DNA of 62,919 bases, counting the filler, from Rhabdomonas costata (Eukaryota), in assembly GCA_019059605.1 (NCBI GenBank). It is 43 parts of 43 records of this genome, joined end to end, with 100 filler letters (N's around TTAATTAATTAA, not from the genome) between each part and the next. Parts side by side here need not be neighbours in the genome. Positions count along the whole stretch, not along the records: positions 60,078 to 61,448 come from JAHMHO010017928.1; 42 more parts are not named here. One strand, given 5' to 3'. The position numbers and the translations under genes were made by a program. Under the pieces are notes generated by a model. That model did not search any database and was not told the origin of the DNA. It worked only from the letters and a program-made list of their open reading frames with translations. Shown here in pieces: positions 1-62,919 of the stretch; position 1 is the first letter of the stretch, and every line of letters starts with the position of its first letter.

Positions 1-1373
1 TGTTTTTGTGGCGCGATTGAATACAAACCAACCAACTCATCTCAGAGCCCGAACGCATCACTCTAGCTCGAGTTCTGAGGTCAACGGTAGTCTCCGTAGT
101 TCCTTCCAGAACAGCGATAAGAGAAACCCCCTCCGTGCCCTGAATGCGAATTTGCTGAGTCTTGGGAGCGTCAGCGGCTATGGAGCAGCTGAAACGCGCA
201 AGGATTCCATCGGACTTGAACGTGCTGTTGAACTGCAGGTCGACCCCGTCCTTGTACTCGGCCACCTCGGCTTCCTCCGGCAGGGCTCGGGGAAGGAGGT
301 CCATGATTGCAGCGACCATATAACAGCCCAGAGGTGAGGGCTCCCCCGTACCGCTCCGGATGCATGGCACACGTCTCCTCGCGAGCGGCGATGGGATGGG
401 AGTACGTCGTCTCGAAGCTCACAATGTCCCCAATAGCCCGGGAGGAAATCAGTGTTGCAATCCTTTTCATCAGCGGGAGATACAGAAAGCCCATCCCCTC
501 GGCGATGTGAACGTTGTTCAGTTTAGACTCGTTGAACATCTGGCGGGCTTCGACCACGGTTAGCGCCGCGGGCTTCTCTACCAGCACATGCTTTCCCGCC
601 TTCATCGCCTCCACGGCAAATTGGGCGTGCATGTCGTTTGGGAGGGGGATGTAAACCGCAGTTACGCGGCGGTCCCTGAGAAGCGCGTGGTAGTCTCCGT
701 AGCACGCAATCGAGCCCTTTGACTTTGTCAGAGAATCAGGGTCAGCTAGGCCACTCTTAAATCTCTCCGCCTTTTCTAAGTCTCGGCTTGCAATGGCAAC
801 CAAAGTGCTACTGAAACTTTCAGAGATGGCAGCCAGAAACTTCCCTGCAATCTGCGCCGTGCTAAGGATGCCCCAGTGTAGCCGCCCATCAACAGTGCTC
901 GGGGTTGGGGTTGTGCTCCCCACACTGACTTGAAGTGACCCCGGTGCGCCAGTGGAAGGGTCTGCAAACCCGCAGAAGGCGACAAGAAGTTGCCGAATCA
1001 GGTCCACCGTTATGTTCAGCAGGTGCTGTCTCTGAGTATTCCTCTGCTTAGCAAGGTCATCTCCGGAAATCCTAGCCGCATCTCGGACGTTGCGGACATA
1101 GTCCGTAGTGCGGTGAATCGCTTGGAAGTACCGATAGCATCCATCAGCTTCTTTAGCACGAGCAGCCTCCACGGGAAACCACACCGTCTCATTGTCGATC
1201 GACAGAAGAGGCGGAAAACTGGACTTGTCATTGTCTGAAATGTGCAGCATCTTCTTAGCCAAGTCATAGTGTAGGTAACGGTATGCATAGTGCGCGATGA
1301 GAGCGTTGGCTTCCTCCGGGTTCTCAACCCTGCTCTCCATCCTCATCAACCGCGCCTGCTCGAAACAAACCCC
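1..1373 (-). CDS. Gfo/Idh/MocA-family oxidoreductase with unknown N-terminal domain; partial, frameshifted near 332
   Basis: ORF 171..1349 contains LHWGILSTAQIA, AVYIPLPNDMH, AGKHVLVEKP and YGGALT. The expected continuation LGCYMVAAIMDLL...DGVDLQF...IRIQGTEG lies in another frame below 332. Confidence 0.9.
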
Positions 1374-1473
1374 NNNNNNNNNNNNNNNNNNNNNNNNNNN
1401 NNNNNNNNNNNNNNNNNTTAATTAATTAANNNNNNNNNNNNNNNNNNNNNNNNNNNNNNNNNNNNNNNNNNNN
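1374..1473. other. Artificial contig-joining linker (first of 42 copies; last at 61449..61548)
   Basis: N44-TTAATTAATTAA-N44 recurs about every 1.47 kb. The core gives TAA in all six frames and the flanking sequences are unrelated. Confidence 0.99.
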
Positions 1474-2596
1474 GGGTGTGTGGTTTTACTGCAGACGGCA
1501 TCCACCGATGCAGGGCATACCCCACAAGCACATACACATACACATATGCAGTGATTTTCGAGGTGCCCTGTTGGTCTCCGGTTCAACCGGCCCTAACTAA
1601 TTCCACTTGATCCAGGGATTGCCGAGTAGTTGCATTCTGACCTAAGGGAGGCCTAAGGAAGTGCTGTTGCGCAAAAGTTCGAAGCCTACCCAGGGGATGA
1701 CCCCCAGCTGGCCCAGCCCCGAACCCATCGGTTTCCTTCACTGGTTTCTTCAGGTCCTTCCCTTGAAGGGCCTCCGGTTCGGCACCGCGGACACGGTGCG
1801 CGCCTCCCTCCCCACGGGCACCCTCTCGGTGTGTCTGCAGCCTCATCCTGGGCCAGACCTGCCCCCTCGGGTGCCCTGCGTTAAGGCGCTATCCCCCCAC
1901 GGCAGTGGACGAGCTCGATTGTGCTCGTGGGCGGTCTGCCTGCGAAGGCTTTGGGCTCAGAGGGCCCGCATTTTTGCACCCTCTAGCTCTATCGCCCCAG
2001 CAGTGCCCTGTAGCTCCAGCTGCTGCTGCACACTAGAGGTCTCTCCGCGGCTATGCTAATCACCCGTTCCCACCTCCACCCCCGATATCGCTCCAAATGC
2101 ATGAGGCAAAAGCGTGAGCCGTCACGCACAGCTCGTCTGCCTTTTTGCAGGCACCCTTACCCAATGACTCTGCTCATGTGGTTTTTTTTTCAAGTTCATC
2201 CTGACCTTCAGTTTCCTTTTGCTTTTTCAGCGGCCCTACACATCATTTCTTTTGGGGATTCTCTCGGCATCCATGAAGAAATGGATCTGCCAGTGGCCGC
2301 AGCAACAGCAGCAGCGGTGGCAGTCATGAGATGCCTATCTTTCTGTCTAGCTCCATTGGCTGGTGCGAAATGAGTAACCCTCTTCTTTGCTCTTCTTTGC
2401 GCTGCGGCACTACCCTAGTTTCCTTGGGTGGTGAATATTCTATTCAGGCTCATTGCGTTCTTTTTTACTATTCTGTCCTCTCCGCTTCTACCAGTGCGCG
2501 GTCACTGTCATCCCGATTGCATCTTGATTTGGACCGGGTACACTTCATTAGTCCTTGTGTCATTCCTTTCTTTATTTCTCTCTTGCTCAGTGTTGC

Positions 2597-2838
2597 TTTT
2601 TCTGTATACAGCGTATCATTGTGTTCCTATGTCATTGTGCATCACTTATCATATCATTGGTTTTTTGATATATACTGCTGACCTGTCCTTTCGATGGCGG
2701 AGCTCTTTTTGAGCAAATGAGACAGCAGCAGCCTCAGCCATCGAAAGGACAGGTCAGCAGTATATATCAAAAAACCAATGATATGATAAGTGATGCACAA
2801 TGACATAGGAACACAATGATACGCTGTATACAGAAAAA
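2597..2838. repeat. Perfect inverted repeat (102-bp arms, 38-nt spacer) at contig end; probable amplification fold-back
   Basis: 2597..2698 is the exact reverse complement of 2737..2838. The contig ends 6 nt later in C/A-only sequence. Confidence 0.95.
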
Positions 2839-5638
2839 CCAACANNNNNNNNNNNNNNNNNNNNNNNNNNNNNNNNNNNNNNNNNNNNTTAATTAATTAA
2901 NNNNNNNNNNNNNNNNNNNNNNNNNNNNNNNNNNNNNNNNNNNNGAACAAAGGGAGGAGGGGACTCTGCGGCGGGGGCGGCCGAGGAGCTGACACTGCTT
3001 TCCTGAGTCGGGAGGCATTCATTCGAAAAAAAAAAGTGGTGATCACTGAGCGAATATGAAAGGCACAGAGAGACTTGGACATGACAAAAGAGGGGAGAAA
3101 ACGCTTCAGTGCACGGCCTCCAATAGGAAGGGGCTCAACGGTGGCATGGGATGGACTTACCTGAACTCAAAACTGCACTCTGCTTGCTGGGTGACTTCCC
3201 GGATCCAGCTGCGCCCCGTGGAAATTGAGCCGGACCGGAGCACCTGGCACAGTATCATAACTTGAGCTCGACTGGTCAGGGCCCACACATGTAAAACGTC
3301 TGAGTTTGGGTTTACTGGCCCGTTTCCAGCTGCCTCTCTTCGCCCCGTTATGTCATCATGACAGGTTGATTTTTCTTTTTACTTCAAAAGCTGATGTTTA
3401 TGTTCCCAACAATCATCATAACAGTAGATAAACACAACATGGGCATTTAGTGTGAAAAAGTGTGATGTTTATGTTGGTTCTCTCTGTATTTACGAATGCG
3501 GTGCATTTAGAAGGAAAGTGGTGAATGTGGATATCAATGGAATGAAGGAATGCAAGGAATGCCTTTCTGCGTTCCACGATATTACGTCTGTCGCAAAGAA
3601 CCATAATTCAACCCCGGCCACTGACCTTTCCGGTTCCGGTTACATTCACCCTTTTTGGAGTAGGGTGGAAGCAGTCCTCCCTCCCTCCACCCGTTTCCGC
3701 ATGGACCCCTGAGACCGACAGTGAAGACAGATGGATGTTGTTGGAAGACCCCCCCAAAAAAACGACAAAAAGAGGAACTCATGTACACATGCACCCACTC
3801 TTCACCCACATGGAATGCTCAAGTTGGTTCGAGGTTCAAGGAAGAGTGAAGAGAGGACTACAGACTAGTACAAAAGAGACCAACGGCGGAAGGCAAGACG
3901 GGGCAAGATGATCACGTGGTGGAAGTCGGTGAGCAAAAAAAAAAGGTCGGAAGTTTGTTAAACAGCACACAGCCAGCCTCGATGGAAAAAAATGGAGGCG
4001 GTGGGTGCATAGCAAAAATCAAAAATTGCGCACAAAAAAGAGTAGGGAACAAGACAACCCAAAGGGAGGGAGAGGAGTCTACGCGGCGCCGGAAGCGGGA
4101 GGTAAGAAAAAGTACGAAGGGGACAGTGGGCGGACTCAAGTCGCACATCACTCCATCCCGCTTCAGCGGCCTTCTCCCTCGCTCACACTACCACTCAAGG
4201 GGATTGCAATAAAACAAAGCACAAGCAGAATGCCTTCCCTCGGAACGCTCCATCCCGACCTGCGCAAAGAACGCAAGGGAAAAAAACACTCGAATGCGGG
4301 TCTGCATCCACAACAACAANNNNNNNNNNNNNNNNNNNNNNNNNNNNNNNNNNNNNNNNNNNNTTAATTAATTAANNNNNNNNNNNNNNNNNNNNNNNNN
4401 NNNNNNNNNNNNNNNNNNNGGGAACAATTTACATCGCCTCCTACCTATTTCCAGCCCTTTATCGGAGTCCCAGGGGACAGGTGTTGGAAAATAGCCGATG
4501 AGAGAGGGCCCAAAAAAACTTGGTCCGGAGGGGGAGTGAGACAGCTCCGCCGAAAAGCATAAATTTATGTACATGAAAACGTAGAGCGGAATGAAAGCAT
4601 AAAAAACGTTTCAGATGACAGAGCCACATCTACACATCAGGTCAGTACGGGGGGTGTCGCCCCGCTCTTCCCATGCAGCCACAATTCACACCTCGCCATG
4701 CTCCTGGATTGCCCACTGCTGGATGGTATTGAACTGCTGCAGGGCCATCGCTGCGGATGGAGGAGGGCGCTTGCCGACAATTCGCCGCGCAGCTTCCATC
4801 CAAGCCATCACAAACTCCTAAGAAAACAAACAATCAATGTGAAAGACCACGCATGTTAACAGGTAAGGGTGCAGCAGCAAAACCATAATACCTGGGACGT
4901 CTCCCCCAGCTTTACGACGACAACAGGCGGGGGCAATATTTTGCAGATCGGGCCGGTGCGGATTCTCTGGTGGAAACGCAGTTTTTTTTTTCACTTTTTG
5001 GAGGGACTTTGATCAAGTAAAAATTCACCACAAGGTTTGGTTTCCTTTTCCTTTTTCACAGACCCTTGTGACCTTCTCAGCTGAGTGATGGCGCACGAGG
5101 TGTTGGGTCCTGTCGGATATTTGATGATAATACTCGCTCCATTGATGGGAAGAGAGGGTCCCGTCTTAAGCTCGTAGAGGCCGTGTGATGTGTGGTGGGC
5201 AGAATGGGCTGCAGCCTCTGTGGGTGGTGGTGAGGGCGCGCAACTCGGCCCACTCGTTGTCTGAAGACCGTTCACGGTACGGCGCGAACAAACAGAGGTG
5301 GAGAAAAGTGAGTAACACACACAAAGAGGGACGTATCTTGCGCAGACATGCATCAAGAAAAGAACAAATCTACAAGGAGGAAACAGAAAGGAAAGAGCAG
5401 GATGCGGAGAGGGGAGAGGGCGAGTACTTGGGGTGACCCTGCTGGAGAGCCGGCCGGACTTTCGGGAGGTCACCGGGATGTCCACGTGGGGGCCTGAGTT
5501 CACCTCCGCGACTTCCAGAAGGCTGCGGGAGCGCGGCANNNNNNNNNNNNNNNNNNNNNNNNNNNNNNNNNNNNNNNNNNNNTTAATTAATTAANNNNNN
5601 NNNNNNNNNNNNNNNNNNNNNNNNNNNNNNNNNNNNNN

Positions 5639-6700
5639 GGGGGGTGCCTGGCCACGGTAATCAACAGCAAGATGGAGGTGGATTCCCTGCAGACGCTGAT
5701 GGCGACGTACCAGCTGAGCCAGAACGAGGGCTTTGCGATTGTGTGGTACGCCTCTGATATGACCGTGGTGAACCCCGGCCTGACGGGGTGAACGTTTAGA
5801 GGGTGGTGAAGAGCTACGTGCCGAGAAGAACGTGACCTGGTTTGATTTGTCCCTGGCAAATTAAAATATATTTTTTTCGTGCAATGCAGCAAGCCAGACG
5901 ATCTCGGTTTGGAGGTCCTGTCCCGAGCCTGCGGATTGCTGCACGCAGTTTGCCGTTTTTGGGAAATTGCTTTGGGTCGCCCTCGCATTTTTCTGCCATT
6001 GGCTGGCTGCTGCTGCGGCTACCGTCCCTTCCTCTACAGGAGTGCTGAGCGAGTGAATAGTGAATGAAAGATGAAATGCTGCAATTTTCGCCATTGGTTT
6101 TCTTGCGAAAGCCTCCGTTTTTCTACAAACACGCAACTGCCACCCCAAAACACGTGTCAACAAATTTGAAAATGCTGGAGAGAGAGAGAGAGAGGGAGGG
6201 AGAGGGAGGGAAAAAGCACAATCAGAAGCTCTCTGTTCGGTTTTTTCCACGAGGCGCAGGATGGAGGTGGGAGGGCGGATGGGTGAAAAAGTGTGGGGTG
6301 GGTGCCCAATATGTGCGCCTTGGGAAGGTTGGGTTTCTGCTTTGTGCTCTGTGCGGTAGAATACAGTGAGGACCCCACCTTCCTCCCTTGTGCGGCCTTT
6401 ACCTCCACTACGGTGGACCGGAAGGACACGATGCGGAAGTTCGGCACTAGCGGGGCCTCCGGGGGCACCTTTGTGCAGCCCCAGCTTCGCGACGCCCGCG
6501 ACACCAGCGCCTTCTCGGCCTTCCCGGAGCGCGAGAGACTTTTGCTGCCCAACGCCACCTTTGAGGTGGTGCAGGCCCTGCCCTACCGTCAGACCCTGGA
6601 GTTCTTCGAGCTGGCGGGGGTTTCCGCTGGGACTTTCCGGCCAACACCGACATGATCACGTTGCAACAAGTGCAACAAGTAGACTCCAGCGATCGGGAAG
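5639..6700 (+). CDS. R-S-E class ADP-ribosyltransferase domain, split and probably degenerate
   Basis: First segment LSQNEGFAIVWY (5639..5787), FLYRS near 6030..6045, then exon from 6360 AAFTSTT...GTFV...SAFPERERLLLPNATFEVV. The tail FPANTDMITLQQV is shifted at a G5 run near 6616-6620. Confidence 0.75.
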
Positions 6701-7318
6701 TTTCGGATGCCCAGCTCGGGCTAAGTCCCGCCACACCTTTCTGTCACGCTTTTGTGCAGCCTAAGTTTTTTTTAAGGAGTTTTGTCGGATCCCCTACCAG
6801 CTTATCCCCGTTCCTTCCTTCCGACCATCCTAACCCACCCACTCCACCCACACCACAGCCGCCAGCTTCTTCCACTCTGTGGCTCCGAGCAATCCCCCGC
6901 TCTTCTTGTTTCTTTTCGTTGTTTTTTCATCCGACAGAGTGAGACGGATCGAGGCAGTCACCTCACCTCACCTATCCCGAAATAAAAACCAAACCAACCA
7001 CACCCAACACCNNNNNNNNNNNNNNNNNNNNNNNNNNNNNNNNNNNNNNNNNNNNTTAATTAATTAANNNNNNNNNNNNNNNNNNNNNNNNNNNNNNNNN
7101 NNNNNNNNNNNGGGTTGTTTGAAAATCGGCTTTCTCCTACGTTTTGTTCAATATGTTCAATTGTTATGTTCAATTGTTTGGTTTTTAATATTTCCATTTC
7201 AGAATTGTCGCATTACCTGTGATGATGGCTTGTGTACTTGATACAGTTGGTGCCTGGTGGGAAATACTTGGCAAGAATCGAAAACAAACAGCAGCAGATT
7301 TCTGCTTGCTATCTGCAG

Positions 7319-8484
7319 GTTCCATCCGTGGGAATCGGTTGCTTGGTCTTTGTAGACGCTGGTAGCACAGGCACCCGTTTTCATATGTACGGTTACAAGC
7401 CTGTCTGGAATGTTTCAGCGGAGATCCATTCATTCGTGGTTGACCATGTTTGGACCAAATCTCTGGACATTCCTCTGCACACGGCGCTGAATTGGTCCGC
7501 CGGCGAAGTTCGGGTTTGCCTGTGTGTTCTTGTAACGGGAACGGGTCCTTGCCATGGGGACTTCAACCAGAAGTTTGGAACCGCGTTTTCCCGATCCATT
7601 CTGAGTGAACTGAAATATCCGAATTTTTGAAGAGTTCCGTCAGATCGGAACACTTCTGAGATTCAGTGAAATTCTGTCATCTTGGCCTCCTTGCATCATC
7701 TTGTTTCATGGGTGCCAATCTTGGGTCTCCTGAGATTTCTGATGCAGTGTAACTTTTAACGGCAAAACTTTGAAATCAAACCCAAAACCTGTTCAGTGTT
7801 TTCTACTCATTTTTTCCTGTCGCTCATGCGGAGAGAAACACTTGATCGGCTTTTGTTTTGGTCAGAGCACGTTTTCGCCGCTATTTCGGCATGTCCTTTC
7901 TACTGCTGGGCCGGTGGCACCTTGGTGTCGGCTATTCGTTTGGGGCACTGGAGGAATGCGAGCCCTCCCTCCCGAACAACAGACAGCCATTTACGGCAAG
8001 GTACGGCAAGCCCTTCTTAGCTTTGCTTCTGTGCATGGTTTTTCTCTTTGCTTTCCTTTTCCTCTCACGACATCCTTCCCGAACACACACACAGAAAACG
8101 CACTGTGTGCCTCTTTTTTCCTTCGTATCTATTGCGCAGACTAGTTTTTGCACACGGTACTTGGTGCGAAACCACCACTTTCCAGTGTTACCATGGACAA
8201 GCTCCCTAGTACAGTGAATGGGGAGGAGCCTGAAAACCCCGTCGTCGCCGTGCTTGGCTGTGACCGATCAAGACCACTTTTGAGACCAAAAACCGAGTTC
8301 AGAGGACATGTGAAAATTGTGAAGTTGTTTGACGTTTGCCGCCAGCAGTCTCCAGCAGTCAAAGAACACAGAAACGCTTCTAGATTATTTGGCATTTGCT
8401 TTTTCAGGTCTTCTCTCTGGCGTCAGTTTTTGCTCCAAAGATCCGGACTTTCCCGGCCGCTCTGCGAACAATTTCTGGAGACGA
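7319..8484 (+). CDS. GDA1/CD39 nucleoside phosphatase (NTPDase/apyrase), 3 exons, partial
   Basis: Exon 7319..7507 or 7513 has ACR1 VDAGSTGTRFHMY; 7866..8000 has ACR2-like GTGGMRAL; 8408..8484 has ACR3 start RTISGD. GT-AG boundaries with consistent phase 0. Confidence 0.9.
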
Positions 8485-8989
8485 NNNNNNNNNNNNNNNN
8501 NNNNNNNNNNNNNNNNNNNNNNNNNNNNTTAATTAATTAANNNNNNNNNNNNNNNNNNNNNNNNNNNNNNNNNNNNNNNNNNNNTGTTTTGGTGGTCGCA
8601 GCTTGCAGAACACTGAACAGCGTGAGTTGCATGCCAGCTGGCGTGAACCGATAAGGCGTAAGAAGGGGTGCCGCCCTGTACTTCTGAACAGGTGACATCT
8701 GCTGCGCAGTAATGGCGTGATTTAGACAGCGTGAGGAAGTTAGTGAGAAACACAGTGGCTGGGCGGGAGGGGAGGTAGGCCTGAAGGTGGAGTCGAGAAG
8801 GTTGGAGCCACGTGTCCTTTTCATTCTGCATGTGAACCAGTCAAACAGAAGTCGCCAGTTGGTGTTGCACCTTTGTTTCACTGAGGGCGGTTGGCCCCAA
8901 CCGTAGTCACCTCAAAGCGAAGGGAAACTGATGTGCAGGGAGAGAGGCAATTGCAATTGCAATTTTTTTTGCCTGCGTCTGTGTTGCAG

Positions 8990-9171
8990 GGCTCACCGCA
9001 ATGCGGATTAGCCATACCTTTGGCGAGCGGTATCCCGACAGCGACTGGTCGGTCTTCATGCACCACGTCACAGAGTCCGACCTGAGCTATGTCTACGATG
9101 GCTACCTGCAGTGGGTATACAAGGGCCGCCGCTACATCCTGATCCGCCTCGCCAAGCCGCTGGACTTCTGA
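8990..9171 (+). CDS. Terminal coding exon of a small protein, weakly dynein light chain LC8-like
   Basis: Pyrimidine tract plus CAG acceptor at 8989, then LTAMRISHTFGERYPDSDWSVFMHHVTESDLSYVYDGYLQWVYKGRRYILIRLAKPLDF-stop with strong GC3 bias. Missed by the ORF track because it has no qualifying start. Confidence 0.55.
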
Positions 9172-10261
9172 GCGTTCTTTTTTTCCCACTCACTCCAACG
9201 CTTTTCCTCCATCTTCACAGCACTCATGCGGGTAAAACAACCTGGGGTGGATGAGGTGGAGGCACCTGGACTCCTTGTGGAAGATTTTGGGGTCAACTGA
9301 GGGAAAGAGATAGTGAGAGAGAGGGGAGCAGAGATGACCAACTTCATCCGTCGCTGTGGGAGAGATGCTTTCCATTTGCTGAAATGGGGCGGGCAGTGGA
9401 AGGTGGGGGAGGTGCTCAAGGGATGAGAAGATGATAGATGTAAGTGGAGGAGGTGAGTCGAGTGTGGCGGGGAGCGGAGAGCGGGGAGATGGGCAAACCC
9501 AGAGGAGGGCCAGGGGTGCAGGAACGGCAGGCAGGAGTGATCGTCCTTTTCTTGGGGGTTGGGGGCACGACATGTCTGTGGCCGCACTGTAGCACTGTTC
9601 TTCGCTGTGGCGCTTCCTTTCTGGGCTTCATTGTCTGGTGATCTCTCTAGAGAAAGATGCAAACCTGCTGTATTGTTTTTGAATTCCGACCAGTGAATTC
9701 CGACCAGTAATCATCATTTTTGCGCGTGTGTTAGTTTATGGTATTCAATTTTAACCCCTCTGTATTCTTTTTATTTCAAGGAATTTCCGGGTGCCCCGAC
9801 ACTTCACTCCCGATTTCCGGTTTCAGCCTTCAGATAAACAGCGGGGGGCTTTCCAGCAGCGTTGACATTAGGATGCATTTCATCCATGAAAAGCCGTAAT
9901 GTCTCTGCTTAGTTAATGCTCCTGTCCAGGCGGTGACGGGTTATTACACCACAACNNNNNNNNNNNNNNNNNNNNNNNNNNNNNNNNNNNNNNNNNNNNT
10001 TAATTAATTAANNNNNNNNNNNNNNNNNNNNNNNNNNNNNNNNNNNNNNNNNNNNGGTTGTGTGGACCGGGGACAGAAACCGACTGCGCCTGAGGCTCTT
10101 CACTGCTGTCATGTGCAGGTTTGTTTCGCTGAGGAAGTTCGCCTTTGGTTTTCTTGTCTTCGCGCGCGCTTGCGTGTGTGAAAACTCGAAAACAATCACA
10201 CACTTCAGAAAGCCGGCAAACATACCACCACTGGTGCTTGAAAAGTCCGCGAAAAGACATA

Positions 10262-11189
10262 CCCCAAAGCCACCGTCCTCAGAAACCAGCGTCACCCGCA
10301 GACCCTCGCCCTGCGAAAGCGCCTGGAAGTCCAGACGCGTCGACGGCAGGTCCCCGTGCGCCGCGCAGCAGTTCTGCACCACAGGCACCTTCAGCGCGGC
10401 CCGCACCGCGGCCATGCCCTCGCGGCGGACGTGAATTTGGTGGCAGTGGGGCCCGGCCTGGCATCTGCCGTCAAAATGCATTATACATACCGAAGACAAA
10501 GTGAGAAAATAGTTAATGAAAAACATGACGTACATGAGTGAGCGTTCCACTTCGAGAGGTCATGTACTCAACGGCTTGCGAATGGTGGCGCAGCCGGGCA
10601 TCTTTCTTACGCATCAAGATCCAGTGTTCAACCGAAGGCGCGTTTCAAATGGCACTGGAACGCTATCTTTTTGTACTGCAAGGCTCGTGTACTCGGGAGA
10701 ACTAATGATAACTCAGTGAAACTCATGATAATGCGATGAGTCAGAAGCCCCCCCCCATCACTTTTGTCACCTTTCGGTTTCGTTAACTTGACCCAACTGA
10801 CCCTCCAATAAATCTCCAAACGTTGGAAACCCTATTTTCGGTAATGAGCGCACAAGCGTAAAATTTATCGAGCATGAATGAAGCTATTGTGATCCAAACC
10901 TCACAAAACTCCTTCCGTGCCCCAACACAAGCGCCACCCAAAGCAAGAACGTGAAGGCTCTGACACACCTCTGGGCCTGGTACAGCAGGCACAGCGAGGG
11001 CGGGTGGGAGTCCGCCTTGGCGGAGTATACGTGGCACCGCCCCAGCCCCAGCGTAAGCTCTACCCAGGTCTTGGGCAGCCACAGCCGCCCATACGCCTTC
11101 AGTTCCGGGTCCAGTACAGGGATGGCCTCAGAGCTGGGCTGGAACAGGCTGGAAACCGGAAGCACCGTTGCTGCACTGTTGGCCGACAT
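10262..11189 (-). CDS. Multi-exon gene of unknown function (partial)
   Basis: GC-rich open segments MSANS...LYQAQ (about 10969..11189) and AGPHCHQIHV...EDGGFG (about 10262..10458) end in GT donors. Phases do not join directly, so the structure is incomplete. Confidence 0.45.
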
Positions 11190-14100
11190 TGCTTAGATGA
11201 GCGTTATCAAAAGAAAATAAAGAAAAGCACAGACTTAACCAGGATGTTCTGGGGGATGGGGTGGTGATGAAACTGAACGGGAACGGCAGGGAAAAAAGCA
11301 CTGCGCACAGGGAAAGAGAAGTCTCCAAAAAGCTGGAGTTGCGTGGTAAGGCCTAAACTCCTTTAAAAATCACATACCTCTCAACTGGAACATTCTTAGA
11401 CGCTCAGCACAGTGAGGGTAAACAACACNNNNNNNNNNNNNNNNNNNNNNNNNNNNNNNNNNNNNNNNNNNNTTAATTAATTAANNNNNNNNNNNNNNNN
11501 NNNNNNNNNNNNNNNNNNNNNNNNNNNNGTGTTGGGTTTGTGTTCTTTGTTTGGTAACGAAGGCCTTTCTCGGGGCACTTCGCGTTTTTAACTGCACACG
11601 TATACGTGCGCGATTGGATGTGGTCGTGGTTGATTTCCGAACAATGCTCTTTTTTCTTTTGCTCAGAGTTGAAGAGAATAGTTTGCAGGTGGGGGAGGAG
11701 CGTACAGGACAGAAGTCATTTGTCTTTTGGTAGATGCTTCCATTATCCGGTTGTTTCCGGGCTCTTGCTGTTTGTTTGTGTTGTTCGTCCTCTGAGCCGA
11801 GTTACAGGGCTCACCCTTTGCCCAATTCTGCAAAGTAGCTGGTTTGACATCAAAACGTTTGCAGTTTGTATTGTACTGTCCCTAGCATTCTTCTGCGTTT
11901 CCTTTCCTTCGTTCCACGCCTTGTGGTAATCGCTAGCTTTGCAGTGCAAGCAATGTGGCTTTCGAACGCTGAATCACCCCTTCATCTTGCCTGGACCCCC
12001 ACCCTCTTATGAGTGGGAGCCAGTGGTGGTGGCTCTTATCAACATTCCTATTGTGAGTTTGTGGCACTGTGAAATACCTGCCCCAGTTTTTCTGTAGTAA
12101 GACAGGGTCGCTGCATCGCACAGGTTTGAGTGGGGGCGGGGCTGTGAAGTGGATGTTGTCCTTGCCCCAACAAAAGCATTTTTCAAGTGGACCCGAGTTG
12201 TGTGTGTACGCTTGTGGTGCCACCCAAAAACCCGGAAAAGGGTGGGCGAATCTGGGCGCGCTGTACAGAGAATCCAGCTGTGGGCACCATTTTTACTTTC
12301 CTACGATTCCGGCTGTTCAGTTGGATGGATGTTGATATGCCCATGTTATGGAGAAAGTCAACACCCGAACTTCGTTTTAAACATGATTCTGTCTCATCAG
12401 CGCCATTGGCGATCCTATTTCAGTCTCTTTTTAGACCTGTGAATACCGCGAGGTCTGGTATCAAAAAGCAATCCCAACCTTTTGTAACCATTTGTCGTGC
12501 GTTTTCAGACCCATGAGTTCCATGGAGTTTTGTCCCGAATGTCTTGGGCCGCGAAGCTCCGCACGGTGGCTCCGTTATCTTTCCGGAATTGCAATCGCCG
12601 TTCCAGTTTTCCATAGTGATCGCTACGCTCACGTCTGACCCATCCTCATATGTTCAGAGCTCATCTATAGGTCTTCTTTTTTTTGCTTCCGTTAACTTTC
12701 CGTTAATTTTCATAACACTGCTCTTTTTCCTGGGCTTCTTTTCCTTGCCCGAGTGACGACAACAACCCATGCTGTTGTAATGGAAAGACGACCGTGACCG
12801 CGTCCTCTCTGAGGAGTGTCCGATATGACGCGTGGTGTTTCTATTTCAATCCTTCTGTTCCATCCCTTTTTTTGGCAGTCCTTCTTGTTTCCAAAACATC
12901 ANNNNNNNNNNNNNNNNNNNNNNNNNNNNNNNNNNNNNNNNNNNNTTAATTAATTAANNNNNNNNNNNNNNNNNNNNNNNNNNNNNNNNNNNNNNNNNNN
13001 NTTTTTGGGGTAGCGAGACGTGCGTTTATAACGTAAGATTTGATGGACTCTGCCGAGCTCGCGTTTTGCTCCGCTTGAAGTTGGGTGAGAAGCCGAAATA
13101 AAGTGCAATAGCAAAAAGATACGGCTCTGATTATTGCGAGTTCCACCCTAAGCATGCGAGAAATGGGTCCTCCAATAGGTGGAGATTCGAGTGAAAAGGT
13201 GCTCACCTTCCTCACCACTACATCACTGAAACGGAGGAGGGTGTTTCGCTGTTGGTCGAAAGAGGAAGGGCCTCGATGGTCATGATACTGATGTGAAAGG
13301 GGACTATAGAGGCCTCTTTGATAGGTTTCCTTCAGTCGCAAAAAACGACGACATCAGGCTGGACACCCATCGAGCAAGAGCGACAGCTTGTGCCAAGAGA
13401 CCAGCGACGTCCTGCGGATTTCATTTTCTGATGGCTGTGTTGCACTACCGCAAACTTTTGGCGTGAAGACATTTCTTTCCGACCTTTGGGTCGATCCCCT
13501 GACACCTGAAACTGCAGAATTGTCTGCCACGTCCCTGCGCTGTACATGACCGCGTACCCCGTGCCGTGTGGTCATGCAAGAACAAACGTCTGTGTGGTTT
13601 TCAGTGCTACCTTTTACGATTATGATGATATTTGAAGGAATGCACACGAAGCAAGGAAGAAAAACGAGGTGCAATTAGGGCTTGTCACTCCATCCGAGCG
13701 AGCAGAATGCTGAGATAAGACCAAACTTCAACGTGTCAACAACGTGTCGGAATAAAAGTGAATATACATAGGAGTCCGTCTCTTGGGCCAAGTAGAAAAA
13801 GATCTCTCATGTTCGCGCTTGACGGTGCTAAACACGGGTAGAGCGTTCTTGCGTTCCTGCGTTCCTAGATTCCTCCACAAATGGCAAGTCGTGACAGGGC
13901 AAGGGAAGAATGCCGTCGAGATGGCTTCGGACTGAGCCGTATTCCAACCAAACACCAGTCCAAACACGTAGTAGTGTGGTGGAACTGGATGGATCAAGGG
14001 GGCACACGTCACTAGAATGCCTGTTTTCTGGTGGTGATGGGGGGGCTCTGATGCCGCGTATCACTGCACTGTCATGCAAAAAGGCAAGTTTCCTGGTCGA

Positions 14101-15981
14101 ATGCCAAAATGTTTCGAAGTGCGGAGGGAATGGGGCATCAAAAGAAACGGCGAAACGGACGTTCAGGAAAACTGTGCAACGGTTCACTTCCAATAATTTC
14201 GGAAATTGCTTCAATGCTGTTGTGGAGCGAACTGTACGTATCGGCAGCTTGGCTGTAGGTGTGTATGGGTGGGCAGTGTACAGGGAAAGAGAAAGTGAGG
14301 GTGTCCAACCTGAAGAATCCCTGCAGGCTACGAGCGAGACAGCCGAGGACTGTGCAAAATAATGAGAAAAAGANNNNNNNNNNNNNNNNNNNNNNNNNNN
14401 NNNNNNNNNNNNNNNNNTTAATTAATTAANNNNNNNNNNNNNNNNNNNNNNNNNNNNNNNNNNNNNNNNNNNNGGGGTTTGGGTCAAAAACCACGGCAAG
14501 ACCAAATTACTACCACACTCTCCTTTTTGATCGACTTAAAACAACCTTCCAACACTCTTTGACTCAAACTACTGGTAAATACTCTTGGGAGTCTCCAAAC
14601 TTCCATTTTTGCAGTTACAGTTCCTCCGTAAGTGAACTGTGTGCTCCATGAACGTGTTGTCGGTGCGGACTTCCACGCTTTCTACCTGATTTCCGGGAAA
14701 TACATCATGAGATGTACCGTGCCACTCCAAACTGTGAGTTGCCGTATCTCATGGAATCCAGCTCTATTTCTTCTGCTGGCGCGACAATAGCTTGGCTTCC
14801 AGTGTAAACTGAGACACGGAAAACTGAATGTTTCAGATTATCCAGTCTCCAAAAAATGTTGTACTCAAAAATGTAGTAACAGAACCTTGTCTTCAAGTAA
14901 GCTAAAAAGAATCCCAGTTATCAAATATCTGGGCGTCACACACTGTGCCTATGGCGTGCGGTCTTATCTAACCAAAAACAAAGGTGACTGATACCTGGTA
15001 AGGAAGACGCCGGTTCATCTTTTTCTTCTCCACGATGATTATCCACGGCAGGAAATTTTCTGGGTTACCATCGTATGGTGGGAACTCTGGGTCCCGTTAC
15101 TGCAATTTCCTCAGTGCTACTGTCTCTCGACCTGTACCATCTGGGTTCGTACTCTCTGTCAACTTGTGAAGAGCTCTTGTCATCACTTGTGTTGTCGCAA
15201 CCTGATTCTGATTCATCAATCGCAAGGCATCTACCAACTGCACCAACTAAACCGCCTTCCCATTTACAACCTCGCTTGCTCGCGCACCTGCGCTTCGCAC
15301 TTCTCCTGCGGACTCCTCCGCTTGCTGGGACTAATTCGTCGGTGGTGTGGTCTTCTGCCTCACCGCCTCGCTTCGCTAAACTCGGAGGGTTGACTTGGGG
15401 TGAAATGGGCCGCCTACGGGCCAGTAGCAATTCCAATGCTACTCTACCTCCAAATTGTCCACTAACTCCTTCCTCTTTGGCTTCCAAATGGAGCGGCTGC
15501 ACAACCACAGTCCCACCCCAAACGTCCACACATATTGTCCCGCGCAGAAACACACCAAACCACTTGCACTTCCGTAATATAAGAAAAAAGGGGCAACCCC
15601 TTGGATTCCTGGCGCTCACTCCTTTTTCGTCGGTGGGGTTTTCCTTCCTCGCTCCTCTCTCTGCTTTGCTTGATCTCCTTGACTGTAGGCGGCCTTGTTC
15701 TTGATGGGCTTCGTCGTCTCTCTGGCCTGCCGTCGTTCTCCTTCTAATCCTGCTGAAAACAAACTTCTACAAAACTCTCCTCTCCAACCTCGCTCGATGA
15801 AATGCTTTGATGCCCCCCACCTCTTGATCTCATCCGCTGTCTTCTCNNNNNNNNNNNNNNNNNNNNNNNNNNNNNNNNNNNNNNNNNNNNTTAATTAATT
15901 AANNNNNNNNNNNNNNNNNNNNNNNNNNNNNNNNNNNNNNNNNNNNGTGTTGGGTTTGTTTTGTGTTGTGTGTGATCGTAC

Positions 15982-16420
15982 AGATCCGGAGGCCAACAGA
16001 CGAGGATAGATGGGTGCTGCTGGTTGGCAAAACGGCTGCACACCACCGGTGTTAGCAGCGGCCCTGGAGTCGGACCATTTGGGCCCCCTACGGGCGAAAT
16101 CCGGACTATGAAGAACGCACACACGTATTGGTACCCACCAAACAAGTGGTTCCATACACTGGAACCGGCATAGGGATGCGCTTGTACACACGCACAGGGA
16201 CACCGCCCCATGTCGCTCGGGGCTTTACAATAATAACGTTGAACCCCCTCCCCCATACACATACACAAGAGAACAAAACGATCCCTCTTCCTCCTCTTGC
16301 CACTCAGCGGCATGTGCGCATGCCTGGTGATGCAATCCTTGTGCGCGGTGAGGTTGCGAGATAGCATCGACGTCAGGGAGTGGGCATGGTCCCGACGGTC
16401 CCTCGGGCCTCTGGGCTCCT
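15982..16420 (-). CDS. WD40-repeat protein fragment, 2 exons joined by a probable GC-AG intron
   Basis: Exon 16324..16420 ends RNLTAHKDCIT. Exon 15982..16105 continues S-PDF...PRLLASGS then a GT donor. Intron 16106..16323. Confidence 0.6.
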
Positions 16421-18027
16421 CTGCGCGCACGCAGCGATGAATGGAAGGTAGCAGTCAACGACCCACAAGTTCCAAGCAAAACAGGCAAATAACACAGATA
16501 AGGATGGGGGTCTTATACCTGTTCTTCCAGAGGCAGGCCCATCCTATTAAACCAAGAAAGTTTATCGAGAAGCGTGGCCTGGCAAGGGGTTTCGGGTTAG
16601 GGTACGGTGCGTGCAACGTGGAGTGTCACCTTTCTTGGTTACTCCGTCCATGTGCACCCCTCCCCCGAGATTCCCACGTTGTACTTGGGCTGGGTTAGGT
16701 GGTGATGTGCGCTTCCTAAGGTGTTTATATGGGGTTAGGTGGTGATGCACGTTATCCCAGTTGCACACATGATGCGGCATCTCCCAACCGCTGAACTGGC
16801 TGAGGAGAGGATAGAGCCGGGGGGGGGGCGTTGCCACGATTATGGGTGAGTCGAAGAAAAATGAGATTGGCTTTTCTTCTAACATGACATTGGACCCGCC
16901 GACATGGGGTCGGGGGAGGGGAGTGGCCGAGTTCGTTTTTGTCGGAGAGATGGACTGATCAAAAGAAGTGAGCCAATGGGTTGTACTGTAAGCCACAGAC
17001 GTGGAAAGCAGAGATCGGACACAAACCTACAAAAGCAACAAGCGTCGGTTCGGGCACCCGGCCAGTGTAATGGCACAGGCGGGGGAGGCGCGGCACGTAC
17101 AAAAAGAAAACAAGCACAATCATGAGGAGGAGGCAGTGGTGGAGGTAGTGGTGGTGGTGGCGGCGGCTCTCTCTCATTCTCTTTCACTCGCTCGCTATCT
17201 CGCTCGCTCGTAGGGCGAAGCAAGTAGCAGAGGGAGACCATATGTAAATCCAAATTTCACCATTTTGCACCAAGCAGAGAAGCATGTCGAGGCGGTCGCC
17301 CCCAACCAAACACACCCACCNNNNNNNNNNNNNNNNNNNNNNNNNNNNNNNNNNNNNNNNNNNNTTAATTAATTAANNNNNNNNNNNNNNNNNNNNNNNN
17401 NNNNNNNNNNNNNNNNNNNNCCAGAAGCCTCAACAGGACCGATTGGTTGGTGTATAGGTTTTCTCGTGTGTTTATGTGTGAGAAAGGCCATGCCAATGCT
17501 TATGAGGTTTCCCAACAACCACAATCGCAATACATGCACTTTGCGTGAATGCGTGTGCGAAAACCGTCAATTCAAGTTTCGCCACTGAACTCAAGCATAC
17601 ACCCCGAAGCAACCTATGGCCCCTGGCTCAGTCTGGCCCCTGAAAGTCGTGGTTGAAGTGGGGCGATAGAGTTGATTCCCCCATCACGCCTGGAAAGACC
17701 AGCGTTTGGATTATGGTTCGATTTCGGTGCCTAAGTCGATATCCGTACCAGTGTTTATTCTTCACACCCAGCTCAGTGCATTTGGGAGTTCCCGATTCTC
17801 ACGGTTAGGGCTCACGGATAGGGTCACTCGCAGGGACTGAGGCAAACGACACTGTTTGGGGGCAAACCCTGAGGGAAAACCCGAGTGAGATGACTATGTT
17901 GGTGGGGACAGACGCGCGTTGCGCACACAAGAGAGGTGGCAGTCGTTTAAAGAGGATCTCTCTCGGTGCTGTCTTAGGATGTCAGGCAGAAGAAGATTCG
18001 AAGTGAGGCCACTGAGTGACAACTACA

Positions 18028-18094
18028 CTTGGCGACCGCAGAGGGTAGGAGCTACCCGAAACGGCGGTTTAATGGGCCATTGAGGCGTTCCAAG
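18028..18094 (+). ncRNA. Degenerate type I hammerhead ribozyme-like motif
   Basis: CTTGG/CCAAG stem I, GA-GGGTAG-gag-CTACCC-GAAAC stem II and core, ACG/CGT-T stem III. The CUGANGA box is non-canonical (CGACCGCAGA). Confidence 0.3.
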
Positions 18095-18353
18095 ACTCTC
18101 CGCAGCAGAGGGGTGAGCCGCAATTATGAAGTTTAACCAACACCCAGTCTGTCAGCCTCAAGGGTTAGGGTTAGAAGCCACTACACACCACGCAAATGGA
18201 GCCGAAGCACGAGATTTTAAGCCGAAGTAATCCGAAGTACTACGCACTACCTCTCCGATTCCGGGGTGACACAAGAGAATTGGTTCACATCGGGAGACCA
18301 GCAAATCCTTCCGACAGATAGGGGCTGCCGGAAGATACCTGAACTGTATGTAT

Positions 18354-18493
18354 GCGCCTTTTCCCTTAAGCCTGGGACCCACAGGGCTGGCGGGAGCATC
18401 CTGGCCTATCTTGTGGTGAGCCGGTACCCCGCGGCACCTGATAGTGTTATAAGACCCCCGGGCGAGCACCCAGGCTGCGTGTGTCTTGACTAG
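18354..18493 (+). repeat. Diverged partial copy of the structured interspersed repeat (copy C)
   Basis: Shares GCCTGGGAC, GGTGAGCCGGYACCCC, TATARGACCC and GCGAGCACCCAGG...CTGCG..TCTT with 60879..61080. Confidence 0.75.
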
Positions 18494-21048
18494 TTCTTGG
18501 TTTGGGTGACAGGGACAGTGTATTCATCTGCAGATGTTTGTATATGTTTGTGCCCGAAAGAAAAAAGAAGGAGGAGAAGAGGAAGGGAAAGAAAAGGGAA
18601 AATGTCATTCGAGTACCACACCCACCCCACTAGATCCCGCACTGCTTTCTGATATCCCCATCGCACGCACAGGAGCACACACCGGCGCCTGGCGGCAGCG
18701 ACGATGCCCTGCACGGTGCGTCGGCCCAGGATGTGGCGGCGGGTCAGAGCGTGGCGGGCTCGCAGCGCGTTTCGCCGGAGCTCCCACAAACCNNNNNNNN
18801 NNNNNNNNNNNNNNNNNNNNNNNNNNNNNNNNNNNNTTAATTAATTAANNNNNNNNNNNNNNNNNNNNNNNNNNNNNNNNNNNNNNNNNNNNGAGCGTGT
18901 GGGTAGTTTGGTCTGTGAATGTAGCAAAAGTGACGGTGAGTTGAGTGTTTTTTGTGGTTTGGAGATCAAGGGTTGACTGAGAGCTGCGGTTTTGTGGTTC
19001 GGAGTTCAATGGTTGCCTTCACGAGCTTACTCAGCTTCTCACCTTTCTTTTTGCTCCTCGTGTTCACTTATATCACTAGCACTGTGTCGAATCAAGCTAT
19101 ATACTCCTTTATGTTTCAAAAATTATGATAAAAAAGGCGCTTGCATACACCCCCCAGAATTACAGCGTTTACATCACTTTTTACTGCAGCATTTCACAGT
19201 GCTGGCAATTGAAAGCACATTGGTTTGCTGTATTGCTGTTCTAACGTGCAGATTTTGATTTTCGGAGTGCTTTTCCACGCGCTCTAAACTGAAAAGCTGA
19301 TGAAAAACGCCACAGTAAAAAATAAAAACGAATTAATTGTCCCTGTGCTTCATAATGTGCCTGTACATTTAAATTGGTTGAGTTCTTCAAAAAGTGTTTT
19401 TGGAATATAAGCATTGGACAACAAAGTGGCATTTTACACAGCGCAGAAACCCACGCGCCTGGCAGCGGTGGTTAATACCCGCGGTTGGTGTCTCGCGTTT
19501 TTGAACTTCGAAGCTGAAATGAACGATTCGGTTGAGTATAACTGCAGGAGAGGAAGTGTCTATGCAATTGCGTGGCTGTGACTCTGGGCGTTGGTGGGTG
19601 TCTTCGTTATGTGCTCCGGGTTGTGGATGCAGCGGCGAAGCACGGGTTTACATAGTATCGCCTGCAGCCGTGCAGTTGTTCCTGTTATTGCATAATAGAT
19701 GTGATCGGTATTACATATTGGGTTCCGCGCCCGTGAGGACACAGTCACCAACAACCGAACATCCACCAGCAACATCCAGCTCGCAATGCGCCGATAAACA
19801 CAAAACCCCCTCTATCCTATCCAAGCAGTCTAGCAGTGGTGTGATCCATGGCGCATTAATTTCGGGGGAATTTCCTCGTGGGTTCATTTTTTTCTTTCTG
19901 TGGTATTATGTGGTGCTTGAGACGTAGAGAATTTTCACGTAACGCAGTGGAGTGTACAAGCGCGTAGCAGTATTAGTGGGTTCATCATCAGGTAGTTGAC
20001 CTACATCTCTTTCTTGATCCTTTGTAATCACCCTGATCCAAGCTGAAATTGGTCAGATTATTTCGGTCAAGACTGCGACTTAAAAGCCAATGGAACGAAA
20101 CGGATCTGCGCTACTACGGAATATGTCCGCCACGATGTCATTTATATAAAATTTTGTATGGTCTGATATGCCGTTGTTTCGGTTATTATTGTGAAAAATG
20201 GTACGAAATTATGAAGCCAAGCTTGTCATTTAATTTTTACTGAATCGGCATTATGGCAAAACAANNNNNNNNNNNNNNNNNNNNNNNNNNNNNNNNNNNN
20301 NNNNNNNNTTAATTAATTAANNNNNNNNNNNNNNNNNNNNNNNNNNNNNNNNNNNNNNNNNNNNGGGTGGGGGGGCCATGGTTCGAGTGAAGGTGTGCCG
20401 GTGGGTAGTGCGTGCGTGCGTGTTGCGTGTATGCGGGTGCGGAAAGACGCCAGCCGTGAACACCCCAATAAGAGCAGAGCGGGGAGGCGGAGGAGAGAAG
20501 AAGCCGAAACCGCGCAGGAGACGACGGGCGAGTGCTTGTGCAATGAGGAAGGAGAGACGACGAGAGAGATGAGGGAAGCAATCCTCGAAAGGAGTACCTG
20601 GTAGGGGCATTTCCGCACTTTAAGCCGGTGTCTTGGAGGGGAGGTGCTCTTGGTGCACCTAACACTGTGGCAAAGACATACCACATCGAATCAGGGTGCA
20701 GAGCTCTAAATGGTTGTTGATTTTTCACAGGGAGGATGGAAGGAAAAGGGTCCGGTCATGGGAGGGAAAGATGGAAAACGAATGGGGTCGGGGCGGTGGG
20801 TGAAGATGAAGGAAATGAGGGAATATGGCAGGGATTTGGCCGGGGACGACAGCAGGCGGAAAGACAAGGAAAGGGAAAGGCACCAAACGTGGTATGTTAG
20901 GAGTGCTGATGTGTACGGAGGCTGACAGGAAGCGGGAAAAGCAACGACGGAAGGCTGACGAAGGATGGACGAACACGAACCAAGTGGGAAAAAACACAAA
21001 ACCACTCGCAGGACGCAGTAACACTGAACACTAAACACGGGAGGGGGG

Positions 21049-21423
21049 ATGATCTCTCTCTCTCTCTCTCTTGGATTAACGGTTCTACCTGTCTCTGAGG
21101 GCGAGGGTCTTTTTTGCGGGGGTCTTTTTTGTGTACAGTTGACCTCCCAGAACGCTGAGTCGGCCTCGAAAAATATGATAACAAACGTGAAAGCAATTTG
21201 CTTTTCAGGTGTCCTGACTTTGAAGATTTATCCTCATACCGAGCATTGCGTGTACGATAAGGTGGAGAATGAGGGTTCCAAAGTTTTCGTGTCCTTTCAG
21301 GTGCGTTGTGGTTGTTGTTTCTTCCGCTCCGCTTGGAGCTTGGAGACGCGTTTGTCCGTGGTTCTGTACTGGTTCTCGTCAATTTAGGTTACTTCTGGAG
21401 GCTCCTTGGACATCGACGTTTCT
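21049..21423 (+). CDS. p24/emp24/GOLD-domain (TMED2-like) cargo receptor, 5' exons
   Basis: Exon 21209..21300 LTLKIYPHTEHCVYDKVENEGSKVFVSFQ splices GT-AG to 21388..21423 VTSGGSLDIDVS, giving the FQV..GG.LDID motif. Possible signal-peptide exon 21049..21106. Confidence 0.88.
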
Positions 21424-22155
21424 GTATGGACCCTGTCCACTGCAATGCAGTTTACTTCTTTATAAGCCGTGGAACCGTCCAACATGTCCGACAATACAAT
21501 TTTGAACAATTTTGTCATTTTGTGCCGGTGTTTGAATTGGTGGTGTAAGCCTTGGTATAGATGTGCCAGCTCCAAGTGCGTGAGTCAGTTGGCATCAGCT
21601 CACCGTGCCGTAAAGGTAATAATGTCGGCTCGGATGGAAAAAATTGACCGGATTAGTAATAATGAATCAACAACGGATTTTGTAGCGAAGAAAAATAATG
21701 GATCAGCCAAAAATGGATCAAGGCGGATGTCCCAAANNNNNNNNNNNNNNNNNNNNNNNNNNNNNNNNNNNNNNNNNNNNTTAATTAATTAANNNNNNNN
21801 NNNNNNNNNNNNNNNNNNNNNNNNNNNNNNNNNNNNGTTGGGTTGTGTAAAAAAAAACAATGTAGTCTGTTTACCTCGCTCCCCGCCGCCGCGGTGGATG
21901 TCGCTATGTGACTGTAGCCGGCCCTGAGCTATGGTTAGATTGGCCTGGGTAGCACTTACCCCTTTGGATCTTGTTTCATTCATGTTTGGTACATCCTCTG
22001 GTGGGTTACAGGCATGTCACCTGGAACTTTGAAACTCATTTCGAGAACTGTCTTGCGGGGTTAGGGTTGGGTTTTGGTTTTTTCTTTCTTATTTATGGTT
22101 TCTTTACTTCAAGAGCTTCAGTATGCCGCGATAGGTTTGCTGGGCCCCCTCGCAG

Positions 22156-23098
22156 GAAGCACTACCAAGGCGTGGTGCAGATGCACACCAACCTGCAGGT
22201 CATGTTCCCCAGCCTGCGCGTGGTGACAGCCCACAAGGAGAACGTTCCTGACCCAGGGCCCTGCGACCCCATCTTCAGCACTTGGGCCTCGCAGGTCGTC
22301 TGCCTTTCCCTAAGATAGGCCGCAGCAAATCCCACTCACCCTTGGGATCTACCTCCCTCCCCCAAACACGGCTCTTGTTTTCCGCGTTACCTCAAAAATC
22401 AGATCCGAAATAAAAAGAGCGCCCTCTAAATCGAGCATTTTCGGACCTTGGGAGCTAGGGGTAAACTGTATTGCACTGGTGGTTGGCTTCTTATCGGCTG
22501 TTCTTAGTGTGTTCCGGTGCCTCTTACCTGTCAGAGCGAATGTTGTGTCTTTGTTAGGGGGTGGGCGTTTTACGTTTATCCTAATCAATGTAAAAATTTC
22601 CCGTTCCCGTCACCGAAACTAATCATTTAATAATTCATCTGTGGGCCCAGTATATCTCACCCTATTTTTCTAAATATCCCCCCCGCTCGAATGATCCTAA
22701 AACTAAAGCTGATCACTTGGGCTGTTTGCTTGTGTTGACAGAAGACTCACAATTGGTTGCATTACTATTCTTTGGCGTTTTGGTTTCTGTCCCTTTGTGT
22801 CAAGTCCCATGCACTAACCGTTACACGACTTCTGGCTCTCGCTCCGACGCAGGGCTTTGACCTGGTAGTGGGATGCAGTTGGGGCTACCAGGAATGCATG
22901 ATTGACGTGGCAGCACAGTACCCCAACACCACCTTCGTTCATGTTGCGGGGTGGAAGACCGCGACTCCCAACTTTGGGGTGGGTAGCGGCCGGCTGTACC
23001 AGCCGATGTACTTGGCTGGGTACACCGCGGCGCTGGTCTCGCAGACCGGGGTGCTTGGAGTGCTGGCTCCTCAGTCAAACTTCGAAACTCACCGCGAG
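22156..23098 (+). CDS. BMP (basic membrane protein, periplasmic binding fold) domain, 2 exons, partial
   Basis: Exons 22156..22294 (KENVPD) and 22853..23098 (GFDLVVGCSWGYQECMIDVAAQYPNTTFVHVAG...RLYQPMYLAGYTAALVSQTGVLG). GT-AG intron with CACTAAC branch-like site at 22812. Confidence 0.88.
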
Positions 23099-24425
23099 GT
23101 GTCTCATTTTAAGTTTCTTTTACTCCTGCATTCCTGTGTTATTTCAAGTATAGTATCAGAGTTTAATGACCTTCGTGTGGTATTTGGTAGGTACTTACCA
23201 CACAAACCNNNNNNNNNNNNNNNNNNNNNNNNNNNNNNNNNNNNNNNNNNNNTTAATTAATTAANNNNNNNNNNNNNNNNNNNNNNNNNNNNNNNNNNNN
23301 NNNNNNNNGCCCATGTGCCCTCCAAACCCGCTTCGCTTTTGCTCTTTCTCATTCCCTCCCCTTCCTTTGGATTTTTTTTGTTTTGTCAGGTGCATCTGCC
23401 CGACCTGGGGGTGCTTCTGCCTCTCGGGTTTGGCGCTATAGTTCTTATCTTGAGATAGCACATTTTCAGCGTCTCTGTGTATGTTCTGCTGATGTGTGCA
23501 TCTGTTTCCTTGGTGATGGGATTTTGTGTTAGCTTCCAAAAGGAGGTTCTAACGAGGACTGTCAGTAAGTTGGTAAGTTTCCGTCTTAAGTCGGTCAGTA
23601 GTTTCACTACTCTGGATCGAAAAAGAGATTGGAATTTTTTCAATTCTTCAAACTCATTTAGGGGCTGACCAACTGTCTTGAAGCGAGAACGCACCCGAAC
23701 CGATGCTGACCAACGCCGTAGAACATCGCCGTAGAACTTAACACGCGGAATGGCAGTCTGACTTGAGACCACTTTGTCGGGACAACGTGGACGCGCAATG
23801 GGGACCGCTCCGCCCTTTTTTTTTTCTGATCTATCTGTCAATCCCATTTATCCACGAATCGGATTGCGCAAGACACGGGGACGAACATGGGCGTGATCGA
23901 ACATCTTTTTTCGCTCTGCTTACCAACTTCAAAGAACACGATGAAGAGAAAGGAATGTTTGTCCCCAGCGACACAGGTACAGGAAGCCTCTGCACCCTTA
24001 CTTACCCCTTCACCTCCTATTCCCTCCTACCTGGCTGTTTGGCCGAGATGTCTGAGGTCTCCACCCACCGCGCCTGGCGGGTGCAAAGGAATGCACACCA
24101 TCAGACGACTCCTTTGCTACGCCTCACCCCGCCAAAGGCAGCATTTCTGTTTCTTGCGAAAAGCGACCGGCCGCACCCAAAAGAAAACAATGGAAACCCT
24201 TCACTTAGAAGCCCCCAGTCGTGTGAACAAAACAAGACGTATGATGGAAACTTCCGAAAGCTTTTTGGACTCATTTATGTGGTATGGGTTTTGTGGATGC
24301 TAGTGCAACATAGATGATCATCATTTCATCCTTTTTCTTGTTGGGATGGGTACGGGTTATCGGTGCTGGTGGTTTCGGTAATTCCCGTTTGTGTGCTGCT
24401 TTGTAAGGGTTTCCAACTCCGAACA

Positions 24426-24507
24426 ATGGCTGCACTTGACACCCTGACCGTGACAATTACCATCGCTGTGCTGGTGCTTTCCCTCCTGCCCTCCTGCCTT
24501 GGGCAAG
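24426..24507 (+). CDS. Probable first exon encoding a signal peptide
   Basis: ATG, MAALDTLTVTITIAVLVLSLLPSCLGQ, then AG|GTGTGC donor. Confidence 0.45.
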
Positions 24508-25291
24508 GTGTGCCCCTTCATCGTAGAAACCGCCTGGGGCCTAGCGAGCCGCGCGGCCACAGCCTCTAGAGCCTTGTAATCAATGGAATTGTGTATATTC
24601 ACCATTGGGAACAGGAATAGGCCACACACACAACATCAGCAAGGTACACAGTAGAAGCAGTAACACCACACACACCCCCANNNNNNNNNNNNNNNNNNNN
24701 NNNNNNNNNNNNNNNNNNNNNNNNTTAATTAATTAANNNNNNNNNNNNNNNNNNNNNNNNNNNNNNNNNNNNNNNNNNNNGTTTTGGTTGACAGAATGCA
24801 CTGGTATGTAGGCAATTGATTTAAATGGTGCTTTAAGTAAAATTTACCTACATTTTACAGGAGGTGTAATTTAATTACTTTTTTCAATCCTTTTCAATCC
24901 AGTGTATTTAAATTTGTTGCTGCAAGAGAGAAACCAATTTGTCCCCCCTTTGCCCTTTGTTCCCCAACTGGTTTCTAGGAAAATCTGTTTCAGCATAAAT
25001 CTTGAGCCACTGCAAAAGTTGTTTTTTTCACTATTTTTTATAAAATTTTTCTTTCCGCTAATGTCTCCAAAAAACCAGATAAAGGCAAAGGGGGCACCTT
25101 GAATTTGGTCTTTTGAGGAGTTCGGTTTTTTCGAACTCAGCATTTCGCATTAGCATATTAGTGGAAATCACTGTCTCACTGTACTCAAGGCATTCCGCAT
25201 CTGTTGTGTTCTTTTGTATCTTTGAACGTGTGAAATCTCCCGTAGCTCGTTGCGAAGGGCTACTTCTACTTCCCCTTGTTCCGAACTGCAG

Positions 25292-25502
25292 TGACCGCTT
25301 TTTGCTTAACTGTGTGAAGGTCGTTTCCTCCACTTTCCTTGACAAGCAGCAAACCCCACCCAGCTTTCCCCATAAGATGCTGACCGTATACGACCCTGCT
25401 ATTGGCGGCCGCCTGACGCTCAAGAACTGCGGTCGGCTGAAGCGGTCAGAGACCGCCCGTGCGGCGCGGCCCTGCCCCTGGGAGGTGGACATTCCTCGCA
25501 AG
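25292..25502 (+). CDS. Internal exon, unknown protein
   Basis: Pyrimidine tract and CAG acceptor, open GC3-rich frame DRFLLNCVKVV...WEVDIPRK, consensus donor AG|GTAAGT. Confidence 0.5.
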
Positions 25503-27729
25503 GTAAGTTTGAAGTTTGTCTTCGTTCGTTGTAATTCCTCCTTTGCACTTTCGTTGTAATTCTTCTTCTCCCTTTTTTTTAAGCGGGAGGGGGAGGGTTG
25601 TACATACTTTCAATGCATCAATGATGGTTCAGATTAGAAACGGAGCAGCTCCGCATCCTTTCCGAAAGAAAATAAGAGATCAACTGAAAATGGCTCTGGG
25701 AAGGTCAATTCGGGCCATCTTTGAAATACGGGAAGGAACGCGTTGTTTATTGATCAACTTAGGCACTTATCCAGAAATTTTGCCACGTTCAGTGCCTCGC
25801 AGTATGCTTGCTCATTCAATCAAAAAGGGTTGGAAGCGTGTTCAATCGTCATCGAATCGCGGTCAAACGTTTTTTGCCGGACAAAACGTGACAGAACGTT
25901 GTCAGTAATCCCCCCCACTTACACACAAAGTTCCAATCCTCATGGCAGCAAATGTCAGTACAAACGCACGCTAGCAACGCCCAATGGTGTCTGATGGCAT
26001 TTAATAGATACTAACTTCCAACTCCTGAATGTCTTTCTCTCTCGATACAGCTCAGTGTTTCATTCGTTCGTTTTCATCTTTACTTTGTTGTTTCAGCCTC
26101 AGGGCATCTTGACGAGCCCCAAGCGGCTGTCAGACAGCCTGGACCCAACCAANNNNNNNNNNNNNNNNNNNNNNNNNNNNNNNNNNNNNNNNNNNNTTAA
26201 TTAATTAANNNNNNNNNNNNNNNNNNNNNNNNNNNNNNNNNNNNNNNNNNNNGTTGTTTTGGGTCATCCGCGCCCGCTGCTTCTCTCTCTTCACAGATGA
26301 CTCAAAACAACGGTACGCAGACAATTAAAGAGCCTTGAGAAACAGACACCGAGCGCACCCGGGCAAAAAGATAAATATTACATATAAGTCGGAGTTAGAA
26401 ATTTGAGCCTTGCCGGCGCAGTGTTTCGTTCAGATGCTTTGCGACAATTGATGCATCATGCCGAACCCAGAGACAACGCGAGAGGGAAGAACCGTCACCT
26501 GAAGCCACCCTTTTATCGCAAAAACTTTTGTCTTTTTTTTTATTGCAATTGCAAAATAAACCCGGCCGGCGCTGAGTCACAGGAAAAGCGCACACAGGTA
26601 CCCCGGTGATGGAGCAGTCGTCCCCTAGCCGAGACTTGACGAGGTAGGTCGGTGCGTCGACCTCTCCTCCATCGCAAAGCAGCTGAAGAGATTTTTGACC
26701 AGAAACACCACAAACAAACAAACCATAAACTCAGTGAGAACTGCAAACGGATGTGCGGTGAGTTCGGCACAGGGTTGGGTTCCTTAACGCCCTTGGCACC
26801 GACAAGGAGGATTAATGAGAATGAAAAGAAGCAAAGCCGTAAGGGATAAACAAAGGGTGAGTTAGAGAGCGTTTTGTTCATTCGTGCAACCATGGTGTAT
26901 AGTTACCTCTCCACACTCCTGGTTACAGAAACCCAGAGCACCCTAAACATGCTCTTTCGCGCACTTGCGTTCTTGCATTCTTGCCTCACTTAGCCTTTTC
27001 GTGAATCCAGTGCTGTTAACGCATCCAAAGCCAAAATTACCACTGGGGCGGCGTACACAGCGGGCCACGGCCAACAGGAAAGCCAGTCCTCCGTGGCAGC
27101 TGCGCAAAAGTCAAACAGAAGCAATACAAATTCAACTGCCCACAGGAAGAAACAAAATCAAAGGGACGAGACCTTGCGGAGCGGCAGAGCGATGAAAGTC
27201 AGCATGTTCCCTGCGAAAAGAAAGATCAATTCTTCGCCATTTGCAGTGCGCTCTTTTGCCACACCCGCGCTGAATTCGAACACTGCACACTGCACGTTTC
27301 GGAGTCGGTGGCACAGTTTACAAACCACCAGGGCCCAAACTGTCATCACTTTAATCGCTGCAATTTAGTAGCGTGAAGTGGCGCCCGGGTTTACCGCCGC
27401 TTAAAGTTGTATACCCCAGGAAACACATCTCCATCTCAGCCGCCCCAACCGCCCCCTGCTTCCGGCACAGGCCCCGCCACGTAAACGAATTCTTTTTAAT
27501 ATAAACGCGAGATGTACCGATAAGGGCCGCAAAGCATTTAACGCCAATTCCCCTCCATCTCCCCAACACAATAGTCTGCGCACATGCCCAAACTCAGTGA
27601 CCCAAACTGAGTGCACACCACACANNNNNNNNNNNNNNNNNNNNNNNNNNNNNNNNNNNNNNNNNNNNTTAATTAATTAANNNNNNNNNNNNNNNNNNNN
27701 NNNNNNNNNNNNNNNNNNNNNNNNGTTGT

Positions 27730-27813
27730 GGTGTACTCCGCAGCTAAGGCTGGAACGTTGGGGAGGTCCTGGGGTCCTCCTCATACATCCACGCCTTAGC
27801 TGCGGAGTACACC
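27730..27813. repeat. Inverted repeat (21-bp arms, 42-nt spacer) at contig start; probable fold-back
   Basis: 27730..27750 GGTGTACTCCGCAGCTAAGGC is the exact reverse complement of 27793..27813. Confidence 0.9.
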
Positions 27814-30254
27814 TCTACCCCGGCCACCATCGGGGTCACCTGGCAGTTCGCAGTCTCTGGCGGCTGGGTGTACGATTCCAATGTTCGCGCGTATTGCTCA
27901 AGTATGCCCTCGTTTTTCACGCTACGCTCTGCCCGCGAGTAGGAGAGGATAAACAGGTAAGTGTGCTTCTGGTTAATCTCCGTCAGCGTAGCTTGGGGTC
28001 TGCTGTGACCTGGCTGGAGCTCACAGAGATCTTGGTCCACCGATTCTTTTCACTGCCATATCCGCCTCGGTTGATCGCATCCTTCTTTCTTTCCTTTCAT
28101 GCACCCACCAGTGCTGTTTAAATGGCGGTCTGCTCTTCTGCTCACTTTGGTGCGCAGAAAACATGATCATAAGAGCATTTGAACTTCTGCTTCACCGCTG
28201 GCAGAGCACGACAGTAGCAACGCAACGTTGTACTCATAGATTGTTGGTTCAAAGTCCCGGTCTTCAGATCGGCATATGGACATGTTTATTTGAATAACCG
28301 GTAGCGAAAAAAATATATGCAGCAACAGGAAAGGCACTAACCCAATAAAATTACGGGTTAACTACTTCAATTTTCGGTGGTCCTTCAGTATTTGACCTTG
28401 ACAGCATCATTTGTTGAGAGATATCTGATTCTCATCAATTTGGTACGGATACAGCACATGCCAACATGGCTAAACAGAGAAAGAAAGATGGATTGTCAAA
28501 TATTTTCCTCTGCGAAAACACTGGCCGTCCCAAAATTCGCACCACTTTCCGCATTCCGCAGTTTTAGTATATATATAAACGTGTCCACAGCGAAGTATCG
28601 CCATCCTCCCGCATTCTGCCTGCTTTTTTCCTTGCTCTGTTATTGTTCTGCACACTTTCCTAACTGCTCCCCCTTTTTGTTTCATTTTTGGGGTTGTGTT
28701 TTGCTTCGAAGATAAAGCCGTTTTGGAAAAAGGATGGGGAAACTGGGGGCTTCGTCCCAAGAGGATTCCATATCAGCCGTACGGACATTCGAATAGCGAG
28801 CTTTTGTTACATGAGAGGCTTCTGGAAGAGGCTTCTGCAGCCTAATTAAAACCACAACCGGCCGAAGGTGAAAGGTCAAAGAATTCCGACCCCAAGGACC
28901 GGCCACGCAGCGTTTCGGGAGGCCTGCTGTATTTACAAAAGACCCCAGGGCTGCTTCGGTTTAGCCCTCGGTGTGCGTTTTCGCTCAATGTGAAAAAAGT
29001 AAGTTAAGACACTTCAAAAAAGATTTCAACCGTTGCATAGCTTGTGCTGGCGTCCTTCCTGCATATTCATCATCCTAAAGGAGCTGCCCCCCAACANNNN
29101 NNNNNNNNNNNNNNNNNNNNNNNNNNNNNNNNNNNNNNNNTTAATTAATTAANNNNNNNNNNNNNNNNNNNNNNNNNNNNNNNNNNNNNNNNNNNNGGGT
29201 GCTATGCAACAGTTAGTGTCGATGCCAATTTAACCACGGGCTTCGAGCCACGCGCTGCGTATTAAATGTTGTGGGGTTGGTCTTCACCCGCAAAATCGAA
29301 AAAACTACAGAAAGCAGGAATGGTGGCAGGGGCGTTTCTTCTTGTTGTGGGGGTAGGTGTTCCTTCGCCCCCGTGGTGACAAATTTGGTGACTTTGGTTG
29401 TAGTGAGATGGGAAGGGTAGCCTCGCGTACACCACCCAGCCCCCGGAAATGGTATCGTCCACCCAACTGCAATCTGGAAACAATGTCGCCCATGAAAAAA
29501 TCCCTCCGCCCCTGTTCTGCAGATCGTAGTTCCCTTAAGTGTTTTTCCTTTTTATTTTGAGTCGGGGGTGCTTTTTGAATCGTCCGGTGGGTTTCAGAGC
29601 GTCGCGGCAGCAGCCCTCGAATCTTTCGCCCAGGCGGGGCTCCCGGCCACCACGGTACGTCTCTCCAGAAGAGATGCCAGCGCTGGACAAGGGTTCGCCT
29701 GTGAAGTCTCCCTCTCCTTTCCTGACCTCTCCGTCCGTTTCTGCGCGTATTTTGGGGCCTGAAGCACTTCAAAAAGTGCGCCGCAGCAGGCATGGCCAGG
29801 TGAACGAAAATGCCTATAAGATGGTGCTCTGAGTCCCTCCACTTCCCCATTTCAGCTTTGTCGGGCTATTTTCGAACCTTTGATTGTTCTTGCGTCCAAG
29901 GTTGCTCCACGGTGACCAATTATAATTGGCAGAAAACAGGACCCGAGGAGCCTTTGCAAGCGAGAAGGTGAATTTTTGTCCATTTTTCCATAGTGATGGG
30001 CCCCTTTTTGAATCGAGTTTGTCAATTTCAAAGTAGCAAAATTGTAGGGCTCTTGTGGATAAAGACTTATGGACCAAATGAGTTTCATAGTGCTGCAGTC
30101 TTTTTTCATTTCAAAAACACACATGATGCAAAGCGTTCGCAAACCAAGCTGCTTTGTTCCGTTTGCATCATGGGCATCGTGCTGATAAAAATCAAACCCA
30201 AAACTTTCTGATTTGTTAGGGTGACAACTCAGAAAAACACCCAGAAACCGACCT

Positions 30255-30290
30255 GCTGGCGCGGAAGCTGGCGCGGAAGCTGGCGCGAAA
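30255..30290. repeat. 12-bp tandem repeat x3
   Basis: GCTGGCGCGGAA GCTGGCGCGGAA GCTGGCGCGAAA. Confidence 0.95.
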
Positions 30291-31236
30291 CGGATGTAAA
30301 GCCTCCGCAGAAGATTGGAACTGCGGTACTTCCATTGGCGTTTGAGCGCCGGATACTGGCGACGTGGTTGATCGGATCACAGAACCATCGTTCTGCTTTT
30401 GAACGAATTCCGCACATCGCCAATGCATCCATCCCGTGCATCTTGCAGTATTTTGCCATCCAGCAATTCCGCAATTGTAAACTTGGCAACTGCACACAAG
30501 GCCAGAGTGTTCAGAGTGCGTATACTCGTTACGAAAAAAAAACATGTTGAGTAAAATAACAAAACCACNNNNNNNNNNNNNNNNNNNNNNNNNNNNNNNN
30601 NNNNNNNNNNNNTTAATTAATTAANNNNNNNNNNNNNNNNNNNNNNNNNNNNNNNNNNNNNNNNNNNNTTTTGTGGGGCTGGCGCAAGCAATTGGCCGTC
30701 AGCTGGGTCTTGGGTTGGTGGGTTGATTACTAGACCGGATAGACCATAGATTATGCCCCACCCCCAGCGCTCACACGTACGGGTTCAGTTTCCACCAACG
30801 TCCGTACCGCCCACGTCACACCAGCCATAAACCGCGGAAGATTCATCCAGTTCTTGCTGCAGTCCTCCTCCCATTCACTCCTCACCCTTATCACATCCCG
30901 GAGTGTGCTTTCGGTCTGATCTCTGCACGCGTTTTCCGTGCCTTCCGGCTTCTCATATTTCCTTTCACTTTCTCTCTCTCTCTCTCTCTCTCTCTATCTT
31001 GTTCCGCGCGTGTTGTTGGCTGTTTGCTGTTTTGCACGTGGACCTTTCACTCAACAGTGCTGTCGCTGTGCTGCTCCAACATTAAAAAAATGCATTGAAA
31101 AAAGAGTGCACTTCAAGCCAAATTCTTTTCAGGGGTCGAACACCTTTTTCCGAGCCTTCTCAAGTCCAAAACAACCAATCTAATTTGACCCGGTGCTCAA
31201 ATATACAGAAAAAGAAGGTTTAAATACAACACGAAC

Positions 31237-31419
31237 CTTGTCCACTTGGAACGAAAGGTTTCCCACGAAAAGTGACTTGCAGTCGCCCCGGTAGCGGTCT
31301 CTTGCGGAGCGAGGGGCACCACGGTCCCTCGAAGTAGAGCGGCGGCGTGGAGAACGCCGGGGGGGAGAGCGGGAGGACGAGCGTCGTCGTCCCGAGGACC
31401 CAGACCCAGACCGAGGCAT
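31237..31419 (-). CDS. SR-related splicing factor, first coding exon (RS domain then RRM; TRA2/SR45a-like order)
   Basis: MPRSGSGSSGRRRSSSRSPPRRSPRRRSTSRDR...KSLFVGNLSFQVDK (RNP2), followed by a GT donor. Confidence 0.85.
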
Positions 31420-32162
31420 GAAAAAAGACACGGAACTGGCAAACGCACTGAAGGCACTGAACCTGAGAGCAGGGGAGGCAGACAAAACATGAAAACATAT
31501 GGAGGTTTGGAACCACCAGTTTATTGCCTATATTTCCTTCCTAACAAGTCAACGGAGAAGCCTGGGGCAGGAAGAGCCAAGAAAATTTTTTTGTATAAAA
31601 TGTAAAATACAACGCAATAATTTATGAAATGTTGAGAATCCTGAGTCATCGAACATAACCCGTTTAAAAACGCCGATAACTCATCATGGGAAGGGGGAAA
31701 AAACGGTTTGGCAGCATGCAGGTTAGCAGATGAGGGCACTGAGCTGGGGACACAAAGGAGCATGATTATTAACAGGAGAAACGCAAACGAGAAGAAAAAT
31801 TGAAAGGGGAGAGGAGAAGCGCGAGTGGGGGCCACATGAATGGGATGCGGGACCAGAGCTGAGGAGGCTGGTAAGAATAGGTCGGAAGGATGAGATGGGA
31901 GGGTGAGAATGTGGTGCGTGTCAGTGGCGCTGCGGAGATGGGGTTCAAAGAGAGTGCGGGCAGAAAACGCGTGCGGAGCGAGAGCAGCAAAGAAAGCAGC
32001 ATAGAAGGCAGAGTAGGAAGCACAAAAGTACAACAAACCCCNNNNNNNNNNNNNNNNNNNNNNNNNNNNNNNNNNNNNNNNNNNNTTAATTAATTAANNN
32101 NNNNNNNNNNNNNNNNNNNNNNNNNNNNNNNNNNNNNNNNNGTGGTGGGTGTGGTTGGGTTG

Positions 32163-33327
32163 TTGTGTGAAAACGACGTTCAGCAGGGCCAGCAGGGTGC
32201 GGGCGGGCAGCCGCGCCGCGATGGGGGTAAACTCCACAAGGTCCGCGAACAGCACCGTGGCCTGAGGTGGGTGTGCCCAGACATGCCCGAACCAAAGGAG
32301 GAGAGAGGCAGGAATCAATGAGTGTGAGTATGATAGGCAGGCGTGTGAGTCTTCCCATGGGTGCCGTGAACACTCACACGACTTGCTCGAGTGAATGCTT
32401 TCCGCGCACCGGCGGCCCTTGACAATCGCAATGGGTGATCCAGAAATCGCAATCATTCAAAAGGAGGATGTTGAGTTGCAGGGAGAGAGAGCAGGGTGCC
32501 TGGGTGGACTGCGCGGGTGAAGTCCTTGATCAGCAGGTACCAGGTTAGAACGCCGTATAATGCATGAAGTAAGGACAGTGCTCTCTATATTGTTTTTGAT
32601 ACAAACAGTAAACACCTGCCAAACCGCCCACCACCGACTACTATCAATTCTTTTGTATAACAAAAACAACATTGGGTTGTAGTAAGACGCCCCCCCCCCT
32701 GCTATTCACTTTTTGCGTAGCGATCGCTACGCAACTTTTGCGGCGGGCTTAAGGGTGATGGACGTGTCCCCTGGAATTCTAATACAAGCTTTTGCAGGGT
32801 TCAGAGGCGATGCACGCATCCCTTGGGAAGTTTCCACGACGTCTGCCTTGGGCCGCGGAGCGCAGCGGAGCTCCGCTGCGCTCCGCGGCCCAAGATCCAA
32901 AACATAGGTACTACCACACTTCTGGAATGAGTATCCTCGGCATGTGTAGCAATCACGCGGGTCTGCGTAACGGGGGGGTTCGTCTAATATACTACGCCCC
33001 ATCATTGAGGGGGTGACTCCCCTCGAGGCCTTTTGAACTAATGTCATCAGGCCTGAGCCCGTAGCCAGAAGAGAGAGAGGCGCTGCTCCTGCTGAGGCCA
33101 CACCGAGAACCTCCCGTACTTGCCAGGAGTCTCTCCTCTATCCCGAAGCAGAGGGTGGCCGTCTGCCGCACCACCCCTCCACTCCATGCTGTGAGGAAGA
33201 AAAGAGAACACACCATGGGGTGGACCCGGGCCAGCTGCAGGGTGCAAGCGGACAGGGAGGCCCCTGTCTTCAGGGCCCCCGCGATCTTGGACGACATCTC
33301 CACGGGAAGAACCTGGTCCAGCACCAC
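32163..33327 (-). CDS. Class III adenylyl/guanylyl cyclase, partial, multi-exon
   Basis: Exon from 33327 VVLDQVLPVEMSSKI (pre-catalytic helix). Exon from 32261 ATVLFADLVEFTPIAARLPARTLLALLNVVFT, with the first metal-binding Asp intact. Confidence 0.85.
32679..32995. mobile_element. MITE-like element with imperfect TIRs and two perfect internal palindromes
   Basis: Left end GTAGTAAGACG-C10; right end G7-TTCGTCTAATATACTAC. Palindromes at 32713..32734 (22 bp) and 32847..32894 (48 bp). Confidence 0.6.
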
Positions 33328-33714
33328 CTAGGAGGAAGGAAAAGGGGAATCCAACCCACCACCATCACAGCTCTCCCACCTACCTCCTGCATCCGTTGCA
33401 CAAGCCACCGAACCTTGTTTCCAGCACTTTGTGTCCTCCAGTGTCAGCCAAGCGCTTCCTCTTTCTACCCCTCTCGCTGCTTTTCCCACGGGTTCGGGGT
33501 AGGACAAAACACCNNNNNNNNNNNNNNNNNNNNNNNNNNNNNNNNNNNNNNNNNNNNTTAATTAATTAANNNNNNNNNNNNNNNNNNNNNNNNNNNNNNN
33601 NNNNNNNNNNNNNGTTGTGGTGGGCGAATGAATGGAACGGGGGTGGGCGAATCGGGGCTCGCATATGCACCATTGCATACATTGTGAGGAAGAGGCACTG
33701 GGCCTTAGACACAC

Positions 33715-33929
33715 CATTCTGATGGGTCGTGGACAAGGGGGACGTTCGCTGGGCCTTTGGCGCCCGCGGTTGTTCGGGAGCTCTGTCGAGGGGGGGCGTC
33801 GGGGTGGTTCCAGTCCAGGTCCGGGTCGTCTTCGAACAGCTCGGCGTTGATGTGTGGATTGCTGCACGCCAGCCTCCAGTGAACGTGCTCGCCGCAGTAC
33901 GCCCACTGTGCCTCGGACCAGCCGTTGAC
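33715..33929 (-). CDS. Internal exon, unidentified conserved-looking protein
   Basis: TAG acceptor after a pyrimidine tract, VNGWSEAQWAYCGEHVHWRLACSNPHINAELFEDDPDLDWNHPD..., donor GTGTGT. Confidence 0.55.
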
Positions 33930-36557
33930 CTACAGCGCGAAAAATGAAGAAGAAGAAGAAGAAGGTGCAAACAGCCTTGGGGGGAGGGACGGGTCCTTGC
34001 AATGCACATCTGAATCTCTTTAAACTCGCAACAGCGTTTCCAAGCAAAGCTAAACAACACTGTTCGAAGCTGCACACAAAGTGAAACAAAGTTGGACGAA
34101 GTTGGGGAGTCCACACAACTCGGGAAGAGGAAATTTTTGCGGATATGGGTGGGAGGAGGGACGGACTCCTTGTTACCCGCTTCCACCACAATAGAAGAGC
34201 GGATGCAAACAACGGCTTTTTTTTTTACGGAGCACCGGTGTAACTGGAAAATTTTCACATGAAGGTATCACAAAGATATCTGCACCGCCAACCTGAAGAA
34301 GTGTGGAGCAGGTCACCCACTGCGTCCCATTGTCGCTGTATTGCACCTGAGAGATGGCGTCAAGTTAAAAGCACCCCCAACTCCCAACTTGCCAGCATTA
34401 TAGACCAGCTGACGATGACACACAAAACGGCATGCTGCTGTTGCGACATCGATGCGACAACATGCGACAACGCATCCTTGCTTTCACAATTCTTCTGCTT
34501 CTTTTGGGGAAGGTTCAATGAAAAGTGTGGGCAAAACAGGCAGAACGGCTTTTTCAACCCTAAAGGTTTAAAAATTCCAGGAGAATTCGAAGGGAATGCA
34601 AAACAATCAGAAAACGGCCACCATGACTGCAAACGAGAGTGTGGGATGAGCTGTGACTGCGAACTCAGAATTTCTTGGATGCTGCGAAGCTGTAGTGTGG
34701 TGTGCAGCTGATGCAGTTGTGTAAGCACCCCAAAACAAAATAGCCTCGATATGGTGGGCTGTTGTGTTTTTCTTGGGGAGAGTCCCCGCGTCCTTTTGGA
34801 ATCTTCCCTTGTGATTTGCGTTTGCTAAGAGAGGAGGGAACCAATTTCGGGTTCTGCACGCCGCAGAGAACGTGTGGGAGGGAGAGAATGCGCGCTACAC
34901 TTCAGGTCGCACCTCCGTGGAATCGCTTTCAACCTCCCACACGTTCTCTGCGGCGTGCAGAACCCGAAATTGGTTCCCCCCAACANNNNNNNNNNNNNNN
35001 NNNNNNNNNNNNNNNNNNNNNNNNNNNNNTTAATTAATTAANNNNNNNNNNNNNNNNNNNNNNNNNNNNNNNNNNNNNNNNNNNNGCTCCGTGGATGACT
35101 ACCGCCTGCTCTCCGAGGCGGCCCCGCCCGATGCCGCCACGATGGCTGCCCTCTCCTCGAAAATTCGTCCCGTCTGCTGAGGTGGGCATCTACGGGATTA
35201 CTCAGCTGCGGCAAGGCCGCACCCAATCTTGTACCGGCGCCTTCTTAGGCGCAACGGGGTGTACTTTAGCAGGGAAGGGCTGGCCAGTGATGCAGACTGT
35301 ACTTTACAAGCCCTTTTCAAACTTTCTTGATGGTTGTGGCACAGTAAGGAGGATTGGAGGTTATTCCAAGGTTTCCGTGAAGAATGCATCGGTGGCAGCC
35401 GCTGTCACTCTATAACTTTGCTGTAAGGAAAACCTGAGATAAGCTACTCCTCTGGGAAGGAGGAGGTGAGAAGCTCTAATTCCCGTTCTCTTGGAATGGG
35501 TTTCCTCCGAACGGGGACTAGGGAGGGCGTCTGGAACCTCCAAGTCATCTGCTTCAAAGGATTCAGATGACTTGGAGATAAGGCAGGGTTGCTGCACTCA
35601 TGAACAAGCGGGGGATGAGGCTGTGAGACTTTGGGACTTCCGCCGCTTGTACACCATGCGCATCACGGCTTGGAGGCAACCTGCATGGATAACAATTCTT
35701 TCCAATCCCGAGGTGCAGCTCTGGTGTCAGCTTAGCAGGTTTACCTTGTAGATCTGCCTTGTTGCGAACAATTTTCCGGGGAATGGTGAGCGTGAGGACG
35801 GCGATCTACCCGTGACCCGTTCAGCTTTATCGGAGGCAAATTGTTTTTCCGTTGCCTTTTGTTTTTTGTATGCGGTGGATGCTTTGGCGAGTCTCTGTAC
35901 TGTGGCTTTGGCTGGCTGGGGCTCCCCTGTGCGACGCCCTGACCGCGCTCTCGGCGCTGTTCTTTCACCATGACCTCAGCCTCACCTTGTGCACTTCCGG
36001 GGAGTGCACCGTAATGGAGCTACAGCGCTACCACCCCACCTGCACCGAGGTGGCCTGCATGCTTGCCCTTCAGAGCAGCCCTGAGCTGTTTGCTGAGGTA
36101 TGGGCGCAGAATAGGGGTCCGATACATCTGGGGTACACCGTTTTAACCACTTTAAGCGATAAGATAACTACATGCTGTATGCTGGTAGGCTCGGCCTCCA
36201 GAAAACCCCCTTCATCTGTCGCTTTTGGCGGCGCATCACGAAGAAAATTCCCCCCAGTCCCCCCAGACAACCTGCCCGCCTCATCCGCCTGCTCCGGCTC
36301 GCCTCCTCAGCCCACTGCTTCGCGAACTGTCTCTCCTACTCCATCTCCAAGGAACAGTTCATCGCCCTTCCCGCGGAAAGTCACCGAAGCTTGCCCTGCT
36401 AATACGTACAAAAATTCAAGTAAAACACCGTTTAACAACCCTTCCCCCCAAAAAAAANNNNNNNNNNNNNNNNNNNNNNNNNNNNNNNNNNNNNNNNNNN
36501 NTTAATTAATTAANNNNNNNNNNNNNNNNNNNNNNNNNNNNNNNNNNNNNNNNNNNN

Positions 36558-37929
36558 TGTGGTGGGTGTGGGTGGTGGTTGGTGGAGATCAAGTGCGACA
36601 GCATGGTTTGTTTGTAACTGGGGTGCTTCTCCAACTCCAAGATGGCCTCATTCAAAAAGTTGCTCTGCAAATCGGCCACAAACTCCAACAGCAGCTGTGC
36701 ATGGCTATGCTCTTCAGCATTTAGGCAGCACATCTGAAGAGAAGCGTCTTCAGTAATTGGAGGAATCACAACTCCCTGCTGACACTGAAATTCCGCCACT
36801 GAGTTGCACACAAGATTCCACATCTTCCGAAAGGTACCAAAACACACTTTTGCTTTTCTTCGTAGCTCGAAGTTCTCAATTTGTTCCAGCAACTGTAAAA
36901 CTCCCAAAGAGTTCGCCTGCTCAGATGTGAACCGGTAGGAAAAACAAGATTTCACTAAACGGAGGAATTCCACCGCAGCAGGAAGACACACCACAGCTTC
37001 CAAGGCGACGCAACTGCGGAAAAACAGAGCCAAAAACGGGTACTGCTGGCACAGTGGCTGCTCGAGAGCTTGGGCAGCGATATCGCTGTAGGTGGGGATT
37101 GGGTAAAGCTGAAAAAGGGAGAGGAGGTTCTTTTCTTGGTATTCCACTTGAGCGTCGGGAGAAAGGGAAGTCCAGTCGAACGTGTTTTCAAGCTCTTGTA
37201 GAAGTCGACAGGATTTGCAATCTCTTTGCATCTCTCGCTTCAGCGCCTGGATGTCCACATCCGCGGTCTCGACAAAAGGCCCGAAGGAATCCGAAAGCAA
37301 CTTTTCAAGGTGCTGCCGCGGGGTTTCAGCACTAAGAGCCCAAATAGTCTCAGGAATCCTGAAAATCGCCAAATGGACAAAGTAACAGGCATCATCCTGA
37401 TTACAGTTGAGCACTTGCTGCATAATTGAGAGGTCGTTCTTTTGGTGACGAATAATAAACTGCTGCACGTCCGGCACTTGCTTGGCATTAAAGAATCCGG
37501 GCAGTTCTTGCAAACACGCGGGGTTTACAGAGGCAATCAGGAGCTGAAGGTGAAGCATAATACGAGCCAGCCTCAAGCAGACGGGCGTGCGCAACCCTCT
37601 CACAACCATTCTAGGGTCTTCGCTGTTGGCTTCCTGCAAAATATAGCCGGGCAAGTCCCTCGTCGCTTGTGCAACATCATTCACTTCCTGAACCCCAGCA
37701 ACCGGATTGTGCTGTTGACCGCCAATTTCGAGCCCACATGCACTGCACCGGGCAAGCTCCATTGGTCTTGTGCACTCTCCCACGTAGTAGGGCTCTCCAC
37801 ATCGACAGAGCCACAGGCCCAGACGCTGACCCTGGTTTTGTAAGGCGCGCTCCACTGACGCAAGGTCATTGTCTGGCATGCTTGGCAGCAGGAAACGTCG
37901 CAGGGACAAGGGCGCAAAGCACAAAACCC
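36558..37929 (-). CDS. RNF213-like E3 ligase C-terminal region with RZ finger (partial)
   Basis: Open frame of about 450 codons: FLLPSMPD, LCRCGEPYYVGECTRPMELARCSACGLEIGGQQH, PGYIL, RLARIMLH, YPFLALF, FRKMWN. This matches the motif order of the RNF213 RZ-CTD region. Confidence 0.85.
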
Positions 37930-38856
37930 NNNNNNNNNNNNNNNNNNNNNNNNNNNNNNNNNNNNNNNNNNNNTTAATTAATTAANNNNNNNNNNNNNNN
38001 NNNNNNNNNNNNNNNNNNNNNNNNNNNNNGTGGTGGGGGCAGAGCCAAAATATATTATCCACCACATGGTAATCTCCAATTCCATGCACATGACATGAGC
38101 GGTCAGGTGTGGAACGAAAATTTCCTTAGTATTGGCTTCGCGTGATTGCGGATTTCGGTTAACGCTTTACCGGCGCCATCACTCATGAAGTTAGGTAACA
38201 TTGCCAAGCTGCTGATTCGCTGAATCGTCTCCGTTGGCTTGTGGACTTGCCAGCATCGAAACCGATGCAGGAAGCTCTTTGCCGGACACTATGGGCGCTT
38301 TCTCCGGATCGGAGGAAGAGTTGAGAAAGGCATAAGCTCTTAACTAGAATTACCAAAAAGAAAAAAAGGAAAATGAAATCCCAGCACCACAGCTCCGTGG
38401 ATGGGCGGATGGTCCGGAACTGAAAAATGGAATGCCATGCTTTAGAACCAGCCTCGGGGCGTCAGTTATTCCCACAGTAAGCCACAAACAGAGTGGCCGG
38501 GGCTCTCTAGCCCAAGGTAAGACTCTAGTCAGAACACGAGTCGAGCATCTATCCAAACCCCGGAGTTTACCAACTACATCCCATGGTATCTGTTTTACGC
38601 ATCCCCAAAACTCGGGGAAGTCGGTTTCCGTATGAAGGGAGGCGCCATACTTTATGACATACCGAGGTTAAACACCGCAGATGAGCAAATAAGGTCAAGC
38701 CCACAAATTGGCCTGCCATTCCTCAGTTGGCTTGTGAGGTCGCCACTCCAGCGATCGATGTGGCAAGACATCTGCGGAGCTGACACCGGGCAAAGGGATG
38801 CGATCGGAGAACAAAGCTGCTCAAAAATAGAAAAAAAAAGAGGAAAAGCAACTCAC

Positions 38857-39059
38857 CAACCAGAGACATAGCGGGATACCAAAGAGAAGGCCTGACTGCT
38901 GTTCACCGCCCACAGCAGGAACTCTACCGCCACCCGAGCGCGGTAGCATTCCGCTGCGCTGGAAGGTTGCTGGGCCAGTGGCAGCACCACACTGCTGAAC
39001 CCCGCGACGGGGTAGGCCTCGGACTGCGCGCTGTTCACAATCGCTGAGACCCTCCCCCC
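38857..39059 (-). CDS. PstS-like (phosphate-binding periplasmic fold) domain exon, probably a receptor ectodomain
   Basis: IVNSAQSEAYPVAGFSSVVL...C...VEFLLWA resembles the AYPI.gf...l...Fl.W C-terminal pattern of PstS-type domains. Confidence 0.6.
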
Positions 39060-39719
39060 CTTTTCAGGCGCTCCCAGCGAGAGTGAAAGAAACGAAGACA
39101 AAATGCTGTCCCTGTTCCCAGGGGGTGTTCTTATATTGTGCGGGGAGTCTGGGAGGTTAAGGCAAAGGTAGCTGATCCCTCGGGAACTTCCGAGTGACCA
39201 ACCGGAGTCCCTGCTTTTGCGGAAGAAGTTCTCGATATCTGTGCGTAGTGATGCATAGTTCTGTTTCTCTGTTTCTGCGTATGACGTTGAAAATCAGCTT
39301 ATTCCTTCCAAACTGTGAACATTGATGGTGCACTGCCTGTAAACCTCAAAAGTGCTTGATTCGACTTTACATCGAAGATGAAGTCATTACCACCCCCCCN
39401 NNNNNNNNNNNNNNNNNNNNNNNNNNNNNNNNNNNNNNNNNNNTTAATTAATTAANNNNNNNNNNNNNNNNNNNNNNNNNNNNNNNNNNNNNNNNNNNNT
39501 GTTGTTTTTTGCTTTTAGCCCGTTCTGCATTCTTCATGAAACTACCCCCACCGTGCTTTTGAGATGACGGGGCATTGAGGAGCCGACTAAGTTGGACCTG
39601 GCTGTGGGAATGAAGTTGGGTTGCGCACGGGAGGCTTTCCACGCCGATGGGCTGGGCACATGCGCGCCCTGTGTTTGCCGGCCGATGCGGCTGCTCACGC
39701 TCGGGGACAGCTGGGGTGC

Positions 39720-40650
39720 TCATATCCAGAGCCCTCTGAGGCTTTCCATCACTGTGACTTCGTCGGGTCTCTGGAATCGAGTCCGCTCCCCGTCGGTCCC
39801 TGTCAGGAAGGGGGGGGGCACACCGATGATGATGTCCCCGAGGAGGTTCAAGCGAAGCTCTGGGGCCCCGGTGAGGAAGCTCTTCACGGAGAGCGTGCCG
39901 TTGAGCAGAGAGTTGACCACCTGACCACTGCTGTTGAACACCACATTGATCTGAAGGACATCCCCCCCAACGCACCACTCACCCACCCACCCACTTGCTG
40001 AACATGAACGAGCCATGTACCCTTCACTGATATGTTTGGCTGGCCCTTTCCTTGATTCTTTACTGTGGTGAAAGCAAGGGAGATCTTCACAAGAAATGCA
40101 CACCTGTTAGAGCAGCGTTTTGTGCAATCATTCTGAGGCAGCTTTTTTTTGGGTTTCTCGACGTCGCACATCGGGTATAGCGTATACAAACCCGTCAGAA
40201 ATAGCTCAACATACACCGCACCTCCCCTCTCTCCTTTCCCGCAATTCATATAAACCCAACGGTCCAGGGCTGCAAAACAATAGACTTCCCCACCCCCAAA
40301 AGAAGTTGCGAAGCTGTTGAGTCCTCCGCAGCCTAAGACAAACTAAGTGCTTTTCTGGTGCACCACCGTGCCCTGCGACCCCTACGCACGAGTCTGCGTA
40401 GCGAGGGGAGGGGGCGTCTAGTGAACTTCCCACCGAGCCCATTATTCATCTGACAAGTAGCCAGGGCGTGTCCCCCTCCGAGGCCCACACGCCCACACGC
40501 ACGCACAGACCGCCTCGACGAGGTCGAGGTAGATCTCGTTCTTGTGGGCCTCGTCCTGGACAACGGATGCAGAGCACTCTGCGTAGGTCCGGCTGCGCTG
40601 CTGCGCGGAGCCCCCGCTTAGCGAAGACGCAACTTGTTGCTGTGTGCGTG
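39720..40650 (-). CDS. Adaptor complex mu subunit (AP-4 mu-like), partial
   Basis: Exon ending 40511 HKNEIYLDLVEA splices to the exon from 39950 INVVFNSSGQVVNSLLNGTLSVKSFLTGAPELRLNLLGDIIIG. The frame diverges afterwards. Confidence 0.85.
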
Positions 40651-42642
40651 CAACGAGCCATCGGGGGGCCAACCTCAACCCAACCGAGCGCTGAATTTAG
40701 AATGACGGGGAGCATTGGTGATCACTGTGAAGGGAAGAAAATATCATCTGTGCGAGCAAAGGAGACGCGATGGCTGCTGCGGCCCTCTCTGGCCATCTGA
40801 TAATTCTGTACCTTCATGACGGCACACGTCGAGAACCCAGAAGAAACCAGGGTGCTCGGTCCACAAACACANNNNNNNNNNNNNNNNNNNNNNNNNNNNN
40901 NNNNNNNNNNNNNNNTTAATTAATTAANNNNNNNNNNNNNNNNNNNNNNNNNNNNNNNNNNNNNNNNNNNNGGGGTGGTGGCTACCTCTCGTGTACCGCA
41001 CGTTGGGACCGAAGTTTGCTGGCCTAACCAATGTTGCGTGGACCTTGCGGACGGCATACACCGACATTCTCCTTCTGGACTTCGAGAAAGAAAACTTTTG
41101 TGGTAGGTGCGCAGTCGTTGGCCTTTACAACCTTTTCATTTTTCATTTTTTTTTAATTATTTCTTTTCGCTCTTGCAGGTGTGTAGGAAAAGCAGGTTAC
41201 ATAAACTATTAATGAACACGTGGTTTATCGGTGAAAAGAGCACGACCGAAAGAAAAAGTGAAGGGAAGGTGGTCGAATTCGCCTTGGAAAACTGGGCTTT
41301 GCAGTTTGTTTGCGCACTATTCTGTTCTTTTTGGAAACCGGGAGCCCACATCATGTAATGCTTCTTCTCAATGCTCAGTTGATGAGGCACCTTTGTTTTG
41401 TTTTGTTCAAGGAAAGCGATACTCCACCTGCGAAGAAGCATACCGGCTTTTCCATCCTGCGGAGGTCTGCGTGCCCTGTCCCACCCCCCTGCTCAACCTC
41501 TCCGACCCCAATTAATTTCAGCGTTTTCGGCGTTGCTCCCTCTCATCATGGACTTTCTCGATTTTCCCCACACAAACGCTTATGTGTTCGGTTTGCTGCC
41601 AGGGACCAGTATGGGATGCACTCACAATCTCACCGGGCCTTTCCAATACCAGCAGTTACAACAGCGCCGCATAGGGTGACGACTGTCCTGCTATGTTCTG
41701 ACTTGAGCCCTTGTCTATTTTTGTCCCTCTCCCAGTGGTTGCCTTGCCAAGCAAACGTCAACTTGGAATGCTGAGCGGCATCTGTCCTATGCTTCAGTTT
41801 AGAGATCTGCGGTGCGTTTCTTTCTCCCCTCACCCGTACCTCGCACCTCTCGCAGCTCTGTGATGGAGTGTTTCTGCGGTGTCACCGACCTCCGTTTCCG
41901 AGACTCAAGCAATCGTCGTGCTCCGGTGACGACGTCCCAAGCTGTTCCGCTGCGGCACCTTCTCGGGCACCTTCTGGCATCCCGGGACGCCATTTTCCCA
42001 CGGAAGGCGTTGCCGAGGTTTTGGCCAGCTCCCTCTTTCCCTCTCCTATCCACCCACAGTCGAAGTGCTGCTTATGATATGCAGAACTACGAACCCAAGT
42101 CCAGAACGCCAAGGCCCTCTGTGCATCTTCTGTGCATGTGGTTTTTTGTCAGCCCATCCTCAAACCCCCACACAATGGGAGAAGAGCGATTGAGAAAAAT
42201 AAAATGCACAATTGATCGAAACAAGAGATTCAAAACCAAAGAATCCTGAAGTAGTCTGAATCCCCATGACGAAAACAAACGAATGCATACGTGGCTTTTA
42301 TACAGGAACCTGATGAAAAAGTGAACACCACCACCAAACACACNNNNNNNNNNNNNNNNNNNNNNNNNNNNNNNNNNNNNNNNNNNNTTAATTAATTAAN
42401 NNNNNNNNNNNNNNNNNNNNNNNNNNNNNNNNNNNNNNNNNNNCCATTCATACGTCCTTGATAAACAGTTACACTTTACTTTTCTTTGTATGTGTGTGTT
42501 GGGCGCATTGAGCGCTGGCTGTTGCCTGGTTGCCTGTTAGTGACCACAGTGGACTGACGGGCGCACGCGCTGTCGGCCACGGATGCTCACAAGAGGTACC
42601 GTTGGAGCGAATGACGCCGTGGGGTACAACGGCTCACCGGTA

Positions 42643-43525
42643 AATTCGCTTCTGCCCCACGGGTTCTGGTCCTTTGTCGCGCAGCTGCTCTTTTCCAACG
42701 GCTACCTGCATGGCTCCATTACTTTATGTGCGTGTGCGTGTGCTGAAAACCTTGTCCGGGTTCCTGGGGAAGTTCTGCTCCACCTCCCGGACACGAAACC
42801 GCGACATGGGCGGGAACAGCACCTCGTCCTCCTGTTAGAAGGGCGATATTTTTTAATTGGGGTGGAGGGCAGTCCGAGTGAGCGAATCGCAAATCAGTCA
42901 ACGTGTCACAGAACAGGGTGCCATTCAACAGGCGCCCCTCCTCACGAGCTGCGAGGACCACGCTACTCTTTGGTATTTGGCTGATTTTCTTCTTGATTTG
43001 GGGACAGTTGTGTCGTTTGTTCGCGTTTGTGTATGTATGTGCGATGGTAAGACAGAAAAGAATCACGCACACACACACGTGAAGGAGAGCGATGAAGGAA
43101 AGAAAAGAAAAGGTGCCCCTAACCTAAGACGCGCGCAGCCTGGGTGCTCGCACGGAGGGTCCCATAGCTCTGTTGTCAGAAGTGGGGTGCCGAAGGTGGT
43201 GTGCCGGCTCTCCAAATGCATTCATCTGAAACCCCTTGCAGCCAAGACCCTCCGCCTGCCCCACGTGCCGGAGACAAAAACGCACGAAAGAAACTCTGTT
43301 TTCTCCCCCACCCGGCGCCCAACACTGGGGCGAGAAAACCTTGTCGAGGTGTGGTACATTTGGCACGCCCACTCCATTCCCAACCCAGAATGCGGGGAAG
43401 AAGTGCAAAGAACCGCCCATCCTGCGGCGGCACACGCACAACTCACCCCTGTGCACCACTCGGGCGGCCACGAGCAGCACCACACCTCAACCCAGGGCGT
43501 TGCTGATGAGGACACCACGCCACCA
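42643..43525 (-). CDS. Second R-S-E ADP-ribosyltransferase gene fragment
   Basis: Exon about 42750..42830 EDEVLFPPMSRFRVREV (ExE catalytic motif). Upstream pieces GRLLNGTLF (about 42912..42960) and VSSSAT (about 43495..43520). Exon junctions not fully resolved. Confidence 0.7.
43116..43359 (-). repeat. Structured interspersed repeat, copy B (inside ART gene intron)
   Basis: Reverse complement aligns with 60879..61080 from ATGYACCACACC to GCGCGCGTCTTAGSTTAGGGG, with internal insertions. Confidence 0.92.
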
Positions 43526-43953
43526 CTGGCAGGCAAGCAACTCACCCAAACAAACGCAACAGGGAGGACGACGGCTGGAATTCGCGCTCCTGGTCCGGGA
43601 GCAAAAGGGGGACGAAGCTGAGGCAACCCAAAGCCCCGCACGTACATCACCCACGCACTCACGAAGAGAGGGTCTCGGAGCAGTACATACACTCCGGCAA
43701 AAACAACACGCCCCAAATTTTAGCCACCAAGAAAACGACCTAACAGGAGGGGTAAGACTTTCATCATGGAAACCAAAGTATGATACCGGGGAAGGGGAAA
43801 AAGGAACAACAACCCNNNNNNNNNNNNNNNNNNNNNNNNNNNNNNNNNNNNNNNNNNNNTTAATTAATTAANNNNNNNNNNNNNNNNNNNNNNNNNNNNN
43901 NNNNNNNNNNNNNNNGGCAGATACCCAACGGCCAGTATACGTCTAGGTGCACT

Positions 43954-44929
43954 TCTGAATACCACCCCTATTGCACCTGGTGTTTGGGATCCATAATCGA
44001 CAGAAATTTGGTAAACGGCCAAGCCAACTGCATCGGTTTTGAGGTCCAAACGTCATGAGGGTCTAAGTCTGCACGCTTTCACGGTGTCGCCTTCCTAGAC
44101 GGGGTTGAGAGACAGATGCTGGCACTGTGTAAAATTGAGTAGTATGTGATACTGCACATCACGCAAACGGCACAGGCTCCACGATGCACAACTACGAAAC
44201 AATTGGGTGCTCCTTTGTCCACGTCTCGACGAACACTCCACTGAACCGAATGAAACAACTGAAAAACCCTCCCTTGGAGAGCAGGGTCCCCGCACTCCCA
44301 CCCCTGACTAATTTTAAGAGCGTTAAAGGTTGAGATGATCTCAGTATCTCTGTGTTATGCACGGACACTTACTATACTACGCATAAATTTTTTTAAAAAA
44401 AATCAATTTTTACAGAAGTAGTCTAAAACACGTTACATACACCTACAACAGAAACAATCACGTGCATGTAGTGAGTAGGACTGCTTCAGAGACGCTTGAA
44501 GCAAATGGTGAAATTGTATGTCAGAATTTTCTTGAGTTGTTGTTCAGCACCATATCATCCTACTTTTAGCCGTTTTGAATTAAAACATAAGAATTTTCAC
44601 CATTCCAGCAAAGAAGCATCATGCCCAACTGTCTCTCACTTCCTTTCTTTCCAGTAAAGATCTGACATGCGGAGAATCTTTGAATGTGCGATACAGTGAG
44701 GTGATATTTCTTTGGATTGAATTCCTGCCGATTGGGAGCTAAAAATGTCCTGCAAAAACGACGTGGTGGGGTGGTGCACTGCGAAATCGTATGTGGCATT
44801 TCGAACAAAGATCATCGTCCTTTCCGTGTGGGCGGGGTCTGAATTCCACCCCTATTGCACCTGGTGTTTGGGATCCATAATCGGCAGAAATTTGGTAAGG
44901 TCCAAACTTCATGAGGGTCTAAGTCTGCA
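43954..44929. repeat. Direct repeat pair (43954..44073 and 44838..44929)
   Basis: Near-identical TCTGAAT.CCACCCCTATTGCACCTGG...GAGGGTCTAAGTCTGCA. The second copy lacks 28 nt. Confidence 0.95.
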
Positions 44930-45969
44930 GTGGGACGAGTCCGGAGAAGTCACCCCTCTTGTCGAGGATTTTCCTTGACCTGCGCTGTGTCTCCCCTCCC
45001 GAAGCCTGCTATACTGCGCGCCTAACGTTGGGTTTCAACAAAAACTTGAATCCTTTCTAAGTTTTCGAACTAGGGCAGGGGCGTTTTGCCTGTTCACTCA
45101 GTCTCTTTTTCTTGGTGCAACGGTTTCCTTCTCTCCGCAAGGATGATGCTAAACTTTCGTCAATTCCTTTACCTGAGACATGATGAGCACCTTGGGCTGA
45201 CCTTCGTCCTTTTGAGGACTTTCTCTCTGGCTTTTCTTTTTTTTCTTTAAATTCCGACGCAAAAGTGTTGGGCACAAAACGGTGGAGNNNNNNNNNNNNN
45301 NNNNNNNNNNNNNNNNNNNNNNNNNNNNNNNTTAATTAATTAANNNNNNNNNNNNNNNNNNNNNNNNNNNNNNNNNNNNNNNNNNNNGATGGTGGTTGAT
45401 TAGCGGTTGATTAGCGTTTGATTCAGCGGATTGGTCTGGCCTTACAAAACTTTTTCACGCCCTTTCAACTAAGGAAACCAAATGGCGTTTCTTTTTTCGT
45501 TTCTTTTTTTCGAAAACAGGCACGGGATTTCCTTTTCCTTGAAATGATGTCACAGTCAGCAATGCGACTCGAATATTTGGAGTAGTCACTGTTGTTGACA
45601 AAAATGCGCGTTGAGCAGCTTTCTGGCTGCTGCACGCTGAAACAAAATCCTGTCCCATTCAAATTTAACAGTGCAGTTCTCGAGAGAAACAGCAACGCTC
45701 TTCTGGAGGGACCATATGACCATAGAAATGCTGCCCTGCTTCTAAAAATTCAGGGCCCACTTGGCCATGACGTGACATTCCTTACCAAAACATTACCAAA
45801 ACACAAAGTCCGTCCGTTGGAGAGGAGTACCGACGGTGCAAGGGGTCTTCAGATGAAGAAGCACAAAAACAAGAATAATTCCGAGCGAAAGAGGGAACTG
45901 CAAGCCACTCCGAACAGCCGCCCACAAGAATTTTGAATTGTAGTCACCAGTGTGCAATTAATTAAAGAC

Positions 45970-46379
45970 TTTGTCCTCGCCTGGCTGGACACCCGGCATC
46001 ATCACCTGCTCTAGAATGGCACAGAAAGCACCCCAAAACCCGACACAGCTCTGGCCAGCGCCTTTTCCGCGGACCTCAAGAGCGCCCATGGCGAGTGGCC
46101 GAAGGGCTTCCAGGACACTCACCATGAAGGCCACGCTGGGGGCCCACGAGAGCTGCCCCACGGCGCTGCGCAGCAGTCCTGGGGGCTCCCCAAAGCCCAC
46201 CGCCGTCAGCTTCAGTTCCACGGCTTCCACATCGCTAGTCCAGCTCCGAACAATCAGTGGCATTGACACAACCTTGGCGGTGTCTCGGGGAAGGCAGCTG
46301 GGGTCGACCTCAATCCATCCCACCTGAGTCCCGGAGCCGTCCACCAATCCCCCGCTCCAACATTACCACTTCCTTTGAC
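45970..46379 (-). CDS. Probable C2-domain C-terminal half; frameshift at a G5 run (46349..46353)
   Basis: TQVGWIEVDPSCLPRDTAKVVSMPL...VELKLTAVGFG. The terminal L.L.A..FG strand is typical of euglenozoan C2 domains. CAG acceptor at 46380. Confidence 0.5.
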
Positions 46380-47584
46380 CTGAAGATTTTTCGAAGGGTG
46401 GACCTGCCCTTACCCTGTAGGCAAAAGTGATTTTTACAACCCAAGGCAGGGGAAGGGGGGCGAAATGTGCAACCGGTCGACCCAAAAAATGCGATGCACA
46501 AAAATGCGAAAAAGAACAGCAAAATTATGCGAAATAATGCAAAAAAAAAATGAAATGAATTTCAAGCCAAAATTTCGCGCCGGGTCGATTTTATCTACAT
46601 CATCGTTCCATCTTTACAGGGCGGAGCAGAGCCACCGTTTCTTCACAAGCATCATCTTAACCTCAGCAGAGCCCTCTCAGCAATGCATTTTCAGCAAAAA
46701 TCTGGACCGTCCAAAAATGCTAAAATAAGCATCACCACTTTTCGCCCCCCCCACCCCCCNNNNNNNNNNNNNNNNNNNNNNNNNNNNNNNNNNNNNNNNN
46801 NNNTTAATTAATTAANNNNNNNNNNNNNNNNNNNNNNNNNNNNNNNNNNNNNNNNNNNNGTGGGTTTTTGAACATGGTTGGGAAAGAATCGAACGATAAA
46901 ACTGAACTGGGAAGCGGTACTGCGGAGTACTAACAAGTGCAAGTGAGCAAAGATAGAAACAAAGAGCGAAGAAAATGTCCCACAATAAAGCTTCGAGACC
47001 CATTGAAACAAATGCTCATGCCAGTGTGTCCGACGGAGCGAACATGAACCCTCACCCACTCTAAAAACACTGCAGTTGGGAGCCCTCAGCGTTGATTTTT
47101 TTTACAGACAAGAAATGGGGTGATTCCGCGAGGCGACATTTCGGTCATCCTTGTTCTAAAGACCGTATTAAAATCACTTCCTCAAAAAAATTGCAGCAAC
47201 GCTTGTTACACGCTTTCAACGTCCCTCAACTCTCCTCTCCAGGAAGGCATTGAAGCAATTCCAGAGTTTCGTGTAAAGACATGTGATCGCTCCCCCCAAA
47301 TCCGAGGTGCACTCACATAATGGGGACGGCTCTCTAAGGAACGGGTCTGAGAAGCTTGGCAAAGGATTGGGCTAAAACCCCAAGCTGTGGAATACGGCAC
47401 AAGTTCCTATGAGGGGCCTGAGAGCTGAAAGGCAGCAAGGGTTATGGAATGGGATCTGCTGCCGAAGGCAGCGTTCCTACTGAACAAACAGCATGCGTCG
47501 AACGGCAGGCCACAGTTTGATGTCCGAATTAGGTACTGGGATGGGGGGTGGGGGTGTCAAAGTGTGCTGTGCTCGAACCCTCAC

Positions 47585-48231
47585 CAGCTTTTGACCGCCC
47601 AGCATCCCCGTGAGCCTTGGCGGCCTCAGACTCGCCCAGCAGGCAGGCTGTGCAGTGCCACCGCCGCGAAGGCACCTGGAAGTACTCCCGCTGCAGCGCC
47701 GTGCACAGCCCGGCACACGGTGACATGTGGAACCACCGGTCACAGGCGTCGCAGCAGATCGAGCCGCCCTCCACGGCCTCGTCCCCATCTCCACGCTCAC
47801 AGCAGCCGTACACCCCATCGCAAGAGGGTTTCAGCCCACCCAGAACGGCGGCAGTTACATCTCGCGAGGGTTCCGGTTCATTCTTCACCCCTCCACCGGG
47901 AACTCGAGGCCACGCAAGCACACCATCACACTGTGCAGCAGAGCAGTTGTTATCGAGCCGACTTTTCTCAGGGTCTTCCTTCACAGAACCACTCGGTAGA
48001 TTGGGGAACACCGCAAGCCTGGGTTTCTTCCCCGGCGGCCCTTTTGTGTGGCAAAGCAGAGAGCTGAATATGGGGCTTCCCACCGAGCCAGGAAGAAGCC
48101 CAGGCGGCACCCACCAGCTGCAAGACAGCCCTGAAGCAAACCTAGTACGACCCTTGTCCATTCCAGCCACCGAGAGGTCAGCACATTTCTCAGAACTATC
48201 CTCGGCCTTGCAAAGTGATACCCCACCACAC
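47585..48231 (-). CDS. PHD-finger protein (partial)
   Basis: YGCC...ICCDACDRWFHMSPC...WHCTAC (C4HC3 pattern). Donor G|GTGAGG at 47584. Confidence 0.85.
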
Positions 48232-49153
48232 NNNNNNNNNNNNNNNNNNNNNNNNNNNNNNNNNNNNNNNNNNNNTTAATTAATTAANNNNNNNNNNNNN
48301 NNNNNNNNNNNNNNNNNNNNNNNNNNNNNNNGGTGTGGAAAGCAAGTTAAGTATCCACCACGATCTGCTACAACAATGACGATGCCCTCGTCTAAGAGTC
48401 GTCGATCCTTCCTTGCGAGCCAGCTCGGCGGCAGAATCCGTCGGTGCATTGATGAACTTGAATGAGATAGGGTACCGGGGGTTGCACGCAAAAGGTCGTC
48501 TGTGAAGGATTGTGCAGTGTGCCAGCGGTTAGCGTCGCTTGGGTTCAGCTAGAGGCAGATGTATGTGCGGAGAGGTGCGAGCAGAAATCGCTTCGAAGTA
48601 GGAGCCTGTGGGACGTCCCACCATCGACAATTCCATGAGCCGAATTCGGACTGATTGCTTCCAGAGGAATTTCCGAAAAGGGGAGATCAAAGCAGGTCCA
48701 CAGCTCAGCTCTTGACTTTCCTGCACGTTTCCTGGTGGTTTGGATTCTTTTTGAACCCCATTCTCCTCGCGGCCCAGTGCTTGCACTTCACCCCGCACAA
48801 AAAGCTCCCAATTTCGTGTACAAGGCATTAAAATTCCTCCCAAGGCTCGTGGTGCTGAACACAATGTGCCAATACTTGTTTCCTGCGGCCGAAGAAGGAC
48901 GAAAGGTGCGGTGTCGTGACGATTTCTTCGCTTGAAGTCATCAATAGAAACACCGTGTTTGTTGTCAATTGTGTGTTGAGTTCGGTGAAGCATTCGATGA
49001 CGAAAGCTACGGGTGCGAAGAGCCTAGAAAGCCACAAAATCCAAGCCAAACATCCGCAAAAATCCACCTCCGCCTCTACCTGCGCCGCAAATCTTCGTAA
49101 CAACACCTGAATCAAAGGAGTTCTACGAAGATTCCACGTTGTGCAGGGAGCTT

Positions 49154-49683
49154 TCATTTACGGGCATTCGGATTACTGGTCTTTTTTTCTTTTGGTTTTC
49201 TTATTTTCAGTGGAAATACGGTTTTATGAATTTCAATCAACTTCGCAATTTCGCAGTGTTTTTTCTGTTCTCCAACACAAACATCTCTGAGGAAGCGCAA
49301 TCTGGGGCAGCGTAAGAAGGGCTTCGCCAGGGGGTTCGAAATAGACGAGAGGTCAACGCAAGTTCGCTGCCTTGGTGGCTGGTTGACGATGCGCAGCGCC
49401 ATGTTATGCCGGGCCACTTCAATTCGTATGCCAAGGTCGATCCAACAGCCCAAGAATCGTGCTGCCTGAAAAGGATCGTTCCTCATCCTTCTTTCCCTGC
49501 GGTATGTTCTTTCCACAGCGACGGTCTTCTCCTCCGGTGAAGGCTGGCACTCTCTTCCGGAGGCTTCTGCAAAAGGGGTGTTCTTCCTTGAGAGACGTCG
49601 GAGGCCATTAACCACTGGTTTACGGCAGAACAAATGCGAAGAGATGAAAAACCCATTCGGAAAATATCTGCACCCCCACACCC
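49154..49683 (-). mobile_element. Possible decayed 3' region of an RLE-type non-LTR retrotransposon
   Basis: RFLGCW...IEVARHNMALRIV then ...KLIEI resembles the H.L..C...RHN and endonuclease layout. Zinc ligands and the PD motif are eroded. Confidence 0.35.
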
Positions 49684-49876
49684 NNNNNNNNNNNNNNNNN
49701 NNNNNNNNNNNNNNNNNNNNNNNNNNNTTAATTAATTAANNNNNNNNNNNNNNNNNNNNNNNNNNNNNNNNNNNNNNNNNNNNAAAGAAGTACTTCCCTT
49801 TCTTTTTTGTTGGCAAAGCTTACCTGGGAAGGATGACTGCGTACGAGGTGGTTGAAGGAAGAAGGACAGAGCAAAC

Positions 49877-50999
49877 CTCCTGTTGAACAGAGCATGCGAA
49901 GCTGATAGCCTTCACCGCGTCCTTGAACGCCACAACGAAACCGAAACCTGGAACAGGAATCACGAATGCTTTCTTAGGTAAGGTGGTGTGAATAGGGGAC
50001 AGGATGCGGAAACCAGGCAATCGGAGCAACGACGGCAAATGGGTCGTTAGGTTACCAGGTTACATAGGCTGCTCGGACTGTGGCACAGTGACTGAAGGGT
50101 GCGAGATGCCTTATCTCTTGGAACATCACAAACGGGCAGCAAAACCCACCAATAGCAGAACCCTCGAACTCACATCATCTGCCGAAGCTCCCACATCCTC
50201 CTAAAAGCGAGATATGGTACAAGACAAGGGCACCAGAGCACGAGGCACGAGCAGAAGCCCAAGAAGCATTGCGACAGAAGTTTCCTGACACGCTGGAAAA
50301 GCTAGGGCTCGGGGCGGTGGGGCTCACCTTGGGACTCCACCTCGTACCCATCGTTGGCCGCGATGGCCCCCGTAATGAGCATGTTGTGGATCTGCATGCA
50401 CGCCTTCCAGGCCTGCCCCTCCTCCCGAGCCATGTCCTTCATCCATAGCTGCATCGCTCCTGAAGGGCGCAACACACCCGCCCTCGCAACCAAAACAAAA
50501 ACGATGAGGAAGAGTCTACTGCGCTTCTGCTCTTCTTCTGAGCTGGGGGACACGTGCATCGCCACCTAGACAATAAAGACAAGGTATCAACAATAAATTG
50601 CTCCGCTTTGTGCGCCACTTCGTTTTTTACGCCTTATGTTGAGGGAAGCCTTATTGAGCAACAATTACTCTTAAGCAAGACATTGATTCGCGCGTTCCGG
50701 GACGAGCTCGAGACATTATGACAATTATGCCAGTAGATGACCCCAGGGTGTTCAAGGGTTCGCCCCCTGCCTCAGAGAATAGTCTCCACAACTTCAAACA
50801 ACCTGAAGGTCTAAACCAATGACCGCGAGAGGTGCAAAGTGCTCCGTCGCACGTAACAGAACCTGAGAAGAGAGACAGGCACGTGGCACTCACCCTCGAT
50901 GGTGGTGAAGACAAGGGTGGCCTCCTCCCGCGGAGCGCTGGAAAACGAGGGGACTTCTGGAATCGGCTTGCTGACCACTTCTACCACATTCTCAGACTG
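49877..50999 (-). CDS. Trypanosome/fungal-type class III cyclase domain lacking both metal-binding Asp, 3 exons
   Basis: Exons 50894..50999, 50328..50459 and 49877..49947 splice GT-AG in phase to APREEATLVFTTIEGAMQLW...CMQIHNMLITGAIAANDGYEVESQGFGFVVAFKDAVKAISFACSVQQE. Confidence 0.9.
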
Positions 51000-52724
51000 C
51001 TGGGGAGATGGGGACAAAAAAGGGGTTGAACAAAGTGAAAACATAGTGCGCAACAGTGCGACACACACACACACAAACACACTGAGCTGGGTATGAAGGG
51101 AGAACACTGGTACGGATACTGTCAGGCACCAAGGTCGGCTCAATCCTACCCCCANNNNNNNNNNNNNNNNNNNNNNNNNNNNNNNNNNNNNNNNNNNNTT
51201 AATTAATTAANNNNNNNNNNNNNNNNNNNNNNNNNNNNNNNNNNNNNNNNNNNNGCGCACGGCACGCGCACAAGCACATGTGCATAACTGAATGTCCAGA
51301 GTCCGATGTTTTGGAGGAGTTGCACAAACCACTTATCCGTGCAAAGTTTGCGCGGATCAAATCCACCCGTCCTTTCGAGGCAGAAAACCATCAGATCTAC
51401 CAGGAAACCATCAGAGCTATCTGGTGTCAGGGAAGAAGGTTGCGATGGGTGCTGACGCTTGCAAACCTCAATCGCCGCTGCAACACAAGAGTGCGAGAGA
51501 GAAAAACCAAGCAAGCTCACCGCTTTGGAAAACGCGCAGAAGGGGTGCAGGCCACCACTGTCCCCAGCAGGTGACGGAGCTTCTCTGCAGGATTCCGGTG
51601 CGACGAAATCTGCTCAGCTGAAAAAGCAAACCCGTGCCCACCCACCAATTACCCACAGCAAAAAAACATCCCCACCTCTGCCTGCCACCAGCACAGATTG
51701 GCACACCGCCTTGGGGGAGCCGCTGGTTCTTCTCCGTAGAGGAACCCTCCGGGGCGGTCCGAAACAACGGCAAGCCAAGCACCCGCACGGTGAGCTGAGG
51801 TGAGCTCCGCTCTGGGGGGGAGACTGGCACCCCACTGGCGCCCTCGCCATCCCATGGGCCCTCGCTGGTCGACCGAAGCGCAGCACCCGTTGCAGCGCGG
51901 GGCCGTGGGCCAACCACAACCGCTGGGGAGCATGTCAGCACTCCGGAGACCACAGAGGAGGCGGCAAACAGGCTGGGGACGAGTCTCTCGGGGTCCACCT
52001 AGTCCCATAGGCAGAGCCGGAAAGCAGCCAGTAAAGTTGAAGTGAAGCGCTTTTTTCGTTTCGTCAAAGGAGCTATTCACAGAACATAAGGCCTTGAGGG
52101 AAAGGCTGATCACACCTTGTTCAGTAGAAGAACCACCTCAGGTTCAAACGGAGATGAGGTTCCCTCTGAGCGAGAAAGGATGGAGCAGAAGGCAGGGAAA
52201 ATAGCGTGCACAGCACCTGGGAAACGTTAACTTTTTTTTTTGGCGCAGGAGCCCTGTGGGGACCCCCAAATACTGCATTTTGGAACACCCCAACCCACCC
52301 GGTTTACATTCCACGCGATGCAGGTCTCATCCACCAGGCATCATCAACGAAAGGTTCTACAAGAGCAGCACCCCCCCCCCCCACGGCAAAGCCCCTAACA
52401 GAGGGCACGGAGCTCCGGAACGTCAGCGCGGTATCCAGGAGCTGCAGGTGGGGCAGCGTGGCAGGGCAGCACAGCTCGGTGCCCTCCACCACCATCACCA
52501 AGACGTTGCAGACTCGCAGCAGAAACAGCAGCACAGACGCACTGCCAGGAAAAAGAATGAATAGAAAGGCACACACACACACACACAAGGCAGAGAGGGA
52601 GGCTGCATGTGAGGACAACCCACANNNNNNNNNNNNNNNNNNNNNNNNNNNNNNNNNNNNNNNNNNNNTTAATTAATTAANNNNNNNNNNNNNNNNNNNN
52701 NNNNNNNNNNNNNNNNNNNNNNNN

Positions 52725-53351
52725 CCCGTGGACATCCTTCGGCTTGAGTTTGACTGCAGCGTTTCCCAAATCTACATTGAAGTGGATGCCGTGAAGCTGG
52801 TGGGGACATACGATGCGCCGGGTGCGCAGGTTGGTCCTCCTCATGAGCTGTTCTACAAGCCGTTTCCGCTGCACGATGGGCAGGACAGCTTCAGTTTTTC
52901 TCTCTCGGACTGCCCCAACCAATTCTTGTGGATCAGCAACCCTTATACTTTCACCCTCTCGATCGCTTCCATCGACCATGCCCCTGTGGCTGCTACCTTT
53001 CCCCCAGTAGTAGCGGAGCAGAGCGTCCCCGTGGCTGTTCCTCTGAACGGGACCTCGCTGGATCACCCGCTGTGGGAGCTGACCTGGGTGGTGCGCGGGC
53101 TGCCCTCGCGGGGAGTTCTTCTGTATAATGGCAGCGAGGTTGGTATCAATGCCTCTCTACCTTTCCACGCTGAGCTGAAGTACAAGGCCAGTCTCACGGT
53201 CGGCATGTTTCCGCCGTGCGGTGATGCCTTTACGGACAACTTCATCTTGCAGCTGTACGATGGAGAGCTGTTCGACTCTGTGCGGACTTTGAGCATTGTT
53301 TCGATGAGATGCGATAACTGCCCGGCTCCCTACGTGCTGAACGTTGAGCAG
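52725..53351 (+). CDS. Extracellular beta-sandwich region: jelly-roll end plus cadherin/Ig-like repeats (partial)
   Basis: ILRLEFD...EVDAVKLVG, LFYKP...GQDSFSFSLSD, DHAPVA, GLPSRGVL, DNFILQLYDG. Donor CAG|GTACGA. Confidence 0.65.
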
Positions 53352-54285
53352 GTACGATGGGTTTAAACGCCGTGCACTTCTTGCCTGATTATGGACAGCG
53401 GATGCTGTTTTCGAATCTTTTGGACTTGCAGATATCGTTTCACTTTGCGGTTCTTTTCCTTGTGCTCCCTCACTGTTCAATCTGCCTACCTGTGTCACTC
53501 TGCCTAACGGTGCGGATTTCCTTGGTTTCATGGAGTTCAAATACCGGTGTGCTGGCCCGTTGCGTACACTGGTGCACTCGATTGTCGCATTGTCCGAGTT
53601 TTGCCATAGTTAAGGAATATTTGCCCCCATTCCTGTCGTCGTAAACACTGAGAAAAAAGATAAACAGCATCTCTCTGTCAGCGCGCAGAGGTCTTCGTCT
53701 GCAGGAGTGGAGTGGGGGGTGAGTTGTGGCGAAAGATTGGCATGCTTGCATGTTGTCTTTTGTGCTTTGTGGTTTTGCACGAAGGCCATCTGTGTTTCCT
53801 GCGGGGCTGGATGGAAGCTGGAAACCTCCGACGGGCGCTCACAGTGCGTTCCAGGTGTGCGCTTGTACGCTTGAGTATAGAGAAAAGACCCCAGGCCTGC
53901 TTCGGCTTTGCCCTCTTTGCTGTGCTCTTGTGTTCAGAGCTTATGTTTTGTTTTTTGGTGGATGGGGGTGGGATGGGGTCGAGGACTTCGCTTCGTCCCA
54001 ATGTAGTGTCGCGTCACGAAAATCAGACCCACACACCTGCGGAAGTTAAAACACCAGCTAAACATGTCGCATGCAAAGAGAATGAATATCACATGNNNNN
54101 NNNNNNNNNNNNNNNNNNNNNNNNNNNNNNNNNNNNNNNTTAATTAATTAANNNNNNNNNNNNNNNNNNNNNNNNNNNNNNNNNNNNNNNNNNNNGTTGT
54201 GCAAAAAAACAAATGTGGCCGCTTCCAGATGGAACAAATAAAGGCTGAAGCCGATGGTCTTACCAAGACATGGTGATAGGAATGC

Positions 54286-54297
54286 GAGCGAGAGCGC

Positions 54298-54332
<35 letters not shown>

Positions 54333-54343
54333 AGAGAGAGAGA
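54286..54343. repeat. (GA)n microsatellite, imperfect
   Basis: Direct inspection. Confidence 0.95.
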
Positions 54344-55667
54344 CAATATGGCTGGGTCCTTTTTCGAAACTATGATGGAGGCAGTGCTGACTTATGCGCC
54401 GTTCTGGCTGCACAAAAATCAGAGGGTAAACTATCATTCAAACAAACATGGTAACACAGGCAACCATAGCGGCCGTCCATTATTGGTGGATCACGTCCAA
54501 CCATCTGCGTTTTTCTTGTGCCTATTCGAGGCGCAGTCTTAGCTTGACAGAATTGGATGCAAATGGTGGTCATGTCTATGCTGCTTATGTAAAACTTGCG
54601 GTGCTGATGTGTGAATTTGTGTGTGTGGCCTCCAGACGAGCGGCTGAACTTATTGAGCTGCTGCTCATTTCTGTGGGATTTTTGCCGGCGTATCGGGTCG
54701 CTCAGTTTATGGATGCTCGCCTGTAGTTGAAAGTGTGGTTTCCGGTTAATGCCGTCTAGGCATATTGGACTGACTTTGGTTGCCAGTGCGAGTGCGAGAG
54801 TGTTAATGTGAGGATACGGTTGGAGCGGCAGGACCACACTAGCCCAGCTCTACTGTGAGTGCTTCTTGTATTAGTTGTGGCAGTACATCGCCACAAAAGT
54901 AAGGTGACTCTATCATCCACGCAGAGTTGTTTATTTAAGGCCTGCTATACACAACAACGTTGTGGATTATGGCTTTTGACTGCGAGCTGCAAGTTTAATG
55001 CCCCAACACCTGCTATTGACAAACGTGCTGTGCGCTGTCTCTTGCGGTAAAAAAAACTAGCATAAAAAGTGAGTTGCACGCCAGCTGGCGTGAATGTGGA
55101 GTGCAGTGGGTTAGGGTTGTTTTTGACTTGCATGTTTGAAAGCGTTTATATTTCTTTAACGCTCGTATTTCCTGTGCATGTCTACACTTAACTCGTTTCA
55201 CTGGCGATGTTACTTTTGCGGTTTCCGCAAGGCATTGAATGTAAAAATCTCTAAGTATAACAACAGAAATACAAGATGTGTGCGGTACATGTGAATTCAG
55301 CGTTGCGCATCCGAAGCGATCCCAAAAGTGGTGGGACTGTAATGTGGATATCATGCATGGAATGAGTTCACAACAGAGAGTTGTCTAATTGGATGAATTT
55401 TTCTTTAAAAGAGCTGAAATTGCGGGTACCTTGCCAAATATATCTTTCCATACACCAAATAATTAGCACACAAATCACAAAATATTATCGAGATCTGATA
55501 CAAAAAGAAACCCATTTTGTCATTTGGACACTGTAGGCGTAGGAATAGCAAACACACAAACAAAACCNNNNNNNNNNNNNNNNNNNNNNNNNNNNNNNNN
55601 NNNNNNNNNNNTTAATTAATTAANNNNNNNNNNNNNNNNNNNNNNNNNNNNNNNNNNNNNNNNNNNN

Positions 55668-56813
55668 TTTGTGGTGGGGCGGCGCACCAATCGTGAGGAG
55701 CTGCTGGCGAAGATGAGGATGGAGGACTACGGGGCGGTCGCGCGGGCTCTGCAGGCCAACTCTGCGAGGCTGCGGCAAGAGCTCTCCACGGCGCTGCACC
55801 AGCGGCACCGGCAGTGCGGTCGAGGGGTGCTGCACGGGCGCTACTCTGGGTGTGGAGAGATCCAGGAGCATCTAATTGGGTTGTGGAATGGTGATGCTTA
55901 TCAATATGCTTTACAATGCATGACCCCATTCAAGCACCTGTTCGTTTTTTTTTTGCATTCTATGGTTTCGTTCCTGATGTATCTGCAGTTCGCCCACATT
56001 GAATCTTGATAACGGGTTTCCTTCGTGGGTATCTTTCTTTGGGGACAGGGTTCCGGAGAACACTTACAGTATTGGTTTCGTTCTAATGGGTCGCGCAGAG
56101 TTTTGATTTCTTATTTCTGAAAAGGGAACGTTGTTGAGAAGGTAGGAGCGAGAACAGTATGAATGGTCTGCAAATGCCACATCCTTCGGGCCACAGGACT
56201 GGCAAACGCCTGTCAATGTCCATCCTCTCACTATCTCTCCCTGATCACAGCCAATTTGACCCTTGTGGGGTACCCCGGCTGAAGTGCGGGTGCAGGGATG
56301 TCTTCCACACACCCCGGCCCTCGCCCCGGCCCTCAACGGTACTCTCGCTGCAGGTCGACCGCTCGCAGAGCATGGCGGGCGGCGCCAAGCTGGCGCTGGC
56401 CCGCGCCGCTGCGGTGATGTTCCTGGAGACGCTCTCCTTCCTGCCCTCCGTGCGGTGTGAGCTGGGCGCCTTCGACGACGCCGCGGTGCTGCTCAAGGGT
56501 GAGTCCTTGCCACCCGTGTTGCAAGAGCGTTTCCCTCACTTGTCCAGTCTCATGTTGTGTCTGGTGTCTTGTTGCTACCGGTGGTCCTGCCATGGATGAC
56601 TTTTCTAAAGCATCGTTTTTCGATCCTCTTTCGACCGAAGCTGACGTGGCTTTGGCGTGTGCAGGATGCACGCAACCGTTGACGCTGAAGCTGAAGCACG
56701 ACGCCTTTGCCGCGCTTGCGCGCCCCGCCGGGGTGACCACCCGGGCCGAGATGGCTCTCTCCGAGGCTCTGGATCGGGTCACCGCGGTGCCTGGGGCGGC
56801 CTCCTCGCAGAAG
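55668..56813 (+). CDS. VWA (MIDAS) domain protein, CobT/NorD/midasin-like, multi-exon, partial
   Basis: Exon 56296..56498 DVF...VLSLQVDRSQSMAGGAKLALARAAAVMFLETL...ELGAFDD splices in phase to 56665..56813 GVTTRAEMALSEALDR. An upstream exon starts at the contig edge. Confidence 0.8.
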
Positions 56814-57448
56814 GTGAATTTGGATTCAAGACCTCACCTCACCCCGCCCCCGTCGAATCGAGAAAAGGTGTAACCTCCATTGATCAAAAATATGTATCCT
56901 TCCCTGGAAACCAGTGAAATCCAGACTTTTTCCGAGGGGGGGGGGGGTGCTGTTCCCACAAACCCCTAAAAACTACCGTGAACCGGTCTCCAACTGCAAT
57001 ATTCTTGACATTGTACCTTTTTATTCCAGTGAGCANNNNNNNNNNNNNNNNNNNNNNNNNNNNNNNNNNNNNNNNNNNNTTAATTAATTAANNNNNNNNN
57101 NNNNNNNNNNNNNNNNNNNNNNNNNNNNNNNNNNNGGGGTGTTGGCAAGGGTTTTTTTGAGTTTTGCTTATGCGCTAGTGCATTTATGCCTTTGTTTACA
57201 ACTGAGGCCACATGACGAGAGCCTGGAGTCATGATCTCAAGCATTGCGAACCAAACCTGGAGACCCTTTCTGGAACTCGATGAACCACATAATTTGGAGA
57301 AATTATGCAACGGCACATGGCGCACATCACGGGCGAGAATTCTGCCACCTTCACTGTTTCCTGCGCTTTGCTGTTTGCAAAAATTAGGAAAGACACAGAG
57401 CAAGAGTGTGACACCCCAAAAGGCTGCAAGGCAACTGGGATGACCCTC

Positions 57449-58500
57449 TCATCTAAATCTAGATGGGTTTGTAGCAGCGGAGTCATCATGCTCGGAGTTT
57501 TCCGAAAGGTCTGAGAGGTCCAGCCGGGGGATGGAGTTCTCCGCAGCCTTCTCCGAGAGGTTGGCGTGGGTGTACAGCACGATCCCAGCCATCGCCAGCA
57601 AACACCCAAACAGAGTAATGGGGCGGTAGTTCTGGCCGAACAGAAGGTACCCCCCAGCCATCATGATGATACTCTTGAGCTGGCCCAGCAGCACGTGAGT
57701 CATCGCGCTGCATCGCCCGATCACTAGAAACCCGGACCAATTTACCAGGAACGCTCCCAGGCCCGTGCACAGCAGCGCAACAACTGATTTGGAAGTAAAC
57801 GGGAACGCCAGCAGGCCAGGAGGGTCAAGAACTAAGCCCAGCGCCATGGTGGCAAATGTGGCGAAGGGGTAAATTCGGAACATCAGCCCAAAGGTGGGCC
57901 ACCCCTCGACGTTCTCCGCTCGAGACCACAGCACTTTGTACCCTGCAGCGACGAAGGTCCACAGAAAGGCAACGGCAGTTCCCCCGGCCGAGAAGTGGAG
58001 GTCAGTCACCGTGGCCATGGAAATCCCCGCCGTCGTCATCAGCAGAAACGCGACCTTCAATTGGGATATACCTGAGCCCCGAAACGCGTAAGAGCTGCTA
58101 TACGCAAATCAATGCAGTGGTTTTCTTACTGACCCACAGTCTATATAACAGCTGCTCCGCAACGAATGCCCAAACAACGGTAGCGAGTAAGGGAACACGT
58201 TGGCGAATTCAGAATTCCAGAAAACGGCGTTCTACGGGCCTAAACCTGGGGCCTGCAATACTGTCCCCAGAATCCAAAAACTGCTTACTCCTGGTCCTTG
58301 CCACTGTGGTTTACAGCCGAATAGGTAACCTATAAGGTCACAATGACACCACAAGGTCACTGCGAAGGGAACAAAAAAATACCCTTCCCAGTGAAGAGAT
58401 ACTCCAGCAGAACAATCAAGGGGATGACCAGAAGCTTCAGAACTTGGTACACCCCAATGGAATTCAGGCGAAGAGAGACGTTGTTGAGCGGCGCGCACCA
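57449..58500 (-). CDS. Nucleotide-sugar/triose-phosphate transporter family (SLC35E3/UXT-like), 3' part
   Basis: Exon 58383..58500 NVSLRLNSIGVYQVLKL. Exon 57449..58071 GISMATVTD...VNWSGFLVIGRCSAMTHVLLGQLKS...GIVLY to stop. GT-AG intron in phase. Confidence 0.93.
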
Positions 58501-58748
58501 ACCCCCNNNNNNNNNNNNNNNNNNNNNNNNNNNNNNNNNNNNNNNNNNNNTTAATTAATTAANNNNNNNNNNNNNNNNNNNNNNNNNNNNNNNNNNNNNN
58601 NNNNNNAATGTCGTTTTGGTTTTCCTTAATTGGGACGTTTAAAAAGATTGAGAATCCATGGAACATCGCGCTTTGTCGAGCTCTCCCAACATTGCCCAAA
58701 AAGATTACACACACACAGACAGAGAGAAAGAGAGCTGCGAAGGTACAC

Positions 58749-59348
58749 CTCCCTCAGAGCCTGCCTCGCCTCCTCCACGGACTGTGCCAAGCCGATCCGG
58801 GCCAGCACCTGCCGGTCATCAGGGAGCAGCGGCTCCACAGCGTACTCCGCGTGCCGAGAAATCTCCTGGGAAGGCGTGGGGGGGGGGCAATGGAGGGGCA
58901 CCAGGAAGGACGGGATGCGATTCCCCGCAGTCATCTGGGCACTTTCTTACACCGTTAATCCCTCCCCCTCTACAAAATATTTCAGGGGATTCGAGCTCAG
59001 CTCCTTAACTCGACTGCCTCGCCTCGTCTGTGCGTGCTTTTGTGTGTACGTCTGTAATTAGGAGTTATCATGCGAATGGGCGCCTCCATAGCATCAAAAG
59101 GCGTTCCCAGGCTGAACAGGGGGAAGAACATAGGAACGTTCTCAAAACTAAGGCTGGAAAACCCTTCTTCACACGCACATTTCCCTGAATTAAATGCATC
59201 CCTGGCGACCAACGCTGCTCTGCCCGCCTTCGACACTACCAACTCAGCCCACCTCGCGAACTCGCGGGTAATCCCTATGGTTCAAGAAGCCCAGCAGGTG
59301 CAGCAGCCGCGTGGAGGCGTCCACTCCAGGAAGACTCCCACATTCAAC
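58749..59348 (-). CDS. Two phase-0 exons of an unknown helical protein
   Basis: 59253..59348 VECGSLPG...DYPRVRE and 58749..58865 EISRHAEY...RQALRE, both bounded by CAG and GT. Confidence 0.6.
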
Positions 59349-60205
59349 CTGAAAGCCAGGTCGCAACGATCTAAAGCAGAAAGAAGGGCCTGTGGCGAAG
59401 CCGTTCTGGACCCCTTTGTGTCCAGGTTGAGGTTTTGACAAAGTCCTTTTTCCCCTTTAGCTGTGGTGAAAGCAAGGGTAACGTTCAAATGAAAGCCAAC
59501 CTGTATTCAAGAGAGGGCTCAGAGTCCCAATGGGAGTCAATCTCACCCATGCTTTTCTGCCCATAATCGTTTGTTCTGGTTGCAGTCCACGGCAGCTCAG
59601 AGCCGAAGAGCTCCGATATCGCTCGCCCGCACCTTTGTTACACTTGGGATGGAAATGAGATCGCACCACATTAACTGAGTCACACGCACACACACATCTG
59701 AGTCGCACATTACATGAGTCCGCAACATTATTTGCACGAGGAAGTGCTCTCCACCCGCTGTGCCCCGCCCCTGCCTTGCCACTGGCACTTCGCCAGTACC
59801 TTTCCCCAACTTTGTTCGTTTTATTCGTTTTATTCGTAAACCACCCGCGATCTGCATTGCTGAGGTCCCACCTAGTGAGGGAAATCCTCCGAGAAAACGG
59901 ATATCAGCGCACACCGCGCAGTCGAAAACAAACAGGGCCCTCTCCAAGGTCTGCAGGATGGCCGGGGTAGCCCACAANNNNNNNNNNNNNNNNNNNNNNN
60001 NNNNNNNNNNNNNNNNNNNNNTTAATTAATTAANNNNNNNNNNNNNNNNNNNNNNNNNNNNNNNNNNNNNNNNNNNNGTGTCCTCATCGGGGCTGGTGTT
60101 CTATTGTTTTACTGACATTGAGATGCTGTCTTCTTGTCCTCCGTTTGCTATCTGTATTGCATCTGTGACTCGAAATGAAGTCCTTGAATCAGCGCTCATT
60201 CCGTA

Positions 60206-60230
60206 GTGGTGGTGGTGGTGGTGGTGGTGG
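60206..60230. repeat. (GGT)n microsatellite
   Basis: Direct inspection. Confidence 0.95.
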
Positions 60231-60386
60231 CAGTGCTGGCAAACAATTGTAATTCGCGGAGATACACGTAATTGTGTTCTGGGACTCATTCCAATACCGT
60301 ACGTCAAGGCAGATGGAGTGGGGGTGGGATGGTGTTTTCTTTGGTTTTGTGAGTGCGGCCGCGTGTACTTGCGCGGCGCGGCGCAG

Positions 60387-61427
60387 GTATACGCTGAGAA
60401 TAGGGCCTCGGGGTTCAGGCAGAGATTCGACTCCCTGCCTGACCTGCTGTTTGAGTGGCTACCTTACATCCAGAAGGGGCCGCCGGGCATGGGCCACATG
60501 GGATGGGTGCGCCTTTGCTTGCTTTCGAACCGCCTCCCCATTTGAGAATTGTGCAGACAATACAGAGTGGGTGGGTGGGGTATTCCGTAGAATGAACAGC
60601 CACTTTCTTTCAGTCCAGCAAATACTGTCATCTTAAACCAATATTCGTTTCCCTTGATGTATGCCTTTACTCCCGTATTATCTAAGGTTGTGCTTGCCCC
60701 ATTGGCAGCTTCAGTTGCAAAGCTGTTTTTTCCCCTTTTTTCAAGGATCAGTGCCTTGACTTCCTATCTTTTCGTTGAAGGCTGTCTCTTCTCCATTGTG
60801 TCGGGCTGGCTCAGCTTGCTAGCCTCCCTGGTGGTGGTTTCCCTTAATACGTGCCGTTTAGTTTGCAGAGAAGCGAGCATGCACCACACCCCGAAAAGGG
60901 TTTCTCGCCCCAGTGTTGGGCGCCGGGTGGGTGGCGCGTTTTTGTACTTATGCCTGGGACACATGGGGCAGGCGGAGGGTCTTGGCTTGTTGTCTGGTGA
61001 GCCGGCACCCCACGTCTGACAACAGAGCTATAGGACCCTCCGTGCGAGCACCCAGGGCTGCGCGCGTCTTAGCTTAGGGGAAGGTTGTCTTTTGTTTCAA
61101 TCATCGCGCTCCTTCACGTGCGTGTGTGTGTGCGTGTATGTGTGTGCTTCTTTGTCTGTACATCGTACAAACGCACAAACGTACACAAACGCTAACAAAC
61201 AGACACTCTAAGTCAAAGAAGAAGAAGAAACCGTGTGAACGTGTATCTTCCCGGATGATAATTGGCCTGTGCGCGCATTGTTGCCAGTCGACCCTTCGGC
61301 ACACATCCGGTATCCCCGCGCAGGCTGATGTGTGGCTCCTTGGGTTTGTGGCGGTCACTCTTCTGAGGTTCGTTCCTGTGCCAGGCATGCGGCTGACCAT
61401 CCTGCGCCGCTGGCTCTTCTGCCTGGG
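60387..61427 (+). CDS. Sphingomyelin/IPC synthase family protein, 2 exons, partial
   Basis: 60387..60506 DSLPDLLFEWLPYI (D1-like) splices in phase to 61324..61427 ADVWLLGFVAVTLLRF...TILRRWLFCLG (start of the D2 RR motif). Confidence 0.75.
60879..61080 (+). repeat. Structured interspersed repeat, copy A (inside sphingolipid synthase intron)
   Basis: Homologous to 43116..43359(-) and 18354..18493(+). Contains nested complementary segments. Confidence 0.92.
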
Positions 61428-61748
61428 GTGCGCAAATACCCCCCCACCNNNNNNNNNNNNNNNNNNNNNNNNNNNNNNNNNNNNNNNNNNNNTTAATTAA
61501 TTAANNNNNNNNNNNNNNNNNNNNNNNNNNNNNNNNNNNNNNNNNNNNGCTGGGTTGTGAAAGTACTAAAAAAACAGTTCATTGGGTGCTTCTGGTCTTC
61601 TTTCCGGTGGGCGGAGAAACAAAAGGAAATCATTATTTCAAAAGGCCACGCCGCAAACACTGACGCTGGCGGATCGATGGAGAGCACAAGCCTAGTGCTT
61701 GAAATAGGTAGCGAGTACAAAAAGGGCATGCGGAGGGCAGGAAGAGGC

Positions 61749-61901
61749 CTGGACAAAGCTAAGCAGGGTCCCACTGGTGAAGCGGTACAAGTGCAGGGAG
61801 CCGTCTTCGCGGCACACGGCGACGAGGTCTCCTGCGGGATTACTGGCCAGATGGGTCACCCCGGTCCGAGGGCTGGCTGGAACACAGCTGCACACCAAAA
61901 C
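61749..61901 (-). CDS. WD40-repeat exon
   Basis: TAG acceptor then GVTHLASNPAGDLVAVCREDGSLHLYRFTSGTLL. Confidence 0.65.
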
Positions 61902-62919
61902 CTAAGGGGCAAGGAAAGGTGACAGCACAACTGATTGCGAGCACAACCGTCCCGCACGAATACGAGTTACTTCTAAGAATCAGGTGCGCATAGTGCATCC
62001 CGCATGCCACTAGGCAACTGAGGCAAACGCATCCATCCCCCTCCCTGCTCAGCAGCAAAATCATGAATCATGAAGTCTGCAGGAATCATCGTGGGAACCA
62101 TGAGTGAGCAAAAGCGGCATCCAATGTACCATCCGTGAGCGAAGAGTATGACCAGATGCATATTCCACCTTCGAGCATCCGAAAGGGAGGGGGGGCAAGT
62201 GCGATGGCGCACGCGCGCGCACAGAAACGCACCTGCGGCCCAGAACGCGACAGAGCGACCTTCGCTTGTTTTGCGGGCATTTTTGCCGCCACAGCAGAAC
62301 AGAAAAAACCAACACAGTGGACAAAACCTGCTCATGTAAAGAAAACAGGAGGACTACTATGGTTCAAGGGGCCTCAAAAATGCGGTTAAGAGTCGTTTGA
62401 GATCACGGTTAAGCGGTGATTCTGGCTCGGGAGCCTTCACGACTTCAGGAGGCAACAGGGAAATTCACGCCCATAGGAGTGAGAACAGGATCGGGGTTAG
62501 TGTGAGGTAAGATTCGGGGGTCCTGTCCATTCGCATTGACCGTTTCACATCACAATGAACACAGTTTAGCTATCATAATGACAGTCATCACATCAAAATG
62601 AGATAAGTGCAGCACATAAGGGAATAGTTTCCATCTAATGCAGTTTGATGAGTTGCTGTTCCCTACATCGATCTCGGGAAGGCAAGGTCGTCTAGAATGG
62701 GGCAGGGGGTAAACTGCTCTCAGATTGCAGTTTGAGTTCTTATTACGAATCGCAATCACTGCGCTAATAGCTGTCAAGGTACATACAACAGTGCACTTTT
62801 AGCAACTTTTTAAGCGACGCATGTGCGATGCGAAAAAAAATGCGGGAAGACAGCTTTCCGCGAAAAAAAAATACAATTAAGAGGCATATTAACATCTACA
62901 CTCGACTTTACACCAAACC

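Follow-up and report, generated by a model that had tools for sequence, protein, structure and literature searches.

Copies and extent of the repeat

The window analysed here, a stretch of 62,919 nucleotides from Rhabdomonas costata, consists of 43 unrelated contigs (1,119–1,375 bp, typically ~1.37 kb; ~50% GC) joined by runs of N around ttaattaattaa. Three of the 43 contigs carry a repeat, of which four copies were found. Copies A (60879–61080, + strand), B (43116–43359, − strand) and C (18354–18493, + strand) are present where they were originally predicted, each on a contig of its own (60078–61448, 42444–43815 and 17421–18792, respectively). Their kinship also holds, as the similarity is well above chance: blastn aligned A with B at 72.5% over 371 columns (E = 3e-57) and A with C at 75% over 125 columns (E = 2e-15). 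A 1.47-kb periodicity of the window is that of the N/ttaattaattaa spacer between joined contigs, and a reading as kinetoplast minicircles was rejected; the universal minicircle 12-mer was not found in the stretch.

Two further copies, M1 and M2, come from L001, a metagenome contig of 1,052 bp that was found with a search pattern derived from the core's 3′ side. They lie head-to-tail on one strand, 906 bp apart, and are ~98% alike, bringing the number of readable copies to six. Covariance model R1 scored 146.3 bits for A, 102.2 for B, 117.8 for C and 152–164 for the L001 copies. The fourth copy in the window, B2 (42582–42666, − strand), is a probable degenerate and shortened core that has the orientation of B and lies ~600 bp downstream of it. 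Its R1 score (17.6 bits, E = 0.005) is no better than those of bacterial loci chosen for a shared 18-mer, among which chance reaches 20.0 bits, and it is identified instead by exact matches in collinear order: 13/13 and 20/23 positions shared with L001, and a 12/12 match upstream of it at GACAAGGTTTTC that was reached in 2 of 1000 shuffles. B and B2 are decayed members of the family, B having both an insertion and a lost strand. The 18-mer matches in prokaryotes and viruses (at least 120; 3 + 5 viral) were dismissed as chance, 20.0 bits being the best R1 score among the 83 loci scanned (80 prokaryote and 3 viral). A protein search for further copies that used the 74-aa antisense frame of A returned no match.

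The repeat is probably high-copy, as had been proposed: it lies on 3 of 43 contigs (95% CI 1.5–19%). The cores differ by 16–28% between copies within one genome, yet their fold holds. If the contigs are a random sample, extrapolation to the 106.9-Mb assembly gives ~5,500 loci (95% CI 1,100–16,000). The nuclear genomes of euglenids are large and rich in repeats, with hardly any annotation. The R. costata draft comprises 143,763 contigs over its 106.9 Mb (N50 1,194; 51.6% GC), and transposable elements are mentioned 0 times in the main text of its paper, as far as that text was available to us (PMC8219788). A repeat present in perhaps several percent of contigs could help to explain the fragmentation of the assembly, and would be useful for repeat masking and for comparison of euglenid genomes.

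The original prediction gave the repeat an extent of 200 nt and took a TTAGGG-like tail for its terminus; neither holds. As judged by alignment, the element in A, B and L001 (hereafter E) is ~350 bp long, from a short 5′ region to a purine-rich tail, and the three are collinear for 135–160 nt beyond the TTAGGG-like tail. In copy A, the whole of E occupies 60880–61232 (+ strand), starting with TGCACCACACC and ending in the purine-rich tail; copy B occupies 42994–43358 (− strand), with its core, which has 32 nt of insertions and lacks the outer 5′ strand, at 43114–43277. The TTAGGG-like tail is not the end of the element, since the similarity found by blastn, which begins at 60879 in A, goes on to at least 61206 (43359 to 43010 in B) and so reaches 135–150 nt beyond that tail. 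Beyond E, in the 300 nt further upstream and the 200 nt further downstream, identity between A and B is at the level of shuffles. Within E, identity between A and B is 0.77 upstream of the core, 0.72 in the core (0.91 without the insertion of B) and 0.72 downstream. The core is the segment best kept, as identity between A and L001 is 0.84 in the core vs. 0.53 upstream and 0.57 downstream.

Reading copy A from its 5′ end, a small hairpin (CGCCC-CAGTGTT-GGGCG, 60906–60922, + strand) is kept in A, B and L001, with the block CGCCCCAGTGT(T/C)GGGCG invariant in their alignments; this upstream hairpin block was not found in C. Directly 5′ of the core, a (CG)n block leads into a T5 run (60934–60943, + strand; T4–T7 in other copies). 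The (CG)n block may pair weakly with CGCGC at 61061–61065, weakly because (CG)n is itself self-complementary. The core module, a predicted rod-like hairpin of roughly 125–140 nt, occupies 60950–61082 (+ strand), and includes the TTAGGG-like tail GTCTTAGCTTAGGGG (61066–61080, + strand). A telomeric or telomerase-related reading of this tail was rejected, as 5 TTAGGG-like 12-mers were found vs. 3.45 expected, and C has no such tail. Downstream of the core lies an AG-free tract (61083–61200, + strand) in which a pyrimidine run is succeeded by (GT)n and then by ACAAAC repeats. Its AG-to-AG gap of 119 nt is among the six longest of 3,648 in the stretch, and the corresponding tract measures ~123 nt in B and 78 nt in L001. 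Similarity among A, B and L001 stops at the purine-rich (AAG)n tail (61216–61232, + strand), whose length varies; B has such a tail at 42985–42993, and L001 also has one.

Copy C shares the core alone, ~140 nt (18354–18495, + strand). The sequence on either side has no relation to the flanks of A, B and L001, with scores at shuffle level both upstream (686, 730 and 594 of 1000 shuffles) and downstream (62, 551 and 500 of 1000). A 47-nt purine run does lie at 18556–18602, with no significant link to the core. A non-coding region, X (43359–43673, − strand), lies upstream of B and is homologous to the spacer between the L001 copies: these 315 nt are part of a blastn alignment with L001 of 66.6% over 608 columns. 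The upstream flanks of A, C and B2 had no significant homology to X. The repeat occurs in three contexts: E alone (A), E with X in head-to-tail units of 0.6–0.9 kb (B with B2, and L001), and the core alone (C). Tandem arrangement was seen at two loci, with a period of 906 bp in L001 and ~600 bp on the contig of B.

Fold and covariation of the core

The nested pairings that had been proposed for the core are all there. In copy A they are CCTGGG (60953–58) with CCCAGG (61051–56), the 9-bp stem CGGAGGGTC (60973–81) with GACCCTCCG (61034–42), GTTGTC (60989–94) with GACAAC (61018–23), and GGTG/CACC around AGCCGG. B is again as described: the 9-bp stem is retained, the outer 5′ strand is lost (GTCTCCGG), and there are insertions, which measure 5 nt and 27 nt. 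In C the third stem is CTATC (18406–10) with GATAG (18440–44), and this exchange is in register with A, with 0 indels over the 56-nt apical block; pairs 46–107 and 48–105 differ on both sides between A and C.

Across five cores, the 33-pair hairpin has 88.3% of its 163 cells paired, compared to 42–52% in six slid controls, in which pairing partners were shifted by 1–3 columns. Six of its pairs change on both sides, compared to 3.3 ± 1.1 in shuffles (12 of 500 reach six) and 0–3 in slid controls. Five of the six sit in one 9-bp helix, whose sequence is different in A, C and L001. A second, long-range helix of 8 pairs connects a motif of the 5′ internal loop (60961–60968, + strand; ACATGGGG in A, CCGTGGGG in L001 and B2) with the complementary apical motif CCCCACGT (61008–61015, + strand). 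Here 90% of cells are paired vs. 32–55% in slid controls, and two pairs change on both sides. Compensatory change in the fold, which the original prediction had read from one stem, is thus borne out by six hairpin pairs and two long-range pairs, small counts drawn from effectively three or four independent lineages.

In long copies, as judged by reading, a rod of ~35 bp would sterically exclude loop-loop pairing within the same structure, which suggests that the long-range helix would form in alternative conformers or between molecules. The apical loop also holds a self-complementary hexamer (61001–61006, + strand), GCCGGC in A and B, ACCGGT in L001 and GCCGGT in C. Self-complementarity survives the sequence change from GCCGGC (A/B) to ACCGGT (L001) and is lost in B2; the hexamer may serve RNA dimerisation. 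The TTAGGG-like tail can also pair with GCCTGGGAC (60952–60960) in the 5′ outer strand, which would give an alternative basal helix. This helix was used by RNAalifold and in the minimum-free-energy fold of L001, with 86.7% of cells paired and no covariation. The conserved motifs left unpaired in the core comprise both the internal and the apical loop as well as GCGAGCA.

Folding energies give less reason to think of RNA. In four of five element-strand folds, z was not exceptional (A −1.67, B −1.44, C +0.43, and one further fold +0.30), which counts against an RNA fold. The sole exceptional value, −2.88 for L001, is accompanied by −2.56 on the opposite strand. Both strands fold about equally well (−54.9 vs. 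−49.0 kcal/mol for A; −73.4 vs. −69.0 kcal/mol for L001), and the strand signal of the hairpin is modest, with 14 G.U cells vs. 5 A.C cells. The long-range helix has three mismatches, all A.C, as would suit the opposite strand.

These observations bear on the possibility that the repeat is a palindromic satellite or dispersed repeat acting at the level of DNA, with no RNA function, in which compensation arose by chance, repair or gene conversion within the palindrome. The near-equal folding of the two strands, the small excess of G.U over A.C, the tandem arrangement and the scarcity of independent lineages are all consistent with such a repeat. We nevertheless consider it rather improbable, as the six and two double-sided pair changes exceed those of slid and shuffled controls, the helix stays in register in three lineages despite its different sequence, and unpaired loops are among the conserved parts. 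Should the repeat prove to be no more than decayed repeat DNA of an ordinary kind, the analysis would chiefly serve to strike three “intronic structured RNAs” off the list.

Coding potential and the intron hypothesis

On the three contigs, 59 ORFs with a length of 45 aa or more were compared with Pfam, and none reached the cut-off. B and L001 differ by 1-nt indels in X, and their ORFs share 33% identity over 40 aa, while their DNA is ~66–70% identical. The 130-aa ORF of L001/X has one database relative, P0001, which follows three L001 frames in succession. A protein-coding unit was rejected on account of these frame shifts and of a protein match between B and L001 far poorer than the DNA match. 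Given the lack of Pfam matches among the 59 ORFs, the 1-nt indels between B and L001 and the passage of P0001 through three frames, we regard the unit as non-coding. An ORF downstream of A is unrelated. Elsewhere in the window, the 456-aa ORF of contig 36558–37929 had no protein match in its length class.

This result also affects the original placement of A and B in introns, sense to host genes, which we could not uphold: no host gene was found, with a Pfam match in 0 of 59 ORFs, and the conserved flanks are non-coding. A different connection with introns is offered by the nonconventional introns of euglenids. As defined genetically in the part of PMC12501133 drawn on here, the Euglena code is 5′-N3-C-D′-G ... 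C-H′-G-N5-6/R, where the slash is the cut and the triplets are paired. A MITE-like origin of such introns is suspected, and in the sections of the two papers that we consulted this transposon origin is tied to no named element or source family (PMC12501133, PMC11282704).

The outer helix of the core resembles this code. Copy A reads TGC-CTG ... CAG-GGCTGC/G, giving a predicted excised segment of 60951–61061, and both C and L001 copy M2 read AGC-CTG ... CAG-GCTGC/G. Thus, the outer helix fits the code, as given in PMC12501133, in three of the four cores that can be judged (A, C and M2); B does not fit, having CTC, and M1 is cut by the end of its contig. The likeness extends to a hairpin joining two defined points, with code and spacers agreeing in A, C and L001, to the extent that nonconventional introns are described in the available text of PMC12501133 and PMC11282704.

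If the core were a mobile module bearing the intron code on its outer helix (N3-CTG ... CAG-N5/6, cut before G), copies within genes could be cut out by the nonconventional-intron machinery in the manner of introner-like elements. It would then be the first sequence family caught seeding nonconventional introns, and, at lower odds than its other uses, a test case for their proposed transposon origin. We think this very unlikely. The chance rate of agreement is high, as by our rough estimate a suitable triplet pair would occur in perhaps ~1/5 of GC-rich helices of 6–8 bp. Unlike in nonconventional introns, the repeat is conserved beyond the would-be splice sites, with non-coding sequence reaching well past both predicted cuts, and neither recognisable exons nor gene context was found around what is here a predicted excision.

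Comparison with known classes and probable mobility

Several established classes of RNA and transposon were compared with the repeat. Rfam 15 gave 0 matches in the whole stretch at the gathering score and nothing overlapping the core of A at E ≤ 10; on L001 it gave solely unrelated hairpin-type matches (E 0.5–7). ARAGORN found 0 tRNA-like genes in the stretch and L001. Judged against Rfam and tRNA, the description of the repeat as uncatalogued stands. A spliced-leader RNA gene was rejected, since the leader end CATTTTTTCG, as published for R. costata in the portion of PMC8219788 used here, is not in the stretch.

No SINE head was recognised, with no tRNA, 5S or SRP match in Rfam, and the internal T5–T7 run would stop Pol III and so speaks against a Pol III transcript. 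The tail is what a SINE or non-LTR element would have, being purine-rich and placed at the end of the similarity among A, B and L001. Helitrons are marked by a 3′ CTRR after a short hairpin and by insertion between A and T. The original suggestion of a Helitron-like element was not borne out, as A, B and L001 are collinear through the supposed 3′ end, and only C ends in CTAG followed by T. An HDV-like ribozyme, a nested double pseudoknot in which P1 and P2 are similar in length and the J4/2 strand has the catalytic C, was likewise rejected. The strand topology is right (5′ motif, 5′ arm of the rod, GGT/ACC mini-hairpin, apical motif, 3′ arm of the rod), but in A, C and L001 the ‘P2’ would be a rod of ~35 bp, the linker would be 3 nt long, and no strand would remain for J4/2. 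Judged by reading, only the short B2 would fit this fold sterically.

The reading that we prefer, and to which we give about an even chance, is a non-autonomous, retroelement-like repeat, dispersed and locally tandem, whose fold is kept for its own propagation. A non-autonomous mobile element had been among the original suggestions, and it is still the best reading after this analysis. It draws on the high copy number, the decayed members, the variable purine tail, the divergent paralogues with compensating changes, and the preservation of the core over its flanks. Mobility, an RNA intermediate and a role of the fold are things that we infer. The element would be transcribed within longer RNAs, and the core fold would act as a cis signal required by the propagation machinery, for example as a feature that a reverse transcriptase encoded elsewhere recognises, and/or through RNA dimerisation via the self-complementary apical hexamer. 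If so, master copies would retain the fold, flanks would drift, and dead copies such as B and B2 would decay. The loop-loop complementarity together with the apical hexamer would make the core a candidate cis-acting RNA signal of a euglenozoan retroelement.

Some results count against a mobile element. In the DNA examined we saw neither an autonomous partner nor a reverse transcriptase nor an internal promoter, and head-to-tail units with X do not fit simple SINE insertion. A search for target-site duplications covered copy A, and old copies may have lost theirs; around A there were none at settings of 7/0, 10/2 and 12/3, and one 8-mer with one mismatch vs. 0.98 expected.

Tandem units and a well-kept core could instead indicate a family of structured non-coding RNA genes, in which the ~140-nt core is a discrete RNA encoded in tandem arrays and B, B2 and perhaps C are pseudogenes or paralogues. 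Small-RNA genes of Euglenozoa are often arranged in tandem, as the repeat is at two loci. Two covarying helices with conserved unpaired motifs, a core better kept than its flanks, and the recurrence of the core in an unrelated context (C) would all suit such genes. We consider them unlikely, though less so than the other alternatives, as small-RNA gene arrays are homogenised, and these paralogues within one genome are ~25% divergent with compensations. The estimated number of copies moreover runs into the thousands, there is no match to an Rfam family, a T-run lies immediately upstream of the core, and C is without a clear terminator.

The pairing of E with X raises another possibility, that of a miniature non-coding LTR retroelement (TRIM-like) in which E is the LTR, X the internal region and A a solo LTR. 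The L001 copies are ~98% alike, compared to differences of 16–35% among other family members, as might be expected of a pair of LTRs. E begins with TG and reaches TCA just ahead of the purine tail in A, B and L001, and 26 nt past the tail L001 has TGGCGCCCG, a candidate primer-binding site that we take to resemble the start of one of tRNA-Lys type. B retains this candidate site in degraded form, A has none, and the P0001 relative seems to lack it. Similarity in the purine-rich stretch ahead of E is not significant, its score being reached by 165 of 500 shuffles. B and B2 are too dissimilar to be the pair of one element, and copy A had no target-site duplication. We think a TRIM-like element very unlikely.

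Returning to the retroelement-like reading, the closest parallels by host are the SIDER, RIME and NARTc retroposons of trypanosomatids, which carry Pr77. They share with the repeat a host in the phylum Euglenozoa and, as described in the consulted parts of the source papers, are short, non-coding and high-copy, have an A-rich end and carry a structured RNA module that is conserved (PMC1874656, PMC4748587, PMC4035085). Compared by eye, the apex of the element TGAGCCGGCACC (60998–61009) matches positions 8–20 of the 77-nt Pr77 oligo given in PMC1874656 at 11/13 with one gap, and a CCTGG...CCAGGG pair followed by TCT(T)AG occurs in the same order in both (PMC1874656). These motif matches are probably coincidental, as the structural positions are not equivalent: in L1Tc, as far as its description could be consulted, the matching pieces are P2/P3 strands, whereas in this element they belong to the apical loop. 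Pr77 is also at the 5′ end of its element and the core of this repeat is internal, an HDV-like fold would not form in long copies, and the L001 copies and C match less well.

A broader comparison concerns SINEs, as SINE families of different kinds share conserved central core domains, and stringent LINE/SINE pairs share 3′ stem-loops. The repeat is similar in having a well-kept module common to copies with different flanks (C vs. A and B), a simple-repeat tail after the module, and a fold kept by compensation. It differs in having no tRNA-, 5S- or 7SL-like head and no target-site duplication (A), and its head-to-tail units with X are atypical; we know of no partner LINE for it. Dimerisation hairpins of retroviruses and retrotransposons, which have a self-complementary hexamer in an apical loop, resemble it in design only, as the hexamer is lost in B2 and there is no gag or pol context. 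The shared trait is an apical hexamer that stays self-complementary when it changes, as it does between A/B and L001.

Contig joints and inverted repeats

The window (1-62919) consists of 43 contigs of about 1.37 kb each, sorted from longest to shortest and joined by runs of N together with ttaattaattaa. These joints make an artefact of any apparent 1.47-kb periodicity across the window and of any long-range inverted repeat spanning it. Several contigs also have long self-inverted repeats of their own, at the contig end or internally: 254 nt at 91% identity (2591-2844, in contig 1474-2844), 149 nt at 78% (34833-34981), and 84 nt at 80% (27730-27813), along with a perfect 48-nt palindrome (32847-32894). 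Whole-genome amplification is mentioned for the R. costata draft assembly (PMC8219788), and these repeats may be fold-back chimeras of that procedure or else real palindromes.

Short motifs beside the structured repeat

The 9-mer TGGCGCCCG is located on the minus strand of L001 (774-782), a metagenome contig with two head-to-tail copies of the structured repeat, 26 nt past the purine tail of the first copy. The motif overlaps an ATG, and a degraded form is found in copy B of the repeat at a position collinear with L001. Two readings fit the motif, one resembling a primer-binding site and the other the context of a start codon; the 9-mer is not enriched across the whole window. Two perfect telomere-type units, GGGTTAGGGTTAG, occur at 18161-18173, approximately 200 nt upstream of copy C, and telomere-type motifs likewise have no enrichment window-wide.

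Open frames and additional repeats

Two long open frames, both on the minus strand, extend off their contigs: one of 456 aa (36560-37927) and one of about 400 aa (171-1373). No relative of the former was found among proteins of 250-798 aa, and it is therefore probably a fragment of a far longer protein. Contig 43916-45287 contains a 61-nt direct repeat at 97% identity (43954-44014 and 44838-44898; spacing 884 bp) with an adjoining 32-nt repeat, a further repeat pair. Finally, a 41-nt stretch with a small internal hairpin (CCAGGGCTGCTTCGG...GCCC) is common to two contigs at 85% identity (28929-28969 and 53875-53915), and may represent a second short dispersed element.
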